A DNA stretch of 64,000 nucleotides. Origin: an uncultured candidate division Zixibacteria bacterium. Its GTDB lineage: Bacteria; Zixibacteria; MSB-5A5; UBA10806. How positions within the stretch are numbered: the stretch's first letter is position 1; each line of letters opens with the position of its first letter. The stretch lies in assembly GCA_963817915.1 (NCBI GenBank), contig CAWFQL010000003.1, positions 96,001 to 160,000 of the forward strand, written 5' to 3'. Both the position numbers and the translations under genes were made by a program. The notes beneath the pieces are model-generated. The model did not search any database. It was given only the letters and a program-made list of their open reading frames with translations, and had not been told where the DNA came from. Shown here one piece after another: positions 1 through 64,000 of the stretch.

Positions 1-1850
1 CCTTACGATTGCTATGGATGTCATCAGACTAATTATAATATGGTCCCGGACCCAAACCACGTGCAAAATAATTTTAATCATGACTGTACGCAATGCCATA
101 ATACTTCAGCCTGGACACCGGCATCATATGATCATAGCCAAACAAGATTCCCGTTGACCGGTGCCCATGTTGGACAGACATGTGTTGCCTGTCATGCCAA
201 TGGCTATAATAACACGCCATTTGACTGCTTTAGCTGCCACACAGGTAATTATAATTCGGCTACTGATCCCAACCATGTGACCAATAATTTTGACCATGAC
301 TGTACGCGATGTCATACATACTAGGTCTGGTCGCCTTCGACATTCAGCCATGGCTCGACAAGATTCCCGTTAACCGGCGCGCATGTTCCTCTTCAATGTA
401 TTTCTTGTCACGCCAACGGATATCAGAATACACCGTTGGATTGCTACAGTTGCCATGTGGGCAATTATAATTCGGTTACCGACCCCAACCATGTGACCAA
501 TAATTTCGACCATGATTGTACCCAGTGTCATACGACATCGGTCTGGAATCCATCGACATTTAATCACAGCTCGACCAGGTTCCCCTTAACTGGCGCGCAC
601 AATACGCTGCAATGCATTTCGTGTCATGCCAACGGATACCAGAATACGCCGTTGGATTGTTACAGTTGCCATGTCGGTAATTATAATTCCGTTCCGGATC
701 CTAATCACGTTACCAATAATTTCAGCCATGATTGCACTCAATGCCATACAACTGCGGGCTGGACTCCGGCGAATTACAATCATAGTCAAACGAGATTTCC
801 GTTAACTGGGGCGCATGTAAATCTTGCCTGCGTGGCCTGCCATGCCAATGGCTATCAGAATACGCCGTTCGATTGCTATAGCTGCCATCAGAATAACTAC
901 AATGGCGTCGTCGATCCCAATCACAACACCAATAATTTCAGCCACGACTGCACAGTATGTCACACTACATCCGGATGGACACCTGTATCGTTCAATCACG
1001 GATTGACGCAATTCCCGTTAACCGGGGCGCATGTAAATCTTGCCTGTGTTGCTTGTCACGCCAATGGATACCAAAATACGCCTATGGATTGCTATAGCTG
1101 TCACCAGAGCAATTATAATGGTGTTACGGATCCTAATCATGTCACCAATAATTTCAGCCATGACTGTACTATCTGTCATACGACCACAGCCTGGAATCCT
1201 TCGACATTCAATCACGGGCAAACCCAATTCCCGTTAACCGGCGCGCATGTGAGTCTTGCCTGCATATCCTGTCACGCCAATGGGTACCAAAATACGCCTA
1301 TGGATTGCTATAGCTGTCATCAGGGCAATTATAACGGTGTTACGGATCCTAATCATGTCACCAATAATTTCAGTCACGACTGCACCGTATGTCATACTAC
1401 TTCAGCCTGGACTGCCCGCGACATTTAATCATGGCACGACCAGATTCCCGTTGACCGGTGCGCATGTAAGCCTGGCCTGTATAGCCTGCCATGCCAATGG
1501 CTATCAGAATACGCCTTTCGATTGCTATAGTTGTCATCAAAGCAATTTCAATGGTGTCGTAGATCCAAACCACGTCACCAATAATTTCAGCCATGACTGC
1601 ACCGTATGTCATTCTACTTCGGCTTGGTCGCCGGCGTCATTCAACCATAATCAAACACAGTTCCCATTGACCGGAGCGCATACTACACTGCAATGTGTCG
1701 CCTGCCACGCCAATGGATACCAAAATACCCCGACTGCTTGTGTCAGCTGCCATCAGGCCGATTATAATGGCGCCACAAATCCGAATCATACCGCTCAGGG
1801 ATTTCCCACGCAATGCCAGCAGTGTCATACAACCGCTAATTGGACGCAAT
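1..1850 (+). repeat. Intragenic tandem repeat, 216-bp period, about 8.5 copies in the window
   Basis: Equivalent Cys codons start at 10, 226, 442, 658, 874, 1090, 1306, 1523 and 1739. The period is 216 except one 217 interval that contains the frameshift. Confidence 0.95.
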
Positions 1851-2083
1851 TAACTTATAACCATAATACTCAATATTTCCCAATTACTACCGGAAGGCAT
1901 GCTACCGTTTGGTCAACCTGTGCTACCTGCCATAATATTCCTGGAAATCTTGCGCATTTCGAATGTATCCTCTGCCATGAGCACAACCGCTCTGACACAG
2001 ATTCACAGCATCAGGGTAGGTCGGGTTATCAATATCTAAGCACTGCGTGCTACGCTTGCCATCCCAGAGGCAATGCCGGTTAG
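1..2083 (+). CDS. Giant multiheme c-type cytochrome built from 72-aa three-heme tandem repeats (5' truncated; in-frame TAG at 322-324 and +1 frameshift near 1412, probably sequence errors)
   Basis: Frame +1 is open from base 1 (PYDCYGCH...). It continues in the same frame past TAG 322-324 into ORF 436..1428, then into the frame of ORF 1256..2083. I count 29 CxxCH motifs. The FPLTGAH, DPNH and F/YxH motifs recur in every unit. Confidence 0.93.
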
Positions 2084-2092
2084 GTGTAGTAT

Positions 2093-2896
2093 ATGTCTGG
2101 CATGCGTATAATACTCATTATGGCAATTAGCCTTGCCACGGGAGTTCCCTGCTATTCACAGGAGAATCCTCATCGAGACTCCAAGCTCGATTGCCAGGAA
2201 TGTCATACCGCTTCAAGTTGGACCGATATCAAGTTTGATCATCAGAAGACCGGTTTTGTGCTCGATGGAAATCATTTGGAGGTTCCCTGCGTCTCATGTC
2301 ATTCATTGGTTGATTTCAATATAGTTTCAAAGGAGTGTGTTTTTTGTCATGTTGATATTCATCAGGGGAAATTGGCCCGTACTTGCGAACAGTGCCATTC
2401 GACAAGGGGATGGAATATTTTCAATACAACAAGAGCGCATGCGAATACGACATTCCCTCTGATTGGCGCGCACGCAAAGCTCGATTGCCGTTCCTGCCAT
2501 CTAAGCGAAATTGAAGGAGAGTATTCATTGCTTAAATCGGAATGTATATCTTGCCACGAGGCCGACTTTAATAATGCCCAAAATCCGTCCCATTCGGCAT
2601 TGGGATTCGGGACTCGCTGCAATGATTGCCATACGCTTTTATCCTGGCGCCCCGCCGATTTTTCACAGCATAATTCGTATTTTCCTATATATAGCGGGGC
2701 ACATGCCGGAAAATGGCGGAGTTGTTATGATTGTCATCCGACTCCGGGTGATTACGGAATCAGTACCATGACCTGTTTTTCCTGCCATGTTCATGACCAA
2801 GGGTCGACAGATTCTCGGCACCAAGAGGTCGCAGGATACGTTTATCAAAGCAGCGCCTGCTATAATTGTCATTCAAGCGGAAGCGCTGGAGGCTGA
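2093..2896 (+). CDS. Secreted decaheme c-type cytochrome, paralog of the upstream giant cytochrome
   Basis: N-terminal signal peptide, 10 CxxCH motifs and FDH..TGF.L.G.H / FPLIGAH motifs. Its C-terminal five-heme segment aligns by eye with that of the upstream gene. Confidence 0.93.
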   Translation: MSGMRIILIMAISLATGVPCYSQENPHRDSKLDCQECHTASSWTDIKFDHQKTGFVLDGNHLEVPCVSCHSLVDFNIVSKECVFCHVDIHQGKLARTCEQCHSTRGWNIFNTTRAHANTTFPLIGAHAKLDCRSCHLSEIEGEYSLLKSECISCHEADFNNAQNPSHSALGFGTRCNDCHTLLSWRPADFSQHNSYFPIYSGAHAGKWRSCYDCHPTPGDYGISTMTCFSCHVHDQGSTDSRHQEVAGYVYQSSACYNCHSSGSAGG

Positions 2897-2906
2897 GAGG
2901 TCTAAT

Positions 2907-4517
2907 ATGAAGGGATTATTAGTCAAAATCCTTGCAACGATAATATTCGCGCTTATTTTCCGGGTTGGAGCGTCGGCCGCTATCCATGTCCAATATCTTT
3001 CCCAGGAAGCGGTCTATATCGATGCCGGAATCGAAGACAGCCTTTCAATCGGCGATCAACTCGAGATCAGAAAAGGCGACAGCCTTATTGCTCAATTAGA
3101 AATTATCTTCGCGTCCGAGCATTCGGCTTCCTGCAAGATACTTAATTCGACAGGTACAATCGAAATCGGGGCTACCGTAAATATCACTTCAAGGGCGATC
3201 GTGGCCAAGCCGGCCCCGGCAGATTCTGTTGCGGATACGACTGCGAAAAAACTTGAGCCTGCGCCAATTGCAGTTGCGCCAAAGCCTAAGAAAAATTCTA
3301 CCCATTTCAGCGGGACTATTGCCTTGCAGACTTATAATTGGAACGATATCACTTCATCGAATCTTGATTTCTCCCAGCCGTCGGCGAGAATAAATATTAC
3401 CGCCCTGAAACTCTGGGGCACCGAGCTTTCATTTACGCTAAGATCGACCATCCGCAATGAACGAAGGACCCGCAGCTATAGCAGCTCTGTTCCCAAAAGC
3501 GAATGGCGCAATAGGGTATACCAACTTTCAATAGGGTATTCGGATGACAACGGGCCATTCGGGTTTGAATTCGGCAGAATAATCTCGAATAAAATCAGCG
3601 GTATCGGATATATAGATGGAATCCTTGTCCATCGCAGGGTGAGCAAATTGGTCAATATGGGAGTATTTGTAGGGACTCAACCCCAATGGCAATATTCCGA
3701 TTTTCAAACTTCGATCCAGAAATACGGATTTTATACTAATTACGCGCGAGGCGAATATGCCAAATCTCGTTATGAAGTGACCCTGGCGGCCGCGGGCGAA
3801 TATCATAGCAATATCGTCAGCCGTGAATTCATTTATCTTCAGAATAATCTCATTATTAAGGGCGATTGGAATATTTTTCAGAGCGCGGAATTGGATCTTA
3901 ATCGCGGATGGCGTAAAGAAAAATCGAAAATAGGCACATCTCTAACTAACTTCTACCTTTCCACCAGGAAACGAGTTACTGGCTGGCTTTCGGCGAGCCT
4001 GAGCTTTGATTCCCGTAAAAACTATTGGACCTATGAAATTCGTTCGATGGCCGAGCAGCTTTTCGATAGCAATGTCCGGCGCGGAGGCAGAGCGGATATT
4101 TCGCTGAGACTGCCTGGCAATTTCCAGCTTCTCGCGGGATTTGGCTTGCGGAAACGGGCCACGGAATCGGGCTCTACCTATTCTTATTCTGGGGCATTGA
4201 ATAAATCCAATATCCTCAATTCAAAGCTGGACATAAATATTCAGATGTCGGGATTTACCAACCCGCTTACAAACGGGTATAATGTATCCACGACTCTCGG
4301 TCGCTATTTCGGCAGGGGGAACTACCTGAGTATTGGATACAGCGGATACGTATATTCGATCCAAAATGGCGGTCCAACCCGCAGTAATACCGCATATCAG
4401 CTAAGCTCAATGATAAGCATTATCAGATCCGTATATTTTTCCGGTCAATATGAATACGACACTGGGGATGATACCAAAGGCCATCGAATAGTAGCGGAAC
4501 TCGGTTATCGTTTCTAA
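2907..4517 (+). CDS. Outer-membrane beta-barrel protein (putative porin of a porin-cytochrome conduit) with an N-terminal soluble domain and Pro/Ala/Lys linker
   Basis: ATG 2907 follows GAGAGG. Signal peptide MKGLLVKILATIIFALIFRVGASAA, alternating amphipathic strands, and C-terminal ELGYRF Bam-type signature. Starts 10 bp after the decaheme gene. Confidence 0.8.
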   Translation: MKGLLVKILATIIFALIFRVGASAAIHVQYLSQEAVYIDAGIEDSLSIGDQLEIRKGDSLIAQLEIIFASEHSASCKILNSTGTIEIGATVNITSRAIVAKPAPADSVADTTAKKLEPAPIAVAPKPKKNSTHFSGTIALQTYNWNDITSSNLDFSQPSARINITALKLWGTELSFTLRSTIRNERRTRSYSSSVPKSEWRNRVYQLSIGYSDDNGPFGFEFGRIISNKISGIGYIDGILVHRRVSKLVNMGVFVGTQPQWQYSDFQTSIQKYGFYTNYARGEYAKSRYEVTLAAAGEYHSNIVSREFIYLQNNLIIKGDWNIFQSAELDLNRGWRKEKSKIGTSLTNFYLSTRKRVTGWLSASLSFDSRKNYWTYEIRSMAEQLFDSNVRRGGRADISLRLPGNFQLLAGFGLRKRATESGSTYSYSGALNKSNILNSKLDINIQMSGFTNPLTNGYNVSTTLGRYFGRGNYLSIGYSGYVYSIQNGGPTRSNTAYQLSSMISIIRSVYFSGQYEYDTGDDTKGHRIVAELGYRF

Positions 4518-4565
4518 AGTTGATATTCATAGAGATGTTTAGAATTCAGGATTTTGTGAGGTAAT

Positions 4566-5900
4566 ATGGAATCAGACGCAATCTGGATATTCACGGTAAT
4601 ACTCATAGTAAGTATTTCCGCCCCATATTTTATAAAATTTCGCAAACGCCAGAAAATGGATATCGAACGGCGGAAAGAGGCGGAAATCTTGGGCATCAGC
4701 AAGCCTTCCAGCCAATATCCGATGATCGACTCCACTCTCTGTATTGGCTGCCGCACCTGTGTCGATGCTTGTCCCGAGCATGATGTGCTCGGTATCGTAT
4801 TCGGCAAGGCAATGGTTATAAACGGCCAGCGTTGTGTTGGACATGGCTACTGCGAACTCGTGTGTCCTGTTGGAGCATTGAAAGTGGGACTCGGCGATAT
4901 CAAAACTCGTCCCGATATTCCAGTCGTAGATGACAATAACCAATCCAATATTCCGGGCCTTTTTATCGCCGGTGAATTGGCCGGTCTTTCGTTGATCAGA
5001 AATGCTATAGATCAGGGAAGACGGGTTATAGAAAAAATAGCCGAAAATAATAATCGCTCAGCCAATGAAAATATTTACGATGTCATAATAATTGGAGCTG
5101 GTCCGGCGGGGCTTACTGCCTCACTTAATGCGATCAAAAACAAACTTTCTTACCTTCTAATCGACCAGCAGGCTCCGGGTGGTACGATTCTTCAATATCC
5201 CCGACATAAATTGGTAATGACCCAGCCTGTGGAAATTCCCCTTTATGGCTGGCTCAAGAAAGAAGAGTATGCCAAGGAAGACCTGCTGGATATATGGAAT
5301 AAAATATTGAATGACTTCAAGATCAATGTTCGAGTGGGTGAGAAGATCGAATCTGTCAGAAAAGAAGCGGAAGTATTCAAGGTTAAATCGCTTGCGGCCG
5401 AGTATTCCGCAAATCATGTGGTGTTATCGATGGGTCGCCGGGGCACTCCCCGAAAACTTGGCGTAACCGGTGAAGATCTTCCCAAGACTCTCTATCAGCT
5501 GCTCGACGCGCAATCGTATAATAACAATCATATTCTTGTTGTGGGCGGCGGCGATAGCGCTATCGAAGCGGCAGTTGGTCTTGCGCATCAGACCGGAAAT
5601 AAAATCACGATTTCTTATAGAAAAAGCACATTTGCCCGTGTTAAGAAGAAAAATGAAGATCTTGTCAAAAAAGCTATCGCTGAAAAGAAAGTCAGAGCTA
5701 TTTTCAATTCGGAAGTTCTCGAAATCAGAGATAAGAATGTCAAACTAAAAGTAGGAGAAGACATAGTCGAAATACTCAACGATTTTGTCTTCGTGTTTAT
5801 CGGCGGCGAGCCTCCTATCAAAATGCTTAAGGAGATGGGCATATTATTCGGCGGCGAAGCGCCGGTTATCGAAGTTCCGCCTGTCCCGGCAATGTCTTAA
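4566..5900 (+). CDS. Membrane-anchored ferredoxin fused to an FAD/NAD(P)H oxidoreductase of thioredoxin-reductase fold
   Basis: N-terminal TM helix. Ferredoxin motifs CIGCRTCVDACP and CVGHGYCELVCP. Flavoenzyme motifs IPGLFIAGE, DVIIIGAGPAG, VVGGGDSA and SYRK. Confidence 0.88.
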   Translation: MESDAIWIFTVILIVSISAPYFIKFRKRQKMDIERRKEAEILGISKPSSQYPMIDSTLCIGCRTCVDACPEHDVLGIVFGKAMVINGQRCVGHGYCELVCPVGALKVGLGDIKTRPDIPVVDDNNQSNIPGLFIAGELAGLSLIRNAIDQGRRVIEKIAENNNRSANENIYDVIIIGAGPAGLTASLNAIKNKLSYLLIDQQAPGGTILQYPRHKLVMTQPVEIPLYGWLKKEEYAKEDLLDIWNKILNDFKINVRVGEKIESVRKEAEVFKVKSLAAEYSANHVVLSMGRRGTPRKLGVTGEDLPKTLYQLLDAQSYNNNHILVVGGGDSAIEAAVGLAHQTGNKITISYRKSTFARVKKKNEDLVKKAIAEKKVRAIFNSEVLEIRDKNVKLKVGEDIVEILNDFVFVFIGGEPPIKMLKEMGILFGGEAPVIEVPPVPAMS

Positions 5901-5922
5901 GACAATCCTCAATTTTGCATAT

Positions 5923-5957
5923 AAAAAAGGCGGCACTCAGGCCGCCTTTGAAAAAAA
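5923..5957. terminator. Intrinsic terminator between convergent genes (best for the minus strand)
   Basis: AAAGGCGGC-ACTCAG-GCCGCCTTT hairpin preceded by an A run. Confidence 0.7.
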
Positions 5958-5968
5958 TCTGTCTTCAT

Positions 5969-8900
5969 TTACTTCAACAATAACATCTTGTTGGTTTTGG
6001 TGAAATTAGCGGTTTCGATTTTGTAGAAATAAAGCCCGGTCGCGACTTTTCGGCCCGATTCATCCTTGCCATCCCAAACAACCTGCTTATAGCCGGCAGC
6101 CTGTCTTTGATCCACAAGGTTTTTCACCTTCTGACCCATAATATTGAATACTACAATTCTCACTTCGGAATCGACCGCGAGCCCATAAGAAATCGTGGTT
6201 GAAGGATTGAATGGGTTCGGATAGTTTTGCGATAGGAAGAACTTCTTCGGAGCGGTGATATCATCGTTCAACCCTGTGATTGTCAGCGCCTTTCCAGAGC
6301 CGGCGGTTGATCCGAATGATTCGGCGGTTAGATTTCCTTCGGAGAATAGAGCGCTAACGTAATACCAATAAAGATTAGTATCGGCAAGATCAATATCCGA
6401 ATAGCTCGTTGCCTGAATCGGAGAATCGTTCAGCTTCGAAAAATCACCATTGGGCCAACGGCTTCTGTAAATATTAAATCCGGCGAGATTAGGATTCGTT
6501 AATGTATCCCAGCGAACCTCGATTAAATTAGAAATATTGTTCGATGCTGAAAGACTGGATGGTATCGGGCATCGAGTGAGATGTAATGTCTCCGTCTCGA
6601 TAAGCTGGTTGGCTACCACCTGGATACTTTCCTGATAGGCAGGGTAATATCCAAGGGCTTCGGCGGTGAGGCTTATTGTTCCGGGCGGTACTTCTTTAAT
6701 AAAGAACCTGCCATCGCTGGCTGAAATTCTCCTTTGACCTGTGCTCGCATGAATTTGAGCGTCGCCATTCTGGCCGCTTCCATCAAGATCGACACTTCCC
6801 CTTACTGAGCCGCGTCCGGTACTGGTGGTAATCAGCGTGACTGCGCCGTCAATCAAGGTCGCTCCTCCCGGAGCGTAATAATTGTCGTGCGTAAATTCCA
6901 GCCCGCGTTGTTCATCGTAGCTCTCGAATCCTACGGACGCGTAACCCTCTCCAGAGTCGGTGTTATTAACATCTCTGTAAATAAAAAGGATATCGGAATC
7001 GCCTGTAAGGCTCGGATAATAGGCTGGATCCATAATAACCATCTGGAATGTTTCGTACTGGAAGGTATTCGTATTGGTTAATTTCAACCACTCTATATAA
7101 AATTTATGGTTCACCGAATCATACCATTTGTAAACACCTAAGTGCGTTCCGTCAATTCTGAGATCATCCCAGAACGGCGAAATCTGTCCGCGCGCGTTAC
7201 CCGGGTCAGGAATTGGCCAATTGAAGAAGTTGGCCCAGTAATTTCCCTGCATATCCATTGGAGTAGTATCCAACGCTGCGAAACCATTGATACAAACTAT
7301 CATCGCCCCGTAATCTTGGCCATAATACTTCATGTTGAATGGCAATGTCACGAGAACCGATTTGTCATCCAACTCGGATCCATAATTCAAACGAGTACCC
7401 TGCCCGCCGCTATCCGGGCTGATTTCAACCCATTGATAAGTCGGCATCATTGCGTATGCGCTGTCCATACGATCATACATGTAATAGCCATAGGAATCCG
7501 GCCCAACCGGGTCCCTTGACGAAATTCGTCCAACTGTTAGTGTAAATGGAATCGATGACTTTGAACCCGAAAGGGTTGATATATGAAGAGTCAGATTTAA
7601 TTTTTTGCCCTTAAAGGCAGTCGAATCGCATGTGATACTGACGAGAGAACTGGAATTGTCGCCGGAGCCGCCGATTGAAATATCACCGAAATTGGCAATT
7701 GATCCAACGGCATTCGCATAATCATCATCGGTTGTCACAATACCGGTAACACCCTGGGCATTAAGCGATCCGCTATTGGATAAAAATATCTTGAGATTGG
7801 CTGTTTGACCCGGACCGATAAGGCTGTCACCCTCGGGGATTATAGCTCTGGTGACTGCGAATTTTGGAGCCTTTACCGGGAATTCGATCATAGTTTGCCA
7901 GCTGTCATTATTTTGGTCTCTGATTGTCAATTTCTGCCTGACAGTTTGACCATCGGAAGCGGCGGGATTTACATATACCACAAATGGCGCTTCTGATGCT
8001 CTCGATTCGCCCGGCGCCAGATTGCCGTAATTGCGAATACCGTCATAGACAACAGAATTCCCATCGGTTGATTCCAACTGCGCGGATACATTCGTAGCTG
8101 AAATATCCGTACCGAAATTCTTGATTGAGACATTTAATTCGATTGTCTCGCCAGGCGCGGCTAAATGATCGCCGTCTCCGTGAGAAAAGCCGTCGGTATC
8201 ATCATCGATATAAATGGAGTCCAATCCTACTGCCAGATCGGATGTCGCTATTTCCACATTGGTTTGGTAAGGAATAAGATTTTGTCCGGAAACGGTAAGC
8301 TTCATTGAGCCGGGAGTATTGGCGTCAAATATTAGCGTGACATTTCCCGATTCATCGGTTTTATCGACACTGAATACTTCTTCGGTTGTCCCAATAGTTT
8401 TGATCAATGTCACATATGCGCCTGAAATCGCGTTGCCCGCTGAATCTATCACTGAAGCATTAAAGCTGTTTGTTCCCAGTGCCACAGTATCGAGATGTGT
8501 AACGTTTATGCTTATTGGAATTTTAGTGCGTAATTCAAGTTCAGGATCGCCCAGCATATTATATGTATTGAAATATTGTTGTATCATTCCTCCCGGGGCG
8601 GTCTGTCTTGGGAATGTCCAGTAATCCTGAAGCTTTCCTCTCACTGCCGCGGCGGCAAAATGATAGACATTCTCTTCAAATATCCCGAAGAAATAGCCGA
8701 CCATAATGGGGTTATTCCATCTGGTATGGGTGTCGTGATCGGAAACCCCATAAAACGCCGGTCCGCCTTTCAAGCTATCAGGACTACGTCCCATTCTAAT
8801 CCAGGTCTCGCCAAAACATTCACCGCCGAAATCACCGGTGCCGCAAGTCAATGGAGACAGAACGCCAAGTTTTTGATTGTCCTGTAAATTGAGCAAATCG

Positions 8901-10285
8901 TAACTCGTCATCGATGGGCCGGCCCAGCCGTCAGTTCCTCCAGCCCCGCGATATTGAATAAAACCGATTCCAGCGTTGAAAAGAGAAGGCAGCCTCCAGC
9001 CGGAATCGAATACGGTGTCAACTCGGACAAAACCATGCCTGAGCTGAAGCTGACGGACCCAGAGAGTAGTCAATCTTGACGATTCATAATACACATAAGC
9101 CACCGAGAGCCCTCTGATCCAATGCTCCGGATCGCGCATGAGCGGATACTTTTCATACTTGAGAATCTTTGAAAGTGCCACTCTGGCCTGGGACATAGAG
9201 TCTACCGACATGCGAGCGATAAAGATATCCGGGATATAATCCGAACCATCTACGCACGCGTATTTATTATCGGACGCGTAAATGTTGCTTCCGACAATAT
9301 AGGGATAATCCGGCACGACAAACATATGATCGCGATCACCGACTATCATAACATACTCCGGAGGAATCTCCCAGGAAGCGTAAGCTGTGTCAAGAAAGGC
9401 CTTTATCTGTTCCTTACTTGGAGACCCGGTTGGTCTAATTTCGGTTGTAGGAACAATTCTGACCGGATACCCCTTTTGATGCTTCCATTGAGCCACTGCT
9501 TTTACAGTATCAACCAGTGTCGGTCTGCATATTATAACGTATCCCCCGCGCTTAACTTCAACATTATCCATTGCCTGGTCGAAATTGGCGAACATAGCCT
9601 TATAAATTGGATAAAATCCCTCGGATAGATATCTATGATGGACTGTCTTGGGATTGATTACTTCGCCATCATAGCTGATATCAACAGAAATGTCCCGGTA
9701 TACGCGCAATACCTTTTGAACAGGATTATACTGCGCCGGATAGAGTGCAATCCGCACAAAACGAACATCGCGCATAATCTGCGGATCGGAAGCCTCCGCA
9801 AGATTGCCGGGATAAAACGCATCTCTTGCGTAAGTCTGCAGGTCAATTGTGAATGGTACGGCTGACGCACCGGGAGTTTCCGAAGGGGATGGCTGAACCG
9901 GGGCAAGTTCGATATTCGGCAAATCATCATAACCGGAATATGTGACTGTCAATCTTACTCCTGCCTGGTCGGGGATGATTATGTTGGCTGTCAACGCTGG
10001 AAGATCGGGCTTACCATCTTCAGCCAATTCGCTTGGCGTAATAAATTCGCCAACCGGCAGGTCAAGTTTCTTATAATTGCTGCCGCCAAGAGAAATATCG
10101 TTTAGTGCCACAGCCGGCAAATTCAAATTCAACGAGGTTTTGGAACCCAAGTTCCTCACCTCTAATTTCGACGATTCCGCCGAAATATCTGATAGAACGC
10201 GGATGTTTTGAGAGGATAATGACTGCGAAATCATTAAAAACAGCAGAAACACAGTCAAGATGCACGCTTTAGCCTTGATACTCAT
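5969..10285 (-). CDS. Large secreted C25 (gingipain-like) peptidase-family protein with propeptide, Ig/FN3-like domains and C-terminal FlgD/T9SS-type sorting domain
   Basis: ATG 10285 with GGAGG SD and a signal peptide. Motifs WKHQKG, YVMIVGD, DYIPDIFIARMS and YNMLGDPEL. C-terminus LSQNYPNPFNPSTTISY...WDGKD...GLYFYK. Confidence 0.88.
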   Translation of the reverse strand: MSIKAKACILTVFLLFLMISQSLSSQNIRVLSDISAESSKLEVRNLGSKTSLNLNLPAVALNDISLGGSNYKKLDLPVGEFITPSELAEDGKPDLPALTANIIIPDQAGVRLTVTYSGYDDLPNIELAPVQPSPSETPGASAVPFTIDLQTYARDAFYPGNLAEASDPQIMRDVRFVRIALYPAQYNPVQKVLRVYRDISVDISYDGEVINPKTVHHRYLSEGFYPIYKAMFANFDQAMDNVEVKRGGYVIICRPTLVDTVKAVAQWKHQKGYPVRIVPTTEIRPTGSPSKEQIKAFLDTAYASWEIPPEYVMIVGDRDHMFVVPDYPYIVGSNIYASDNKYACVDGSDYIPDIFIARMSVDSMSQARVALSKILKYEKYPLMRDPEHWIRGLSVAYVYYESSRLTTLWVRQLQLRHGFVRVDTVFDSGWRLPSLFNAGIGFIQYRGAGGTDGWAGPSMTSYDLLNLQDNQKLGVLSPLTCGTGDFGGECFGETWIRMGRSPDSLKGGPAFYGVSDHDTHTRWNNPIMVGYFFGIFEENVYHFAAAAVRGKLQDYWTFPRQTAPGGMIQQYFNTYNMLGDPELELRTKIPISINVTHLDTVALGTNSFNASVIDSAGNAISGAYVTLIKTIGTTEEVFSVDKTDESGNVTLIFDANTPGSMKLTVSGQNLIPYQTNVEIATSDLAVGLDSIYIDDDTDGFSHGDGDHLAAPGETIELNVSIKNFGTDISATNVSAQLESTDGNSVVYDGIRNYGNLAPGESRASEAPFVVYVNPAASDGQTVRQKLTIRDQNNDSWQTMIEFPVKAPKFAVTRAIIPEGDSLIGPGQTANLKIFLSNSGSLNAQGVTGIVTTDDDYANAVGSIANFGDISIGGSGDNSSSLVSITCDSTAFKGKKLNLTLHISTLSGSKSSIPFTLTVGRISSRDPVGPDSYGYYMYDRMDSAYAMMPTYQWVEISPDSGGQGTRLNYGSELDDKSVLVTLPFNMKYYGQDYGAMIVCINGFAALDTTPMDMQGNYWANFFNWPIPDPGNARGQISPFWDDLRIDGTHLGVYKWYDSVNHKFYIEWLKLTNTNTFQYETFQMVIMDPAYYPSLTGDSDILFIYRDVNNTDSGEGYASVGFESYDEQRGLEFTHDNYYAPGGATLIDGAVTLITTSTGRGSVRGSVDLDGSGQNGDAQIHASTGQRRISASDGRFFIKEVPPGTISLTAEALGYYPAYQESIQVVANQLIETETLHLTRCPIPSSLSASNNISNLIEVRWDTLTNPNLAGFNIYRSRWPNGDFSKLNDSPIQATSYSDIDLADTNLYWYYVSALFSEGNLTAESFGSTAGSGKALTITGLNDDITAPKKFFLSQNYPNPFNPSTTISYGLAVDSEVRIVVFNIMGQKVKNLVDQRQAAGYKQVVWDGKDESGRKVATGLYFYKIETANFTKTNKMLLLK

Positions 10286-10658
10286 TTGACCTCCACTAAG
10301 CCTTAAAAAAATAAACATAAACATATCCCATAATTTTAGGCGAGAATATCCCCCCAGCGATTTCTCGTTTACCAATGGATTAAACAACTTAATCCGCTTG
10401 GCTCGTTCCACTAATATAATCGATAATTTTTTACTTAGTAAATTATGTCATTGAAATTTTGATTTAAATTGGGAAATTCTCAAAATTTGCAACCCCATTT
10501 TTGAGACTATTATTGAGTGGGCCGCCCACGTTAACCTGATGAATATTTTGCGGTTATGGAAATTATTGGCGGTTCATTTAATGCGGTGATAATTATACGA
10601 AATAGAAATGGGGCGAATAATGTTCGCCCCGAATTACTCCGACTATTGAAAAATCAGA

Positions 10659-11903
10659 CTATCTTATATATCGAAATATCGCGACTTCGCTTGTGGCTGC
10701 CACAAATAAATATGGCCAATGAGATCGCACATCTCTGACATTTGTGCCAACAGTCTGAGTTTGAATTAATCTCAGGCTATCCGGCAAAGTGTAGACAAAT
10801 GAGTAAATTTTTCCCGATTCCGAGCCGGCAAACAATGTCGAATCGCCAACATCAACAGTGTTGAATATTTCTCCGTTTACGAAGCGATCCAGAAAACGAG
10901 GTGTTGTTGGATGCGATATAGAAAGTGCCAATACCCCCCCGGTGCCGTCCGCGATAAACGCGAAACTATCGACCACGGCAACGCCCTTCGCGAGACTCAA
11001 TCCGGAATAAGTGCATAGTATCTGGGCTGATGTAGGGCTGGTACAATCGACAATATAAAAATTGCTGTTACCCACAATAAATGCCGTATCGTGGCGGGCG
11101 ACGACTTTATTCAGGAGATCTGACGTGAATGCAAGATAGGCAATTGATCTCAAAGTATCGGGATCGCTTCTATTTACTATCGAAAAACCATCGTTTTCCG
11201 CTATGAATAAATAATGGCCGGATACGGCAACATCGTTGGCGAATGTCTGAGTGACATATCGCCCTTTACTTATCAGCGTATCGCCATTGCTCGCATCAAG
11301 TCTTAATACTCCCTGACCCTTATCCGCGATAAACAATTCGAATCCATTTACATCCGCTCTCAGAGCGCTGCCCGGCGTATCGTAACGGCCCAAAAATGAC
11401 GGCGAACCAAGATAGCGTATATCATAGGTCATGACCCCGGCATCACCATCAGTCAAAAACAGAAGTCCTCCATATTCGGCCACGCCGCGCGCGTCCGCGG
11501 GACTAATAGTCACAGAGGAAAGCTTGGTGAATAAATGTGAGTATGATAGACTGACATTGATTATCTGTGAATTATAAGTCGAATCAGCCGTATGACCGAC
11601 AGCCAAAAGAATATGATTCGTACCAGATGAATGTTGATAGATATTCCAGAAATAATAGTATGGGGCAATTGAATCGCTCGCGACAGAATCGCCGTCGATA
11701 AAGAAATCGACTCGTCTCATCGTATAGCCCGAACCCACCGCGGCAGTTATATACACGGGGTCCGCTAAAACAGAATTATTCGCCGGCGAAGTTATCGAAA
11801 TTGCCAATTGTTCTCCCGGGGCAGTTGTCTTGTTCTTGCAGGAGAGCAAAATCGGGATAACGGCCAAGGATAATATGGAAATTATGAGAATGTTCTTTTT
11901 CAT
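10659..11903 (-). CDS. Lipoprotein with a bacterial Ig-like domain and LVIVD-type beta-propeller repeats
   Basis: Lipobox LLSC. Ig-like segment ITSPANNS...VDFFIDG...APYYYFWN. Repeats of the form A.xV.V.G.xxFIAD.x.G. Confidence 0.75.
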   Translation of the reverse strand: MKKNILIISILSLAVIPILLSCKNKTTAPGEQLAISITSPANNSVLADPVYITAAVGSGYTMRRVDFFIDGDSVASDSIAPYYYFWNIYQHSSGTNHILLAVGHTADSTYNSQIINVSLSYSHLFTKLSSVTISPADARGVAEYGGLLFLTDGDAGVMTYDIRYLGSPSFLGRYDTPGSALRADVNGFELFIADKGQGVLRLDASNGDTLISKGRYVTQTFANDVAVSGHYLFIAENDGFSIVNRSDPDTLRSIAYLAFTSDLLNKVVARHDTAFIVGNSNFYIVDCTSPTSAQILCTYSGLSLAKGVAVVDSFAFIADGTGGVLALSISHPTTPRFLDRFVNGEIFNTVDVGDSTLFAGSESGKIYSFVYTLPDSLRLIQTQTVGTNVRDVRSHWPYLFVAATSEVAIFRYIR

Positions 11904-11942
11904 CTATCTACCCCTATTATTATCGGAATAATTTTATGATAT

Positions 11943-13373
11943 TCAATCTCTCTTTTTGCCGTTATCAGCGAAAACCACTGCGTTTTCAGGGGCAGATTCT
12001 CTTGCCCTATGATAAACAATGGCCAGGAATATTATAGGTACCAGCTCACCATCTATAACGCCATCCATTATTATGGTTCCAACTTCAAAGATTGATCTAA
12101 ATATTAGCGCTATCAAGGTGGCCGCGATTCCCAAAATTACCAAATCTCGTGGATTCCTTTTAAGCAATGGGGACAATTTTAGAGATCTTCGTCCGAATGC
12201 CAGCAAGAATCCGAGGGCGCAGGCGGCTGCGATGAAGCCCTTTTCGGCAAAATTGGTAAGTATATAATTATGAGCGCCCCCTCCGCCAATTTGCAATGAG
12301 ACTCCCCGGGCAAACGAGGGAGGGATGAAATAAAATGTTAAATCGTTGAATCGCCTTGCCCCCACGCCAAAAATCGGAGCCTCCTTTATCATTTCTATAG
12401 CTGCAACCCATAGGGAGGTCCGATTGGAAGTACCTTGTTGAATCCGGAATAGCCACTGAAACGTCGGTACGGTCATAATTATTATTGCAAATATCATTAT
12501 AATGGCCATTAGCAGGAAAATCATTTTTTTTCTCGCTGGATGAAACCACAATACAACGGCGAGACCTACAGCAAGTCCGATTATACTGGAGCGGGATAAT
12601 GATGAGAAAAAAGCGGGCAATAAAACAATTAATATTATTCCGGAAAGAGTTTTAATCCATTTTTCCCGAGACAAAAATATAAAAGCAAAATAGATTGGAA
12701 GCGACAACAAAATATTATAGCCAACACTATTGGCATTTCCGAATATTGTATAAACTCTATTCGTAAAAACAGTGCCGCTCGAAACATATTTGCCAAATCC
12801 ATACCTTAAGAGAAAATCATATGCTGAAATTGCATTGGCCAATGAAAATAAGGACAATATTATTATAAAAGGCCAAAACATTTTCTTATTGCCGAATTGG
12901 TCAAAAACAATAATTGAAACTGCGAACAGGAATAAATATCGCACAAATTGCTTTAATGCCGCTGAACTTGGCCCCACGTACGCAATTGATAAAAACGACC
13001 AAATTATAAAGACGACAAATAGCACTAATATTTCTTTAGGGTAAGATATCTTATATAAATCCTTATTTAGCCAGCCGAAGAACCAGATGATAATAACAAT
13101 GGAGGAAAGTCCGTAAATAATAAATGAAGACAATGGAGCCCTGACGACAAAACTCGTAATAGCAACTAAAATATAAGCCTGAAAACCGAAAGTGAAATTC
13201 CATAATAGACAGAAAATAACAATTGATCCCAGCAAACCTGCAAAAGCATAAATCGGATTTGAAATGGCAAAAATTGCAGCTAAAGCGTTTATTATGAAAA
13301 ATGTGGCAAAGAGCTGATTTTTCCTCTCCTGAAATACTTCCGGGAATATTGTTTGCCTTAGATCAATATTCAT
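11943..13373 (-). CDS. O-antigen ligase / Wzy_C family polytopic membrane protein
   Basis: Many TM helices, with motifs FGNAN, SLSRSS, R..LW..AIEMIKEAPIFGVG and AHNY. Confidence 0.85.
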   Translation of the reverse strand: MNIDLRQTIFPEVFQERKNQLFATFFIINALAAIFAISNPIYAFAGLLGSIVIFCLLWNFTFGFQAYILVAITSFVVRAPLSSFIIYGLSSIVIIIWFFGWLNKDLYKISYPKEILVLFVVFIIWSFLSIAYVGPSSAALKQFVRYLFLFAVSIIVFDQFGNKKMFWPFIIILSLFSLANAISAYDFLLRYGFGKYVSSGTVFTNRVYTIFGNANSVGYNILLSLPIYFAFIFLSREKWIKTLSGIILIVLLPAFFSSLSRSSIIGLAVGLAVVLWFHPARKKMIFLLMAIIMIFAIIIMTVPTFQWLFRIQQGTSNRTSLWVAAIEMIKEAPIFGVGARRFNDLTFYFIPPSFARGVSLQIGGGGAHNYILTNFAEKGFIAAACALGFLLAFGRRSLKLSPLLKRNPRDLVILGIAATLIALIFRSIFEVGTIIMDGVIDGELVPIIFLAIVYHRARESAPENAVVFADNGKKRD

Positions 13374-13412
13374 TAACGTAATTTCCGAATTCTCATATTA
13401 TATCTCATCCGT

Positions 13413-13874
13413 CTATTTGCTCTGATGCTGCCAGCAGCGGTCGGAGGCCGGCTCGGCCCATCTCCTGCAACGGGTACCGCCTTGGGTTATCGCCACGCAC
13501 CTTCGACGTGCTACCTTGCTTTTCAATGTATCCGTCGCTATTTGCGAGGGAGAACCGCTGCTCAAACGATAAAGCTGAAATACAATGAGCGAATCGGATT
13601 TATCAAGCAACTGTTTTTGAGATATAAAGAATGTACGGCCATTGGAACGAGCCTTAAAGAAAAGCTCCCCATCAAATACATACACCGAGTCGCCCTTATT
13701 CAAATACATCGTATCAGCATTGCCCGACACTGAATCAGCATTGGCTGCTAAAGCTATTACGGGAATAGCGCCTAAAGTATCAATCCGGCTAACCGTATCT
13801 GATGGCGGACCCTGCGCGAACGATAAACCGACAATGATCACTATGAAAAAGAAAATATCTCTTACTAATCTCAT
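13413..13874 (-). CDS. Secreted protein with a C-terminal Cys/His motif (RCxAxTxxGxRCxRxA...RCWQH, DUF5763-like)
   Basis: A signal peptide follows ATG 13874, and there is a C-C-C-H motif at the C-terminus. Confidence 0.6.
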   Translation of the reverse strand: MRLVRDIFFFIVIIVGLSFAQGPPSDTVSRIDTLGAIPVIALAANADSVSGNADTMYLNKGDSVYVFDGELFFKARSNGRTFFISQKQLLDKSDSLIVFQLYRLSSGSPSQIATDTLKSKVARRRCVAITQGGTRCRRWAEPASDRCWQHQSK

Positions 13875-14039
13875 TCTGCTATTAAAATATAAATTGGAAG
13901 CCGAAATACCAATAGTTTTCTTGAGTCTAATGAATAATTGGAATCGGCCAATATTTTGATTGACCGCGGGCAAGGATGTCATTTATTTGAATTTTAACAA
14001 TATCAACGCCGATTTCATCAAGGCAGCGAAAGGATAACC

Positions 14040-14555
14040 ATGATCAATTATAAAATAATCGCAACTCCGATAGGTGATATGATTGCGGCCGAACATAATG
14101 GAAAACTCTGTCGGCTCGATTTCTCCGATAATGAAAATATTTTATCGCATTTAAAAGCGATCGAATTAACTTTCGGGGATTCAGTTGCCATGTCGGATTC
14201 CACTATCCTGAATGAGACATCAAATCAATTAAAACTGTATTTTGAGAAAAAGCTTGAATCATTTGATCTGCCCTTATTTTGGACAGGCACCGATTTTCAA
14301 AAATCGGTATGGCCACAATTGACCAAAATTCCTTACGGAACGACTGTCAATTATGGATTAATCGCCGAAAGAATCGGCAAGCCTAAATCATCGCGCGCCG
14401 TAGGCATGGCCAATCACAATAATCCGATTCCGATTGTTGTGCCCTGCCACAGGGTAATTGGCAAAAATGGCGCTCTGGTCGGCTATGGCGGCGGCCTGTG
14501 GCGAAAAAAATGGCTCCTCGAACACGAGGGAGCCATTTCAAGTCATTTGCTCTGA
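14040..14555 (+). CDS. ogt: Methylated-DNA--protein-cysteine methyltransferase
   Basis: Active-site PCHRV, plus GTDFQKSVW, RAVG and GYGGG. Confidence 0.95.
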   Translation: MINYKIIATPIGDMIAAEHNGKLCRLDFSDNENILSHLKAIELTFGDSVAMSDSTILNETSNQLKLYFEKKLESFDLPLFWTGTDFQKSVWPQLTKIPYGTTVNYGLIAERIGKPKSSRAVGMANHNNPIPIVVPCHRVIGKNGALVGYGGGLWRKKWLLEHEGAISSHLL

Positions 14556-14568
14556 TATTTTTTAATCG

Positions 14569-15465
14569 CTAAACTACACCATAAACCTGGGGCGGTGTAA
14601 GCATATCCGGAAATTTCGCTATTAGAGATTTTCGCACCTCGTAGCACAAATGACAGGCATCGACAAATCCCGATGAAGTATCAAAATTAAATTCCTTTGC
14701 CAACTTGTAAGGTCCGCCCTTGATTAATAGGCCTACAATAGGATCTGATTCGGGCTTATATTTTTCAAATATTTCCTTTAATGGAAATTTGTAAATATTT
14801 CCTATTACCAATCCCTGGCAAATATGGATATTTCCAAATGGGTCGAGATGCACCCTACCCGGTTTTATCAAATCCTCCTCGGGACATTCGATAAATTTCG
14901 ATGCTGCCTGCCTGGGGTAATCTTTAGCCAATTTATCTACCGCCCTGCCCTTAAAAAGCGGCTTGCCGCCGATAAGAGCGCCGTCTTTATCTTTCCTCGT
15001 TTCGATATTTATAGGCGCGTCATCAATTGAAATATAACTGCAGGTGATATCCAAGCTCTTCGCCGCTTTAAACGCTATCTCTGCTAGATTGGTTTTTTTG
15101 CTGTCAAAATGGTATAGATCGTTGGAAATAGAAATATCCTCGATGCCGAGTTCTTTCAATGGCCTCAGCCAAAGCTCCGCGTCTTTTACCGAAGTCGCCC
15201 AATAAGAATTGCTGACAATACCAACTCGAAGTCCCATTTCACGGGCTAATTTTATCGATTGAAGCATTAACGGGTAATACATGAACGGCTCCCCGCCCTC
15301 GAAATACACACTGTCAATTGACCTGATTTCCTTAATTTGCATTAGCGCGAATTCCATATTTTCAAGAGTGAAAACCCCATCGGAGAACGGCCCGCAATAT
15401 AGAAAGCAATGATCGCATTCGAAGGTGCATTGATATGTCAGGAGAAAATGGATGCTATTTAGCAT
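14569..15465 (-). CDS. Radical SAM protein of unknown substrate
   Basis: CTFECDHC (CxxxCxxC), GGEP, and C-terminal CHLC. Confidence 0.85.
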   Translation of the reverse strand: MLNSIHFLLTYQCTFECDHCFLYCGPFSDGVFTLENMEFALMQIKEIRSIDSVYFEGGEPFMYYPLMLQSIKLAREMGLRVGIVSNSYWATSVKDAELWLRPLKELGIEDISISNDLYHFDSKKTNLAEIAFKAAKSLDITCSYISIDDAPINIETRKDKDGALIGGKPLFKGRAVDKLAKDYPRQAASKFIECPEEDLIKPGRVHLDPFGNIHICQGLVIGNIYKFPLKEIFEKYKPESDPIVGLLIKGGPYKLAKEFNFDTSSGFVDACHLCYEVRKSLIAKFPDMLTPPQVYGVV

Positions 15466-15608
15466 TGTATCCTCGTTATTATTAAATCAATGATCATGAT
15501 AAGCGCAATATTTATTGTTAATTAACTGCCGGGAAATTCGCTTATCCGGGCAATTATAATTGAATATTCCATCATTTCTGTGGTAATATCAATTGGAGGA
15601 TAAATTCT

Positions 15609-16019
15609 ATGTCTAACGGAGGCGCAATTGCCGCGTCGACCGCGGCCGGGATTGCCGCTGAACTGATGCGGCAAGAGGAGGAAGAAATGACCGCTTATGA
15701 TAAAGATGATCTTGATGGATGGGAATTTAAGATAATCCGTTCCAATACCGGTAAATTCAAAAAAAGTGAAGCGATCAAAACACTGTGTCAGGAAGAATCA
15801 AAGGCCGGGTGGGAGATGGTCGAAAAATTCGACGATAACCGTATCCGTTTCAAACGGCGAATCGAGAATCGCAACCGCGACGCGCAATCGCAGATTGATC
15901 CTTATCGCACTCGCGTCGGAATTGGCGATGCCAAGCTGGCATTTGTAATCATCGCGTCTATTGCCGCGGCTGTTGGAATTGTGGCGCTCTTAGCTGTTAC
16001 CCTCGGCAATAAAAACTAA
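15609..16019 (+). CDS. Hypothetical protein with a C-terminal TM helix (DUF4177-like WEFK...GWEMV)
   Basis: GGAGG SD, ORF with a hydrophobic C-terminus. Confidence 0.65.
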   Translation: MSNGGAIAASTAAGIAAELMRQEEEEMTAYDKDDLDGWEFKIIRSNTGKFKKSEAIKTLCQEESKAGWEMVEKFDDNRIRFKRRIENRNRDAQSQIDPYRTRVGIGDAKLAFVIIASIAAAVGIVALLAVTLGNKN

Positions 16020-16043
16020 GACGACAAATTCATCCCAATAAAT

Positions 16044-16073
16044 AAAAAAAAGAGGCCGAAAAGTTCGGCCTCT
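16044..16073 (-). terminator. Intrinsic terminator of the OmcS-like gene
   Basis: AGAGGCCGAA-AAG-TTCGGCCTCT hairpin with an A8 run on the plus strand (U tract on the minus strand). Confidence 0.8.
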
Positions 16074-16100
16074 CATTCTATCTATCTAATAAATCAATAT

Positions 16101-17219
16101 CTACTGTGCGGTGTTGACAACATTATCATGGCATTGACGGCATCCGGCTGTTCTCATTTCCTCTGAGTTGTCCGCTGGATTCCATCTCATACCAAATGCG
16201 TTGGTGGAGCCGTGCGCCTGATGGCACGAGAGGCAAAAGACCTCGTTATTATAAGCTACCTGGGATGCTGCATTGAAATCATGCGCTTCCCTGACCAGGA
16301 ATGGCATACGTCCAACTGAAAATTCCGAGCCCTGACCATTATACCAATTTGTACTATCGGCTGTGTAAACCGGATCGCCGGGTAAGCCGCTAATCGGGCG
16401 ATATGCGCCATATTCGGTATTCGAGACTGGATGGCGGTTCCAATGGAAATCGAGATCGGGGTTTGTATATCGTCCACCATTTGTACCAGCATCCAATAAT
16501 GTGTGATGGCAATCGATACAGATATTGGTTACCTCACGCCAGGTTGGTTCGCCACCTGCATCGCCGGGCTCGCCGTACTTTACATTATCCTGCTGATATT
16601 TCTGAAGGCCTGTCGCGCCGGGATTCACAAATGCGACAATCGGAGGCTCGCCGCCGGGCCATGATGCCCATTGCAGATTGCGATAATAACCGGTGCCGTG
16701 AGGAGCATGACAATCAACGCAATCAACAGTTGCGGTCCTGAATTCTCCTCCAAAATGACATCTCAGACAAAGGTCGCCTGGAGCAGTCCCAATATTATGG
16801 CCATTGTCGTTGATAGCGCCGGGATCGCCGAATTGTCCCGCGGCCCGAAGGGTGCCGCCGTTGACATCGGAGCCCACAACGTCAGGGACATTAACTTTGT
16901 CTTGATGACAATTAAGACACAATGCCAACGCGCTCGTGGCTTTCAAAAGCTTGTTTGTCGGCGGTTCCATGACAAATGGATAAGTGAAGGGGTCCTGATA
17001 GCCATAATTATGCTGCATCGAGCCATGCATGACATGGCAATCGGAACAGACCAGGTCGGCGCCATTATGATAGCCGGGCGAAAATGGCGGCGTATCGAGA
17101 AGCATCCCGGGATTATGTCCGCCGCTTCCGGGTCTATGAATATCAATACCGTCCATCGGTCCGCCCGCCAACGCTACGGCGCTGACCAGGAAGAAAACAA
17201 CTGTGATGAGTTTACCCAT
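16101..17219 (-). CDS. Secreted OmcS-like multiheme cytochrome c with 7 CxxCH motifs
   Basis: AAGGAAGG SD and signal peptide ending AVALA. Motifs YHNG..VCSDCHVMHGS, LCLNCHQ, GHNI, CLRCH, CVDCHAPHG..YR, CIDCH...RHP, VFCLSCHQAHGS and GCRQCH. Confidence 0.88.
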   Translation of the reverse strand: MGKLITVVFFLVSAVALAGGPMDGIDIHRPGSGGHNPGMLLDTPPFSPGYHNGADLVCSDCHVMHGSMQHNYGYQDPFTYPFVMEPPTNKLLKATSALALCLNCHQDKVNVPDVVGSDVNGGTLRAAGQFGDPGAINDNGHNIGTAPGDLCLRCHFGGEFRTATVDCVDCHAPHGTGYYRNLQWASWPGGEPPIVAFVNPGATGLQKYQQDNVKYGEPGDAGGEPTWREVTNICIDCHHTLLDAGTNGGRYTNPDLDFHWNRHPVSNTEYGAYRPISGLPGDPVYTADSTNWYNGQGSEFSVGRMPFLVREAHDFNAASQVAYNNEVFCLSCHQAHGSTNAFGMRWNPADNSEEMRTAGCRQCHDNVVNTAQ

Positions 17220-17357
17220 ACCCATACCTTCCTTATCCGGAAATTTATTGGAAAAGAAATCCTTATTCTTCAACCAATTAATTATCATTATCTTTTCCCC
17301 ATCAAATACATGCTATCAAAAAAGCCGCAATATCCTAAGCTTGCCCTTTTGCCCCGT

Positions 17358-17375
17358 TAGTGAATTTGTTCACAA
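17358..17375. promoter_or_regulatory. Putative Rex (NADH/NAD+ sensor) operator
   Basis: TAGTGAA-TTTG-TTCACAA has one mismatch to the TTGTGAA-N4-TTCACAA consensus and lies between the promoter and start of the cytochrome gene. Confidence 0.7.
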
Positions 17376-17420
17376 ACTACGTCTTAAATAAACGGGGAAG
17401 ACCCCTTTATTATCGGTAAT

Positions 17421-17448
17421 AATTTACCGCCAATTTAATCCATGTCAA
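17421..17448 (-). promoter_or_regulatory. Putative sigma70 promoter for the OmcS-like gene
   Basis: Minus strand TTGACA-N16-TAAATT. Confidence 0.5.
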
Positions 17449-17632
17449 GTATTATTCTTAATGCTAACCGTTATTTTTGTGATAAGTAAAAATGGGCAAG
17501 GGACGCGCTATTCGGCAGAAGCTCTTATTAGCTGCAGCTATTCACAACTGACCCTTATGGCTGGATTATTTGAAGACAGTCGATGACGCTTCCCGCCCAA
17601 TTAAGCGGTTGTTTTGATAATCAGGAATATTT

Positions 17633-17994
17633 CTAATTAACAGACAGGCATTTGAAAACCTGTTCGCTGGTGCCATCCTCAAATGATATTTTCCCTTCCA
17701 TAATCGTCTTGATGCTATCCACCGAAATCATTTCAGGGTTGTAGCTAAAGATGGCCTTATGCTCAGTCGCGAAAGTCTCAATACCATAAATACCCGGAAT
17801 GCTATCGTATAATGATGAAAAGAAGGTTGCTGTGCCTTTGCATTTGAGCCCTTCAACCACAAATATGGTTTTGGCCCCGGCCTTCGCGTCAAATGTCTTA
17901 TTAGTTGTAGGCTGAACAAATGCGGTTTGAGATGATACCCGCCGACTAAAGCGGAAATTACGAAAATCGGTATTATTATTTTTGGAATTTCCAT
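17633..17994 (-). CDS. Membrane-anchored or exported heavy-metal-associated (HMA-like) domain protein; frameshift near 17927
   Basis: The hydrophobic N-terminus of ORF 17728..17994 joins the frame of ORF 17633 (TAFVQP...FVVEGLKCKGTA...YNPEMIS) if one A is added to an A3 run. Confidence 0.7.
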
Positions 17995-18003
17995 ATCTAC
18001 TCC

Positions 18004-18777
18004 TTATAAGATTGCCCGAAGTTTCAAGACGTCCTTTTCTTTGCAGGAATCCATGCATTCGAGGCAATTGGTGCAATCCTTGTGTCTTATGACCTGGTGT
18101 TGATGAACTGGAATATCGTGAATGCAAGCTTGAGAGCATTTCCCGCATGATGTACAACTGGAATTGTCTCGCGTGATTTTTACCAGTCCGAGCCTGCTGA
18201 AGGGATCGAATATCGCTCCCATGGGGCAGAGATAACGGCAAAATGCCATCGGGATAACAAAAACCCCGACCACAATAACGCCCGTGACTAAAATTGAAAT
18301 CAATCCGGCGCTGCCGTGTCCAAAGCCGGAGAATATCAGGTAAAAGGGATCGTATCCCCGCAAGACCAATTCGCCTGTCTTGTAAGTAAAATATAGCGCG
18401 AATATCAGAACAGGATAACGGATGAATTTCAGAGCGGAATCGATTTTGCGATTTATCCGGGGCCGCTTTTTCCAGGTGACTCCACCCAGCCTTCCAAGCA
18501 ATTCGCTCAAAAACCCAATCGGACAAGCCCAGCCGCAAAATGATTTTTTGACAATCAAAACAAGCGCGAGCATTGCCAGCATCAGCGAAAGATTGAGAGG
18601 TCCGAGGGCGCAGGAAAATTCACCAGCCTTAATGAGTCCCCAAAGGCTTTCCGCTCCCCCGAAGGGACAGTAATCCTCAAAGGATCGGCTTCCAAAGCCC
18701 AGCGCCAAATAGATAACTATCCCTAATATCAATGTCATTAAGGTGTAGCGAATGTATCTGCTCTTGATCGAAGTCAT
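18004..18777 (-). CDS. NapH/MauN-like membrane polyferredoxin (4Fe-4S binding membrane protein)
   Basis: TM helices with CPFGG, FCGWACPIG, FCRYLCPMG, CTSCGKCSQAC and CTNCLECMDSC. Confidence 0.88.
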   Translation of the reverse strand: MTSIKSRYIRYTLMTLILGIVIYLALGFGSRSFEDYCPFGGAESLWGLIKAGEFSCALGPLNLSLMLAMLALVLIVKKSFCGWACPIGFLSELLGRLGGVTWKKRPRINRKIDSALKFIRYPVLIFALYFTYKTGELVLRGYDPFYLIFSGFGHGSAGLISILVTGVIVVGVFVIPMAFCRYLCPMGAIFDPFSRLGLVKITRDNSSCTSCGKCSQACIHDIPVHQHQVIRHKDCTNCLECMDSCKEKDVLKLRAIL

Positions 18778-18960
18778 CAAATTATCCCCTTATTAAGTTG
18801 CCGGCCTCCGCACCTTTTTGAATTCCGCAAAGCGGAAAATTATTTCAACGTATATGTGTTATGGATGTTCCATAAGGGTGGAAAATAATACTATCAATTC
18901 CCACCCGACAGCAGGGTAGCTTGGTGAAGTTAGATTTTTCGCGACGCGAAGAAATCGAAT

Positions 18961-20346
18961 CTACAAATTCTGCCCGATATGCCTCTTGATGAATTTCCCG
19001 TGGCCAATTTCGCCGACGAATTTGCCCTTTTGAGCCACTATTTTCCCGCGGCTGATAGTCGTATCGGGGTAGCCGGTCAGCTTGAAATTCTCGAATGGCG
19101 ACCAGTCGCAATTGGTCTGCAGATTCTTATGAGACAATGTCACTTTTCTCAGCGGATCGAAAATCACCAGATCAGCATCGGAGCCGACTGCGATCGTGCC
19201 TTTCTCAGGGTATAGTCCCATCAGCTTGGCGGGATTGGTGCAGAGATTTTTCACAAGCTGTGATTCAGTGATCCGTTTCTTGCCAACTCCATAGCTGTAC
19301 ATCAACGGTAGCAACGTTTCCACACCAGGCAGTCCGAATGGGATTTTCGTGAAATCACCCTGCCACATTGCCTTTTGCTTGGTCGTAAACGTGCAGGTAT
19401 CGGTCGCGATAGTCGAAATATCACCATCGGCAATCGCCTGCCATAATCTATCGGAATCTACTTTTTTCTTAATCTGCGGGCAGGTCGCGTAGAGATGGCC
19501 GTTCGGTTTTTTGAAAACTGAATTGTCTAAAAGCAGATACTGCGGGCAGGTCTCGGCATAGACATTCAGGCCGCGCGCCTTGGCCTTTTTGATAATCTCA
19601 GCGCCTTCGGCCGTTGACATATGTACGATATACAATTTGCCATTAGTCGCTTCGGCCCAGGTAACCGCGCGCTGGATTGCCTCGGCCTCGACATAATTAG
19701 GCCTTGAAAGCACATGGGCATAGGCGCCATGTTTTTTCATATCTTTCGGATTATGGAAACGGTTGATCAGCAAATCCAAAACCCTGACCGATTCAGCATG
19801 CACTCCGACCATTCCGCCGAAAGAGCCCGTCTCCTCCAATGCGTCAAAAAGCGCGTCGTCGTCGCTGATCATCCCTTCCTTGGCGTAAATCATAAACATC
19901 TTGAATGTGGTAAAACCATCGGCGGCGAGCTTCTTTAATTCGCCTTTGGTTTTGTCATTCCAGTCTGTTGGCACGGCATGCAATGAATAATCGATAGCGA
20001 CTTTGCCATCAGCTTCGGCCATTCTGGAATCGACTGCCTCTCTGATAGTCTTGCCTTTTTTCTGAATGGCGAAATCGATAACGGTAGTTACTCCGCCGCA
20101 GGCTGCCGCCTTAGTGCCGTTCTCGAAATCGTCCGCAGACACTGTTCCGCAAAATGGCAACTGCAAGTGGACATGAACATCGATCGCGCCCGGGAAGATG
20201 ACCATTCCTTTGGCGTCGATTGTCTTCTTAGCATCGCCGGGAAGCGACTGCGCTATGGCCTTGATTCTCCCTTTTTCGATACCGATATCGGCTCTGTAGC
20301 TTCCCTCGGTCGTGACAATTTTTCCGCCGGTAATTTTTAGATCCAT
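18961..20346 (-). CDS. hydA: Dihydropyrimidinase
   Basis: PGAIDVHVH, GTKAAACGGVTT, HAE, VHMS, ETCPQYL and TDTC motifs; GGAGG SD; operon context. Confidence 0.93.
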   Translation of the reverse strand: MDLKITGGKIVTTEGSYRADIGIEKGRIKAIAQSLPGDAKKTIDAKGMVIFPGAIDVHVHLQLPFCGTVSADDFENGTKAAACGGVTTVIDFAIQKKGKTIREAVDSRMAEADGKVAIDYSLHAVPTDWNDKTKGELKKLAADGFTTFKMFMIYAKEGMISDDDALFDALEETGSFGGMVGVHAESVRVLDLLINRFHNPKDMKKHGAYAHVLSRPNYVEAEAIQRAVTWAEATNGKLYIVHMSTAEGAEIIKKAKARGLNVYAETCPQYLLLDNSVFKKPNGHLYATCPQIKKKVDSDRLWQAIADGDISTIATDTCTFTTKQKAMWQGDFTKIPFGLPGVETLLPLMYSYGVGKKRITESQLVKNLCTNPAKLMGLYPEKGTIAVGSDADLVIFDPLRKVTLSHKNLQTNCDWSPFENFKLTGYPDTTISRGKIVAQKGKFVGEIGHGKFIKRHIGQNL

Positions 20347-20371
20347 TGTTCCTCCATTGGTCAAATTGCTA

Positions 20372-21599
20372 TTATGCCGCCACTAACGAAACACAGTCCC
20401 AAACAGGGCATACCTGAACACAAAGCGAGCATCCTGTGCATTTCTGCTTGTCGACTTTCGGAATCCTGTCCGCGCCGGATGATATCGCCTGATAGCCGGC
20501 GTCGCGGCAAGAGACCACGCAGCGATCGCATTTTACGCAGGCTGATTCGTTGATCGATGAGACCAATCGCTTTTTTCGTTCGAGCCCTATATGGTCGGTT
20601 AGTTTCGGCAATGATTTTCCAACAAAATCCTTTATCGTTCCGAAGTCATGGTCTTCCATGAATCCGGAAAGCCCTTCTTTCAATTCATCGATAATCCCGA
20701 AACCGCGAAACATGACCGCCGTGCAGATTTGTAACGACGATGCTCCCAGCAGAATAAATTCCGCGGCATCGCTCCAGGTCTCGATTCCCGCCGATACCCG
20801 AAATAGGTACATGCAATTCCGAGGCTATATTAGCCACCGCCTTCAACGCGATCGGCTTGATGGCCGGACCGGAATATCCGCCGTGAGTACTCTTGCCGAA
20901 GACATTCGGGTAGGGAGTCAATGTTTCCAAATCGATACCCGTGATAACGGCTACAGTATTAATCGCCGAAATTGCATCGGCGCCGCCATCGACAGCCGCG
21001 CGAGCCGGGACTCGGATATCGGTTATATTGGGTGTCATCTTGGCAATCACCGGAATCGTGCAGGCCTGCTTTACCCATGATGTCGCCGTCTTGACGATTT
21101 CCGGATTCTGTCCGATAGCGGCCCCCATCCCTTTTTCGGGCATTCCATGGGGACATGAGAAATTGAGCTCCAGCATATCTGCTCCAGCCGCCTGGCACAT
21201 CCTAGCCAACTCCTGCCAGCCGGTCTTGTCTTTGCCGCCCGCCATGATACTGGCGATTAGCAGATGCTTGGGATAGCTTTTCTTGATATCCTCGATCTCT
21301 TTCAGCCAGATATTCAACGGCCTATCGGTTATCAATTCGATATTTTGAAGGCCATACAGCTTTTTGGCCTCATCGCTTTTTCCGGGGAACGACAGCGATG
21401 CCAGCCGCGGAGTGACATTGGCCATGAGATCGCGGTCATGCCCCAATGTCTTAGTGACCGCCCCGCCCCATCCGGCCTCGAACGCTCTTTTGATCATCTC
21501 GCCCGTTCCGGTCGGCGGCGCGGATGATAGCATGAACGGGTTCATCATTTCGAAGCCGCAGAAATTGGTTTTGAGATCTATCTTTTTTGCGATTCTCAT
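20372..21599 (-). CDS. preA: Dihydropyrimidine dehydrogenase subunit PreA; frameshift near 20788
   Basis: NPFMLSSAPPT, NIELITDR, ELNFSCPHGM and GGYSGPAIKPIAL. The C-terminal 2x[4Fe-4S] motifs are in the second frame. Confidence 0.92.
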
Positions 21600-22925
21600 G
21601 TCGATCCTCCCTTGCCGGATCCTTGTGTTGTCCGATTTTTCAGGTATTCGTCTATTCCATGAGCCGCGCGTCTTCCCTCGGCCACAGCCTGAACCGCCGT
21701 CGCCCCGCCATTGACCGCATCGCCTCCCGCGTAAATGCCCGGCATGGATGTCGCGCCTGTTTCTTTATCTATAACAACCAGGCCGCGTGAATCTGTTTTT
21801 ATTTTATCGATTTCTTTAAATGTCGCTCCCTGGCCTATTGCCAGAAGAACATCATCCACCATTATTTCCTCGTCGGAGCCATCTATAATGACAGGTATAG
21901 GACGGCCTGATTTGTCGGGTTCGCCCGGTTTGGTCTTTTTGAATATCGCCTTGATTTCGCCGTCATGTATCTGGAATTTCGAGGGTGCATAATTGAATTT
22001 AAAAATCACGCCGGATTTTTTCGCCGAATCAATTTCCGATTTGAATGCCGGCATATCCGTCTCGCCGCGCCTGTAATAAATCCTTACATTCACTCCGGAA
22101 ATTCGTGCGCTTTGGGCGGCATCGATAGCGGTATTGCCTCCGCCGATGACGATCACATTTTTGCCAAGAGTAATTACAGGCGGCTTATCGTGCAATTCCG
22201 CGATCCTGCGATCCTTGAGAAATGTAACCGCTTGATAAATATGTTCGAGATGAGCGCCTTCGATATCAAGATCAATAGGCTTGTATGCTCCAACTCCGAT
22301 AAATATGGCATCATGTTTTGCTTGAATTTCGGCCAGGCTATTTATTTTGGAATTCGTGATAATCTTGGCTCCCATGGCCTTTATATATTCGATTTCATCG
22401 TTGACAATTTCTCGATTGAGGCGATATGATGGTATCCCGTATGTCAAAATCCCTCCCGGCAGATCTTCAGCTTCGTGGATTTCAACATTATATCCCAGAC
22501 GGCACAACTCGAATGCCGCCGCAAGCCCCGCCGGGCCCGAGCCGATTACTCCGACTGACATTCCGTTAGGCTCATCCGCTGACAGCAGGCTCATGCCTTG
22601 TTGCCTGTCATATTCGGCAACAAATCTCTGCAATGCCCCAATCTCGATCGGCTTTCTGCATTTTGGTGGTGCAGCGAAATTCGCAAAGCTCGCCGACCGG
22701 GCAAATCAAGGCGCATGTTCCGGCCAGGACATTATATTCGCGGACAGTCTTTATCGCCCCGCGAAAATTTCGCTGGGCTATCTGACGAATGAATTTAACT
22801 ATATCATTCGATGCCGGACAGCCATCGCGGCAGGGTGCGTCATTGCACGATAGACAACGCGAAGCCTCGGCCACCGCCTCCTGAGGAGTCAGGAGCGGAG
22901 GATGATGATCATTCTCAGATGCCAT
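21596..22925 (-). CDS. preT: Dihydropyrimidine dehydrogenase subunit PreT (GltD-like); frameshift near 22654
   Basis: EASRCLSCNDAPCRDGCP in the first frame; GSGPAG, GGGNTAID and PGIYAGGD in the second. Confidence 0.9.
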
Positions 22926-22937
22926 TTCAGCCTTGTA

Positions 22938-24218
22938 TTATGCGACCTTTTTAAATACCGAATCGAGAATCGCCAACGCCTTATCAATATCGCCGGTTTC
23001 GATATTGAGCGGGGGAGTGATTCTAAGGACATTGCCGTATAATCCGCCCTTGCCGATTAAAAGTCCGGCTTCTTTCGTCAATTCGAATATCTTCACGACT
23101 GTATCGGAGTCGGGTATCTTCTTATCGCCGACAATCTCGACACCGATCATCAGTCCCATCCCGCGAACATCGCCGATCTTCTTATATTTCTTTTGCATTT
23201 GACGAAGCGCGCCGAAGAAATAATCACCATTCTTGGCAACACGGTCGAGAAGCTTCTCATTCTCCACAACCTCGATTGTCGCCAGCGCCGCTGTGCAAGA
23301 AACCGGATTTCCGCCGAATGTCGAAATCGAAAGGCCGGTCATCGAAGCCGCCACTTCCGGCGTGGCAATTGTCCCGCCGATCGGGAAACCGTTGGCCATA
23401 CCCTTGGCGAATGTCATTATCTCCGGCTCTACACCCCAATGCTCTATACCGAACATCTTGCCGCCGGTCCGTCCAAAGCCTGTTTGTACTTCATCGCAAA
23501 TAAAGACGCCGCCGTATTTTCGAATTATATCGACAGCGACTTTGAAATATTCTTTCGGGGGGGTAATAAATCCGCCGACACCCTGTATCGGTTCAGCTAT
23601 AAATCCGGCAATTTTACCGGATGTGGTTGTCTGAATCATTTCCTCTAAATCGTGGGCGCAGGCCAGATCGCAAGCCGGGTATTCGAGATGGAATGGACAT
23701 CGATAGCAATACGGATTATGAAGGTGCTTGATGCCGGGCACGGTGCTTCCCACCTGACGCCATTTGCTATGCGCTGTCAAATTCTGCGCCAGCACCGAAC
23801 GGCCGCTATAAGCGTGACGAAGCGCGATTATCTCATCGCAACCGGTGAATTTTTTGGCCGCCAGGACACCTGTTTCATCGGCTTCGGTGCCGGAATTGGT
23901 GAAGAAGCTCTGTTTTAATTTGCCGGGTGTTATCTGCGCAAGTTTCTCCGCCAGCTGAACCTGCGGAATTGTCTGATATAATGTCGATGTATGCTGAAGC
24001 TTGCCTATCTGCTCGGTTACTTTGGAATTCACATGCGGATTCGAATGCCCCAGCATGGTTGTCAATATTCCGCAAAAGAAATCGAGATATTCTTTGCCGT
24101 CGTTATCGTACACATATTGATTCTTTCCCGATTTCGCTATTATGGGCTCGGCGTAGTAATTGGCCACACAGGGCATCAGGAATTCTTTATTTTTCTTTCT
24201 AATTTCAGAGGAATCCAT
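22938..24218 (-). CDS. Class III PLP aminotransferase (probably beta-alanine aminotransferase, AGXT2-like)
   Basis: NSGTEA, AEPIQGVGG, DEVQTGFGRTG, FAKG and STFGGNP; sits in the pyrimidine operon. Confidence 0.9.
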   Translation of the reverse strand: MDSSEIRKKNKEFLMPCVANYYAEPIIAKSGKNQYVYDNDGKEYLDFFCGILTTMLGHSNPHVNSKVTEQIGKLQHTSTLYQTIPQVQLAEKLAQITPGKLKQSFFTNSGTEADETGVLAAKKFTGCDEIIALRHAYSGRSVLAQNLTAHSKWRQVGSTVPGIKHLHNPYCYRCPFHLEYPACDLACAHDLEEMIQTTTSGKIAGFIAEPIQGVGGFITPPKEYFKVAVDIIRKYGGVFICDEVQTGFGRTGGKMFGIEHWGVEPEIMTFAKGMANGFPIGGTIATPEVAASMTGLSISTFGGNPVSCTAALATIEVVENEKLLDRVAKNGDYFFGALRQMQKKYKKIGDVRGMGLMIGVEIVGDKKIPDSDTVVKIFELTKEAGLLIGKGGLYGNVLRITPPLNIETGDIDKALAILDSVFKKVA

Positions 24219-24245
24219 AAGATCATGCTCCAATCTATGTTGTCA

Positions 24246-25124
24246 TTACGGCAATAGCCGTTCCAAATCACCATAAGTTTCCGGTCTGCGGTCACGGTAG
24301 AATTGCCAGACATTGCGGACTTCCAATATCAAATCGAAATCGATTTCGGCGACTACGACTTCATCGGTATCTCGCTTGGCCTGCGCGATTATCTTGCCGC
24401 GCGGATCGCAGAAATAGCTTTTGCCGTAGAATTCGCCGATATTCCAGGGCATCTCACGACCGACACGATTAATCGCTCCGATAAAATACCCGTTGGCAAC
24501 GGCATGCGCCGGTTGTTCGAGTTCCCATAAATATTCCGAAAGCCCGGCGACTGTCGCCGATGGATTGAATACAATTTCCGCGCCATTCATTCCGAGTATA
24601 CGCGCGCCTTCCGGGAAATGACGATCATAGCAGATATAAACTCCGACCATTCCGTATTGAGTCTTGAAAACAGGATATCCCAGATTGCCGGGCTTGAAAT
24701 AGAATTTTTCCCAGAATCCCGGCTGTACATGGGGTATATGATTCTTTCTGTATTTTCCGAGATATGTGCCATCGGCGTCGATGACTGCCGCGGTATTATA
24801 GTAGACGCCCGCCATGACACTCTCATAAATCGGCACCACTATCACCATGCCATGCTTCTTGGCGACTTCCTGCATAAGCTTCGTTGTCGGGCCGTCGGGG
24901 ATTGGTTCGGTCAGGGCGTACCATTTTGTGCTTTGCTCCGCCGCGAAATATGGGCCGTAGAAAAGCTCCTGCATGCAGAGGATTTTTACATTTTTGCTGG
25001 CCGCCTGCTCGATTAGCTTTAAATGTTTTTCTATAGCGTCTTTTTTAATTTTTTCAACCGGGTCATCGATTTTAAATGGAGGGTTTATAGACTGAATCAA
25101 ACCACAGATTACTTTCCGTGCCAT
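24246..25124 (-). CDS. Beta-ureidopropionase (N-carbamoyl-beta-alanine amidohydrolase, nitrilase family)
   Basis: E-K-C triad in QELF, RKNHIP and ICYDRHF; FWEKFYF; operon context. Confidence 0.9.
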   Translation of the reverse strand: MARKVICGLIQSINPPFKIDDPVEKIKKDAIEKHLKLIEQAASKNVKILCMQELFYGPYFAAEQSTKWYALTEPIPDGPTTKLMQEVAKKHGMVIVVPIYESVMAGVYYNTAAVIDADGTYLGKYRKNHIPHVQPGFWEKFYFKPGNLGYPVFKTQYGMVGVYICYDRHFPEGARILGMNGAEIVFNPSATVAGLSEYLWELEQPAHAVANGYFIGAINRVGREMPWNIGEFYGKSYFCDPRGKIIAQAKRDTDEVVVAEIDFDLILEVRNVWQFYRDRRPETYGDLERLLP

Positions 25125-25144
25125 CGTGATATACCCCTTTCTTA

Positions 25145-26607
25145 TTAAAACCAGCGAGAGATAATTACTCTCTTGTCTGTATAGAATTCGACTCCATCTC
25201 GTCCGTACGCTTTCAGGTCGCCGAAGAATGATCTCTTGGTGCCGCCAAACATGAAGAACGCCATAGGCGCGGCAATACCGATATTGACTCCGATCATTGA
25301 AATCCCGGCCTCGTATTTGAATTTGCGGACATCTTTGCCGCTCGATGTGAATATCGCGGTCGCGTTGCCATACTCATTTTCATTAATCAGCTTCAATGCT
25401 TCATCGATATTTTTGACCGGCATCAGGCATGCCACCGGGCCAAATATCTCCTCGCGGGCGATTGTCATTTTGGTGGTAACATTGTCGAAAATTGTTGGGC
25501 CCACGAAATGTCCCTTGAGGTCGCCTTCAACTTTCGGCGTACGGCCATCGAGGACAAGATCCGCGCCCTCTTTGATTCCCTTTTCGATATATGAAAGAAC
25601 TCGTTCTTTGTGCTTTTGCGAGATAACCGGACCTAAGCCGATTGATTCATCGAGGCCATTGCCGATCTTGAGCTTCTTTGCGGCTTCGGCCAGCTTCTTC
25701 TTGAATGGCTCATGCACATCGCCGACTGTCAATATGACGCTGGCGGCCAGGCATCGTTCGCCGGCGCAGCCGTAGATAGAATCTATCAATGTCGCCACCG
25801 TCTTATCGAGATCGCAATCGGGCATGACAACCACGAAATTCTTGGCGCCGCCGAGAGCCTGGACTCGTTTGCCCTTGGCGGATGATTCGCGATAGACCGA
25901 TTCGGCTATCTTCGATGAGCCCACGAACGATATACCGACAACATCGGGATTGTTGATCAACGCTCTGGCGACTTCGCCATCGCCATTGACAAGATTAATC
26001 ACTCCCGGCGGGAATTTGGCCTCATCGATCAATTCGAATATTTTCTTCTGCGAAAGCGGTGTCTGTTCGGATGGTTTTACGACGAATGTATTTCCGCAAG
26101 CAACCGCCATTGGGAAAAACCATAACGGCACCATCGCTGGGAAATTGAATGGCGTTATACAGGCGAATACTCCCATCGGCTGACGGACTACATCGCAATC
26201 GATGCCGGGGGCGATATCTTCGAGATTGACTCCCTGCATCTGGGTCGGTATTCCGCAGGCGGCTTCGACATTCTCGATACCGCGTCGTCACCGAGCCGCG
26301 CGATTCGGCTATGGCCTTGCCGTTTTCTTTTGTCAAGTATTCGGGAAATCTCCTCGAAATCCCGTTCGAGCAAATCTCTCAGTTTAAAGAGATACCGCGC
26401 CCTTACGACTGCGGGCGTCAGGCGCCATTCCCTGAACGCTTTCTTGGCCGCCTTGACAGCGTCATCGACTTCGTCTTTGGTCGAAAATTTGACAATGCCT
26501 ATCTTTTCGAGGGTAGCGGGATTTATAATTTCCTGGTTATCGGATGGCGACGACTCTATCCATTTACCATTAATGTAATTTGAAGCAAAATTGAAATCAG
26601 GTTTCAT
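25145..26607 (-). CDS. mmsA: CoA-acylating (methyl)malonate-semialdehyde dehydrogenase; frameshifts near 26336 and 26289
   Basis: ITPFNFPAMVPLW, KPSEQTP, GGAKN, GCAGERCLA and EEIFGPV. The N-terminus is spread over two other frames. GGAGG SD. Confidence 0.9.
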
Positions 26608-26758
26608 TGGGCCTCCATGCGCCAGAGGGTGAATACTATAATTCAATGCAAAACGGATATTACGAAATAATATCCCCCAAACCAAATGATTTTTAAGAAT
26701 TTAGCAATTATGCCCAATGAGAAATGTAATTAGTCCGAATCCATCTTGCGAGATTAAA

Positions 26759-26782
26759 TGACATGAAAATCTGACATGAAAA
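26759..26782. promoter_or_regulatory. 11-bp direct repeat in a divergent intergenic region (possible regulator site)
   Basis: TGACATGAAAA-TC-TGACATGAAAA. Confidence 0.35.
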
Positions 26783-26921
26783 CTATTGGAAAGTAGCTGT
26801 GCAATCGCCCAAAAGATAAGGAATTGCAATAAAGGAAACAGCGCAAACCATTCAATTTGAGATGTTCTCTAACCTATCATAAAATCACCCTTTTACGAAG
26901 CCATTTTCCCCATCAAATCAG

Positions 26922-26950
26922 TTGAAATTATTGCCGGTTTCATGTATAAT
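26922..26950 (+). promoter_or_regulatory. sigma70 promoter of gyrA
   Basis: TTGAAA-N17-TATAAT. Confidence 0.7.
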
Positions 26951-27040
26951 ACTTTTTTATTTCTGGCGGTGTCTGGGATCTGAATAGGCAGCGCGTGGGA
27001 ATTTATTTCTGTAATGTGCATGTAAGGAGAATAAAGATAA

Positions 27041-29495
27041 ATGCCACTCGAATCTGAGAAAATACTACCAGTCTATATCGAAGATGAAATGAAATCTTCC
27101 TATATCGACTACTCCATGTCGGTCATCACCAACCGCGCTTTGCCTGATGTCCGCGATGGTTTGAAGCCGTCCAATCGGCGCATCATGGTCGCTATGAACG
27201 ATCTCAATCTAGCGCCCAATCGTCCCCACAGGAAATGCGCCAAGATCGCGGGCGATACGTCGGGCAACTACCATCCCCATGGCGAACAGGTTGTCTATCC
27301 GACATTGGTGAGAATGGCGCAGGATTTCAATATGCGCTACCTGCTGGTCGATGGCCAGGGCAACTTCGGCTCTATCGATGGTGACTCGGCGGCGGCGATG
27401 AGGTACACCGAGGCCCGTCTGACCCCGATGTCGATGGAGATGATTACCGATCTCGAAAAAAATACCGTCAATATGATCCCCAACTACGACGAGACCCGCG
27501 AAGAGCCAACTGTACTACCGTCGAAATTCCCGAATCTGATTTGCAATGGCTCATCCGGTATCGCGGTCGGTATGGCGACCAATATCCCCCCCCATAATCT
27601 AACTGAGGCTGTCGAGGCGCTATGCGCGCTGATCGATACTCCCGAAATGTCTGTCATGGATGTCCTGAATTATATTAAGGGCCCGGATTTTCCGACCGGC
27701 GGATTGATTTTCGGTATTTCCGGTATGAAGCAAGGATATTTGACCGGCCGGGGTAGATTTTATGTCAGAGCCAGGGCCAATGTCGAGGTCCAGAAGAACG
27801 GCCGCGAAAGCATTATTGTCAGTGAAATCCCATATCAGATCAATAAATCGAATCTTCTGGAAAAGATCGCCGAATTAGTGCGCGATAAGCGGCTTGAAGG
27901 TATTTCCGACCTGCGCGATGAATCCGATCGCGACGGTATGAGGATCGTAATCGAGCTCAAGAAAGATATCCAGGCTGATATAGTTTTGAATCAGCTTTTC
28001 AAGCTTACCCAAATGCAAGCGACATTCGGAATGATTACCCTGGCGTTGGTCAAGGGTCAGCCGCGTGTTTTGAATATCAAAGAGCTTCTACAGAATTTCA
28101 TAGACCATCGCCATGAAGTGGTCGAACGGCGCACCCGTTTCGATCTAGCCGAGGCCGAGAAGCGCGCTCATATACTCGAAGGTTACAAAATCGCATTAGA
28201 TAATCTCGATGCCGTTATTGCTCTTATCAGAAAATCGAAAGACCCGGCCGAGGCCAAAGATTGGCCTTGTAACCAGATTCAAACTATCCGAAATCCAGGC
28301 CCAGGCGATTCTGGATCTCCGTTTGCAGAGACTAACCGGCCTCGAACGCGATAAGATTATCGAAGAATACGAAGCCACCATAAAGTTAATCGCCGAGCTC
28401 AATGAGATACTAGCGTCCAAACAGCGCCGTATGCAGATTATCAAAGACGAACTCAATGATATGAAAGAAAAATTCGGCGATGCCCGCCGTTCGGTGATAA
28501 TTGAAGAAGATATCGATGATGATTTCACAATTGAAGATTTAATCGCCGAAGAGGATATGATAGTCACGATCTCCCATGCGGGGTATATCAAACGGCTTTC
28601 AATATCTGCTTACAAGAAGCAATCGCGCGGCACCAAGGGCGTTATCGGCATGGAAACAAAGGAAGAGGATTTCGTGGAGCATATGTTTGTGGCATCCACT
28701 CATAACTATATCCTTTTCTTCACTCGCCGCGGCAAATGCTACTGGTTGAAAGTCCACGAGATTCCACAGGGCGGAAGGCTCGCCAAGGGAAAAGCGATTA
28801 TCAATTTAATAGGCATTGATAAGGATGACACTATTACCGCCTTCGTGCCAGTCAAAAATTTCGAAGCCGGCGGATTTATAACGCTGGCCACTCAAACCGG
28901 ACAGATCAAGAAGACCGAGCTTTCCGCATTCTCCAACCCCCGCCGCGATGGCATTATCGCGGTCACACTGCCCGAAGACGATTTCTTGATCGGCGCGGAG
29001 CTTTCCGATGGCAATTGCGATATAATCCTGGCCACTCGCCGGGGACAGGCGATAAGATTCCCCGAAAACACTGTCCGGGCCATGGGCCGAACCGCTTACG
29101 GAGTTCGAGGCATAACTCTCGAAGAAGGCGACTATGCTATCGGTATGGTTGTTGTCAAGAGGGAGTCAACCTTGCTGACAGTCTGCGAAAATGGCCACGG
29201 GAAAAGATCCGATATCGCCGATTACCGAATAACCAATAGAGGCGGCAAAGGGGTTATCAATATCAGAGTGTCCGAGCGAAATGGTGAAGTAGTCGCTGTC
29301 AAAGAAGTTGTCGATGACGACGAGCTTCTCTTAATCACCCAACGAGGCATAGTCAATCGTCTTGCGATCAGTTCGATCCGTTCCATAAGCAGGGCAACCC
29401 AGGGAGTCCGCCTGATGGGCCTCGATTCCGGCGATAAGGTAATCGATGTTGCCCGTGTACCGGCCGGCGAGAAATTGGGCGATAACGGCGAATAA
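27041..29495 (+). CDS. gyrA: DNA gyrase subunit A; frameshift near 28257
   Basis: [17 protein letters not shown], catalytic AAMRYTE, GyrA-box-like QSRGTKG and C-terminal pinwheel repeats. An extra A in GCCAAAGATT splits the ORF. Confidence 0.96.
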
Positions 29496-29516
29496 ATTTA
29501 GATTTATATGAATATT

Positions 29517-29547
29517 AGCCCCGTTCACTATTGAGCGGGGCTTTTTT
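29517..29547 (+). terminator. gyrA intrinsic terminator
   Basis: AGCCCCGTTCA-CTAT-TGAGCGGGGCT followed by a T run. Confidence 0.85.
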
Positions 29548-29549
29548 GT

Positions 29550-29729
29550 CGGCTCGTAGTCCGGCAATTCCGGATTTTCAATCCGGCAATTGCCGGGCGT
29601 GAACTGGCGGGCGTGACGGCCAAAACTTTAGGGATGGCATGCTTATTCCAACCTGCTAATATCCGGGAATACATATCGCTTCACTCGCCCAGTTCACGCC
29701 CCGACATTTCATGTCGGGACTACGAGCCG
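29550..29729. repeat. REPIN-like inverted doublet of GTAG-headed palindromes (family A)
   Basis: CGGCTCGTAG-hairpin-GGCGTGAACTGG ... CCAGTTCACGCC-CCGACATTTCATGTCGG-GACTACGAGCCG. Confidence 0.75.
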
Positions 29730-29749
29730 GAGGGCCCGCGGCATTTTCC

Positions 29750-29800
29750 TGCGAGTCACGCCTTGGCGTGACCGCATCCCGTCCTCATTTGCGGTCAGTG
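29750..29800. repeat. Dispersed palindromic repeat (family B)
   Basis: TGCGAGTCACGCCTTGGCGTGACCGCA plus flank is a near-identical inverted copy of about 43700-43756. Confidence 0.75.
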
Positions 29801-29899
29801 TTAATCCGCCATTTGTTTGGCGGGCAAGTCGTGATACGCAGCAATAGTTTTCGCTGTCTATTGAGTGATAATTCATTTATTTTAGGCCGGGAGCTGATG

Positions 29900-30409
29900 A
29901 TGGAATCATTCGAAATCGAGGTCAAGCTGACTAAGGGCGATATTATTGAATATAATTTTATGCATATTCGCTGGCTGCTGCTTCTGGATATTATCGCATT
30001 TATAATACTTATTGTAGGAGTATATATTTCAATAATCTACCCGGACCGGGAAACAAGGGAGACGCTCGGCATGCTGGCATTCTGGTGGGCCGCGATCTTA
30101 GCGGTAGGGCTGTCGCAGCCCTTTGTGCTTATAATGCAGATATTGATTCTGAAAAGCCCGGCAGTCGAAAAACAGATGATGGCGCGAAGATATATTTTGG
30201 ATTCAACGGGTATTCATATCAAATCCGATGAGCGCGACGTCAATATGCCCTGGGCTAAAATAGAGATGGTCAGGGAGACACGAAAAATAGTGCTGATTTA
30301 TACCAATCCCAAGCTCGCCTATATAGTGCCTAAGAGATATTTCTCATCCAAAGACGAAATGAATAGATTTATTTTATTTCTATCTTCAAAAATCGGGAAA
30401 GATAGATAA
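29900..30409 (+). CDS. YcxB-like membrane protein
   Basis: GGAG SD, two TM helices, and C-terminal W..I..V.ET...LIY......IVPKRYF. Confidence 0.75.
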   Translation: MESFEIEVKLTKGDIIEYNFMHIRWLLLLDIIAFIILIVGVYISIIYPDRETRETLGMLAFWWAAILAVGLSQPFVLIMQILILKSPAVEKQMMARRYILDSTGIHIKSDERDVNMPWAKIEMVRETRKIVLIYTNPKLAYIVPKRYFSSKDEMNRFILFLSSKIGKDR

Positions 30410-30434
30410 AAAAAACCGCCTGGATAGGCGGCTT
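30408..30434 (-). terminator. Intrinsic terminator between convergent genes
   Basis: A run followed by CCGCC-TGGATA-GGCGG. Confidence 0.6.
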
Positions 30435-30457
30435 AATCAATGAAATCTTTTGGCTTT

Positions 30458-31042
30458 CTAAAATACCATTCTCAATCCGGCCGAAGCTGCGATAATATCT
30501 TTATCCGCGTCCAAATTCGAGACGATCCCGATATATCGTCCTTCAACAAAACAATATAAATTACTTTTCAATTTTCCTTCGATTCCCAACCCACCGGCTA
30601 AAAATGGCACTGTATGAAGGTGCACCGAGCGCAATTCATATTGATTTGTGCCGGTTAAGAGAACTTTGCGTTTCAATTCAAGGAAGTAAGCGCCAAATCC
30701 ACCTATAACATATCCGGAAAATTTCGATGAGATATCGAGACCCCTGTATTTCTCAAAGAACCCTGCCCCAAGACCGCTATATTGATGCTTGGTGCTCATA
30801 GTATCTTCTGGAAATGTCAAATAATAGGTCGATTTCCATTTTTCAAATTCAAGCTGCGTCACGAATTTCGAATCCGGAAGACCAAAATTGGCAGTAATTC
30901 CGCCGCCATAAGCAGTCGAATAGCCGCTTCCAGGGGATGCTACAATTGCCTTAACGCCCAGTCCAAAATGCCAGTATTCAGCTCCGGCGGCAACACCTGA
31001 TACTAATAGCAAAACCGCGCATATTCCGAAGATTTTCCTCAT
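30458..31042 (-). CDS. Small outer-membrane beta-barrel protein (8-strand OMP-like)
   Basis: Signal peptide, amphipathic strands (YVIGGFGAY, FVEGRY) and terminal Phe. Confidence 0.75.
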   Translation of the reverse strand: MRKIFGICAVLLLVSGVAAGAEYWHFGLGVKAIVASPGSGYSTAYGGGITANFGLPDSKFVTQLEFEKWKSTYYLTFPEDTMSTKHQYSGLGAGFFEKYRGLDISSKFSGYVIGGFGAYFLELKRKVLLTGTNQYELRSVHLHTVPFLAGGLGIEGKLKSNLYCFVEGRYIGIVSNLDADKDIIAASAGLRMVF

Positions 31043-31196
31043 CTAAATTTCTCCTTTTGCCACAAGTATTATCATTTCAACGGCGACTAATATAATCGAT
31101 GCTTTATAAAAGGGCAAGAAGCTATATGATTCTTTTAAAGAATTATTGGAAATCGATTAATATGAAATATTAGGAATTGGGATCAAGAATTATGAT

Positions 31197-31928
31197 TTAT
31201 TTCCGTTTAAGCTTGTCCATTCGAAATAGCTTTTTCAAGAATAGTCTCCAGACTCCGAAGACAGCTTCAATGACTATTCTCTTTGACATTTTGGACGATC
31301 CGGCGCGCCTGTCAATGAATAAAATCGGAATTTCCTTTAATCTAAATCCGGCTCTCCAGACATAGAAATTCATCTCGATCTGGAAGCCGTAACCATTGGA
31401 TTTAATTCGTTTGAGGTCCAGCCATTCAAGGACTTCACGCCGGAAGCATTTGAAACCGCCGGTGGGATCATTTACCGGCATACCGGTAATAAATCTGACA
31501 TAAATCGACGCGAAATATGAGAGCATCAAACGGGATAATGGCCAATTCACTATCGAAATACCGTTGCTGTACCGTGAACCGATAACAAGATCATTATCCT
31601 GAATCGTCTTACGAAAATCAGCGATATATTTGGGGTCATGCGAGAAATCAGCGTCCATTTCCATAAAATATCCGATTTGCGGCAGCTTTAGACCGAATGT
31701 AAATCCATCGACATAGGCGGTTCCCAATCCGAGCTTGCCGGGCCGTTTCAGGATGTGGATACGAGGATTGGTTTTGATCAATGATTCTACGATAGCTGCC
31801 GTACCATCGGGAGAATTGTCATCGATAATAAGAATTTCGATATCATCTCCCTGGGAAAGAACAGAGGAAATGATATTATTGATGTTTTCTTTCTCATTGT
31901 AAGTTGGAATGCACACTAAGATATTCAT
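31197..31928 (-). CDS. Polyprenol-phosphate mannose synthase-like GT2 (DPM1 family)
   Basis: IPTYNEKENI, DDNSPDGT, GLGTAY, MDADFSH and DPTGGFKCFRR. Confidence 0.92.
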   Translation of the reverse strand: MNILVCIPTYNEKENINNIISSVLSQGDDIEILIIDDNSPDGTAAIVESLIKTNPRIHILKRPGKLGLGTAYVDGFTFGLKLPQIGYFMEMDADFSHDPKYIADFRKTIQDNDLVIGSRYSNGISIVNWPLSRLMLSYFASIYVRFITGMPVNDPTGGFKCFRREVLEWLDLKRIKSNGYGFQIEMNFYVWRAGFRLKEIPILFIDRRAGSSKMSKRIVIEAVFGVWRLFLKKLFRMDKLKRK

Positions 31929-32893
31929 CGTACCCTCGAAGATAAAAGATAGCATATACCGCCTATTAAAAGCAAGCTCCAGTAACTGATTAAACGATCA
32001 CTGATAGTAATAGCTCCTGCAATATCTGGGGAAATTTTGACCGTCGTCAAAATCTTGAGCATCAGGAGTTCGACCAAGCCCAGGCCGGCTGGCGAAAGCG
32101 GAATGGACATCAGTATCAGCGAGGCCTGAGAAATAAAAATCGCGACTAAGAATCCGGCATTGATATCGAACGCCAAAAATACGAAATAAAGCCTCAGCGC
32201 CTCGGTCATCCAGATCGCCAGCGTCATTAAAACTATCAGGGGGAAAAGGGATGGAGATTTGAATAGTCCTGTTTTGAACGATACCAATTTACCTTTCCAT
32301 TTTTCGGGTACTAATTTGATAATTTGCGGCATCGCGAAAATGGTGGCCGCGAATACCAAGATTATTAATCCGATGACAATTAGCCCATAAGTCAGGTAGT
32401 TGGCCTCGCTGGTTCCGCTGATAAGAGACCAAAAGTATGTGCCTGAAAATACTACCAATATCGCGGCAATCGCCAGATCGAAAACCCGTTCCGAGAACAG
32501 CACGCCGAACGATAATGATAGCGGCACTTCCTTGTTCTTTTTGAGCAGATACGCGCGATAAATATCGCCGATACGCGCCGGCAAGACAGCATTGGCGAAC
32601 CATGACAGAAAATAATAATGAGACAATGGGTAGTACCCGATTTTGTGCCCGGCAGGTTTGAGCAGGACACCCCATCGTCCTCCCCTGAGCGGTAATGAGA
32701 TATAAAAAACCAGTATGGAAAGAATGAAATATGGCCACTTGGCTTTTGATAATGATTTCAAAGCCGTAGAGAGATCGAAATTTTTCAGGAAAATATAAAT
32801 GACGATCGCGGCGACCGCGAAACCGAGAAGAGTTCGAATGCTGAGCAGGTTTTCTTTTAGTCCGACTTTTTTATTTTCGATCTTTTCAGCCAA
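31925..32893 (-). CDS. Lysylphosphatidylglycerol-synthase TM / flippase-like membrane protein
   Basis: RW..LL, NAVLPARIGDIYRAY, ERVFD and P.SPAGLG..E; overlaps the GT2 start. Confidence 0.85.
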   Translation of the reverse strand: MAEKIENKKVGLKENLLSIRTLLGFAVAAIVIYIFLKNFDLSTALKSLSKAKWPYFILSILVFYISLPLRGGRWGVLLKPAGHKIGYYPLSHYYFLSWFANAVLPARIGDIYRAYLLKKNKEVPLSLSFGVLFSERVFDLAIAAILVVFSGTYFWSLISGTSEANYLTYGLIVIGLIILVFAATIFAMPQIIKLVPEKWKGKLVSFKTGLFKSPSLFPLIVLMTLAIWMTEALRLYFVFLAFDINAGFLVAIFISQASLILMSIPLSPAGLGLVELLMLKILTTVKISPDIAGAITISDRLISYWSLLLIGGICYLLSSRVR

Positions 32894-32990
32894 TAATTCC
32901 CCTGGATTAAAAAAGCTTAATATATATGGATGCTTTCATTATGGCAATTGATATTGCCTTTTATGACATGGAAAAGTATCTTGCAAATCT

Positions 32991-33776
32991 ATGAGAAGTT
33001 TCAAGTATTTCCTTTTGGATATCGAAGGCACTATTGTGCTCGACAAGCTTTATGCTCCGGTTCCAGGCGCGGTCAAATGGTACAATTCCCTTATTCATAA
33101 GGGTATCAGCGCGCATCTGGTGACAAATAATACGACCGAATCCCCCGATGATTTGTATAGTATACTCCGCAAAAAAGGGTTCGTTTTCGCAAAAAATGAT
33201 TTTTTCACATGTCTGACCGAGGCAGTTGTCAGAATGAAAAAACAAAATGTGAAAAGCTGTCTGACATTGGCAAAGCCTGCTGTCGGGAAATATCTCTTAA
33301 GCGAGGGTATCAAACCGAAAAAATCATTCGACGTCGACTCGGTGCTGGTTGGGTATGATCCAACATTAACATATCAAAAACTCAATTTGGCGGTGAAGGC
33401 GATAATTGATAATGGAGCGATTCTGTATACCCTTCACCGAAATCGCCGTTTCATGAATGAGAAACGAGAGATCGCCATGTCATCGGGCCCGATCGCGGCG
33501 GCATTGGAGAATGCCTGCATGGTGAAGGCGGTAGTCTGTGGCAAGCCGGACAGACATTTCTTTTTGGACAGCGTCAAAAGCTGGAATGTATCGCCTAATA
33601 AAATCCTGATGGTATCGGATGACCCATTCGCGGATCTGATCGGAGCTAAGAAGATCGGGATGAAAACATGCTGGGTCCTGACCGGTTCACAAAAAGACAG
33701 TTTGGCAGTGAAAAAAATTAAGAAGGAATATCGTCCTGATTATATTTTCGAAAGCGTTGTTGATATTCCGATATGA
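32991..33776 (+). CDS. HAD-IIA family hydrolase (NagD-like)
   Basis: LLDIEGT, VTNN, GKP and MVSDD...DLIGA. Confidence 0.85.
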   Translation: MRSFKYFLLDIEGTIVLDKLYAPVPGAVKWYNSLIHKGISAHLVTNNTTESPDDLYSILRKKGFVFAKNDFFTCLTEAVVRMKKQNVKSCLTLAKPAVGKYLLSEGIKPKKSFDVDSVLVGYDPTLTYQKLNLAVKAIIDNGAILYTLHRNRRFMNEKREIAMSSGPIAAALENACMVKAVVCGKPDRHFFLDSVKSWNVSPNKILMVSDDPFADLIGAKKIGMKTCWVLTGSQKDSLAVKKIKKEYRPDYIFESVVDIPI

Positions 33777-33843
33777 TAGCGATAACTATATTTAGAAACC
33801 ATTTCATTTATTAGCATTTAATGGATATATTGAGGTTAGAGAT

Positions 33844-34935
33844 ATGCTGCAATTAGGAATCATAGGACTGCCATTATCGGGTAAGACATCGGTCTTCAAC
33901 GCTCTCACCGGCTCGACCGCCGCGGTCGGCGACTATTCGACATCGAAGGGAGCCAATCTTGCTATCGTGAAAGTCCCCGATAAACGGATAGACAGGCTGG
34001 TCGAAATATTCAGCCCGAAAAAAATCACGAAGGCCGAAATCGAATATATCGATATAGCGGGTTTAACTAAGGACGCTTCGTCAGACAAAAAGAAAGAAGC
34101 GGCCTACGCGCAATCGATCCGCCAAACCGACGCACTACTTCATGTCGTGCGATGCTTTGAAAACCCCAATGTACCCCATCCCGATGGCACAGTGGATCCC
34201 AAACGAGATATTGCCGAAGTCGATTCTGAGCTAATATTGGCCGACATGGTGATGATCGAAAGCAGGGTTGCCAAGCTTGCTCATAACATCAAAGTTACCC
34301 ACAAGCCGCAGGATGAAACCGAACTTGCGATTTTACAGAAATGCCAGAAGACATTGGAGGATGAAAAGCCGCTTCGAGTACTGCAATTGACCGACGATGA
34401 AAGAAAGGCAATTGGCGGATTCCGTTTCCTGACAGAAAAGCCAATGCTTTATATTTTGAATCTCGGCGAGGATCAATTGCCTCAATGGGAAAAATGGGAG
34501 AGCGACTTTTCCAATCTCACCAAGAACGCCAATTCATCATTGGCACATATCTGCGCGCCAATACAAATGGATATCGCTGGTCTTGATGATAGCGAGCAAG
34601 CCGATTTTATGAAGGAGCTGGGAATAGCGGAATTGGCATCGGATACGATAATCAGGAAATCATTCGATCTTTTGGGCATGATAACCTTTCTGACCGGCGG
34701 CGAGCCCGAGGTTCATTCATGGCCGATACGCCGGGGGATCAACGCTCAAAAGGCAGCCGGCGAAATCCACAGCGATCTCGAACGGGGCTTTATCAGGGCG
34801 GAGGTTGTCTCGTACGCCGACTTGGATCGGCTCGGCAGCTGGACCAAGGCCAAGGAAGAGGGGAAGCTTCATCTCCACGGCAAAGACTACATCATGCAAG
34901 ATGGGGATGTTGTCCTCATTAGGTTTAATGTGTAA
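33844..34935 (+). CDS. ychF: Redox-regulated ATPase YchF
   Basis: GIIGLP..GKTS, DIAGL, HVVRCF, IHSDLERGFIRAEV and GKDYIMQDGDV. Confidence 0.95.
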   Translation: MLQLGIIGLPLSGKTSVFNALTGSTAAVGDYSTSKGANLAIVKVPDKRIDRLVEIFSPKKITKAEIEYIDIAGLTKDASSDKKKEAAYAQSIRQTDALLHVVRCFENPNVPHPDGTVDPKRDIAEVDSELILADMVMIESRVAKLAHNIKVTHKPQDETELAILQKCQKTLEDEKPLRVLQLTDDERKAIGGFRFLTEKPMLYILNLGEDQLPQWEKWESDFSNLTKNANSSLAHICAPIQMDIAGLDDSEQADFMKELGIAELASDTIIRKSFDLLGMITFLTGGEPEVHSWPIRRGINAQKAAGEIHSDLERGFIRAEVVSYADLDRLGSWTKAKEEGKLHLHGKDYIMQDGDVVLIRFNV

Positions 34936-35090
34936 TTACAGCGATTTAAAGCACTTCTAATCTGAATTTAGATTGCACACTATCGATTTAGCTTATATAT
35001 AAAAATAGCGGTTTTTTTATTGTCGGAAGCGCATTTGAGGACTTCTTTGCCGATAATAAAAAAGAGTTTACCGTCGATGGGAGATTGTTC

Positions 35091-35396
35091 ATGTTCCAGG
35101 AAGGGAAGATAAAATTCAGGACATTCAGCCTCGAAATAAAAAAGAGGCCGATTCCCAATAGCTACCTCGTGATATTCGGCGGAGGAACCGATATTGATTC
35201 TAAAGGCTGGGAATCATCGAGCGGCGATCGCAAAAAATTCGAGGAAGATTTCAAATTCATGTGGAACCCATTCGACGCGCCCTCGAATAAAAAAGGGGAA
35301 TATGTAATCAAAATTTCCTCCGATGAAAAGCTCGACAAATTTCAAAAATGGATTCAAAGCCAGGTCAAACAATACGGGGGTATTGTAGAAGATTGA
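35091..35396 (+). CDS. Hypothetical protein
   Basis: ORF between ychF and lon with GGGAG upstream; an alternative TTG start lies at 35085. Confidence 0.6.
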   Translation: MFQEGKIKFRTFSLEIKKRPIPNSYLVIFGGGTDIDSKGWESSSGDRKKFEEDFKFMWNPFDAPSNKKGEYVIKISSDEKLDKFQKWIQSQVKQYGGIVED

Positions 35397-35457
35397 AAAC
35401 TATGCTATTATATTACGGCGTGTGTGATTGATGTGAAAATAGTTTCCGGGAGGAATA

Positions 35458-37905
35458 TTGGCGGACAATAATATTAAGGACGAAGCGCAAAGCCCACCTG
35501 AGATCGATACCGAAAAAATTACCAAAGCGGAATTAGCGATATTGCCCATAAAATCGGCCGTGGTATTTCCATCACTGGTGATGCCATTGATGATATCCGA
35601 GCCGAAATATGCCAAGCTCATCGATGATGCCCTAATGGCCGGCGACCCGATCGTTTTGATAACTCAAAAAGACCCGGAAGATGATTTTCCTCCACCCGAG
35701 AAACTTTACGAAGTCGGAACGGTCGGCGCTATCCTGAAAATGCTGAGATTCCCGGACGGTTCGGTTCGATTCTTGGTTCAGGGATTGCAGAGGGTAAAGA
35801 TCAAGAACTATACGGCGACCGAGCCATATTTAAAGGGCAAGGTCGAGGCTGTCGAGGAGACCGCTTCGCAGACTGTCGAAACCGAAGCCCAGATGCGGAA
35901 CATACTCGAGCAATTGAAAAAAGTAATTCAATTAGCCCCTTATCTGCCGGACGATCTACAGGTTTCCGCGATGAACACCGAAGACCCATCGAAACTATCC
36001 GATTTGATCGCCTCGAATTTGAATATCAGCACAACCCAGAAGCAGGAAATACTCGAGATATTCAATGTCAACGAACGACTCAAAAAACTGACTTTCCTTA
36101 TTACCAAGGAAATCGAGGTTTTGGAGATGTCGAAAAAGATTCAATCCGAGGCCGCCAGTGAGATGGGAAAATCGCAAAGAGAATATATTCTGCGCGAGCA
36201 GTTGAAGGCTATTCAAAAAGAGCTTGGCGAGACCGATGACCGCACGATGGATTTGGAGGAATTCAAATCGAAAATCGAGGCCGCCAAAATGCCGGTTGAG
36301 GCGAAAGAAGTTGCCGAAAAGGAATTGGACAGGCTTTCGAAAATGAATCCATCGGCGGCGGAATACACTGTCAGCCGCACTTATCTCGACTGGCTGGTAG
36401 CGTTGCCGTGGTCGGTTTCCACTGAGGATGTTCTCGATATCAAAAAAGCGCAGGAGATACTCGACGAGGATCATTACGATTTAGAAAAGGTCAAAGAGAG
36501 AATATTGGAATATCTCGCCGTTCGCAAATTGAAATCAGATTTAAAGGGCCCGATACTTTGCTTCCTCGGCCCTCCCGGAGTGGGCAAGACATCGTTGGGC
36601 CGTTCGATCGCGCGCGCCATGGGACGGAAATTTCACAGGATATCATTGGGTGGTGTGCGCGATGAAGCCGAGATCAGGGGTCATCGCAGGACATATATCG
36701 GGGCTCTTCCGGGCAGAGTGATTCAGGGTCTGCGCAAATCTGGGTCGAACAATCCGATATTCATGCTCGATGAAATCGATAAAATCGGGCAGGATTTCCG
36801 GGGCGATCCGTCATCGGCGCTTCTGGAAGTACTCGATCCCGAACAGAATTTCAGCTTCAGCGATCACTACCTTGATGTCGTTTTCGATCTTTCGAAGGTG
36901 ATGTTTATCACCACTGCCAATATGCTGGAGACAATTCCGCCGGTATTGCTCGATCGAATGGAAGTAATAACATTGACGGGCTATACCGATATGGAAAAAC
37001 TGGCGATCACCAAGAAATATTTGATTCCACGAAATTTAGAAGATCATGGTTTGAGCGCCCATCATATTTCGATCTCCGATGCGGCGATCAAGAAAGCTAT
37101 TTCCGATTATACGAGGGAATCCGGCCTGCGCAATCTCAACCGCGAAATTGGATCAATCTGCCGTAAGGTGGCGCGCAAAATAGCGGCAGGTGAAATCAGC
37201 GATATCAAAATTGACCCTGAGAAGGTCAGAGAATTTTTGGGGCCGGAACGATTCTTCCAGGAGGTCACCGATAGGATGTCTCATGTGGGAGTGGTGCCGG
37301 CGTTGGCCTGGACATCATCCGGAGGAGATATTCTTTTCGTGGAAGCATCGAAGATGCCGGGGAAAAAAGGACTAATATTAACCGGACAGCTTGGCGATGT
37401 CATGAAGGAATCGATAAGGGCGGCGTTATCATATCTGCAATCGCATCAAAAGGAATTGGGGATTCCCAATTCCGAATTCGAAACACATGATTTTCATGTG
37501 CATGTGCCGGCGGGCGCAACTCCGAAGGACGGACCATCGGCGGGGATTACCATGTGCACGGCGTTGGCATCGGTGCTTCTTAATAGGCCGGTGACTCCGA
37601 ATCTTGCCATGACCGGCGAAATAACTTTGCGGGGCGATGTCCTGCCGATAGGCGGGATCAAGCAAAAAGCGTTGGCGGCGTACAGGGCCGGGATTAAGAA
37701 GGTAATTATTCCCAAGAGAAATTTGAGCGATCTCGAAGAAGTGCCATTGGAGATCAAGAACAAAGTCGAATTTATTCCAGTGGAAAAAGTGCGCGATGTC
37801 TTATGGCACGCATTGGGGATAAAAATGGGCGCGACACGATTAGTAAAACCCAGTCAGCCTAAAAAGGTCAACAAGACTGCAAAGAAGAAAGCTCGAAAGA
37901 GATAA
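35458..37905 (+). CDS. lon: ATP-dependent Lon protease
   Basis: GGAGG plus TTG start. Motifs GPPGVGKTS, RGHRRTY, DEIDK, PKDGPSAG and PIGGIKQK. Confidence 0.97.
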   Translation: MADNNIKDEAQSPPEIDTEKITKAELAILPIKSAVVFPSLVMPLMISEPKYAKLIDDALMAGDPIVLITQKDPEDDFPPPEKLYEVGTVGAILKMLRFPDGSVRFLVQGLQRVKIKNYTATEPYLKGKVEAVEETASQTVETEAQMRNILEQLKKVIQLAPYLPDDLQVSAMNTEDPSKLSDLIASNLNISTTQKQEILEIFNVNERLKKLTFLITKEIEVLEMSKKIQSEAASEMGKSQREYILREQLKAIQKELGETDDRTMDLEEFKSKIEAAKMPVEAKEVAEKELDRLSKMNPSAAEYTVSRTYLDWLVALPWSVSTEDVLDIKKAQEILDEDHYDLEKVKERILEYLAVRKLKSDLKGPILCFLGPPGVGKTSLGRSIARAMGRKFHRISLGGVRDEAEIRGHRRTYIGALPGRVIQGLRKSGSNNPIFMLDEIDKIGQDFRGDPSSALLEVLDPEQNFSFSDHYLDVVFDLSKVMFITTANMLETIPPVLLDRMEVITLTGYTDMEKLAITKKYLIPRNLEDHGLSAHHISISDAAIKKAISDYTRESGLRNLNREIGSICRKVARKIAAGEISDIKIDPEKVREFLGPERFFQEVTDRMSHVGVVPALAWTSSGGDILFVEASKMPGKKGLILTGQLGDVMKESIRAALSYLQSHQKELGIPNSEFETHDFHVHVPAGATPKDGPSAGITMCTALASVLLNRPVTPNLAMTGEITLRGDVLPIGGIKQKALAAYRAGIKKVIIPKRNLSDLEEVPLEIKNKVEFIPVEKVRDVLWHALGIKMGATRLVKPSQPKKVNKTAKKKARKR

Positions 37906-37933
37906 AATCGAAATTGAGATAATTTGATATGAC

Positions 37934-37962
37934 GGGCGGAGGAATACTTCGCCCTTTGTATT
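37934..37962 (+). terminator. lon terminator
   Basis: GGGCGGAG-GAATA-CTTCGCCC followed by a T-rich tract. Confidence 0.6.
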
Positions 37963-38047
37963 TGTGGATTTTTTTATTTCAGGTTTTCGTTTATTTCATC
38001 CAATTCATTCAATTTTGAAATTTCGAAAGTCATTGCATTAATCATTC

Positions 38048-38372
38048 GCGCCACATTAAGACCGCCATCAGGCGGTTAAAATGTGGCGCTGGATCCCAGG
38101 ATCCAAATCGTCACATCGTCCGGCTGTCGCCGGACCAGAAAGCGGGGCCCCCGACCTTCCACTTATAGGGGGTTATCAAAACAAATGCTGATTGAACATG
38201 TTTTTGAAAATTGCTGTCGGGTTTCTCACTCGCTACGCTCGTTCGGAACCGCGACCTACGGCTACGCCTAAATGCCACAATAGAAGATGTCAATTGGGGG
38301 CAGTCAAGGATGACTGCCACCCAAGAACGAAGAAATCGCGATCGCAGTAAACTGCGAACGCAATTAAATGGA
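38048..38372. repeat. Cluster of palindromic REP-like elements (includes family C)
   Basis: Hairpins GCGCCACATT..AATGTGGCGC, GTCCGGC..GCCGGAC, GTCGGGTT...CGACCTAC and GGCAGTCA..TGACTGCC. Confidence 0.55.
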
Positions 38373-38439
38373 TTAAGAAGAGTATTTAATATTCCGTTAC
38401 CGCTTGACAGTGATTGTCAAAATTGATTTTATGTTATCC

Positions 38440-40189
38440 ATGAGAAACGGGAAACGTTCATCGCTGTGGCTATTAAAGCCCTACATGCTAAAATATAAAA
38501 AGCTATGGATTGCCGGATTTATATCGGTGACAGTATCAACAGCATTTGCGGTCGCGGCACCGTGGATTTTGAAGAACGCGATAAATTCATTGAGTACCAA
38601 TGTTACTACCGATGGATTGCTCGGATATGGTTTCGCGATTGTCGGCGTGACAATCATGTCAGGGATTCTTACGTATTTCATGCGTCAGACAATGATTGTA
38701 GCATCGAGGCGGATCGAGTATGATTTCCGCAACGATTTCTTCGCGCATCTAATGAAATTGGATAAACCATTTTACGATAAAACTCCGACCGGCGATATCA
38801 TGGCCAAGGCTACTAACGATATCGATGCTGTCAGGAATATGATCGGGCCGGGGATTATGTATTTTTATTCGACAGGGATGACGCTGATATTCGCGTTGAC
38901 ATTGATGATGAATATAAGTGTCAGCCTGACGTTTCTTTCGATATTGCCGATGCCGATTATTTCGGTCTTAGTATTCCTGTTGGGCCGCGAGCTCAATAAG
39001 CGATTTGCCGTGATTCAAAAACAATATTCGACAATCACCGCCAGAGCGCAAGAGAGCTTTTCAGGTATTCGTGTGGTAAAGGCGTATGTGCAGGAAAACG
39101 CGGAATTAGATGATTTTTCGAAATTGAATAAAGACTATATGACAATGAATATGTCGATGGTCAAAATCTGGGGGATGTTTTTCCCCGCAATTGTGCTCTT
39201 CAGCGGAACGGCAGTCGTGATGGTGCTCTGGTTCGGCGGTAAGGCAGTAATCGCGGATAAAATCGGAATCGGCGAATTCGTGGCGTTCATAATGTATCTT
39301 CTAATGCTGATCTGGCCGATGGCGGCTTTGGGATGGGTGATCAGTATGTATCAGCAGGGGAAGGCGTCGATGGTCAGGTTAGAATCGATGCTGAATTCTC
39401 AGCCGATAGTGCAGAACAATGTCAATGCGGCAGCCCGTCCCATAATGGGGAAAATTGAATTTCGCAATTTGAGATTTTCATATGATAATAAAGAAGTAAT
39501 TAATGGGATCGACGCCGTAATTGAAGCCGGAACCAATGTAGCAATCATAGGGGCAACCGGCAGTGGAAAGACGACGCTGGTTTCGCTGTTGACATTGGCG
39601 TATCCCGTAGAGCGCGGGATGATATTCATCGATGATATCGATATAAATGAATATACATCTGGAATCGCTTCGTTCGCAGATTTCGCCGGTAATGCAAGAG
39701 ACGTTTCTATTTTCGGAGACTATCAAGAGCAATATCTCTTACGGAAATTACGGGCAGGGCATAGAGAGCGTGATGAATTCCGCCGCCGCTGCCGGAATCT
39801 CGAAAGAGATAAATGAATTTCCACATAAGTATGATACGATAGTCGGTGAACGAGGGATAACATTATCAGGCGGACAGAAACAGAGGACGGCATTAGCAAG
39901 AGCGTTAGCGGCAGACCCGAGAGTGCTGATTTTGGATGACGCGTTTTCATCGGTGGATACGCATACCGAAGAAGAGATATTAACCAATATCAGGCAGATT
40001 CTGCATGGGCGGACAAGCTTCATGATATCGCACAGGATATCCACAGTCAAAGATGCCGATTTGATATTGGTAATGGCCGACGGCAAAATCATCGAACGGG
40101 GGACGCACGCCGAGCTCTTGGAATTGAACGGCTTCTACAAAGAGCTCTATCAACGTCAGCTTATCAAGGAAGAGTTAGAAGCGCTTTGA
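38440..40189 (+). CDS. ABC exporter TMD-NBD half (MdlA/YheI-like); frameshift near 39651
   Basis: Six-TM domain, GATGSGKT, LSGGQ and degenerate Walker B ILDDAF; start may be 38431. Confidence 0.9.
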
Positions 40190-40737
40190 GCTTTCTCTCC
40201 AATCAGGTTGAACGGATGGAAGAACTTTACGGCCATCCGGATCAGCTTTCAATCACAATCGAAACATCGCAATCAGAATTAAATCGTATTAGAGACAGCA
40301 TGCATCATGGACGCGCCCATGATGTGACGATGTTTATTCGTAAAGGGGATGAATATATTTTTATCGCCAAACCGTTCTACCCGCCGGGGCTGTATCGCGC
40401 GCCATCGGGCGGAGTTCACAGGGGCGAGGATTTTATCGCGGGCGCCAAACGAGAGGCGATGGAAGAGACCGGAGTGGCAATCGAAATTGAAAAATATATA
40501 ATCAGAATTAAAGCTCGTTTTGAATCGGCATCCGATCATATCGATTGGACTTCGCATGTCTTCATGGCCAGATATTTGAGCGGCGAAATTAATCCAATAG
40601 ATACGGACGAAATCAGCGAGGCGCGGTTGGTGCGACTTGAGGAGATACAAAAATTCAGGGAAATCATGCTAGCATCGGATAGAGCGGGGTTTAAGTATAG
40701 GGCGTTTTTGACTGATGAAGCGGTTAAGAGGTTGTAA
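40186..40737 (+). CDS. NUDIX hydrolase
   Basis: Nudix box GGVHRGEDFIAGAKREAMEETG. Confidence 0.85.
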   Translation: MSFLSNQVERMEELYGHPDQLSITIETSQSELNRIRDSMHHGRAHDVTMFIRKGDEYIFIAKPFYPPGLYRAPSGGVHRGEDFIAGAKREAMEETGVAIEIEKYIIRIKARFESASDHIDWTSHVFMARYLSGEINPIDTDEISEARLVRLEEIQKFREIMLASDRAGFKYRAFLTDEAVKRL

Positions 40738-40759
40738 ATATTAATTTATCACAGAAGTC

Positions 40760-40920
40760 GTAGGGCGGAACCCCTGTGGTTCCGCCGATTTGTTTGAATT
40801 TGTAAAAAAAGGGCCCGAACCGCAGGGGTTCGGGCCTACAAGGCTTCGCCTGCGGTCAGGGCAAGCCCTGACGCGCACAATTTTTAAGAAAGAGCCCGAA
40901 CCGCAGGGGTTCGGGCCTAC
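40760..40920. repeat. Cluster of REP-like elements: three GTAG-headed family D copies and one family B copy
   Basis: GTAGGGCGGAACCCCTGTGGTTCCGCC at 40760. Exact 27-bp GCCCGAACCGCAGGGGTTCGGGCCTAC at 40813 and 40894. TGCGGTCAGGGCAAGCCCTGACGCGCA at 40851. Confidence 0.8.
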
Positions 40921-40932
40921 GAGGCTATCGCG

Positions 40933-41814
40933 TCATCGGATTTGATTCAATTCATTGCTCTGAAAAAGTCTCTCTAATCTCACCGGGCAATTTTCGGAAT
41001 CGGTTACGCCGCGAAGGCAGAAGAAACGGCGATAATAAATAGTTGTCTGACGTGAATTATCTTCTATATCAACCAACGAACAATAGGCGCATTTTTTGCA
41101 TTGATCGATTGAGCCGGAAATGATTTTACCGGTGGCTCTGGCTATGATGGCCTTTGATAACGATAGCTGTCTGGAGTTGCCATTTTTTGTGATATCGAGC
41201 CGTCGGGGTCGTTGGAGGATAATTCGTCCGCGGGATTCGCTGAAGATGGCATCGAGCTCTACTTCATCACCCTCGGCCAGACGGGTTTTATCGAGCATCG
41301 AGCCCGATATTTTCAGATAGATTTTGTCATCGAATAGCTGATTGTCGAAATAGCCTCGGGCAAATGAGATATAGAAGCCATCCATTTCGATCGACGGATA
41401 TTCAAATTCGATTGTCATTTTATAGTGCGGTTGAATCCTGTCGATAACGCCGGAGAATTTGACGGTCTTATCATTCATAGATTCCAGCCAGCCTTGATAG
41501 GCATGCATGCTATCGATGAATTCGCGCAGTTGAGCGTCGTCTAAATTTGTTTCAGGAATATGAGTAATTTTGTCTTCGTGATATTGTTTGCATGAGAAAC
41601 AGCCTCGTCCGACATGCTTGAATTTGCGCGGACAGGGATGGCCCTTCTCCAATGCGTGGCAACGCCAGAGGAATTCGACACAGCCGGAGGGATGGCATTT
41701 TTTCAATTTGATTACATGATAAGGCGAGACCGAATATCCGAATTGCTTATGCAGAGGATGTCGGCAAGAGAATATGCCGGGGCATTTGTAGAGATTTTTG
41801 ATGGACTCGGGCAT
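40933..41814 (-). CDS. Cys-rich hypothetical protein
   Basis: 293-aa ORF directly downstream of lepA with Cys/His clusters at both ends. Confidence 0.7.
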   Translation of the reverse strand: MPESIKNLYKCPGIFSCRHPLHKQFGYSVSPYHVIKLKKCHPSGCVEFLWRCHALEKGHPCPRKFKHVGRGCFSCKQYHEDKITHIPETNLDDAQLREFIDSMHAYQGWLESMNDKTVKFSGVIDRIQPHYKMTIEFEYPSIEMDGFYISFARGYFDNQLFDDKIYLKISGSMLDKTRLAEGDEVELDAIFSESRGRIILQRPRRLDITKNGNSRQLSLSKAIIARATGKIISGSIDQCKKCAYCSLVDIEDNSRQTTIYYRRFFCLRGVTDSENCPVRLERLFQSNELNQIR

Positions 41815-41826
41815 TATTTTCTTGCC

Positions 41827-43627
41827 TCATTTCTCCACCTGCAGGATGGCGAGGAAGGCTTCCTGTGGGATTTCGACCTGACCGACCTGCTTCATGCGTC
41901 GTTTGCCCTCTTTTTGTTTTTCGAGTAATTTCCGTTTGCGGGTGATATCGCCGCCGTAACATTTGGCGGTAACATTCTTGCGGAGCGGCGAAACCGATTC
42001 GCGGGATATGACCTTATTGCCGATAGCGGCCTGAATGACAACCTCGAATAATTGACGCGGGATCAGCTTTCTGAGCTTCCCGCAGAGAGAACGGCCCCAA
42101 TCGTAGGCTTTATCGCGGTGAATGATGTATGATAAGTGCATCGACCGGATCGCCATTGATGAGGATATCGAGCTTAACTAATTTAGATTCTACATAGCCA
42201 AGAAATTCATAATCAAGCGACGCATAGCCGCGCGAGACCGATTTGAGTTTATCGTAATAATCGAAGATGATCTCCGAGAGCGGCATATCGTAATGGAGAT
42301 TGGCGCGCAGGGGATCGATATATTCGGTATTCTTATAGACTCCTCTGCGGTCGAGGCAGAGCTTCATGATATTGCCGATAAATTCAGATGGTGTAATAAT
42401 CGAGACTTTTACGAACGGCTCCTCGACAGATAAAATTTTTCCCGGATCGGGCATCAATGACGGATTATCGACGGCGATCTGGTTTCCATCGGTGGTGTTG
42501 ACTTTATATTCCACGCTGGGGACAGTATTGATAATATCGAGCTCGTATTCGCGGTGGAGCCGTTCCTGGACGATCTCCATGTGCAGCAGCCCCAAAAATC
42601 CGCAGCGGAAACCGAAGCCGAGAGCGTTGGATGTCTCCGGCTCAAATATAATGGCTGAGTCATTGAGTTGAAGTTTTTCGATACCGCCGCGCAAGTCCTC
42701 GAAATCCTCGCTGACAGTCGGATAGATGCCTGCAAAGACCATCGGCTTGGAATGCCTGAAGCCTGGAATCGGCTCTTTGGAGGGATTGGAGCGGATCGTC
42801 ATCGTATCGCCGACATGCGTATCGGCGACATTGCGGATATTGCCGATTATATAACCGACCTCGCCGGCGCTGAGCTGTTCAAGTGGATAATATTTCAATT
42901 TCAGATAGCCGAGTTCATCGATTTCATATTCTCTATCGTGGGAAAAGAAGCGAATCCAATCTCGTTTTCTGAATGTGCCATCGATTACTCTTACATACGC
43001 GACGGCCCCGCGATAATTATCAAAGGCCGAATCGAATATCAGAGCTCGCGGCGGAGCATCGGGATCGCCCGTGGGATGGGGGACTTGCTTGACGATAGCT
43101 TCGAGCAGCTCGGCGATACCGATTCCGGTCTTGGCGGAAACACGCAAAATCTCAGAACGTTCGACTCCCAAGAGGCTCGCGATATCATCGATTACCCGTT
43201 CGGTCTCCGCCGACGGGAGATCGATTTTATTGATTACCGGTATGATTTTCAGTTGAGCGTCGAGGGCAAGGAAAAGATTCGATATGGTCTGGGCCTCTAC
43301 GCCCTGGGAAGCATCGACGATCAAAAGAGCACCTTCGCAGGCATGAAGTGAACGTGAGACCTCATAGGTAAAATCGACATGGCCGGGGGTGTCGATCAAA
43401 TTCAGCACGTATTCCTGGCCGTCATCGGCGGTGTAATTCATTTTGATGGCATGGGATTTAATCGTAATGCCGCGTTCCCGTTCGAGGTCCATGGAATCGA
43501 GAATCTGTTTTTTCATATCGCGATGGGCGATGGTATGAGTTTCTTCAAGCAGGCGGTCAGCAAGGGTAGATTTTCCATGATCAATATGGGCAATGATGCA
43601 AAAATTGCGAATGTGCGTCGTATCCAT
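41827..43627 (-). CDS. lepA: Elongation factor 4; frameshift near 42135
   Basis: [28 protein letters not shown] and [25 protein letters not shown] is in the second frame. Confidence 0.96.
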
Positions 43628-43683
43628 AGCCTTGCAATTTAATGAATTTATGGCAGAATACAAGCAGTTGTTTTCGTCAATGT

Positions 43684-43750
43684 TGCGCGTTAGGGTTCGC
43701 CCTGACCGCAAAAGGGAGCGGGATGCGGTCACGGCAAGCCGTGACTCGCA
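43684..43750. repeat. REPIN-like inverted doublet (family B)
   Basis: TGCGCGTTAGGGTTCGCCCTGACCGCA, 13-bp spacer, TGCGGTCACGGCAAGCCGTGACTCGCA. Confidence 0.75.
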
Positions 43751-43820
43751 GGAAAACGAGTACAACAGCGAATCATTTTATGAAATTGACATTGAAGATC
43801 GGAAATATATATTCAGGCGC

Positions 43821-44243
43821 ATGAATAAAAATATTGATAATAATAGAAAAAACAAAATAATGGCCGATTTTCCCCATTATCCATTTCCGGCATTTTTAGG
43901 ATTAAAAATCGAGGAACTGCAATACGGTATCGCCCGTTTGAGCTTGAAGGCGCGTGAGGAACTGACTCAGGGGATGAATTTTATCCACGGCGGCGCGTTA
44001 ACTACGATCTGTGATACCGCGGTGGCAGTGGCCTTGATGACTATGATAGACGATGATGACAAAATATTGACAATCGAGCTTAAGACGAATTTCATCGCGC
44101 CGGCCGACACGGATATTCAGGCTGTCGCGAGGATATTACATAAAGGCAGAAAAACTGCGGTCGGCGAGGTCGATGTCACGAAAGCTGATGGGACATTGGT
44201 AGCGAAATCGCTGGTCACATATTATATCTACAGGGATAATTAG
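43821..44243 (+). CDS. PaaI-family hotdog thioesterase
   Basis: FIHGGALTTICD, TIELKTNF and GRKTAV; an alternative start lies at 43860. Confidence 0.85.
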   Translation: MNKNIDNNRKNKIMADFPHYPFPAFLGLKIEELQYGIARLSLKAREELTQGMNFIHGGALTTICDTAVAVALMTMIDDDDKILTIELKTNFIAPADTDIQAVARILHKGRKTAVGEVDVTKADGTLVAKSLVTYYIYRDN

Positions 44244-44260
44244 GGCATAATAAAACAATT

Positions 44261-46060
44261 ATGGCGCACGACGGTTACGGACAAGAAGAAGAGATTTTAG
44301 GCAAGGCATACGATTCCCGTTTGATGAAACGGCTGTATGTCTATCTAAAGCCATATCGTTGGCATATTTCGTTGGCCGTATTGACTCTCGTAATAGCCTT
44401 AGTAGCCCAGATTGCCGGGCCATATCTGACGATGGTGGCAATCGACAAACATATAAAGACAAAAGATATCAACGGTCTCGGAATTATTATATTGCTATAT
44501 ATTGGGATTATCGCGGTGCAGTTTGGGATGCAATATATCCAGATCTATGTAATGCAATTTGTCGGGCAAAAGACGATGTTTAGTCTGCGTATGAAGATAT
44601 TTTCGCATATCGAGAATTTGGGCTTATCATTTTTCGATAAGAATCCGGTCGGCAGATTAGTGACCCGTACTACAAGCGATGTCCAGGCGCTTAATGAGCT
44701 TTTCACATCCGGCGTGGTAGCGGTATTCGGCGATATTATCATGATACTGGGAATAGTCGGCGCCATGTTTTATCTCAATTGGCATCTGGCATTAGTGACA
44801 TTGGCGGTAGTACCGGCGTTATTTATCGCAACCATGATTTTCCGAGCGAAGGTAAGGGAATCATTCAGAAGAGTTCGTACCCGGATAGCCAAGCTGAATT
44901 CGTTCATTCAAGAGCATATCGCCGGGATGTGGGTGGTGCAGAGTTTCGTGGCCGAGAAGAAGACATTCGAGAAATTCGATGATATAAATAGCGATCTGCG
45001 GAACAGTCATTTGAAATCGGTATTTTATTTTGCGGTATTCTATCCGGTGGTCGAAATTCTCGGCGCTATCAGTCTTGCTTTGATAATCTGGTATGGCGGC
45101 GGCGAAATTTTAAAGAATACGCTGACATTCGGGGCGCTTGTGGCATTCATTCAATACGCCGACAGATTTTTTTATCCGATTAGAGATTTATCCGAGAAAT
45201 ATAATATTCTACAGCAGGCGATGGCATCATCTGAACGGATATTCAAATTGCTTGATGAACAACCGGATGTAAAAGAGCCCGAAAAGCCGGTTGCGATCGG
45301 CAAAGTTGACGGTGCAATTAAATTCGAGAATTTGTGGTTTGCCTATAACGACGAAGACTGGATTTTAAAAGATATCAATCTCGATATCAAGGCAGGGGAA
45401 CGGATCGCGATTGTCGGGGCGACCGGGGCGGGGAAGACATCGATTATGAGTCTGCTTTTGAGATTTTATGATTTTCAAAAAGGGGATATCAAGGTTGACG
45501 GTGTTTCGATTCGTGACATGTCGGTAAAAGAGTATCGCAGAAATATCGCATTAGTCCTGCAGGATATCTTCATGTTCTCAGGAGATATCGCCAGAAATGT
45601 AAGATTGGGGAATAGCGATATCAGCGATCATGATGTCAAAGAAGCATTAAAGACAGTCGGCGCGGATCGATTTATCGATAATCTCGAAGGCGGAATCGAA
45701 TCTGAAATGCGCGAACGGGGCTCTAATCTGTCAGTCGGACAGCGTCAATTATTGGCGTTCGCGAGGGCGCTGGTATTCGATCCGAGAATACTGATATTGG
45801 ACGAGGCCACGTCGTCCGTAGATACGCATACAGAAATTCTGATACAGGAAGCGTTGGAGAGACTGCTCAAGGGCCGGACATCGGTCGTGATAGCTCACCG
45901 GTTATCGACTATCAAAAATTCCGATCGCATAATCGTGATGCACAAGGGGATGATAAAAGAAGAGGGGACTCATTCGCAGCTGCTTGAGTTAGGTGGGATT
46001 TATCATCGGCTCTACCAATTGCAGTACAAGGATCAGGAAATTGCGGATAGGGTGAAATGA
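44261..46060 (+). CDS. ABC exporter TMD-NBD half (MdlB/YheH-like)
   Basis: GATGAGKT, degenerate signature LSVGQ, ILDEATSSVD and AHRLST. Confidence 0.93.
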   Translation: MAHDGYGQEEEILGKAYDSRLMKRLYVYLKPYRWHISLAVLTLVIALVAQIAGPYLTMVAIDKHIKTKDINGLGIIILLYIGIIAVQFGMQYIQIYVMQFVGQKTMFSLRMKIFSHIENLGLSFFDKNPVGRLVTRTTSDVQALNELFTSGVVAVFGDIIMILGIVGAMFYLNWHLALVTLAVVPALFIATMIFRAKVRESFRRVRTRIAKLNSFIQEHIAGMWVVQSFVAEKKTFEKFDDINSDLRNSHLKSVFYFAVFYPVVEILGAISLALIIWYGGGEILKNTLTFGALVAFIQYADRFFYPIRDLSEKYNILQQAMASSERIFKLLDEQPDVKEPEKPVAIGKVDGAIKFENLWFAYNDEDWILKDINLDIKAGERIAIVGATGAGKTSIMSLLLRFYDFQKGDIKVDGVSIRDMSVKEYRRNIALVLQDIFMFSGDIARNVRLGNSDISDHDVKEALKTVGADRFIDNLEGGIESEMRERGSNLSVGQRQLLAFARALVFDPRILILDEATSSVDTHTEILIQEALERLLKGRTSVVIAHRLSTIKNSDRIIVMHKGMIKEEGTHSQLLELGGIYHRLYQLQYKDQEIADRVK

Positions 46061-46839
46061 GCGAATACCTAAATATTGCGACAATTGCGGCCAAAAAGGC
46101 AGGGGAGATTCTAAAGAATAATTTCCATGGCAGATTGCAGATCGAGAAAAAGGGCGCTGTCGATCTTGTAACCGATATTGACCGCAAATCAGAAGAATTA
46201 ATAAAAAATATAATCTTGTCGAAATACCCAGATCATGATTTTATCGCGGAAGAAGGAACGAAATCAGTCAACAGTTCGCGTTATTGCTGGTTTGTGGATC
46301 CACTCGATGGCACTACAAATTACGCCCACGGGTTTCCCGTATATTCGGTTTCGATAGCATTAGTGGATGGCGATGAAATTATTGCCGGATGTGTTTACAA
46401 CCCAAATCTCGATGAGTGTTTCACCGCTGAAAAAGATATGGGGGCTTACTTAAATGGTAAGCCAATTCGGGTATCCGCGACGGCTTTATTGGATGATTCA
46501 TTGTTAGCAACGGGGTTTCCCTATGATATTCGTGAATCCGATGGCAATAATCTTAAAGAGTTTTCGATATTCGCAAGAAAATCTCAGGCTATAAGGCGTG
46601 CGGGCTCAGCGGCGCTCGATCTGGCATATCTTGCATGCGGTCGTTTCGATGGCTACTGGGAATTCAAACTTAAGCCCTGGGATATAGCGGCTGGCATACT
46701 TCTGGTAAATGAAGCCGGAGGCAAAGTGACATCATGGGCGGGCGATAAATGTCAAATAAAATTGGGCGAAGTGCTTGCTTCGAATGGCCTGATACATGAG
46801 CAGATGCTTGAAGTATTGGGGCAGACGAGAAAATTATAG
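46057..46839 (+). CDS. suhB: Inositol monophosphatase
   Basis: VDPLDGTTNYAHG, GSAALDLAY and WDIAAG. Confidence 0.93.
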   Translation: MSEYLNIATIAAKKAGEILKNNFHGRLQIEKKGAVDLVTDIDRKSEELIKNIILSKYPDHDFIAEEGTKSVNSSRYCWFVDPLDGTTNYAHGFPVYSVSIALVDGDEIIAGCVYNPNLDECFTAEKDMGAYLNGKPIRVSATALLDDSLLATGFPYDIRESDGNNLKEFSIFARKSQAIRRAGSAALDLAYLACGRFDGYWEFKLKPWDIAAGILLVNEAGGKVTSWAGDKCQIKLGEVLASNGLIHEQMLEVLGQTRKL

Positions 46840-46840
46840 G

Positions 46841-47626
46841 TCAGCGATTATCTAATGCGAGCAATTGTTGCACGATTGTTTTAACCTGATTTATTCTGAA
46901 GGGCTTTACTAAATAGCCATTGATACCGTCGGTAGTCGCCATTTCCTGGGTATAGGAATTGGAATACCCGGTAATAATCACCGACGGGATAGCGGGTCGT
47001 AAGTTCTTGATTTTCCCGATCAGCTCGACACCATTTGAATCGGACAGCATATAGTCAGAAATCACCAGATCGAATTCGTGATTTTCGATAAAATTCATTG
47101 CCGACCTGGCATCATTTGCGGCAATAACTGAAAATCCGAAGCTCCTTAATGTCTCCTGAAGAACCTGACGAACAGAATCGTCATCATCGACAACGAGGAT
47201 TTGATGCTTATCGGATTTAGTAGTTTCTTTGGAGGAATCATTATATTTATTAAGAGTCGAACTTATCAGTTCCTCTACGATTCCAATCCGAAATGGCTTT
47301 GACAAAAAACCATCGGCGCCCATCTCTTGGAAATCCTCGATTGTGGTGCTGCCGGCGTATCCGGTTATGACAATTGCCGGAATATTCGGTTTTTCCTTTT
47401 TAATTCTAATAAGGAGCTCGGCGCCGGTACCTTCAGGCATATAGTAATCGGTGATTACAAGATCGATTTTTTCCCGCATGAAAATTTGCCAGGCTTCGGA
47501 GATATTGCTTGAGCTGTATGTAATATATCCCAACGCGTGCAGGGTTTCGCCCAACAGCCTGCGAACGCCGTCTTCATCGTCGACAACAAGAATTGATGTT
47601 ATCGGTCTTTTGAAATTCTCGTTCAT
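46841..47626 (-). CDS. Response regulator with two tandem receiver domains and no output domain
   Basis: Two copies of ILVVDD...LVI(T/S)DY...ITGY...KPF. Confidence 0.88.
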   Translation of the reverse strand: MNENFKRPITSILVVDDEDGVRRLLGETLHALGYITYSSSNISEAWQIFMREKIDLVITDYYMPEGTGAELLIRIKKEKPNIPAIVITGYAGSTTIEDFQEMGADGFLSKPFRIGIVEELISSTLNKYNDSSKETTKSDKHQILVVDDDDSVRQVLQETLRSFGFSVIAANDARSAMNFIENHEFDLVISDYMLSDSNGVELIGKIKNLRPAIPSVIITGYSNSYTQEMATTDGINGYLVKPFRINQVKTIVQQLLALDNR

Positions 47627-48966
47627 CACCCTCTAATAACGGAAAGGACCTTTTGGGTCATTTTATCAAGGAGCTCGCTATTGTCGGCCTCAACATTTAA
47701 GCGGATTAGCGGCTCGGTATTTGACGGCCTGACATTGAACCACCAGTCTTTATATTCGACCGTAATTCCATCGATTTTATCTATTTTGCCATCGGAAAAG
47801 GTAGATTCTATTTTTTTCAGACTGGCTGATATATCATTTACCTTGCTATTGATCTCTCCCGAACGGACATAATGATCAAATTGCGAAACTTGTTTGGACA
47901 ACGGCATATTGGCTTCCGAGATCAATTCCAGGCATACAAGCAGTGCAATCAATCCTGAATCCGCGAACCAATTATCTCGGAAGTAGAAATGCCCCGAATG
48001 TTCTCCGCCGAAGATGGCGTTGTGTTCTCTCATCAAAGGTTTGATCAAAGCGTGGCCAACTCTGGTGCGGATTGGAATACCTCCGAGAGATTTGACCAGT
48101 TCCGGCACTGCCTTGGAGCAGATGAGATTGTAGAGAATTGTAGAGCCGGGATTCTTTTTCAATAAAGCTTTAGCGACCAGGGCAGTGACCATATCGCCGC
48201 CGAGAGTCCGACATTTCTCATCGATTAGAAACACTCTGTCGGCGTCACCATCGAAAGCGGCTCCGAGATCGGCGCCGGTCTCTTTGATCTTGGCCTTTAA
48301 ATCGGCGACATTCTCCGGCTCGATTGGGCTGGCCTGATGATTGGGGAATGAACCGTCGAGATCGAAATACATCGGGATTAGCGTGCACGGGAGGTGCTTG
48401 AAGACCTCGGGCATTATCATTCCGGCGATACCATTGCCGGCATCGACAGCGATCTTGAATGGTTTTATTTTCTTGATATCTATGAAATTCAAAGCGTGAC
48501 TGACATAATCGGTGAGGATATTTCGCTTGGTAAAATTTCCCTTTTGAGATGACTTTTTTAATTTGTCAGTCGTAATCAGATTCCTGATGTCGGCGAGTTT
48601 GCCATCGCCGGAAAGCGGTATGGCGTCTCTTTCGCAGATTTTCATTCCGTTGTACTGAGCGGGATTGTGTGATGCCGTTATCATGACTCCGCAATCGTAG
48701 CCATATTTTCCAACCGCGAAGTAGAGACCATCGGTGGAAATCAATCCTATATCCGTGACATTGGTGCCACCATCGATAAAGCCTCTGATCAATGCTTCTG
48801 CCAGTTTATCCGATGACAGCCGCATATCGCGCGCAACAACCGCGTTTCTGGAATTAAGCAGGTTCGATGTGCCGAGGCCGATCGCGTAAGCGATATCCTC
48901 ATTTATCTGATCGGGATATGTGCCCCTGATATCGTAGGCCTTAAAGATGCTTTCGTTGAATTTCAT
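47626..48966 (-). CDS. manB: Phosphomannomutase/phosphoglucomutase
   Basis: FKAYDIRG, ITASHNP, FDGDADR, GEHSGH and RPSNTEP. Confidence 0.93.
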   Translation of the reverse strand: MKFNESIFKAYDIRGTYPDQINEDIAYAIGLGTSNLLNSRNAVVARDMRLSSDKLAEALIRGFIDGGTNVTDIGLISTDGLYFAVGKYGYDCGVMITASHNPAQYNGMKICERDAIPLSGDGKLADIRNLITTDKLKKSSQKGNFTKRNILTDYVSHALNFIDIKKIKPFKIAVDAGNGIAGMIMPEVFKHLPCTLIPMYFDLDGSFPNHQASPIEPENVADLKAKIKETGADLGAAFDGDADRVFLIDEKCRTLGGDMVTALVAKALLKKNPGSTILYNLICSKAVPELVKSLGGIPIRTRVGHALIKPLMREHNAIFGGEHSGHFYFRDNWFADSGLIALLVCLELISEANMPLSKQVSQFDHYVRSGEINSKVNDISASLKKIESTFSDGKIDKIDGITVEYKDWWFNVRPSNTEPLIRLNVEADNSELLDKMTQKVLSVIRG

Positions 48967-49054
48967 GATTAAAGACTATCTCAATAATAAAAATCTGTCA
49001 AGATTAATTAGATATATCGAAATTTAGCATTGTTATGCCGGGTAGAAGACAGGC

Positions 49055-49169
49055 GTCGGGTTATCGTCCGGCACTTTGCCGGACTCAAACGCCGACCTCC
49101 AATTCCAAATTCTTCAAATGATGATTGGAGGTCGGCGTACCGATCCGCCGTAGGCGGATCGAACCCGAC
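49055..49169. repeat. REPIN-like inverted doublet (family C)
   Basis: GTCGGGTT-hairpin-ACGCCGACCTCCAAT ... ATTGGAGGTCGGCGT-hairpin-AACCCGAC. Confidence 0.7.
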
Positions 49170-49180
49170 AACAAGATTTT

Positions 49181-50071
49181 TCAGTCTTTTTGAGTTATAT
49201 AGACTCCTAAAAGTATAACAATGCCGGCGGCGATACTTTCCAGGGTCAACCGTTCTTTGAGAATAAAATATGCCATCACTGCTGTAAATACTGGCTGCAG
49301 ATTCATGAAAACGGCGGCTTTGGCAGGCTCGATATGTTTGATGATCCAATACCAAATCGTATAGGCGAAAACTGAAGTAATTATCGCCGTATAAGCGACA
49401 CCGCCCCAGCCAATCATTGTGACATGAGAATAGTCGAATCTTAATGCCATAAATAGCCCAAGCGGCAGGAAAATGATTGTTCCCAATACCAGCGCCGACG
49501 CCGTGACTGTAATCGCCCCATGGCTTTTGGCAATCGGTCTTCCCAAAACAGTATAGGCTGCCCAGGCCCAAACCGCGATCATCATTAAGGAATCGCCAAT
49601 AATATATCCGGATTGCATTTTGATGCCCTTTTCGAGGAAGAAGGCCAAAACCCCTATCATAGCTACAAAAATGCCCCAGGATTTCTTTTTGGTAAACGAT
49701 TCCTCTTTTTTGAATACTGATATCAGATAAACCCAAATAGGGGTAGTTGCATAGAGCAAGGCCGCATGAGTCGGTGATGTGTACAAAAGCCCGACTAGAA
49801 AAAAGCCTTGATTGATGGGTATCGCCAGTATCGAAAGCAGGATGACAAGCGGCCATTCCGATTTTCCATAAGGGAAATATCGTTTTCGGAATACCATCGC
49901 CGCGAAAAGTATCACTGAGGCCAGCATGAAACGATAAAATCCAAAAACTAAGGGAGCGAGTTCGTAAATCGCTCCCTTGGCAAAGATATATGTTCCTGCC
50001 GAAACTAATGATTGAATTACCAGCGCATAATAAACCGCTGATTTAACTGCAGGTTTGGAATTTGAATCCAT
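49181..50071 (-). CDS. EamA/DMT family transporter
   Basis: About 10 TM helices in two EamA repeats (RF.LA..., WAAYTV.., LQPVF..ILKERL). Confidence 0.9.
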   Translation of the reverse strand: MDSNSKPAVKSAVYYALVIQSLVSAGTYIFAKGAIYELAPLVFGFYRFMLASVILFAAMVFRKRYFPYGKSEWPLVILLSILAIPINQGFFLVGLLYTSPTHAALLYATTPIWVYLISVFKKEESFTKKKSWGIFVAMIGVLAFFLEKGIKMQSGYIIGDSLMMIAVWAWAAYTVLGRPIAKSHGAITVTASALVLGTIIFLPLGLFMALRFDYSHVTMIGWGGVAYTAIITSVFAYTIWYWIIKHIEPAKAAVFMNLQPVFTAVMAYFILKERLTLESIAAGIVILLGVYITQKD

Positions 50072-50089
50072 TACTAATCTGACATATCG

Positions 50090-50527
50090 TTATTTCAGGA
50101 TACAAGCTTTCTCTGTAATTTTATCGCCATTGGAATCCAATATATCCACTCTCCAGGCTCCGGCGCTGTTTTCGTAGATAGTCTTAGAGCTCCAAACACG
50201 GTTGCGCGGATACTTGATCGGAAGCTCTACACGGCCCATCTCGTTGTCATTAAAATACCAGACATGAGTAATCGTAGTAGCCTCGCCAGTATTGGCGATA
50301 TCGCTCCAACAATATAGTTTGCCTACGGATGGTGCGAATTCGGAAGCCTCGCCTACCGGATCGCGATTTTCGACACCGGTACAGAAGGCAATCTTGGTAG
50401 CGCTGATTGTCTGGCCGGGCTTTTCAGTCGCCGCTGCTTTCTGGGTCGTATCGGGTGTCGATGGTGTTTGAGCCATCGCAGGAATTGTGACCAGAGTGAT
50501 AATTATGAATAGACATACGAATTTCAT
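50090..50527 (-). CDS. Secreted DUF2914-domain protein
   Basis: AGGAGG SD, signal peptide, and C.GVENRDPV, LYCWS, HVWY, RVWSSK and GAWRVDI. Confidence 0.8.
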   Translation of the reverse strand: MKFVCLFIIITLVTIPAMAQTPSTPDTTQKAAATEKPGQTISATKIAFCTGVENRDPVGEASEFAPSVGKLYCWSDIANTGEATTITHVWYFNDNEMGRVELPIKYPRNRVWSSKTIYENSAGAWRVDILDSNGDKITEKACILK

Positions 50528-50599
50528 TTGCTCCTCCTTCGATCCTGGGGTTAGCCCCCGCAAAATATAAGGGGTTTTCGATTTATCAAGAAAGACTTA

Positions 50600-51913
50600 C
50601 TATTTTTCTGCGCTGTTATCGTTGTCAAGTCTGGAAAATTCGATCCCTTCGCTTTTCAGTTTTCCCAACCGTGAGGACGGTAAACGAATTTTCATTTTCA
50701 TGTAACCATTTTCGGCATTACTATCGAGCACTTGACCCGCGGCGTTAACAATTCCGAACTTTTTGCTATCGCCAATCTCGATATTAACAAGAATAGTCGA
50801 TTTGGAATACTCGAGGTATCGTTCTATTTCAGCACGAGCCCTATTGATACCCTCGCCGCTGGCGGCGGAGATAAACCTTGCTCCGGGATAACGAACCAGA
50901 AGCTGACGGAATAGATCGGGATCATTTCGCTGATCAATTTTATTGAATATTGGAAGAATATTTATATGCGCGCAGTCGAGCTCTTGGAGGATGCCATTGA
51001 CTGTAGCCATCTTGTTTTCGAAATCATCATCGGAAATATCGATGACATGCAGGAGCAGGTCGGCCTCCGATGCCTCGAGCAGGGTCGACTTAAAAGACGC
51101 GACGAGGGAAACCGGCAGCTTTCTGATAAAGCCGACGGTATCCGATAATAGTATTTCATTCTTGCCGGAAAGTTTTACGCGGCGAGTAGTGGAATCGAGA
51201 GTGGCGAAAAGATAATTTTCGGCAATGACTTTTTCTCCGGTCAAAAGATTGAAAATGGTTGATTTGCCGGCGTTGGTGTAGCCGACCAGACAGACATTGA
51301 AAAGATCGGATCGTCGTTTGCGCTGGATATGCCGTTCTCCCTCGATTTCGATTAGCTTCTTTTTAAGGTCGGTAATTCTTTTTCTAACCAGCCGCCTGTC
51401 GGTTTCAAGCTGGGTTTCGCCGGGTCCTCTTGTGCCGATAGCGCCTTCCTGCCGTTCAAGGTGGGTCCACCCGCCTGCCAGACGAGGCAGTATATATTGC
51501 ATTTGAGCCAATTCCACCTGAGCCTGGGCCTCATGGCTTTTGGCGTGAATAGCGAAAATATCGAGGATCAGTCCGGGACGATCGATGACTTGTTTGCCGA
51601 GACGTTTCTCGAGATTGACCTGCTGCGATGGCGAAAGTGTAGTGTCGAATACAATTATATCGGCTTTTCTCTCGCTGGCCATATCCGCAAGCTCATCGAC
51701 CTTGCCCTTACCGAGCAACGATGATGGATTGAAATGATCAAGCGATTGTGTCAGTCTCCCGACAACTTTCGCGCCCGCGGTTCGGCAAAGGCTGGCGAGT
51801 TCGTCAAGAAGCCCCTCAATCTGGACTTCGGATTCCTTTTTGAGAAAGGCACCAACAACAATAGCGCGCTGCTTGATTTTCTTTTTTGAGGTTTCGTATA
51901 GGAATGATTTCAA
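50600..51913 (-). CDS. hflX: GTPase HflX
   Basis: RGPGETQLETDRR, GYTNAGKST, LFATLD, DTVGFI and NKID. Confidence 0.95.
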   Translation of the reverse strand: MKSFLYETSKKKIKQRAIVVGAFLKKESEVQIEGLLDELASLCRTAGAKVVGRLTQSLDHFNPSSLLGKGKVDELADMASERKADIIVFDTTLSPSQQVNLEKRLGKQVIDRPGLILDIFAIHAKSHEAQAQVELAQMQYILPRLAGGWTHLERQEGAIGTRGPGETQLETDRRLVRKRITDLKKKLIEIEGERHIQRKRRSDLFNVCLVGYTNAGKSTIFNLLTGEKVIAENYLFATLDSTTRRVKLSGKNEILLSDTVGFIRKLPVSLVASFKSTLLEASEADLLLHVIDISDDDFENKMATVNGILQELDCAHINILPIFNKIDQRNDPDLFRQLLVRYPGARFISAASGEGINRARAEIERYLEYSKSTILVNIEIGDSKKFGIVNAAGQVLDSNAENGYMKMKIRLPSSRLGKLKSEGIEFSRLDNDNSAEK

Positions 51914-52170
51914 TCTTTAGTTCGTTCCTCCAATAGCGTGATAATAGACGCGGCATTCTTTTTCGGCATATTTTTGGGCGGCAGTGAAACTACTTGAATC
52001 TTTTTGTAAAATCTGGGGGTGTCTATTTCGATAATTGCGCCGACATGTACTTCTTTTGCTGGTTTGGCAACGAGATTGTCGACAAACACCATCGAGGATG
52101 AAATCGCCTCTGCTCCCAGCGATCTGCTGGGAAAAATTCTGGCGGCGAAAAGAAATTTATCGAGACGCAT
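51910..52170 (-). CDS. S4-domain ribosome-associated protein (Hsp15-like)
   Basis: MRLDKFL..AR....RS, AKPAKEV. Confidence 0.8.
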   Translation of the reverse strand: MRLDKFLFAARIFPSRSLGAEAISSSMVFVDNLVAKPAKEVHVGAIIEIDTPRFYKKIQVVSLPPKNMPKKNAASIITLLEERTKD

Positions 52171-53465
52171 TACATCCTCTTATCGATATAAATCTCCGCC
52201 GACGCCTTTTTGAGCAATTCCTGAATTTGCTTCTGTGTTTTATCTCTTTTTGCCATTTCTTCAAGAGTTTTATAATCTTCTTTTATATCAAGCGCACTTG
52301 CAGATCGTTTCTCTTCCAATTTTACTATATGGTATCCAAAGTCGCTCAAAACCGGCCTGGAGGTCTGGCCTACATCAAGCCCGGTCAGCGCCTCGGTAAA
52401 CGCGGGCAGGAGATCATCAGCTGCATACCAGCCAAGCTCTCCGCCGTCTTTGGCCGTATTTTCATCCTGGGAATATTGTTTGGCCAATTCCGAAAAATCG
52501 GCGCCATTTTGAATCAGGCTGGATAGACTATCCGCAAGCGCCATTTTTTTCTTTAAATCTTCATCTGAAGGCGTGAGTCGAATCAGAATATGGCTGGCCT
52601 TAACTTTGTCGCCCTTTCGTCCGTCGCACTTGATAATATGAAATCCGAATTGAGTTTCTATGACGTCGGAAATCTGGCCGGGCTGCATAGAGAACGCGGC
52701 ATTTTCGAATTCAGCAACCATCTCGCCGCGCGAAAACCACCCTATATCGCCACCCGAAGACGCGCTCGGGTCCTGGGAAAAATTCTTGGCCAGCAGCCCG
52801 AAATCTTCGCCGGCTCGGGCTTTGTCTCTTATCATTACTGCATATTGATACAGGGAATCTCGGGTCGATTTACCGGCGGAAGTGCTTATCAATATATGGG
52901 CAAGCCTGACACCTGCGGGCTTTTGGGGTAGAGAATCTCTATTGGCTTCGTAAAATCTGATTACTTCTCCGGATGAAACTTTGCTCTTGGCAAGCTTCTG
53001 CTGGAGCAATTTCTCCTTCATCAGCTGGTTTTTGACTTCACTTCGATATTGATCGCGCAACTCCTTAAGGGTCAATCCTTCCGCTCGAAGCTGGCTGACA
53101 AAGGCCTCCTCGGTTGGAAATTGAGCCTTAATTCGTTCGATTTGGGCTGTCAGCGCGGTTTCGACATCTTTATTGGTGACATTGATTGTAGTGTCTCGTT
53201 CTGCTTCGACGAGCAAAATCTTATCCTCAATCATTCTGTCCAGCAGAGTTCTCTTCAAACTGTCCGCGAAAGCGGAATCGGATATTTGTATTTTATTTTG
53301 CAGGGCTACAAGCTGCAATTGCGCATCGAGCTCGGAATTGAGGATAATGTATTTATCCACAACCGCGGCAATTCCATCGATTTTTTCGCCTCTGGCATTC
53401 GGCGAGAAAAGTAAACATAGAAGGAGAGCGCTAAACCATCTCATTTTGGTAGTTCCTGATTTCAT
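52170..53465 (-). CDS. surA: SurA-like chaperone/PPIase with two parvulin domains
   Basis: IDGIAAVVD..IIL.SE N-terminal domain; two HIL...GG(D/E)xGW...FG(F/Y)HI parvulin units. Confidence 0.8.
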   Translation of the reverse strand: MKSGTTKMRWFSALLLCLLFSPNARGEKIDGIAAVVDKYIILNSELDAQLQLVALQNKIQISDSAFADSLKRTLLDRMIEDKILLVEAERDTTINVTNKDVETALTAQIERIKAQFPTEEAFVSQLRAEGLTLKELRDQYRSEVKNQLMKEKLLQQKLAKSKVSSGEVIRFYEANRDSLPQKPAGVRLAHILISTSAGKSTRDSLYQYAVMIRDKARAGEDFGLLAKNFSQDPSASSGGDIGWFSRGEMVAEFENAAFSMQPGQISDVIETQFGFHIIKCDGRKGDKVKASHILIRLTPSDEDLKKKMALADSLSSLIQNGADFSELAKQYSQDENTAKDGGELGWYAADDLLPAFTEALTGLDVGQTSRPVLSDFGYHIVKLEEKRSASALDIKEDYKTLEEMAKRDKTQKQIQELLKKASAEIYIDKRM

Positions 53466-54322
53466 TGGGCGGTTGGCGCGCTGCCAGGCAGTGGAGGACG
53501 TTCGATCTTGGCCTTGGATTTCAAGTCCGCAATAACGCTATCGAGATACGCGGCTCGTTTTTCTTTCGTCAGGCTGTCTGCCAATGTTTGCTTTACCTCG
53601 AGCGAATCCATAGGAGCACCAGCCGCCTGGCGATCCGTGAGCTTCAGGAGATGATAACCGTATTGCGATTTAAATGGTTTTGAATATTCGCCGATCTTCA
53701 AATTCGTAAGCGCATCGGCAAAAATCGGTATTTGATCTAGAGTGAAATATCCGATATCGCCGCCAACTTCCGCGCTTCTTCTGTCTTTGGACAAATCCAT
53801 AGCCAATTTTCCGAAATCGTCGCCTTTCTTGAGGCGATTATATATCGCATTGGCATCGGTCTCAGATTCAACCATTATATGGCTTGCCCTGAATCGTTCT
53901 TTATCCAGTCGAAATGAATTCTTTTGTATCGCGTAAACAGAATCGACAGTCGCCGGAGTGACATTTATTTTGTTTATGACTTCGCTATTTACAAATTTGC
54001 TTGCGACTGCTTCGCTGGTACTGAATTTTATCGCGGCCTGGACTTCAGGGTCTTTGTCTAACCCAAGTTCGACACCTTTTTCATAGAGAAGCTGTGTGCT
54101 TATCCAGGTATCGATCATTTTGGGGAGATTTTCGCCGAGAACCTGATCCCTGCTTTCCGGAGGAAACTGCGAGAGCAGGTCTTCCATGGTCAACGTATGA
54201 TTATTGACTTTCGCAAGAACGGTACCTGTCGTTTGCCCTGGCGTTGTATCGGTTTTTTCGCCCTTGGAACAGGAAACAAATATTACCATCATCGAAATTA
54301 AAATTGTCACTAAGAGCTTCAT
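53462..54322 (-). CDS. Lipoprotein parvulin PPIase (PrsA/PpiC-like)
   Basis: Lipobox FVSC, with ASHIMV, GGDIGYF and YGYHL. Confidence 0.85.
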   Translation of the reverse strand: MKLLVTILISMMVIFVSCSKGEKTDTTPGQTTGTVLAKVNNHTLTMEDLLSQFPPESRDQVLGENLPKMIDTWISTQLLYEKGVELGLDKDPEVQAAIKFSTSEAVASKFVNSEVINKINVTPATVDSVYAIQKNSFRLDKERFRASHIMVESETDANAIYNRLKKGDDFGKLAMDLSKDRRSAEVGGDIGYFTLDQIPIFADALTNLKIGEYSKPFKSQYGYHLLKLTDRQAAGAPMDSLEVKQTLADSLTKEKRAAYLDSVIADLKSKAKIERPPLPGSAPTAQ

Positions 54323-54333
54323 TTTTTCTCCTA

Positions 54334-56053
54334 TTATTTACCATTTTTTGTCGTGTCAGGAATCGATGTCGTAATTAGATTGTTCTTAATCAAATCTAAG
54401 TCCATTGTATAGTTATTTTCAGCCCTTCGGGATTCCAGCCATTTCGTCGGAGCTTCATTGTATCGCTGGCCCTTTACCCTATTAATTACCTCAGGGCGCG
54501 CGAGATCAAACGTCTTTAGTTTTTCAGGAGTATAATCCAACATTCTAAAAACCCAGAATGTACCTTTGATATTGACCGGACCGCCAAGTTCTCCTTTTTT
54601 CATTTTCTGGCATTCATTGAAAATCTCGGGGTATTGATTAAAAGTAAAATAACCGAGGTCTCCACCGCTCGAATTAGTGGAAGGGTCGATCGAATACTTT
54701 CGAGCGAGCTCCGAGAAGGAGCCGCCATCCTTTAATTTTTTCAGTATATCGTTTGCCTCAGCCTGTGTTTTCAATGCTATTCCAACAGCTTTAGCCTTGG
54801 CCATCAACATGAAATCTTTTCGGTGTTCGTTGAAATATTTTTCAATATCGGCATCGGTGATTTGCCCCATCTCGCCAATTAACTTTTCGCGCATTTTTTG
54901 GGCCAATTGAGATCCGGTCGAATTCTGAATAGAGGCTATAAAGCCTTCACGTTTTTCCATGCCCTCATCTTTGGCGCATCTTTCCAGAAGCGGCGGCATC
55001 ACCAGACGCTGCAATATCCTATCGACTGAACCGAGAAACCTGAGATCGGCGCTGGAATTTCCCTGGAATTGTTTGAGCTGCATCAAAAATGACTTCAGAT
55101 CTACCTCGCCCCCATCGTATGTAGCAATCGGCAATAACAATTCATTTTCTTTAAATAATTCAGGTTTCAGATACGCCGCCGAAGGCAGTATTTTTCTGCG
55201 GAATTTCGGCGGATTTTGCCGAATCAGCTCTATTGTTAACAAGATCAAGAGTAGATTGAACAATTTTGTAATGGTATCTGGATTTGACCTCATCCAGGAA
55301 TTCGATATTGCGAACCCTAACTTTATACAATCTAACTGCATCGAGATACTTGCTTTTGGCATTTTCATAATCGGTAATCGTATTTTGACTGCGCCCGTTT
55401 AACCTGACGATATGCCATCCATAAAAAGTATGGATGGGCTTTGAAATTTCTCCCGGCTTCATTTCGTACGCCGCATCTTCAATTTTATCATCAAATTTTC
55501 CGCGAGTGGCCGTTCCGAGATTTCCGCCATTCGCTGCCGTGACAGGATCGGTCGAAAATTTTTTGGCAAGGTCCTCAAAATTCGCGCCGGCCTTGATTGC
55601 GGTATAAAGGCTTTCGGCCAGGTTGGCATCCGCCACCAGGATATGGCTGGCGTCATACTGCCCGCCGTATTTATCGAAAAACCATTTGGCGTCTTTTTCG
55701 GTAACATTGACTTTATCAACTATTTCAAAATTATATAATTCCTGCACAAGCGATCGTTTATAAAAAACGCTATCGACTTCAACAGTAAGGCCGTTCTGCT
55801 TCGCGCCTTCTTCGAGAAGGAACCTATCGCGCATCTGCTCTACAAATCCTTTTTTTCTTTCAAATTCATCTTGTGGGGAACGGAATTGAACTCCGTCAAG
55901 TTTTTTCTCGATATCTCCCAGAGTTAATTTTTCATCGCCGACCTGAAGGACTATGCGGCTGTCTTTAAGCCGCGGATTTTCTTTGGGCGCATTGGAGCAT
56001 CCGATATAAATCAGAGCGATTAAAGCGAACAGCGAAAGAATCATTCGTTTCAT
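54334..56053 (-). CDS. Lipoprotein with two parvulin PPIase domains; frameshift near 55193
   Basis: Lipobox YIGC. First parvulin (ASHILV, GGNLG, YGWHI) in ORF 55160..56167. Second (GGDLGYF) in ORF 54334..55368. The join is at an A5 run. Confidence 0.8.
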
Positions 56054-56117
56054 GATATAATGCCTCAATGGTTTTTCGGATTTAGTCTGTTTTTGTTCCA
56101 CAGCCTTCGAATTTAAT

Positions 56118-59100
56118 TTAATCCGATAATGACTGCAAGGTCTTTTTAAGCCGTTCACTGCTATCATTATCGAGTTTCATATATAGTTTCAAGGCATCGG
56201 AGGATTTAAACTCCATTTTGCCGTTTATCCTCTTACGCCACCCTTCAATTTCGGTTTTGGTGAACGTCCGATTTTTGCGGAATTCAATGAATAACTCGCC
56301 TCTTTTGAATATCAGCTTTTCGGCGCCTAATTTATAGGCGAGGATACGAGCGTGTGCCAGATTTAGGAGATTTTCGACGGCTGTAGGGAATTGCCCGAAA
56401 CGATCCTGCAGTTCGTCGGACAGCGATTTGACTTTTGCTGGGTCATTGATGTCGGAAAGGTCTCTATATATTTCTACCCTGAGATTGGGATCATCGATAT
56501 ATGATTCCGGAATAAATAGATCGAGATCGGTTTGGATTTTAAGATCGATCCGTTCGCTGACAGGGCCTTTCTGGCGGATTTCTGCGACCGCCTCTTCCAA
56601 CAAACGGCAATACAAATCAAACCCAACTTCTTCGATAAATCCGTGCTGCTGCGCGCCGAGAATATTGCCCGCGCCGCGAATTTCGAGGTCTCTCATTGCC
56701 AGATGAAATCCGGAACCTAATTCGGTGAATTCCTCGATAGCCCGAAGCCGTTTGCGCGCTTTTTCAGTCAATGATTTCAACGGTGGAACCAGCAGAAACG
56801 CGGAGGCACGGCGACTGGATCGTCCGACTCGTCCCCTGAGCTGATAGAGTTGCGCAAGGCCAAGTTTGTCGGCTCGGTTTACGATTATAGTATTCACAGA
56901 TGGTATATCCAGACCGGATTCAATGATAGTGGTGGCCAGGAGAACCTGGAATTTCTTGTGATAAAAACCCATCATTACCTTTTCGAGATGATGCTCCGGC
57001 ATCTGGCCATGACCTACGCCGATCTCGATGGCGGGCAGGAGCCGTTTCAGGTAACGATAAATGGCATCGATGGATTCCACCCGATTATGCACAAAGAAAA
57101 CCTGCCCTTCTCTGGCAAGCTCCCGTTCAATCGCTTCTTTGATTATTCTATCAGAGAATAAAGCAACTTCAGTGGATATTGGCAATCGATCCTTGGGGGG
57201 GGTATTGATAATCGACATATCTCTCGCGCCAAGCAGGGAAAGCTGCAATGTCCGAGGTATGGGTGTCGCGGTCAATGTCAGAGTGTCGATTTGCGATTTG
57301 AGATGGCGGATTCTCTCTTTATGAGTGACGCCAAACCTGTGTTCCTCATCGATAACCAATAGGCCGAGGTCTTTGAATTCTAAATCTTTTTGAAGGAGCT
57401 TATGCGTACCAATTACTATATCGATAGTTCCATTTTTCAAGCCTTCTTTGACTTGTTTAGCCTCTAATGGAGAGCGGAATCTGGATAGAAGTTCGATTTT
57501 AACCGGGAATTGTGCCATCCGTTCGCGGAAGGTATTCAGATGCTGTTGCGCCAGGATTGTGGTTGGAACAAGCACTGCTACTTGCTTTGATGAATCGACC
57601 GCCTTGAATGCCGCCCTGATAGCGACTTCGGTCTTACCGTAGCCGACATCGCCGCAAATCAGGCGATCCATGGGGGTGCTTTTCTGCATATCGCTCTTGA
57701 TATCATCGATTGCTTTCTGCTGGTCGGGAGTCTCCTCGAACGGGAATGACGCTTCTAATTCACGGAGCCATTGAGAATCAGGATTAAAAGCGAATCCCGG
57801 CAGGGCCTGTCTTTTGGCATAAAGCGCGATAAGCTCCTCGGCCATATCCATGATGGCCTTCTTGGCGCGAGCCTTAACTCGTTCCCAGGCGCCGGTTCCA
57901 AGATGGGATAATGTCGGCGCGCCTTCCTTGCCCGAGAATTTTTGAACACGCGAAAATTCCTCAATAGGTACATATAATTTGTCATTGTCCGCGTAGAAAA
58001 TCAGAAGACAATCTCGTTTGCGGCCATCGACCATAATGGTTTCGAGCCCTTTATACTTGCCGATACCGTAATCTATATGAACCACATAATCGCCGGGCTG
58101 CAGGCTTTGATAGCTTGATAAGGCAATGCCCTCTTTGAAACGGCGCGTTTTCTTACGTATCGCAAAACGGGAAAAAATCTCGTGGTCAGTCAAAAACCAG
58201 ATTGCCACGGAGGGTATTCCAAAACCGGATGATATACGTTTGGGCTCCATCGGAAGCGATAAATCATATTCCGATAGTAATTCCGCCAGGCGGCGTTTTT
58301 GTGATTCACCATCGCAGAATATGATAGAAGTCTGTCCCCGCTGGTAGTACTCATTGAGTTTCTCGGCGAACATTTTTACATGAGAGCCGCATGGTTCCTG
58401 CGGGATTGTCGGTATTGATATGCCGGATACACCGTCTTTTATTAAGCCGGCTAATTCAATTTTGATTGTTTGGGTGATTTTGGCTTTGATTTTCTCGTAG
58501 CCGACATAAACCTTTTCAGGCTCGCCGAATGGTGTGTCTTTTCTATCTTCATATCTTTCCGAGGCCTTCTCGAATGTTTGTTCGATTTCGCTCCAGATAA
58601 ATCCGGGGTCATCGAGAATAATCAGGGTATCCTTGGGTAGATGCTCCAGCAGACTGCAGTTACTACTTTCGAAAAGAGTGGAAAGGAATTCGAGGCCGTC
58701 GAATGTGCTATTCGGCCCGAGAGCCTGATGAAGAGCGATGGCGTTATCCTGGGGCAATTCATTCGCGGCCAGATCGACAGTCTCCATGTCGATTAATATT
58801 TCGCGCAATGGCAGTATGACGGCGCCATCCTGTTTTTCGAGCGATCTCTGGGATAGCACCGAAAATGTCCTGATCGAATCGATTTCATCGCCGAAAAACT
58901 CGATTCGCACAGGCTCCGAATGAGTGGCTGGGAATATATCTATAAGCCCACCCCTGACAGCAAAATCGCCCAATTGTTCGACAACCGGCCGTCGGGAATA
59001 TCCCATTTTCACGAGCCGTTCGGCAAAATCCGCGGGATCGATTTCCTGGCCTTCTTCGATTTCAATGGAAAGCTCGATTATTTTTATTGGGTTGATAGTC

Positions 59101-59483
59101 GGTTCAATCAATGAAACCGCCGGGGCGCAGATGATTGATTTTCGTTGACGGCTCAGATCATGGATTGTTTTCAATCTATCGCCGATATTTTCAGCGTGAG
59201 GCGCCCTTATTTCATACGGCTGAATCTCCCACGACGGAAAGAGTGAGACTTTGTCCTCATTTAGAAATGCCGCCATATCATCGTAAGCCTTTTCCGATGA
59301 TTCCTGATCCGGCGAGACATATAAAATTGTCCGTTGTGTTTTGTGAAATATCCAGCTTGCCAGCAGAGTGCGCGAAGAGCCGACCAGGCCGGATATTGAA
59401 ATAGCCTGTTCGCCATTGGAAATTTTATCCAAAAGCGACCGGAAACCGGGGATATTTTCTAATACTCTGATTTTTTCTATCAT
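56118..59483 (-). CDS. mfd: Transcription-repair coupling factor
   Basis: GDVGYGKT, DEEHRFG, TATPIPRT, QLRGRVGR and RDLEIRGAGN. Confidence 0.97.
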   Translation of the reverse strand: MIEKIRVLENIPGFRSLLDKISNGEQAISISGLVGSSRTLLASWIFHKTQRTILYVSPDQESSEKAYDDMAAFLNEDKVSLFPSWEIQPYEIRAPHAENIGDRLKTIHDLSRQRKSIICAPAVSLIEPTINPIKIIELSIEIEEGQEIDPADFAERLVKMGYSRRPVVEQLGDFAVRGGLIDIFPATHSEPVRIEFFGDEIDSIRTFSVLSQRSLEKQDGAVILPLREILIDMETVDLAANELPQDNAIALHQALGPNSTFDGLEFLSTLFESSNCSLLEHLPKDTLIILDDPGFIWSEIEQTFEKASERYEDRKDTPFGEPEKVYVGYEKIKAKITQTIKIELAGLIKDGVSGISIPTIPQEPCGSHVKMFAEKLNEYYQRGQTSIIFCDGESQKRRLAELLSEYDLSLPMEPKRISSGFGIPSVAIWFLTDHEIFSRFAIRKKTRRFKEGIALSSYQSLQPGDYVVHIDYGIGKYKGLETIMVDGRKRDCLLIFYADNDKLYVPIEEFSRVQKFSGKEGAPTLSHLGTGAWERVKARAKKAIMDMAEELIALYAKRQALPGFAFNPDSQWLRELEASFPFEETPDQQKAIDDIKSDMQKSTPMDRLICGDVGYGKTEVAIRAAFKAVDSSKQVAVLVPTTILAQQHLNTFRERMAQFPVKIELLSRFRSPLEAKQVKEGLKNGTIDIVIGTHKLLQKDLEFKDLGLLVIDEEHRFGVTHKERIRHLKSQIDTLTLTATPIPRTLQLSLLGARDMSIINTPPKDRLPISTEVALFSDRIIKEAIERELAREGQVFFVHNRVESIDAIYRYLKRLLPAIEIGVGHGQMPEHHLEKVMMGFYHKKFQVLLATTIIESGLDIPSVNTIIVNRADKLGLAQLYQLRGRVGRSSRRASAFLLVPPLKSLTEKARKRLRAIEEFTELGSGFHLAMRDLEIRGAGNILGAQQHGFIEEVGFDLYCRLLEEAVAEIRQKGPVSERIDLKIQTDLDLFIPESYIDDPNLRVEIYRDLSDINDPAKVKSLSDELQDRFGQFPTAVENLLNLAHARILAYKLGAEKLIFKRGELFIEFRKNRTFTKTEIEGWRKRINGKMEFKSSDALKLYMKLDNDSSERLKKTLQSLSD

Positions 59484-59498
59484 ATTAATACAAACGTC

Positions 59499-59528
59499 AA
59501 AACCCCGATCTCAAAATGAGACGGGGTA
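59499..59528 (-). terminator. Terminator-like hairpin between the methyltransferase gene and mfd
   Basis: AAAACCCCGATCTCA-AAA-TGAGACGGGGT. Confidence 0.55.
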
Positions 59529-59562
59529 TCAATGCACAAAATATCCTGCTGAATCTAAGCTC

Positions 59563-60301
59563 TTACTCCTCCTTTTGAGCGACCAGTATCATACGTGGGG
59601 CTGAAGCGCTGTATAATGCGCCATCGAAATCGCCGTAAACATCGGTCAATACAAGTCCGGCCTTATTGAAAAGATCGAGCATTTCGGTCAAGGTGTAGAG
59701 CCTGATGGAATAATTGGCTTCTTTCATCTCGCCGGTCTGCAATATCAATTGGTTGGTAAGCTCGAGTCGAGAGCGGAAGAAATCGAAAAACCTGTCTTCC
59801 AGTAGATAGGCATGGTTTTCCCTTGTCCAGCGACGAGGCACCAGAGTTTGGATTGCGATATTCGCGATTGAGAACATCCATCAGGAATTGGCCGCCCGGT
59901 TTGAGGGCCTTGTGGACACCCTTCAATACTTGCAGGTCTTCTTCTTCATGTTCGAAAAAGCCGAAGGCGGTGAACATATTAATAACGGCGTCGTATTCAG
60001 ATTCGAATGGTATCTGGCGCATATCGCCCTGGATGAGGTCGATATTGACCTTCATGGTGTCGGCGACATCCTTGGCCCGTTTCAGGAAGCTTTCGGAGAG
60101 ATCGTATCCGGTGACGACTAATCCTTTTTGAGCCAGCACAACCGAATGCCGTCCAAAGCCGCAGGCCAGATCGAGTATCTTTTTGCCTTTTTCGATTTGA
60201 AGCATCCTGATAACGGAATCAGCTTCTTTCGATGTTTGCCCTTCGTCATGTTTATAAAGTTTGAGATAGTCATCGTTAAAAAATTTACGCCACCATTCCA
60301 T
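59563..60301 (-). CDS. Class I SAM-dependent methyltransferase; frameshift near 59858
   Basis: ILDLACGFGRH, GDMR, FTAFGFF and LKPGG; C-terminus IRLYT..E...VYGDFDG is in the second frame. Confidence 0.88.
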
Positions 60302-60303
60302 AT

Positions 60304-61185
60304 TTATCTCCGTTCCGCTATCGCGAATGATATTATCTTATATGCCAGCCGAGCCGCCGCAAAATCAGGATAGTTCACGCCCGGTATCGGAGCCATTTCC
60401 ACTATATCGGCTCCGACTATATTTTTCGATTTGCCTAAGGTTTTAATTATTTCCAAAGTTTCATCCCAGAGAAGCCCCCCCGGTTCGGGTGTGCCTACAG
60501 CGGGCATCACCGAGGGATCAAATCCATCAAGATCGAAAGTAATATAAACATCGGATGATAGCATTGAAAGTATTTTCGAGATCGAGTTTGGATCTCTATG
60601 AAATTGAGACGCGGATATAATTCTGCCATCGGCCAATGCCTTGTTTTCATTATCGGAACCGCAAAAGCTTCTGATACCAACAGAAACGAAATCGCAAATT
60701 TCTCCGATTCTCGACATCACCGCGGCGTGTGAAAATTTGGTGCCTTGATATTCGTCTCTCAAATCACTGTGAGCATCGATCTGTAAAACCGAAATTTTGG
60801 GATATTTTGATTTGTGGGCTTTGACCAGCGGGAATGAAATCGAATGCTCGCCGCCTAATGTCAGCAGGAATTTTTTATCATCGAGAATACCGGTCGCGGC
60901 GGATTCGATTTTTTCCATCATGGCATCGGGGCCGGATGCTTCCTGCTCCAGTTCACCAAGCGTGGCGATTCCTACAGAACAGGGATCCCCCTTGAAATCG
61001 AAATCGTATGTCTCCACCTGTCTTGATGCGGCGATGATTGCCTGCGGGCCAAGCCTTGTCCCGGCGCCATAGCTGACTGTTGCCTCGTAAGGAATCGGCA
61101 AGACGACGGCTTTGGCGTTGGCGTAATTCGATAATTTATCATCGAGCGCCAAAAAATTCCAGGGATAGAGGTGATTCGGTTTCAT
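60304..61185 (-). CDS. speB: Agmatinase
   Basis: GGEHSI, DAHSD, DLDGFDP, GTPEPGG and DIVE. Confidence 0.92.
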   Translation of the reverse strand: MKPNHLYPWNFLALDDKLSNYANAKAVVLPIPYEATVSYGAGTRLGPQAIIAASRQVETYDFDFKGDPCSVGIATLGELEQEASGPDAMMEKIESAATGILDDKKFLLTLGGEHSISFPLVKAHKSKYPKISVLQIDAHSDLRDEYQGTKFSHAAVMSRIGEICDFVSVGIRSFCGSDNENKALADGRIISASQFHRDPNSISKILSMLSSDVYITFDLDGFDPSVMPAVGTPEPGGLLWDETLEIIKTLGKSKNIVGADIVEMAPIPGVNYPDFAAARLAYKIISFAIAERR

Positions 61186-61188
61186 AGA

Positions 61189-61908
61189 TTAGCTGCAGAC
61201 AAACCAGAGCCTGGATGCTGCCTCTATTTCCTCCCTCGTGTCATAAGAACTCACCATTATCTTCGTAAATCCGCTTTTCCGCAAGCCGTTTATAATATCG
61301 GAAGGGGGATAGCTTCGTTCAACGATTTTCTGAAATACCCGGTTATATTTTTGCCCGTCTTTGATAAACGCCTCTATAAAAATATCGGACATCATTTTTT
61401 CCTGATAATAATACCCATAATAAAATAAAGTGAATTTATCGGTTCTTTTAATATTGATCTCTTCCCATTCTTCCATGCCTGATGGTGTCACGAAATCGAA
61501 AATAAAAAACCCGCCGGTCTTTAGATGTCGTCGGGCGTTCCGAAATACTTGATTGAGATGAGAGAGCGAATTCATATGATTGGCAGAATCGAAAAGCAGC
61601 AATGCCATATCGAATTTTTTATTTATCCTGACCTTGGCGGCATCGCCATGAACAAATTTGTATTGCGGGCATTTCTTGCGCGCCACTTTTAGCATTGAAG
61701 ATGAAATGTCGACACCAGTGAAAGCGATCTTATTTTTTGAAAGCGATTTTTCGAGTTCGCCCGTACCACATGCAAGGTCGAGGATTGTCGAGGGCTTGAC
61801 GCCTCTTAATTTGAAGAATGCATTTAGCCGTTCGGCAGAGCTTCGGGCAAATGAATTCCAGCCCAGCATGTCGTAATATCGGGCAAAATCGCCGTATAGA
61901 TTTTTCAT
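61189..61908 (-). CDS. Class I SAM-dependent methyltransferase
   Basis: Y..FARYYD, ILDLACGTG, GVDIS..ML, FDSANH and HLK.GG.FIFD. Confidence 0.88.
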   Translation of the reverse strand: MKNLYGDFARYYDMLGWNSFARSSAERLNAFFKLRGVKPSTILDLACGTGELEKSLSKNKIAFTGVDISSSMLKVARKKCPQYKFVHGDAAKVRINKKFDMALLLFDSANHMNSLSHLNQVFRNARRHLKTGGFFIFDFVTPSGMEEWEEINIKRTDKFTLFYYGYYYQEKMMSDIFIEAFIKDGQKYNRVFQKIVERSYPPSDIINGLRKSGFTKIMVSSYDTREEIEAASRLWFVCS

Positions 61909-61992
61909 TTCATGAAATGGCTATTTGGGGGTTGAAATTAAAGGGCTCTTTCGTCATCTGATTGAGCCCTTTGGATTTTCCGATTCTATTCT

Positions 61993-62544
61993 TCAATCGG
62001 TAATAAGCACCGCGGCTGATACAACAGTAGTCCAGAGACCTCGTTTGTCGCCTGCGGCAGATTGAGTGATATTGGCAGTGCGGACAATCTTGCCGGAGAT
62101 TTTCCAGAGTTCCTTTTTCTCATCGTAAGACTGGTCGATATCAAAGTCGATTCCCAGCGTGGTCGCAAGCATGGTGGCCGCAAGGTCTTCAGCGTAATCG
62201 CCCGAAATTTTTTCGTTCTGTCCAAAAGCCGCATGTTCGGAGAGATAGCCGTACTGTTTTCTGTCCTGAGGTATTGCCATTCCGACAGAAGCAGAAACCA
62301 GACGATTGGGCTCATCGGTGGAATTGCGGCATAGGACGCAAAACACTATTTGCCCGGGACTCAAATATTCAACCCCATGAGATCTCGAAATGATTTTGCA
62401 ACTGGGCGGGACAATGCTTGAAACATGCACCAAATTATATTGCGCTATCTGGGCGGAACGCAGCGCCAACTCAAAGCTCGATAGCTTTTCTTTGTGGCGG
62501 CCCACTCCCTTTGTCAAAAAAAGCCTTTTTGGTATTTCTGCCAT
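61993..62544 (-). CDS. pdaD: Pyruvoyl-dependent arginine decarboxylase
   Basis: SFELALR.A.IA.YNLV.VSSI(V)PP with a Ser-Ser autocleavage site, GYLSEH, and nearby agmatinase. Confidence 0.9.
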
Positions 62545-62703
62545 CTTCCTCGTTCTCCTCAAATCAGAAACAAATAATTAATCCAGGCGCGAAAAAATAA
62601 GCAAAGTCAACCCAAAACTCAATAGGGATATTACAATTTTTACACTTTTTTTTCAATTAATAATATCCTGCCTAGTTTTGCGAAACAGGCTTCGCGCCGT
62701 CGC

Positions 62704-62800
62704 GAGTCGTAGCGCCGACATGAAATGTCGGCGCGTGGCCTGGCCGCATGCTAAAAAGGTCGAGGCCAGGCCACGCCCGGCTGAAGCCGGGCTACGACTC
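62704..62800. repeat. REPIN-like inverted doublet (family A)
   Basis: GAGTCGTAG-CGCCGACATGAAATGTCGGCG-CGTGGCCTGGCC ... GGCCAGGCCACG-CCCGGCTGAAGCCGGG-CTACGACTC; the core matches 29701-29717. Confidence 0.8.
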
Positions 62801-62807
62801 AGCGAGG

Positions 62808-63617
62808 CTAAAACCCCAGATGGATGCCGAAAACAGTTTTTCCGTCTTTGTTGCGAATAGATTGATTATCAAATGGCCACCAACCGATATAGGTCACGAA
62901 TGCCCCATGCTGGCCGTAGAATGTGCAATTGAAATTCAATTGATGGCGCCGTTTAAGATGGTTTTCATTGTTAATCACCCAAAAATTATTCGATTCGATA
63001 TCTATTCCCGTACTGCGATAGCGTGCAATATTCCAGCGAAGATTGGTATCTAATGTGAAATTGTAGTCATGGGTTTTTTGGAATGATGCTCCTTTCGGCG
63101 CGAAAAATGACGCCAGGACGTAGTAATCGAATTTCCCGATATATTGAAAGCCGGTTTTTTCGGGTAGAGCGTGATGATATTTGTATTTCGGGAGGTAATT
63201 CAGATTGCCAAAACCGATCCTCGGGGAATTCCAATAGATCGAACGATCCTCCCAGCGGTCAATGCTATGGAAGCAATCGTGATGGAATTGGAAGTCCCAG
63301 AAATGATTTTGCATTTCGATACGCCCCGAAAGCCCGAATGACCATCGGGCGCGAGTGGGATCGAATACCATATTGGAGCCGTATTTTCTGCCCATCGATG
63401 TTTCTTCGTATAAATCGGCGGTGAGGAAGAATTTTTTGTATCTGATAGTTTCGACACTGACATTGAGATCGGTATCGATGAAGTATTCAGCGTTCTGATC
63501 AAAATATATATAAGACGCGATATCGCCATGCCCTGCAAACAGCAATTCGAAATTGCCTGCCCGCGCATTGTACCCAATAAGGGTAATCGATACTAATATC
63601 AGGGCTACTCTTCTCAT
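62808..63617 (-). CDS. Secreted hypothetical protein, probably an outer-membrane beta-barrel
   Basis: Signal peptide, aromatic-rich beta strands and C-terminal GIHLGF. Confidence 0.65.
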   Translation of the reverse strand: MRRVALILVSITLIGYNARAGNFELLFAGHGDIASYIYFDQNAEYFIDTDLNVSVETIRYKKFFLTADLYEETSMGRKYGSNMVFDPTRARWSFGLSGRIEMQNHFWDFQFHHDCFHSIDRWEDRSIYWNSPRIGFGNLNYLPKYKYHHALPEKTGFQYIGKFDYYVLASFFAPKGASFQKTHDYNFTLDTNLRWNIARYRSTGIDIESNNFWVINNENHLKRRHQLNFNCTFYGQHGAFVTYIGWWPFDNQSIRNKDGKTVFGIHLGF

Positions 63618-63706
63618 ATTGATCCCGCCTTATTTTTGCTGTTAATCATTGTCATCGTTATTCCGATTGATGCCAATCTAATTCCAAATTTGCGGTTTGG
63701 GAACAT

Positions 63707-63736
63707 AAAAAAACGCCGCCCGGATGAGCGGCGTTA
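63707..63736 (-). terminator. Intrinsic terminator
   Basis: A run followed by AACGCCGC...GCGGCGTT hairpin. Confidence 0.65.
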
Positions 63737-63753
63737 ATAAGTCGTGCATTGAT

Positions 63754-64000
63754 TTATATTTTGAAGATCTTGCTCTTGCCATTGTGGATATTCTTGGTGG
63801 CATTGCGAGTATCGATTATAAGCTTGGAATTATTCACTATCCATTGGTAGTTGAAATTGGAGTGATCGGTTATTATGGCGGCGCAATCGGCGTTTTTGAG
63901 AGTCTTTTCATTCATCGGAGACGCCTTGAGGTCGGGGCCATCATCCATTTTTATAACCGTGACGTAGGGATCGCAATATCTGACATTGGCGCCTTTTTCC
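63754..64000 (-). CDS. Nucleotide-sugar (UDP-glucose/GDP-mannose family) dehydrogenase, C-terminal part
   Basis: EKGANVRYCDPYV...ADCAAIITDHSNF...IIDTRNA; runs off the right edge. Confidence 0.85.
   Translation of the reverse strand, partial: EKGANVRYCDPYVTVIKMDDGPDLKASPMNEKTLKNADCAAIITDHSNFNYQWIVNNSKLIIDTRNATKNIHNGKSKIFKI

Follow-up and report, generated by a model that had tools for sequence, protein, structure and literature searches.

A PCC3-type conduit operon with a repeat-built heme wire and a ferredoxin-flavoenzyme: a candidate NADPH-fed outlet to the cell exterior

An operon of six genes, reaching into the DNA analysed here (hereafter the window, 64,000 nucleotides of contig CAWFQL010000003.1, or C3, from an uncultured Zixibacteria bacterium), encodes a variant of PCC3, a putative porin-cytochrome c complex predicted in 2017 (He et al., PMC5566968; also Hoover et al., PMC9900912). 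Going by sequence, we put it slightly above even that the six genes form a trans-envelope conduit in which electrons would pass from NADPH to a flavoenzyme, on to the hemes of a membrane protein (IMP), and through a cytochrome wire to the outside, as an outlet resembling NADPH oxidases and not as respiration. The observations under this reading are the genes, their motifs, the fold of the barrel and the co-occurrence of the genes across genomes.

Results

Operon structure

Four co-oriented genes occupy positions 1-5900, with gaps of 9, 10 and 48 bp between them (2083/2093, 2896/2907 and 4517/4566). The initial annotation had read them as a four-gene unit; orientation and spacing bear this out, but the window cuts a six-gene operon that starts about 5 kb upstream on the contig, leaving two genes and the 5' part of a third outside. 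The full order is IMP, 20-heme cytochrome, 61-heme repeat cytochrome, decaheme, 22-strand barrel and ferredoxin-flavoenzyme. Retrieving the upstream sequence, as had been proposed, yielded the start of the giant cytochrome gene (C3:93580, about -2420 in the window, negative positions being counted back from its start), the gene for a Lys-rich 20-heme cytochrome c (C3:91826-93577) and that for a five-helix, His-rich membrane protein, the PCC3-type IMP (C3:90933-91838; ~301 aa, start uncertain), the last two wholly upstream of the window. The operon had also been taken to end at one terminator: a GC-rich hairpin (5926-5949, no strand assigned) does lie between it and a convergent gene and is plausibly a terminator shared by both, but it scores as one on the minus strand only. 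A promoter scan of the sequence found 34 candidates where 29 were expected, no more than chance.

The multiheme cytochromes

The giant cytochrome has 61 CxxCH motifs in about 1500 aa, or roughly 24 aa per heme, and the repeat-built heme protein that had been proposed holds for the whole gene, in units of 216 bp, 72 aa and three hemes. Asn and Thr each make up about 13% of the protein, and one stretch of 367 aa contains neither Lys nor Glu. Inspection by eye revealed no lipoprotein or secretion tag, and a PDB sequence search with the repeat region gave no match. Among intact relatives the heme count equals 10+3n in 62/73, sizes across the wire family running from 10 to 73 hemes; the orthologue in genome G008 (locus L015) is intact with 58.

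The 3' part of the gene within the window (1-2083, plus strand) carries 29 of the 61 motifs, so that the earlier count of at least 29 hemes stands, but not within one open frame. As assembled, the gene is interrupted by a TAG in frame at 322-324 and by frameshifts near -1755, -711 and 1412 (the last +1). These four interruptions fall within 4.5 kb, against about 0.5 expected from the 23 candidate breaks in 209 kb, and because this density exceeds the assembly background, real decay of the gene in this strain is possible. In that case the giant would be a genuine pseudogene and its place at the barrel would have passed to the decaheme paralogue, itself intact; this would also suit a nonsense codon among the breaks while the remaining five operon genes are all open. 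However, the only recA found in the same assembly, one tuf copy and gyrA are frameshifted too, every repeat unit keeps its three CxxCH motifs despite the breaks, and the total of 61 obeys the 10+3n rule. Repeat regions are, moreover, often the worst polished in assemblies. We consider assembly errors the probable cause and a pseudogene rather unlikely. Recoding of TAG was rejected as unneeded: the giant gene itself ends in TAG, and the frameshifts would require a separate cause.

The neighbouring decaheme cytochrome c (2093-2896, plus strand) has the 10 CxxCH motifs described for it, and is 39% identical to the N-terminal part of the giant and likewise 39% to the C-terminal part. Judged by this resemblance it is a paralogue of the giant that lacks the repeats (n=0); in the family it is optional. 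A separate decaheme occurs in 3/67 own-phylum loci (L012, L014 and probably L113), which rules out the role of core barrel partner that the initial annotation had implied. The upstream Lys-rich cytochrome has 20 motifs, a number shared by 80/86 relatives; that of Emticicia has 23.

The outer-membrane barrel

The product of 2907-4517 (plus strand), an outer-membrane protein, had been called a beta-barrel ending in YRF, and structure prediction agrees: AlphaFold2 with 113 sequences gives a small N-terminal beta domain, a linker and a plug-less barrel of 22 counted strands with the C-terminus ELGYRF (pLDDT 89; 31 when folded from the single sequence). In fold searches about 350 residues align with TonB-dependent barrels (Z 18), and the match to MtrB (6r2q_B; 330 residues, Z 14.0, rmsd 6.6) is no more than that of one barrel to another. 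No Pfam or NCBIfam family matched, no Geobacter-type porin was among the fold matches listed, and the libraries, which may not hold the OmbB/ExtB families, returned no such porin. ESM Atlas queries with the barrel and the IMP led to unnamed clusters only. The profile of this porin recovers 991 clusters at E<=1e-30.

The IMP and the flavoenzyme

The IMP has five TM helices, two WX3HX13H motifs (H104/H118 and H274/H288), SGIFG on TM4 and a basic loop of 133 aa. SGxxG and two HX13H are kept in 73/73 relatives and both Trp in 53/73, and the basic cytoplasmic face is conserved. By the positive-inside rule, the His pairs would bind one putative heme on each side of the membrane. Matches to Ferric_reduct (PF01794) are weak (35/73 IMPs at E<=0.1, best 6.3e-5, the operon's own IMP unmatched), as are those to Ni_hydr_CYTB (28/73 at E<=0.1), and a PDB sequence search with the IMP profile gave no match. 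A distant relative on an Alteromonas plasmid adjoins an unrelated flavoprotein of the FNR type. This cytochrome-b-like protein, which lay outside the initial annotation's view, may be the link between flavoenzyme and wire.

The last gene (4566-5900, plus strand) encodes the membrane ferredoxin-flavoenzyme recognised earlier: one N-terminal TM helix, a 2x[4Fe-4S] ferredoxin with CxxHxxCxxxCP at the second cluster, and FAD and NADPH domains like those of TrxR and YpdA, circularly permuted such that the C-terminal FAD segment sits before GxGxxG. Among the flavoenzymes paired with an IMP, GxGxxG and CxxHxxC are present in 73/73 and GGG(D/N)xA in 70/73. The redox-active CxxC that thioredoxin reductases have in the NADPH domain occurs after the ferredoxin in 0/73. 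In PDB sequence searches the FAD/NADPH part comes closest to 7a7b, 7a76 and 6gas, that is, YpdA/Bdr and TrxR-type ferredoxin:NADP+ reductases; against TIGR04018 (YpdA/Bdr) the protein scores 172.6 bits, below the cut-off of 339.9. It is predicted to be cytoplasmic by the positive-inside rule, and its motifs suggest an NADPH-type enzyme. A complex prediction for IMP and flavoenzyme (73 paired rows) scored 0.30 against a mark of 0.32 and was counted neither way.

Distribution

The porin occurs in 66/201 own-phylum genomes, at 67 loci. Fifty of these hold IMP, 20-heme cytochrome, wire, porin and flavoenzyme, so the synteny that was to be checked across genomes is conserved; 13 are cut by contig ends and four have wire and porin only. 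Among the uncut loci the flavoenzyme accompanies the IMP in 50/54 and both are missing from the remaining four. Neither was found anywhere in three genomes with wire and porin only, which belong to one genus and so represent one loss event. The flavoenzyme gene stands directly before the IMP gene in 8/50 complete loci and directly after it in Emticicia and several metagenome contigs, and the barrel gene follows the wire gene in essentially every locus. The IMP is also found in 46/71 genomes of the phylum to which the Calditrichaceae genome G041 belongs. The system is, by these counts and the 991 porin clusters, common across genomes, its hosts being Zixibacteria-like, Calditrichota and Bacteroidota. 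Within the plasmid collection searched, a full match was found only in Emticicia: the cultured E. oligotrophica DSM 17448 has the whole set on plasmid pEMTOL02, its IMP and flavoenzyme pair being EMTOL_RS21090 and RS21095, which makes the system directly testable.

The menaquinone genes menB, menD and mqnA/D did not turn up in the 14 genomes analysed from the window's family, nine of them with the system. A menA-like gene is present in four of these nine. Of 14 system-bearing genomes, five make menaquinone. Genome G000 encodes two NuoH subunits together with what looks like an alternative complex III and an oxidase; a pool of quinones is therefore probable there, obtained by salvage or an unrecognised route.

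Discussion

Proposed electron path

In the conduit that we favour, NADPH would reduce the FAD of the flavoenzyme, whose two [4Fe-4S] clusters would hand single electrons to the b heme on the cytoplasmic side of the IMP (H104/H274). From there they would cross to the periplasmic-side heme (H118/H288), enter the 20-heme periplasmic cytochrome, and pass to a cytochrome of the wire family, be it the giant with 61 hemes or the decaheme, that would sit inside the 22-strand barrel and reach the exterior. This path presumes heme binding by the IMP, all contacts between the proteins, their locations, and the cofactor preference, direction and substrate. Electrons leaving through the IMP would follow the membrane potential and dissipate it, the way NADPH oxidases and ferric reductases work, and for this reason an extracellular reductase or redox sink, acting on Fe/Mn minerals, humics or partner cells, is a likelier job than energy-conserving respiration.

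The initial annotation had named a pyridine-nucleotide enzyme as the partner of the cytochromes; the tight linkage stands, and the NAD(P)H link itself is drawn from co-occurrence and motifs. Specifically, what argues for an NADPH-fed conduit is the joint presence and joint loss of flavoenzyme and IMP, the adjacency of their genes, the motif conservation of the 73 paired flavoenzymes together with a presumably cytoplasmic enzyme and two-sided IMP hemes, the Alteromonas pairing, and the menaquinone genes not found in the family. Against it stand one genus that keeps wire and porin but not the entry module, the probable quinone pool in G000, and the menA-like genes and menaquinone synthesis in some system-bearing genomes.

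Alternative readings

The operon could instead be an ordinary PCC3 in which the IMP trades electrons with the quinone pool and the flavoenzyme plays an accessory part, as an NADPH:quinone or NADPH:ferredoxin oxidoreductase charging the pool or doing a co-regulated job. This is how He et al. (PMC5566968) read the IMP, namely as a quinone-active cytochrome b, and descriptions of PCC3 in Proteobacteria give it just four genes and a quinone link; the quinone-dependent complexes of G000 and the weak Ni_hydr_CYTB matches point the same way. We nevertheless find it unlikely, if the most serious competitor: against it count the presence of IMP and flavoenzyme together and their loss together, the adjacency of their genes in several lineages, the conserved basic face of the IMP, and the known menaquinone ring pathway going unfound in 14/14 family genomes.

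The same wiring could also run inward, electrons from an extracellular donor reducing NADP+ for biosynthesis. PCC3 is found in iron oxidisers, its IMP reportedly being up-regulated in iron-oxidising Sideroxydans CL21, and TrxR-type ferredoxin:NADP+ reductases are among the sequence relatives of the flavoenzyme. However, NADP+ reduction would climb against the membrane potential and need donors below about -450 mV, a potential far exceeded by natural Fe(II) donors, so we give inward flow little credence. Least credible is the absence of any through-conduit, the cytochromes storing electrons in the periplasm or at the surface, or IMP and flavoenzyme mainly supplying reductant for maturation of very heme-rich proteins, as a fused ccs maturation gene at the head of the Emticicia operon and a giant without a recognised tag might suggest, given the dedicated plug-less barrel behind the wire, the 35- to 48-heme wires that lack IMP and flavoenzyme (L127-L129) and the location of the G000 maturation genes outside the operon.

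Significance

All characterised conduits known to us draw on the quinone pool. Extracellular electron transfer through an NADPH-fed conduit would be energetically of another kind, calling for revision of the published PCC3 model in Zixibacteria-like, Calditrichota and Bacteroidota hosts. The three-heme repeat, for its part, is a natural length-tunable wire. A broader proposition, which we hold tentatively and rate somewhat below even, is that these proteins make up a widespread quinone-independent outlet, a split NADPH-oxidase-like module feeding a covalent single-chain wire whose length changes in three-heme steps. It would cover all three host groups, including lineages without known quinone synthesis, with minerals, humics and partner cells as targets.

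Comparison with known systems

Like MtrCAB, MtoAB and PioAB, the operon combines a barrel with multiheme cytochromes and has a decaheme beside the barrel gene, but it has no CymA-type partner. The earlier view that this is not MtrCAB was upheld by HMM searches: the barrel has no MtrB_PioB match, PF11854 was not found in the genome, and the decaheme reaches 16.4 bits against TIGR03508 (DmsE/MtrA family; cut-off 192.2), which excludes all three systems. MtrB has 26 strands, against 22 here. PCC4 is excluded as well, with its three periplasmic cytochromes of 4, 5 and 10 hemes and no extracellular one (He et al., PMC5566968) against 20, 61 and 10 motifs here. Table S6 of the same paper lists clusters in Dechloromonas, Gallionella and Leptothrix in which an HX13H membrane protein is likewise accompanied by a multiheme cytochrome and by one more redox protein, of 412-425 aa; most have no porin, and their redox proteins are unnamed, so that identity with the flavoenzyme is not implied.

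The flavoenzyme resembles YpdA/Bdr and TrxR-type ferredoxin:NADP+ reductases in sequence and in lacking CxxC, but differs from them by its membrane anchor, 2x[4Fe-4S] ferredoxin and permuted FAD segment. Members of the FRD superfamily (NADPH oxidase and ferric reductase), and MsrQ with Fre, carry transmembrane b hemes on two HX13H pairs and work with a cytoplasmic NAD(P)H flavoprotein, as the operon's proteins appear to do. Here, however, the flavoprotein is separate, TrxR-type and permuted, with ferredoxin clusters, in place of an FNR-type fusion domain, and a cytochrome wire forms the output.

The initial annotation had suggested a distinct conduit class. Once the two upstream genes are counted in, gene set, order and IMP motifs are those of PCC3 (PMC5566968), and the operon is a variant of it rather than a new class, the reference proteins being compared by description. 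The order in Sideroxydans ES-1 is the same (Slit_1446 IMP, 1447 periplasmic, 1448 extracellular cytochrome, 1449 porin), the locations of the cytochromes here being presumed. The IMP agrees with the published definition (~300 aa, five TM helices, SGXXG on TM4, WX3HX13H on TM3 and TM5). With 20 motifs, the upstream cytochrome is one short of the published figures (~21 hemes, and 21-27 in Gallionellaceae), and the giant, repeat-built and with its spacing within the 22-39 aa per heme reported, fits the large, low-complexity, small-residue-rich outer cytochromes for which up to 63 and 85 hemes have been described. The porin of Leptothrix cholodnii is also predicted to have 22 strands, and some Leptothrix have an extra cytochrome beside the PCC3 porin (PMC13386937). 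We found no literature that pairs such a flavoenzyme with a conduit of this kind and no experimental work on any member, and the accessible parts of the papers by Kublanov and by Castelle do not describe the cluster. The operon thus differs from the PCC3 of Proteobacteria in its hosts and in one additional conserved gene, that of the ferredoxin-NADPH flavoenzyme, a component absent from published PCC3 descriptions.

Operon extent and breaks in the giant gene

The four genes of the initial annotation, with gaps of 9, 10 and 48 bp, are present in the sequence, as are its CxxCH counts (29 within 1–2083, 10 within 2093–2896), the YRF end of the barrel (2907–4517) and the ferredoxin-flavoprotein (4566–5900). 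They do not form a complete unit, however, since the window edge cuts the operon. Further upstream (negative numbers are contig positions minus 96,000) lie a five-helix, cytochrome-b-like inner-membrane protein (IMP, −5067 to −4162), a 20-heme cytochrome (−4174 to −2423) and the start of a giant cytochrome gene (−2420), whose 61 CxxCH motifs are spread over four breaks. The 29-motif cytochrome thus stands in its count but not as an intact frame, being split by a TAG at 322–324 and a frameshift near 1412. The closest named homologues carry the labels Zixibacteria and Calditrichota, and the host is accordingly termed Zixibacteria-like. Convergent with the operon is a gene for a 1480-aa C25-family peptidase (5969–10411, minus strand) with a propeptide and a FlgD-Ig/sorting-like C-terminal domain.

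A comparison of G008, a same-family genome (318 proteins, 400 kb), with the assembly of the window's genome, G000, matched 217 genes. It yielded 17 candidate frameshifts and 6 internal stops over 209 kb, of which some are G008 errors or shadow frames. The only recA found and one tuf copy carry frame changes, and gyrA is split by a frameshift inside the window; the assembly is therefore error-prone. Frameshifts split gyrA, an ABC transporter and genes of a pyrimidine-degradation-like cluster (27041–29495, 38404–40737 and 18961–26685), probably as assembly errors. The four breaks of the giant gene in 4.5 kb still exceed this background (∼0.5 expected). We consider it likely that they are artefacts. 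At the G008 locus the 58-heme counterpart of the giant is intact, and decaheme, barrel and flavoenzyme come after it.

The cytochromes

The giant's body consists of tandem 216-bp units, each of 72 aa with three CxxCH, at a mean 70% nucleotide identity over 15 aligned units, two of which have a single extra base. Three more His are conserved in every unit (in FNH, GAH and PNH), which would be enough for bis-His ligation. Among 73 intact genes of this wire family, selected from the fetched loci by a head-and-cap pattern, 62 follow 10+3n hemes (range 9–73), and the 61 motifs agree with the rule. The decaheme is 39% identical to the giant's N-terminal and C-terminal ends alike; judged by sequence it is the n = 0 form of the giant, and it is missing from most fetched loci. 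By eye, Gln directly follows the signal-peptide cleavage site in all three cytochromes, two upstream and one at 2093; these predicted mature N-termini recall N-terminal pyroglutamate, a habit of Bacteroidota.

The genome has other cytochromes. A second large cluster (contig C17, 236075–253500) encodes, besides a 1039-aa cytochrome with 42 hemes, several cytochromes with 5–13 hemes, NHL-like proteins and what may be a barrel of 564 aa. A candidate porin-cytochrome unit (C16, 133870–137458) holds a decaheme, a 518-aa possible outer-membrane protein and a hexaheme lipoprotein-like gene, with no match to PF11854. A solitary seven-heme cytochrome of the doubled-CxxCH type lies in the window at 16101–17288 (minus strand).

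The barrel

The beta-barrel proposed initially is borne out by AlphaFold2 (pLDDT 89, 113 sequences): in the model, a beta domain of 70 residues is followed by a flexible linker and a plug-less barrel of 22 strands. Structurally it comes closest to TonB-dependent barrels (FyuA: Z 18.1, rmsd 5.0, 350 aligned), while MtrB gives Z 14.0 and rmsd 6.6; no Pfam or NCBIfam family matched. With shear numbers assumed, a geometric formula puts the backbone diameter at ∼40 Å for 22 strands versus 48 Å for 26, and on this model a thin heme chain could fit inside. Barrel-family proteins or open frames of 700–1100 aa, possibly with extra N-terminal domains, occur at L086 (where the barrel precedes the wire) and in P0307, P0323 and P0383.

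Co-occurrence

Full-length flavoenzyme, strong barrel match and IMP occur in the same 14 of 41 related genomes (in one of them the IMP runs into a contig end); a 15th has just a distant 690-aa flavoprotein. In the window's phylum 66 of 201 genomes have the barrel, and all 67 barrel loci were fetched. The synteny sought across genomes is found: IMP, 20-heme cytochrome, wire, porin and flavoenzyme share 50 of the 67 loci, in 8 of which the flavoenzyme directly precedes the IMP, although such counts are not a statistical test because kin are not independent. Ten loci are cut with barrel and flavoenzyme adjoining, three are cut without flavoenzyme, and four have wire and barrel alone. For three of these four, all from one genus, neither IMP nor flavoenzyme was found genome-wide; the fourth genome also holds a full cluster. 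The system is real and conserved.

The wire-and-barrel loci L127, L128, L129 and L163, whose wires carry 30–48 hemes, lack IMP, 20-heme cytochrome and flavoenzyme; the first three wires fall outside 10+3n, and the three genomes tested among the four make menaquinone. Of 71 genomes in the phylum of a Calditrichaceae genome, 46 encode the IMP, and the Emticicia oligotrophica plasmid pEMTOL02 has genes for ccs, IMP, flavoenzyme, 23-heme, 40-heme and barrel. On an Alteromonas macleodii plasmid (L029, 5974–9457) an FNR-type FAD/NAD/2Fe-2S protein, a distant HX13H IMP relative and a 7-heme cytochrome lie a short way before a hydrogenase cluster. In one Calditrichia genome the operon is interrupted by what we take to be an asparagine-synthetase-like gene (L008, 5727–7484), and in another it lies near a presumed nitrate-reductase-like molybdoenzyme cluster (L019, 117–5767).

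Proposed electron path

The IMP has five helices, with WLDIH-x13-H on TM3, SGIFG on TM4 and WHVIH-x13-H on TM5. Its basic loop (133 aa; family mean net charge +7.8) would be cytoplasmic from the charge bias, with one His pair on each membrane side. The flavoenzyme begins with one helix followed by KFRKRQK, so its body is probably cytoplasmic. All 73 flavoenzymes have two ferredoxin motifs, with His in place of one Cys, and lack CxxC. From TrxR motifs we presume that GGGDSA and the conserved YR...R.K patch are of NADPH type. Bdr/YpdA, TrxR and TrxR-type FNR are the nearest proteins in the PDB by sequence; a segment at their end lies before GxGxxG in the flavoenzyme, which from this order of segments is a circular permutation relative to them.

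The best reading, which we favour with some reserve, is that electrons would pass from NADPH via FAD and 2×[4Fe-4S] to the IMP b hemes, and on through the 20-heme cytochrome and the barrel-held wire to the outside. By our reasoning outward passage via the IMP uses up membrane potential, and the system would therefore act as an electron sink or reductase of the NOX/FRE kind instead of forming a respiratory loop. A quinone-linked conduit with the flavoenzyme as an accessory enzyme appears unlikely, if worth keeping in view; He et al. 2017 (PMC5566968) proposed a quinone link for PCC3, a putative porin-cytochrome cluster. Across the window's family (14 genomes, 9 with the system) no menB, menD or mqnA/D was found, nor UbiD in G000, which is suggestive, but only suggestive, of quinone-free operation. 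Against this, two NuoH genes of complex I are present in G000, along with what we take to be an alternative complex III (ACIII-like) cluster plus oxidase (C17, 42275–54200); a menA-like gene occurs in 4 of the 9, and a menaquinone pathway in 5 of 14 system-bearing genomes. G000 may salvage quinones or have a pathway of unrecognised kind. Inward electron flow is highly improbable, and a store or maturation role slightly more so.

Comparison with known systems

The accessible parts of He et al. 2017 (PMC5566968) define PCC3, report repeat-built cytochromes of 63 and 85 hemes and mention unnamed redox proteins beside related IMPs; its Fig. S1 and Tables S3 and S4, available as legends, may list hosts or neighbours that touch on novelty. 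As far as their accessible parts go, putative four-gene PCC3 appear in PMC9900912, 10.1101/2025.02.27.639646, PMC11429942 and PMC13386937, and other, unnamed or no porin-cytochrome clusters in PMC3903129, PMC5317091, PMC6137239, PMC7399161, PMC5615132, PMC11475568 and 10.64898/2026.05.27.727921, the last of which names its clusters EET1–4. Giant heme counts are thus already in print; the putative NADPH-type entry enzyme is the part not found there, no paper that pairs this flavoenzyme with a conduit having emerged from a search whose coverage excluded most subscription papers. The IMP motifs are exactly those that He et al. give for PCC3/PCC4 IMPs, and judged by gene set, gene order and these motifs the system is a variant of PCC3 instead of the distinct conduit class first suggested.

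What the first reader, a model, noticed from the sequence alone, without database searches (positions are those of the whole stretch)
1..2083. Length-tunable heme wire: 72-aa, three-heme module repeated at least 8.5 times
Seen: an exact 216-bp period. Each unit has 3 CxxCH plus three invariant extra His (PNH, F/YxH, GAH), which matches the count needed for bis-His ligation of every heme. The repeat is Asn/Thr-rich and almost free of Lys and Glu. Adjacent units are nearly identical at DNA level (about 1054-1157 versus 1270-1373). Inference: recent unequal-crossover expansion gives a linear single-polypeptide wire whose length scales with repeat number, for example to span the periplasm or a surface layer.
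Basis: partly seen in the sequence, partly recalled or inferred. Interest (0 to 1): 0.85.

Follow-up and report, generated by a model that had tools for sequence, protein, structure and literature searches.

The report
Variable-length heme wire plugging a barrel
This gene encodes a real 61-heme cytochrome built from a repeated three-heme block; it belongs to a widespread, untested variant of the "PCC3" electron cable across the bacterial envelope, in which this one part varies from 10 to about 80 hemes between species while its partner cytochrome stays at 20.

Summary
The repeat is real. The gene starts 2.4 kb before the window and holds 61 CxxCH: a 6-heme N-cap, 17 three-heme modules and a 4-heme C-cap. 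Here it carries three frameshifts and a stop, most likely assembly errors: dnaK, recA, gyrA and both EF-Tu genes are broken too, and a relative has an intact 58-heme frame. Expansion is lineage-specific but mostly old (units 70% identical). The gene sits in a cluster with a di-heme-b membrane protein, a 20-heme cytochrome, a 10-heme paralogue, an outer-membrane barrel and an Fe-S/FAD NAD(P)H oxidoreductase. The membrane protein, 20-heme cytochrome and barrel are homologous to proteobacterial PCC3 parts; the long repeat differs. Relatives follow a 10+3n heme rule (10-79), while the partner stays at 20. A complex model puts the paralogue's N-cap inside the barrel (score 0.76, best control 0.00). 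Best reading: a surface-projecting single-chain wire of a PCC3-type conduit; location, shape and function are unshown. Repeat-built wires of variable length are already in print for PCC3, and this scan met this family before on other DNA.

The parts
1..1777 (+). Core array of 72-aa three-heme modules of the giant cytochrome (eight whole units from 49 to 1777); in-frame TAG at 322-324 and a frameshift near 1414, both probably sequencing errors. The gene begins upstream of the window (L001:13580 = C3:93580) with a signal peptide, a 6-heme N-cap and further modules. Also upstream and part of the cluster: the five-helix, predicted di-heme-b membrane protein (L001:11104-11838, true start unclear) and the 583-aa, 20-heme, Lys-rich cytochrome (L001:11826-13577).
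   Evidence: upstream partners are 25-28% and 32-35% identical to the Gallionellaceae PCC3-type membrane protein and periplasmic cytochrome; the partner has exactly 20 hemes in 27 of 27 whole frames
1778..2083 (+). 100-aa, 4-heme C-terminal cap and stop codon; no sorting domain after the last heme
   Evidence: the same cap in relatives; median tail after the last CxxCH is 6 aa
2093..2896 (+). 267-aa, 10-heme paralogue: N-cap plus C-cap with no module between (the n = 0 form)
   Evidence: (39% identity to the giant's N-cap); modelled inside the barrel
2907..4517 (+). 536-aa predicted outer-membrane beta-barrel (about 22 strands by my reading of the sequence; a crude scan found 25 amphipathic segments) with a small N-terminal domain; remote homologue of the PCC3 porin
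   Evidence: no Pfam or NCBIfam family; hhalign probability 96.6, E 5.8e-10 over 386 columns to the Gallionella/Methylomonas porin
4566..5900 (+). 444-aa membrane-anchored oxidoreductase: N-terminal helix, 4Fe-4S dicluster domain, FAD/NAD(P) thioredoxin-reductase-like domain
   Evidence: Pfam Pyr_redox_3 E 7e-44 and Fer4 families; present in 33 of 34 phylum loci and 12 of 12 Gallionellaceae regions that hold the membrane protein

Best explanation
The gene encodes one exported polypeptide of about 1490 aa with 61 c-type hemes, probably all bis-His. It is the outer-membrane-threading, outward-projecting cytochrome of a PCC3-type trans-envelope electron conduit. Proposed chain: cytoplasmic NAD(P)H/FAD/4Fe-4S protein and/or quinone pool, di-heme-b membrane protein, fixed-length 20-heme periplasmic cytochrome, the N-cap of the giant (or of the 10-heme paralogue) held in the barrel lumen, then the module array beyond the barrel, ending in the C-cap. 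Module number changes by in-frame gain and loss of whole 216-nt units, giving 10+3n hemes. SHOWN from sequence: anatomy, gene cluster, 10+3n rule, fixed versus variable partner, homology to PCC3 parts. MODELLED: N-cap inside the barrel, tested with the paralogue only. INFERRED: that the breaks are errors, bis-His ligation, rod shape (up to 50-60 nm at about 1 nm per heme), outward orientation, and the role of the flavoprotein. The direction of electron flow and the outside partner are unknown; discharge of electrons to solid or polymeric acceptors is my guess.
For: Breaks as errors: dnaK is in 3 pieces, recA and both EF-Tu copies are split, gyrA is split inside this window, and 14 frameshift bins turn up in 80 kb of comparable coding DNA. 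Same-family genome G008 has an intact 1445-aa, 58-heme frame. Codon-position identity 79/81/48% shows purifying selection. Cluster: same genes in relatives; full-length barrel match (E < 1e-100) in 40 of 121 genomes of the phylum, my count. PCC3 link: all membrane-protein motifs of PMC5566968 are met; barrel hhalign E 5.8e-10, and the barrel profile's only hit in each of two Gallionella genomes is that porin. An HMM of the 72-aa unit finds 6-8 copies in 15 of 15 PCC3 periplasmic cytochromes, exactly one N-terminal copy in 18 of 20 barrel-side cytochromes, and none in 37 shuffled controls. Length: 10+3n in 61 of 66, 96 of 106 and 25 of 29 complete proteins, against exactly 20 hemes in 27 of 27 whole partner frames. 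Counts differ between close genomes: 73 vs 67 at 90% barrel identity, 58 vs 55 at 87%. Complex model: score 0.76, best of 3 controls 0.00; that mark was reached by 116 of 157 solved and 2 of 215 mismatched pairs, counts that hold only roughly with my own alignments. Runs agree in at least 71% of contacts and partner pLDDT is at least 71. Contacts are alternating residues on strands all round the barrel and partner residues 59-183, none in the last three hemes. The genome has cytochrome c maturation genes.
Against: No reads were available to prove the breaks are errors. Four breaks in 4.5 kb is denser than the rough background of about one bin per 6 kb, and the other five cluster genes show none (apart from the unclear start of the membrane protein). 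No export signal for the surface: lipobox-like motif in only 9 of 210 proteins and no C-terminal sorting domain. The complex was modelled with the 10-heme paralogue (39% identical N-cap), not the giant, and the 20-heme protein was not tested as a rival plug. Barrel-plus-heme-chain complexes such as MtrAB are solved, so the pass may partly reflect likeness. Contact residues of the cytochrome are not better conserved than its other residues (0.45 vs 0.52). Orientation rests on my by-eye strand assignment. The repeat model is of low confidence. No PCC3 system has been tested functionally (10.1101/2025.02.27.639646, passages), and the extracellular cytochrome Slit_1448 scored 0 in every column of the table in PMC11429942.
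Confidence: 0.62

Rival explanations
1. Same complex, opposite placement: only the N-cap sits in the barrel, and the long array stays in the periplasm as an electron store or lateral wire.
For: Matured in the periplasm, with an ordinary signal peptide (Gln just before the N-cap in 154 of 210 proteins), few lipoboxes and no sorting tail. The module is the one that builds PCC3 periplasmic cytochromes. A capacitor role is proposed for PCC3 cytochromes (PMC9900912, passages) and for GSU1996 (PMC10138318, passages).
Against: Free variation from 10 to 79 hemes beside an invariant 20-heme partner. Lys-poor, Asn/Thr-rich make-up like the barrel-side PCC3 cytochromes (Lys 2-6%) and unlike the periplasmic ones (9-20%). 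In the model most partner contacts lie after residue 95, and most barrel contacts are on long loops and strand halves that I read as extracellular.
Confidence: 0.2
2. The conduit is not respiratory. It is a ferric-reductase/NOX-like machine that spends NAD(P)H on reducing outside Fe(III) or other oxidants for uptake, detoxification or redox balance.
For: The membrane protein has the two HX13H motifs of ferric-reductase domains (PMC5566968 passages). One remote homologue is annotated 'iron reductase'. A cytoplasmic NAD(P)H flavoprotein is almost always adjacent. Carriers include cultured Bacteroidota that I recall as ordinary aerobic heterotrophs (Emticicia, Aequorivita, Hanstruepera).
Against: About 90 hemes per cluster is a very large iron cost for iron uptake (inference). 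I saw no iron-transport gene next to the cluster here or on the annotated Emticicia plasmid; regulators were not searched.
Confidence: 0.2
3. The breaks are real: the giant gene has recently decayed in this strain and the intact 10-heme paralogue serves the barrel.
For: Four breaks in one gene while its neighbours are intact. A complete short paralogue follows directly.
Against: Essential genes are broken in the same way across the assembly. Another large repeat gene on C18 is also in four pieces. All 61 CxxCH motifs are intact.
Confidence: 0.08
4. The repeat number is an assembly artefact.
For: The assembly is error-prone, and no sequencing run was available to check it.
Against: Units differ by 19-41% and share at most 35 identical bases in a row, so they cannot be collapsed or duplicated copies. 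Relatives have intact frames of similar length.
Confidence: 0.02

Closest known systems
PCC3 porin-cytochrome c cluster (PMC5566968; Gallionellaceae survey PMC9900912)
   Same: Membrane protein with the same motifs, a roughly 21-heme periplasmic cytochrome, a large repeat-built cytochrome of variable heme number (10-35 in Gallionellaceae; up to 85 reported), and a porin. About 24.5 aa per heme (reported range 22-39). Proposed there as molecular wires.
   Different: Described from Proteobacteria. Here the barrel-side cytochrome reiterates the three-heme module along its whole length (10+3n), whereas the Gallionellaceae and Methylomonas ones carry one copy followed by another repeat. The barrel is about 540 aa rather than 750-780 aa, with 16% identity. 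A 10-heme paralogue is added. The Fe-S/FAD flavoprotein is conserved in both forms but is not named as a PCC3 part in the passages I read.
Geobacter single-chain 'nanowires of hemes' GSU1996 (PDB 3OV0, 12 hemes) and GSU2210 (27 hemes) (PMC10138318)
   Same: One polypeptide made of concatenated three-heme domains with a linear heme chain; weak Pfam Cytochrome_C7 match.
   Different: Each GSU1996 domain has one His/Met heme; this unit has no conserved Met. No PDB hit for the repeat by sequence or fold. Only a weak 67-residue match from the 10-heme profile (E 1.7e-7). Not barrel-linked in the passages read.
MtrAB/MtrCAB of Shewanella (PDB 6R2Q)
   Same: Works like it in the model: a heme chain threaded through a beta-barrel.
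   Different: No sequence match of the barrel to solved structures or to any Pfam/NCBIfam family. Foldseek match of the repeat to the Mtr complex is at chance level (E 2.6). The plug and the outer extension would be one chain.
Variable-length large cytochromes of Burkholderiales and Anaerolineales (PMC7399161)
   Same: [quoted passage not shown]
   Different: No module or rule is defined in the sections read; different lineages.

Membership tests
PCC3 cluster | [quoted passage not shown] | tested here: met
PCC3 cluster | Membrane protein with five helices, SGXXG on helix 4, WX3HX13H on helices 3 and 5 | tested here: met
   definition read; test
PCC3 cluster | Periplasmic cytochrome homologous to the 21-27-heme PCC3 type | tested here: met
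   32-35% identity, E 1e-62 to 1e-80. The references are Gallionella, Gallionellaceae and Methylomonas loci that I take as PCC3 from gene order and the 21/24/27 counts of PMC9900912 Table 1; the type strain's sequences were not fetched by name.
PCC3 cluster | Porin homologous to the PCC3 porin | tested here: met
   Remote only: hhalign probability 96.6, E 5.8e-10, 16% identity, against a template of three sequences; sole hit in two of three genomes, E 0.009
PCC3 cluster | Low-complexity, repeat-built large cytochrome with 22-39 aa per heme | tested here: met
   about 1494 aa for 61 hemes; composition
PCC3 extracellular cytochrome family (proteobacterial type) | Same repeat along the body of the protein | tested here: not met
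   Only the first three-heme module is shared (18 of 20); spacings of mostly 22-36 aa against 25/32/15 here
PCC3 cluster | Outer location of the large cytochrome and electron transfer across the envelope | not testable with these tools
   Only a model of the paralogue in the barrel
c7-domain polymers (GSU1996/GSU2210) | One His/Met heme per three-heme domain | tested here: not met
   No conserved Met in 367 units; three conserved extra His
c7-domain polymers (GSU1996/GSU2210) | c7 fold of each domain | tested here: inconclusive
   Pfam C7 passes on the whole-protein score with no single significant stretch; no fold match, but the model is of low confidence
MtrAB/MtoAB | MtrB-family barrel and DmsE/MtrA-family decaheme | tested here: not met
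   the 10-heme protein has no NCBIfam match

The most novel reading that the evidence does not exclude
A five-part cable that runs from cytoplasmic NAD(P)H to the outside without needing the quinone pool. Its last element is a single polypeptide that both plugs the barrel and reaches tens of nanometres beyond the cell. Its reach evolves in three-heme steps (10 to about 80 hemes), and this lineage keeps a short (10) and a long (61) plug for the same barrel. With no lipobox or sorting tail, the folded rod might be exported through its own barrel. About a third of genomes in this phylum, and many Bacteroidota, Ignavibacteria and Calditrichota, would then be electroactive by this route.
Probability: 0.25. 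Interest if true: 0.85.

Novelty: new variant of a known kind. Interest (0 to 1): 0.55.

Why it matters
PCC3-type conduits are proposed but untested. This variant is common outside Proteobacteria (barrel profile: 1175 clusters at 50% identity with E up to 1e-30; 40 of 121 genomes of this phylum) and its barrel has no named family in Pfam or NCBIfam, so marker-based surveys of electroactive microbes may miss it. It supplies a natural length series of one heme-wire design, a minimal 10-heme form modelled in its barrel, and cultured carriers, one with the whole cluster on a plasmid. That makes two open questions testable: how conduction scales with the length of a single-chain heme wire, and whether NAD(P)H can be wired directly to the cell exterior.

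Tried and rejected
Sequencing runs: none was listed, so the breaks and expression could not be checked; no RNA holder listed. PDB by sequence: no hit for the repeat, none for the 25-row barrel profile, only two chance-level hits for the 139-row profile. Fold searches with the repeat model: nothing at E up to 0.001 in Foldseek, nothing at Z of 2 or more in VIA-align; the model is weak, so this does not show a new fold. AlphaFold of the barrel as a single sequence failed (pLDDT 30). ESM Atlas gave only c7/c3-named clusters at low recognition for the repeat, and unnamed clusters for the barrel. Promoter and terminator scan: counts near chance. My first frameshift screen by overlapping ORFs was too unspecific and was not used. 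The 20-heme tally is inflated by cross-hits and was not used. Strict motif scans for maturation genes and oxidase found nothing; family searches found both. Rejected: recent wholesale expansion, c7-polymer membership, MtrAB membership, artefactual repeat count. Supplements not seen: Figure S1 and the body of Table S4 of PMC5566968, which show PCC3 repeats and member lists and may bear on novelty; file 1 of PMC11475568, which may list these clusters; bioRxiv supplements.

Full report
Observation. The window opens inside a long repeat. Tandem Repeats Finder gives period 216, with CxxCH motifs at 96/45/75-nt spacing. The genome shows the gene starting 2420 bases before the window with a signal peptide and ending at 2083. 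It has 61 CxxCH in about 1494 codons: a 6-heme N-cap, 17 three-heme modules (15 of 216/217 nt) and a 4-heme C-cap. The three extra His are conserved at 100, 96 and 98% in 367 exactly spaced units from 120 homologues; a fourth His is at 44%; no Met is conserved. The 12 unbroken units have 13.7% Asn, 12.3% Thr and no Lys or Glu.

I read these as assembly errors. dnaK lies in three frames, recA and both EF-Tu copies are split, and gyrA is split at window 27041-29495. Proteins from related loci reveal 14 frameshift bins in 80 kb. A same-family genome has an intact 1445-aa, 58-heme frame at 72-76% identity. Against this, four breaks in 4.5 kb exceed that rough rate, and no sequencing run was listed to settle it.

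Context. The order is membrane protein (L001:11104-11838), 20-heme cytochrome (L001:11826-13577), giant, 10-heme paralogue, 536-aa barrel, Fe-S/FAD oxidoreductase. The organism is probably a Zixibacterium: the best titled locus is a Zixibacteria MAG (72%), and an unrelated gene of that locus matches this genome at 73-83%; this is inference. Of 33 non-proteobacterial titled loci, the barrel is in 26, the flavoprotein in 24 and the membrane protein in 22; most misses are at contig ends. In 121 genomes of the phylum, 40 have a full-length barrel match (my count at E < 1e-100; the tool's 56 includes weak hits). For the 33 of these not fetched earlier I read 34 regions: flavoprotein in 33, membrane protein in 28. 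The cluster, with a cytochrome c maturation gene, is also on plasmid pEMTOL02 of Emticicia oligotrophica.

Length rule. Proteins with both caps follow 10+3n hemes: 61 of 66 among the 120 best long homologues (37-79 hemes), 96 of 106 among the 120 best short ones, and 25 of 29 in the phylum sample. I set aside 54 and 14 proteins that failed the cap patterns; of those 54, only 25 fit the rule. The three sets overlap and are not independent. The neighbouring cytochrome has exactly 20 hemes in 27 of 27 whole frames (two more are cut or split), while the barrel-side one runs from 10 to 73. Within genera: 52-58, 55-70, 28/46, 25/28, 67/73, but 28/28/28 in one; counts differ at 87-90% barrel identity. 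In trees of units, the special N-terminal modules group by position across genomes (one such group at 100/99), and core units group by genome far more than shuffles. The 12 core units of this genome form one side of a branch at 86/77, which is not strong support. So arrays are rebuilt within lineages, mostly long ago, with local recent exchange.

Link to PCC3. PMC5566968 (passages and section 15 read; Figure S1 and Table S4 body not readable) defines PCC3 in Proteobacteria: porin, periplasmic and extracellular cytochromes with repeats and up to 85 hemes, proposed as wires, and a five-helix membrane protein with SGXXG and two WX3HX13H. Our membrane protein meets each motif. Gallionella, Gallionellaceae and Methylomonas loci (15 regions from 13 of the 21 positive genomes) hold homologues of the membrane protein (25-28%), the 20-heme protein (32-35%) and the flavoprotein (37-42%; 12 of 12 regions with the membrane protein); the one Methylomonas locus shows only the cytochromes and porin. 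Their porin is a remote homologue of our barrel (hhalign 96.6%, E 5.8e-10). An HMM of our unit finds 6-8 copies in 15 of 15 periplasmic cytochromes and one N-terminal copy in 18 of 20 barrel-side ones; the two misses look like downstream fragments, and 37 shuffled controls give none. The module is thus the shared PCC3 building block, and this variant uses it for the whole barrel-side protein.

Structure. AlphaFold on 4.5 modules gave a repeating pattern with pLDDT 63.7 and pTM 0.33 and no fold match; geometry could not be measured. The complex of barrel and 10-heme paralogue scored 0.76 against a best control of 0.00. That mark was reached by 116 of 157 solved and 2 of 215 mismatched pairs (roughly valid here); runs agree in at least 71% of contacts and partner pLDDT is at least 71. 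Contacts run round the barrel strands on alternating residues and cover partner residues 59-183, leaving heme 1 and the last three hemes free. That places the N-cap in the lumen. Most barrel contacts fall on long loops and strand halves that I read as extracellular, which points the array outward; this is my inference. Caveats: the paralogue was tested, not the giant (39% identity); solved barrel-cytochrome complexes could bias the model; the cytochrome's contact residues are not more conserved than the rest (0.45 vs 0.52), though the barrel's are (0.49 vs 0.40).

Mechanism. Electrons pass between the cytoplasmic side (flavoprotein and/or quinone) and two b hemes, then along the 20-heme protein, through the N-cap in the barrel and along the array. 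At about 1 nm per heme (MtrA: ten hemes, about 100 A, as quoted in PMC5566968), 20 hemes fit a periplasm and 61 do not. A fixed partner beside a free-length one fits an inside and an outside element. How the folded rod would be exported is unexplained: few lipoboxes and no sorting tail. The periplasmic-store reading therefore stays open, as does a non-respiratory, ferric-reductase-like role.

What is known. Variable heme number and linear models are in print for PCC3 (PMC9900912, passages and Table 1) and for other large cytochromes (PMC7399161, sections 18 and 21). Single-chain triheme polymers are solved for GSU1996 (PMC10138318, passages). PCC3 function is untested (10.1101/2025.02.27.639646 and PMC11429942, passages). 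Ten searches listed no paper whose title, abstract start or opened passages describe this variant, the 10+3n rule or the flavoprotein as a PCC3 part. Most listed papers were seen only as listings, and the library lacks most subscription journals. Also opened, as passages only and without bearing on the point: PMC13013709, PMC13322032, PMC11492766, PMC3903129, 10.1101/2025.05.29.656830; PMC11475568 was read in two of three parts. Earlier notes of this scan describe the same family and flavoprotein on other DNA; I saw them after stating my reading, and they are not independent evidence.

Verdict. Real feature; new variant of a known but untested kind. This copy is long but not a record. Interest 0.55.

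Noticed in passing
window 27041-29495: gyrA is split into two overlapping frames; with dnaK, recA and both EF-Tu genes this marks the assembly as indel-prone, so other 'split gene' findings in this genome deserve suspicion.
   Followed up: yes
G000 C17:236075-254000: A second giant cytochrome (1039 aa, 42 CxxCH at mostly 23/25-aa spacing, intact frame) in a cluster with several 5-13-heme cytochromes; a different repeat from the one studied.
   Followed up: partly
window 16101-17288 (-): 395-aa, 7-CxxCH cytochrome with Pfam Paired_CXXCH_1.
   Followed up: no
window 5969-10411 (-): 1480-aa secreted peptidase of family C25 (gingipain-like) converging on the cluster's last gene.
   Followed up: no
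G000 C18:32474-41784: Very large secreted protein made of roughly 100-aa Ig/cadherin-like repeats (my reading), broken into four overlapping frames.
   Followed up: no
L062:4199-17074: A locus titled Candidatus Opimibacter iunctus has three giant cytochromes in tandem (46, 60 and 61 hemes) before one barrel; L044, L045 and L064 also have more than one.
   Followed up: no
L036:6198-17996 (plasmid pEMTOL02): The whole cluster (40-heme form) lies on a plasmid of cultured Emticicia oligotrophica next to ccsA, suggesting transfer as a self-sufficient unit.
   Followed up: partly
L032:595-3431: In G012, two genes that look like a type II secretion/type IV pilus ATPase and platform protein (my reading, untested) lie beside the cluster; a possible export route, seen in this locus only.
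   Followed up: no
G000 C17:42275-53339: A small multiheme gene resembling ActA of alternative complex III (recalled likeness) lies about 10 kb from a heme-copper oxidase subunit I gene, so the organism may also respire oxygen.
   Followed up: no
L034:6478-8328: In G027 the barrel-side cytochrome grows by reiterating a 77-aa unit derived from the C-cap instead of the 72-aa module.
   Followed up: no

Follow-up and report, generated by a model that had tools for sequence, protein, structure and literature searches.

The question raised by this locus is whether a seven-heme cytochrome of an uncultured candidate division Zixibacteria bacterium belongs with the nanowire cytochrome OmcS and, if so, what its additional heme would mean for its role. 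The gene lies on the minus strand of the window (the entire 64,000 nt stretch of contig CAWFQL010000003.1 that was analysed), and was proposed in an initial annotation to encode a polymerising OmcS homologue with an inserted seventh heme motif. The reference for all comparisons was OmcS, the hexaheme filament-forming cytochrome of Geobacter sulfurreducens (GSU2504; PDB 6EF8/6NEF).

The ORF spans 16101..17288 (-), of which 16101..17219 (-) was taken as the intact gene, encoding a protein of 372 aa designated P0001. The ATG at 17219 was selected as the start codon because a ribosome-binding site (AAGGAAGG) is located 7 nt upstream and because homologues, which exhibit 97–100% length coverage and up to 73% identity, begin at the same point. 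In current annotation libraries, P0001 is named by generic heme motifs only, and its relatives are labelled hypothetical. The gene and the N-terminal region of its product comprise the following features:

16101..17219, minus strand: coding sequence of the heptaheme OmcS-superfamily cytochrome P0001, 372 aa plus stop
17227..17234, minus strand: ribosome-binding site AAGGAAGG, 7 nt upstream of ATG 17219, read from the sequence
17421..17448, minus strand: promoter-like TTGACA-16-TAAATT, ~200 nt upstream of the start, 10/12 consensus matches
16050..16074, minus strand: intrinsic-terminator-like hairpin with T-run, 11 pairs of which 6 GC, 27 nt past the stop
17166..17219, minus strand: signal peptide, residues 1–18, read from the translation, its hydrophobic N-terminus being aligned in all family members
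17073..17165, minus strand: clade-specific N-terminal extension, residues 19–49, with a semi-conserved His28 and AlphaFold pLDDT <50

Promoter-like sites were called by consensus match only, with seven found versus 3.5 expected. The hairpin is bidirectional and common to the heptaheme gene and the convergent gene at 15609–16019. Signal peptide cleavage is predicted after ALA, placing the mature start at Gly19 according to the AxA rule, and no lipobox cysteine is present. A search of sequencing runs for the gene returned no RNA run and a single DNA run, in which a fraction of 0.07 of the words sampled occurred.

When P0001 was compared with the PDB as a single sequence using phmmer, no match was obtained at E≤10. 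A profile of a 45-sequence family alignment (A1), searched against 177,635 distinct PDB sequences, identified OmcS (6ef8) as the top match (E=3.2e-7) across four colinear stretches. An alignment of 87 six-heme relatives (A2) was used as a bridge to OmcS; its profile matched OmcS residues 1–355 with an E value of 5.1e-26, and the seven-heme and six-heme alignments were matched by hhalign over 291 columns (probability 100, E=1.5e-69). Structural comparison with VIA-align superimposed residues 50–367 of the AlphaFold model on residues 1–407 of the OmcS chain (Z 9.2, rmsd 4.5 Å, 242 residues), and among 48,161 chains OmcS alone reached Z≥5, with Z≥2 observed only for OmcS, MtrA and OmcE. Foldseek reported OmcS at E=0.034 (TM 0.44/0.41) and nothing at E≤0.001. 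The model itself is heme-free, with a pLDDT of 70.2 overall and <60 in the N-terminal third that holds His65. Profile, profile–profile and full-length fold comparisons agree with the OmcS homology that had been proposed for this gene, a relationship that is real but remote, and weak at the single-sequence level. P0001 is almost certainly a heptaheme electron-transfer cytochrome of the OmcS superfamily.

P0001 and OmcS have in common their full-length fold, with six heme motifs and the six distal histidines arranged in the same order, as well as the N-terminal xH and CxxCHxMH histidine, secretion and a low secondary-structure content. P0001 is 35 residues shorter, however, with 27% identity over structure-aligned positions, and differs in its heme number from the group formed by OmcS, OmcT, OmcJ and GSU2501, which is characterized by exactly six. 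OmcE, a tetraheme filament cytochrome of Geobacter (232 aa; PDB 7TFS), matched the N-terminal two-heme region of P0001 in the profile search (E=1.7e-5), with a weak fold match (Z 2.6).

Seven CxxCH motifs are present in P0001, at residues 58, 101, 151, 167, 234, 329 and 360, and their correspondence to OmcS and to the six-heme relatives is as follows:

17025..17069, minus strand: YH (His51), heme 1 CSDCH (residues 58–62) and His65 of CxxCHxMH, aligned to OmcS residues 1–16
16905..16919, minus strand: heme 2 CLNCH (residues 101–105), aligned to OmcS CLNCH and found in 87/87 six-heme relatives
16755..16769, minus strand: heme 3 CLRCH (residues 151–155), the extra, clade-specific site, aligned with a loop of OmcS that bears no heme and with a gap in the profile of the six-heme relatives
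16707..16721, minus strand: heme 4 CVDCH (residues 167–171), followed by His174, equivalent to OmcS heme 3, aligned to CSSCHDPHG and found in 87/87 six-heme relatives
16503..16520, minus strand: heme 5 CIDCH (residues 234–238) plus His239, equivalent to OmcS heme 4
16221..16235, minus strand: heme 6 CLSCH (residues 329–333), equivalent to OmcS heme 5 and aligned to OmcS CLSCHRAH
16128..16142, minus strand: heme 7 CRQCH (residues 360–364), corresponding to heme 6 at the C-terminus of the six-heme relatives, found in 87/87 of these and confirmed base by base in the sequence

Both the number of motifs and the exact position of the extra CLRCH are as first annotated. The six remaining motifs align in all 87 six-heme relatives, and of the distal histidines five are present in each of these relatives and His263 in 85 of them. 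His51 and His65 are invariant in the family (45/45) and among the six-heme relatives (87/87), so that the CxxCHxMH histidine is indeed retained, as had been supposed. The 45-sequence family alignment contains 14 invariant histidines for seven hemes and neither a CxxCK nor any other open-site motif. P0001 was thus found to retain the order of CxxCH motifs and additional histidines, six of each, that is conserved in the OmcS superfamily, with one motif and one histidine added. These six heme sites and six distal histidines were shown to be those of OmcS and its six-heme relatives, whereas the seventh site (Cys151/Cys154/His155) and His239, the latter invariant in 45/45 family members and found in 0/87 six-heme relatives, were shown to be clade-specific. 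Relative to OmcS, the seventh motif occupies the loop that precedes heme 3 of OmcS, and the heme-4 motif of OmcS is replaced by CxxCHH. Several of the motif-by-motif matches to OmcS that the initial annotation had given (YH..CxxCHxMH, LL..CLNCH, GHN, CxxCHxPHG and CLSCHxAH) were reproduced in the computed alignments; for the RHP block and the terminal CxxCH, the comparison was with the six-heme relatives only.

Seven CxxCH motifs including the extra site were observed in all 113 full-length close homologues, and the extra CLRCH in none of the 87 six-heme relatives. The seven-heme proteins form a monophyletic clade: a single bipartition with a support of 100 sets them apart, and its branch is the longest internal one in the tree (0.83, compared with a median of 0.11). 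The loop from the GHN histidine to the next CxxCH comprises 25 residues in P0001 versus 29 in OmcS, so that the loop of P0001 bears a heme motif without having been lengthened. The term 'inserted' is therefore misleading: the extra motif is real, but it represents a fixed trait of the whole clade, accompanied by the clade-specific His239. The nearest relatives of P0001 are encoded by Zixibacteria metagenome-assembled genomes (MAGs; 65–71% identity), in agreement with the non-Geobacter origin that had been suggested, and seven-heme loci were identified in MAGs of Zixibacteria, Ignavibacteria, Eisenbacteria, Gemmatimonadota, Planctomycetota, Armatimonadota and Acidobacteriota, the clade being conserved across phyla at 40–50% identity. 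No seven-heme OmcS branch was described in the literature searched; Shen et al. 2025 and Wang et al. 2019 fell outside this search and may bear on novelty.

A second clade-wide trait concerns the N-terminus. Mature OmcS and the six-heme relatives start at xH, whereas in P0001 ~31 residues separate the predicted signal cleavage site from Tyr50-His51, and the mature N-terminus of the seven-heme proteins does not coincide with this heme-ligand motif. The N-terminal extension of ~30 residues, to which the initial annotation had also referred, is reflected in a median of 57 residues before the YH motif in seven-heme proteins (n=100) versus 25 in six-heme relatives (n=67), and a histidine is located 10–45 residues upstream of YH in 90 of 100 seven-heme proteins. 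That an xH start defines wire-forming cytochromes is an assumption.

To place the gene in its genomic context, neighbourhoods were derived from ORF calling with heme-rich ORFs given priority. A six-heme paralogue was found within 8 kb of the seven-heme gene at 33 of 71 loci and as the adjacent same-strand gene at 17 of 71, and NHL-propeller, barrel or lipoprotein genes lie beside the seven-heme gene at 27 of 71. The seven-heme gene is solitary here and in 38 of 72 loci examined, and no propeller/barrel/lipoprotein export cluster was detected at the heptaheme locus of this window. Such a cluster is present on another contig (C17) of the same genome (G000), together with two six-heme paralogues, for which tblastn gave E values of 1e-24 and 1e-17:

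L075 6067–7050, contig C17: six-heme paralogue, 28% identity to P0001
L075 12555–13718, contig C17: six-heme paralogue, 28% identity to P0001

Likewise, all five other genomes checked that have a solitary seven-heme gene hold six-heme paralogues elsewhere, and each of the six genomes examined carries one seven-heme gene versus one or two six-heme genes. The six-heme OmcS-like proteins, which occur in uncultured FCB-group and other bacteria and are often encoded by the neighbouring gene, are homologous to P0001 over the 291 aligned columns, but have no CLRCH motif, no His239 and no N-terminal extension, and fall on the opposite side of the longest internal branch. On contig C17, no seven-heme remnant follows the second of the six-heme genes, and no fusion of a seven-heme to a six-heme protein was encountered, the only longer relative being a single 762-aa protein with 32% identity. 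Fusions with 14 and 18 hemes (P0215 and P0226) consist of a six-heme domain and a different cytochrome type, the same as is encoded next to the first six-heme gene, following it, in the cluster of contig C17.

In their gene content, the clusters of the relatives and of contig C17 may be likened to the omcS-companion (osc) operon of Geobacter (Shen et al. 2025, as cited in passages of PMC13194489 and PMC12977616), as they join OmcS-like cytochromes to NHL-repeat propellers and two CsgG/LpoB-like lipoproteins, and include a protein of 510–640 aa that ends in an aromatic residue and represents a putative outer-membrane barrel. In contrast to the osc arrangement, the heptaheme gene of the window is located outside the cluster. 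A profile search with the barrel retrieved only five close relatives and reached no Geobacter Osc protein.

These observations are consistent with P0001 being a c-type cytochrome that is exported by the Sec pathway, carries seven bis-histidine hemes and belongs to a distinct, conserved seven-heme clade of the OmcS superfamily. By elimination, His239, which immediately follows the proximal heme-5 histidine, is the probable distal ligand of the extra heme, with His28 in the N-terminal extension as an alternative candidate. With His239 as its ligand, the extra heme would lie centrally in the subunit, next to hemes 4 and 5 (OmcS hemes 3 and 4), where it may provide a lateral entry or exit point for electrons. 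P0001 would act outside the cell with the six-heme paralogues and the export cluster of contig C17, most likely being incorporated into OmcS-type wires at low copy number, as a specialised subunit or adaptor. The conserved His65 would make this connection by supplying the second ligand to heme 6 in an adjoining subunit. OmcS is assembled in this way, its heme 5 receiving the second histidine from the next monomer according to a passage in PMC7096707; a passage in PMC9473688 describes that OmcE likewise takes a histidine from the adjacent subunit. His65 and the heme site Cys329-His333, the equivalents of this inter-subunit pair in OmcS, are invariant in the family alignment. A homodimer prediction (two copies of residues 20–372, A1 and four hemes) gave a score of 0.00 in both runs, which speaks neither for nor against binding. 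We consider participation of P0001 in some polymer slightly favoured, and propose only tentatively that the partner is the six-heme paralogue, which provides the best explanation but is somewhat less than an even prospect.

Other roles of P0001 were also weighed. As suggested by the initial annotation, P0001 might constitute a self-sufficient homopolymeric nanowire, assembled head-to-tail as OmcS with His65 ligating heme 6 of the next subunit and with a side heme on each subunit. The conserved full-length fold, the retention of every OmcS-type ligand including His65, the stand-alone transcription unit at this locus, together with the solitary loci elsewhere, and the conservation of the clade across phyla would all suit such a filament. 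However, six-heme paralogues accompany the gene in all six genomes examined, where a single seven-heme gene is set against one or two six-heme genes, and the N-terminal extension falls in the same part of the protein as His65, where it may affect head-to-tail packing. Most OmcS paralogues, moreover, are without known polymerisation according to a passage in PMC12977616, and a filament of P0001 alone appears unlikely.

A somewhat better, though still doubtful, prospect is that P0001 shares only its ancestry with OmcS and functions as a monomeric or dimeric carrier in the periplasm or at the cell surface, passing electrons between quinol-oxidising complexes, porin–cytochrome conduits and external acceptors. 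Other multiheme cytochromes and conduits are abundant in the genome (window 1–2893 and contig C17), the gene is unlinked to export machinery at this locus, and OmcT, OmcJ and GSU2501 are described in PMC12977616 as OmcS paralogues not known to form wires. Yet a retained OmcS fold would leave heme 6 without a ligand in cis unless the invariant His65 reaches it in trans, and seven-heme genes are embedded in the propeller/barrel/lipoprotein cluster at the 27 loci mentioned above. A catalytic role, as a multiheme enzyme akin to the nitrite, hydroxylamine or sulfite reductases, is highly improbable: the C-terminal half weakly matches NrfA-type nitrite reductases by profile (E=7e-4 to 3e-3), but these matches are limited to generic heme-packing segments, the fold search points to OmcS, MtrA and OmcE only, and this function was rejected on the basis of the 14 invariant histidines and the lack of an open-site motif.

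The identity of the seven-heme protein and that of its adjacent six-heme partner were similar when compared between genomes (medians of 55.7% and 52.5%, respectively; in 49 of 91 genome pairs the value was higher for the seven-heme protein), and such similar evolutionary rates give no sign of a special role. The clade of P0001 represents a distant relative of OmcS that is conserved in many uncultured bacteria, for which polymerisation and a side-branch heme are tentative proposals. A passage in PMC7096707 presents the capping and tapping of OmcS wire ends as an open question. As a bold and rather improbable proposal, the seven-heme clade may be the missing 'tap' or end-piece of OmcS-type wires in at least a dozen uncultured phyla, docking on or built into six-heme filaments via the inter-subunit histidine, with the extra heme (Cys151/Cys154/His155 and His239) offering a lateral way into or out of an otherwise insulated chain.

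OmcS wires serve as a model for long-range biological electron transport. An OmcS-fold protein with an extra heme and a proposed ligand of its own, always found alongside six-heme paralogues in the six genomes examined, is a candidate for a wire entry/exit or capping role. OmcS-type systems extend well beyond Desulfuromonadia, which matters for how iron and electron cycling are read from metagenomes.

The seven-heme cytochrome gene is located on the minus strand of the window, within an open frame of 395 codons (16101..17288), from which 372 residues are encoded starting at ATG 17219 (gene 16101..17219). This start is preceded, 7 nt upstream, by a ribosome-binding site (AAGGAAGG) and matches the N-termini of homologs in an alignment of 45 seven-heme family members (A1). 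The AxA rule predicts an N-terminal hydrophobic signal peptide, cleaved between ALA and GG. CxxCH occurs seven times in the protein (residues 58, 101, 151, 167, 234, 329 and 360); the third occurrence, the extra CLRCH, lies at 16755-16769, precisely the position given in the initial annotation. The following features surround the gene.

About 200 nt upstream of the gene start: promoter-like site, TTGACA-16-TAAATT
27 nt past the gene stop: strong hairpin and T-run
Flanking genes: small membrane protein, NapH-like ferredoxin, radical-SAM protein, methyltransferase

Given the promoter-like site, the terminator-like hairpin and neighbours that are unrelated and either convergent or about 400 bp away, the gene looks like a stand-alone unit in the window. 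The NapH-like Fer4_5 membrane ferredoxin (18004-18780, minus strand) overlaps an ORF of 301 codons read in a different frame (17633-18538), which had no match in a Pfam search and may either reflect a frameshift or be a distinct small gene; sequences related to the tail of this ORF occur close to the seven-heme gene of two Ignavibacteriales loci (L014 and L045).

Unlike the intact cytochrome gene, three other genes of the window appear split into two overlapping frames, i.e. gyrA (27041-28354 and 28209-29495), a DHO-dehydrogenase/ferredoxin (PreA-like) gene (20372-20812 and 20685-21599) and an aldehyde dehydrogenase gene (25145-26239 and 26188-26685). As the essential gene gyrA is among them, this points to assembly indel errors rather than real pseudogenes. 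At 1-4517 (plus strand), 12 kb from the seven-heme gene and not part of the same operon, lie successive multiheme cytochrome genes, the first with at least 5 CxxCH motifs and the next ones with 15, 9 and 10; a 576-aa protein without a Pfam match follows, and the group may constitute a porin-cytochrome conduit. The window furthermore encodes a 1480-aa protein (5969-10411, minus strand) with a C25 (gingipain-type) peptidase and propeptide, CarboxypepD_reg and C-terminal FlgD-Ig-like domains.

Standard libraries recognized only generic heme motifs in the 372-aa protein (Paired_CXXCH_1 of Pfam at 3.2e-16; doubled CXXCH domain of NCBIfam), and a single-sequence search of the PDB returned no match even at E <= 10. 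A word-indexed search identified 199 relatives at E <= 1e-3, all unnamed or annotated as 'hypothetical'. When the A1 profile was compared with 177,635 distinct PDB sequences, the top match was OmcS (6ef8; E 3.2e-7), followed by OmcE (1.7e-5). The OmcS match comprised four colinear aligned stretches, which reproduced the motif pairs given in the initial annotation. When 1.84 billion representatives were searched exhaustively with a profile, 1360 proteins scored E <= 1e-3, of which 444 reached <= 1e-10 and 99 reached <= 1e-30; among the weaker matches listed with at least 300 residues, 87 of 93 were six-heme proteins. The profile of these 87 (A2) matched OmcS residues 1-355 at E 5.1e-26 and was aligned to A1 by hhalign with probability 100 (E 1.5e-69, 291 columns), and at the profile level the homology of the seven-heme protein to OmcS is therefore regarded as solid, by transitivity.

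The AlphaFold2 model of the protein (mean pLDDT 70.2, pTM 0.72) was poor at residues 18-95, and its best Foldseek match was OmcS, at an E value of just 0.034. VIA-align superposed residues 50-367 of the model on OmcS 1-407 with Z 9.2 (rmsd 4.5 A, 242 residues aligned), and an unbiased fold scan of 48,161 representative chains gave Z >= 5 for OmcS alone and Z >= 2 for only three. Thus, the kinship with OmcS put forward by the initial annotation was borne out by profile and by structure.

All 113 full-length close homologs contain seven motifs. When six seven-heme proteins were aligned by MAFFT with the 87 six-heme relatives, motifs 1, 2, 4, 5, 6 and 7 aligned in 87/87 of the latter and motif 3 in 0/87. 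Because the loop with the extra motif measures 25 residues, compared with 29 in OmcS (A1-OmcS alignment), the motif arose inside an existing loop and not by length insertion; the seventh heme of the initial annotation is thus retained, but its description as 'inserted' is not. Exactly 14 histidines are invariant in A1, seven within motifs and seven outside (His51, 65, 141, 174, 239, 263 and 336). Six of the latter are common to the six-heme relatives (85-87 of 87), and His239, directly following the proximal His238 of heme 5, occurs in none of the 87. By elimination, His239 is the probable distal ligand of the extra heme. Since His239 adjoins the heme 5 ligand and motif 3 precedes the heme 4 motif by just 11 residues, such ligation would place the extra heme in the middle of the subunit, alongside the counterparts of OmcS hemes 3 and 4. 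The clade is further marked by an N-terminal extension of about 30 residues (median of 57 residues ahead of YH versus 25 in six-heme relatives), which contains a histidine in 90 of 100 seven-heme sequences; in the window's protein this is His28, an alternative candidate ligand. Some proteins scoring as six-heme type (in loci L002, L021, L046 and L064) carry a seventh CxxCH elsewhere in their sequence; additional hemes seem to be of multiple origin in the OmcS superfamily.

In an unrooted FastTree phylogeny of 132 sequences, with the seventh-heme columns included, seven-heme proteins formed one bipartition (support 100), and the branch that carries it, of length 0.83, is the longest of all internal branches (median 0.11). 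In a scan in which each species was represented by a single genome, relatives were located in 71 loci, all in MAGs; the nearest are three Zixibacteria loci (65-71% identity), and the others derive from Ignavibacteria, Eisenbacteria, Gemmatimonadota, Planctomycetota, Armatimonadota, Acidobacteriota, Krumholzibacteriota, Poribacteria, Nitrospinota and others. Judged by these similarities, the organism of the window is probably a Zixibacterium. ORFs were called in these loci and the window, and cytochromes were sorted by the A1 and A2 profiles.

Table. Six-heme paralogs (6H) and NHL-propeller/barrel/lipoprotein genes (NBL) in 72 loci
6H adjacent, same strand, with NBL in locus: 15/72
6H adjacent, without NBL: 2/72
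6H elsewhere in locus, with NBL: 12/72
6H elsewhere in locus, without NBL: 4/72
Seven-heme gene alone (window included; some contigs short): 38/72
No seven-heme ORF called: 1/72

The recurrent Zixibacteria order is propeller, six-heme, in some cases a cytochrome, barrel, lipoprotein, lipoprotein, propeller, six-heme and seven-heme. The window's own genome (3.33 Mb, 22 contigs, 93.9% complete) carries this cluster on another contig, C17, where it ends at the second six-heme gene.

Gene order in L075 (C17:236000-255900)
Start: 1039-aa cytochrome with 21 Pfam doubled-CXXCH stretches, HAMP-like protein, small cytochrome
Next: two NHL propellers, six-heme OmcS-like protein, 529-aa cytochrome (L075 7026-8615)
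Then: putative barrel (564-aa ORF; 510 aa as catalogued), two CsgG/LpoB-like lipoproteins
Then: NHL propeller, second six-heme OmcS-like protein
After the second six-heme gene: HmcB-like, HmcC/NrfD-like and 387-aa cytochrome genes

The HmcB/HmcC-like products correspond to quinol-oxidising subunits, and no remnant of a seven-heme gene was found after the second six-heme gene on C17. The window's copy is the sole one in its genome and shares 28% identity with the two six-heme paralogs. In five further genomes whose seven-heme gene is solitary, six-heme paralogs were likewise present elsewhere in every case, adjoined by the barrel gene in three. Both types thus co-occur in all six genomes examined, with one seven-heme copy versus one or two six-heme copies. 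A 529-aa-type gene directly follows the first six-heme gene in the own genome, L001 and L003, and in two natural fusions, P0215 (752 aa, 14 CxxCH) and P0226 (955 aa, 18 CxxCH), a six-heme domain of OmcS type is linked to another cytochrome, apparently of the 529-aa type, which hints that the two proteins may dock together. No seven-heme/six-heme fusion was observed among the proteins examined, and evolutionary rates of seven-heme proteins and their six-heme partners showed no separation. A search of sequencing runs yielded no RNA data for the gene.

These analyses reveal a secreted protein with the OmcS fold, whose histidines suffice for bis-histidine ligation of all seven heme sites; that it acts as a catalytic enzyme is considered highly improbable. 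The inter-subunit histidine of OmcS is reportedly donated by His16 (Wang et al. 2019). OmcS residue 16, the CxxCHxMH histidine, aligns with His65 of the seven-heme protein in the A1-OmcS alignment. With the fold, His65 and the heme-6 site all conserved, trans-ligation as in OmcS would be plausible. All OmcS hemes are bis-histidine ligated and heme 5 receives its second histidine from the neighbouring monomer, making ligation part of polymerisation; end capping and the electron entry and exit points of OmcS wires are described as unclear (PMC7096707, PMC9473688).

Trans-ligation would demand association of the seven-heme protein either with itself, although an autonomous homopolymer is judged improbable, or with a six-heme paralog. 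The favoured reading, tentative and put at somewhat below even chances, is that the protein serves six-heme wires as a specialised subunit or adaptor present in few copies, whose mid-subunit heme would offer lateral entry or exit. It is suggested by the presence of six-heme paralogs in every genome examined, the frequent gene adjacency, the single copy per genome and the clade-specific additions. A carrier that does not polymerise is an unlikely but tangible alternative. Wire formation is known for OmcS alone among four Geobacter paralogs, and sequence models are considered insufficient for recognising genuine nanowires in other genera (PMC12977616).

OmcS homologs have already been reported as widespread (PMC10954620), and an osc operon encoding OmcS, OmcT, OscC and proposed folding and secretion proteins has been published (Shen et al. 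2025, as cited in PMC13194489 and PMC12977616). A literature search, with Shen et al. 2025 and its supplements outside its scope, returned no branch of seven-heme proteins in which the additional motif is internal and a CxxCHH ligand is present. As a structural variant of the OmcS family, the seven-heme proteins are well supported and widely conserved, and they are candidate wire-formers.
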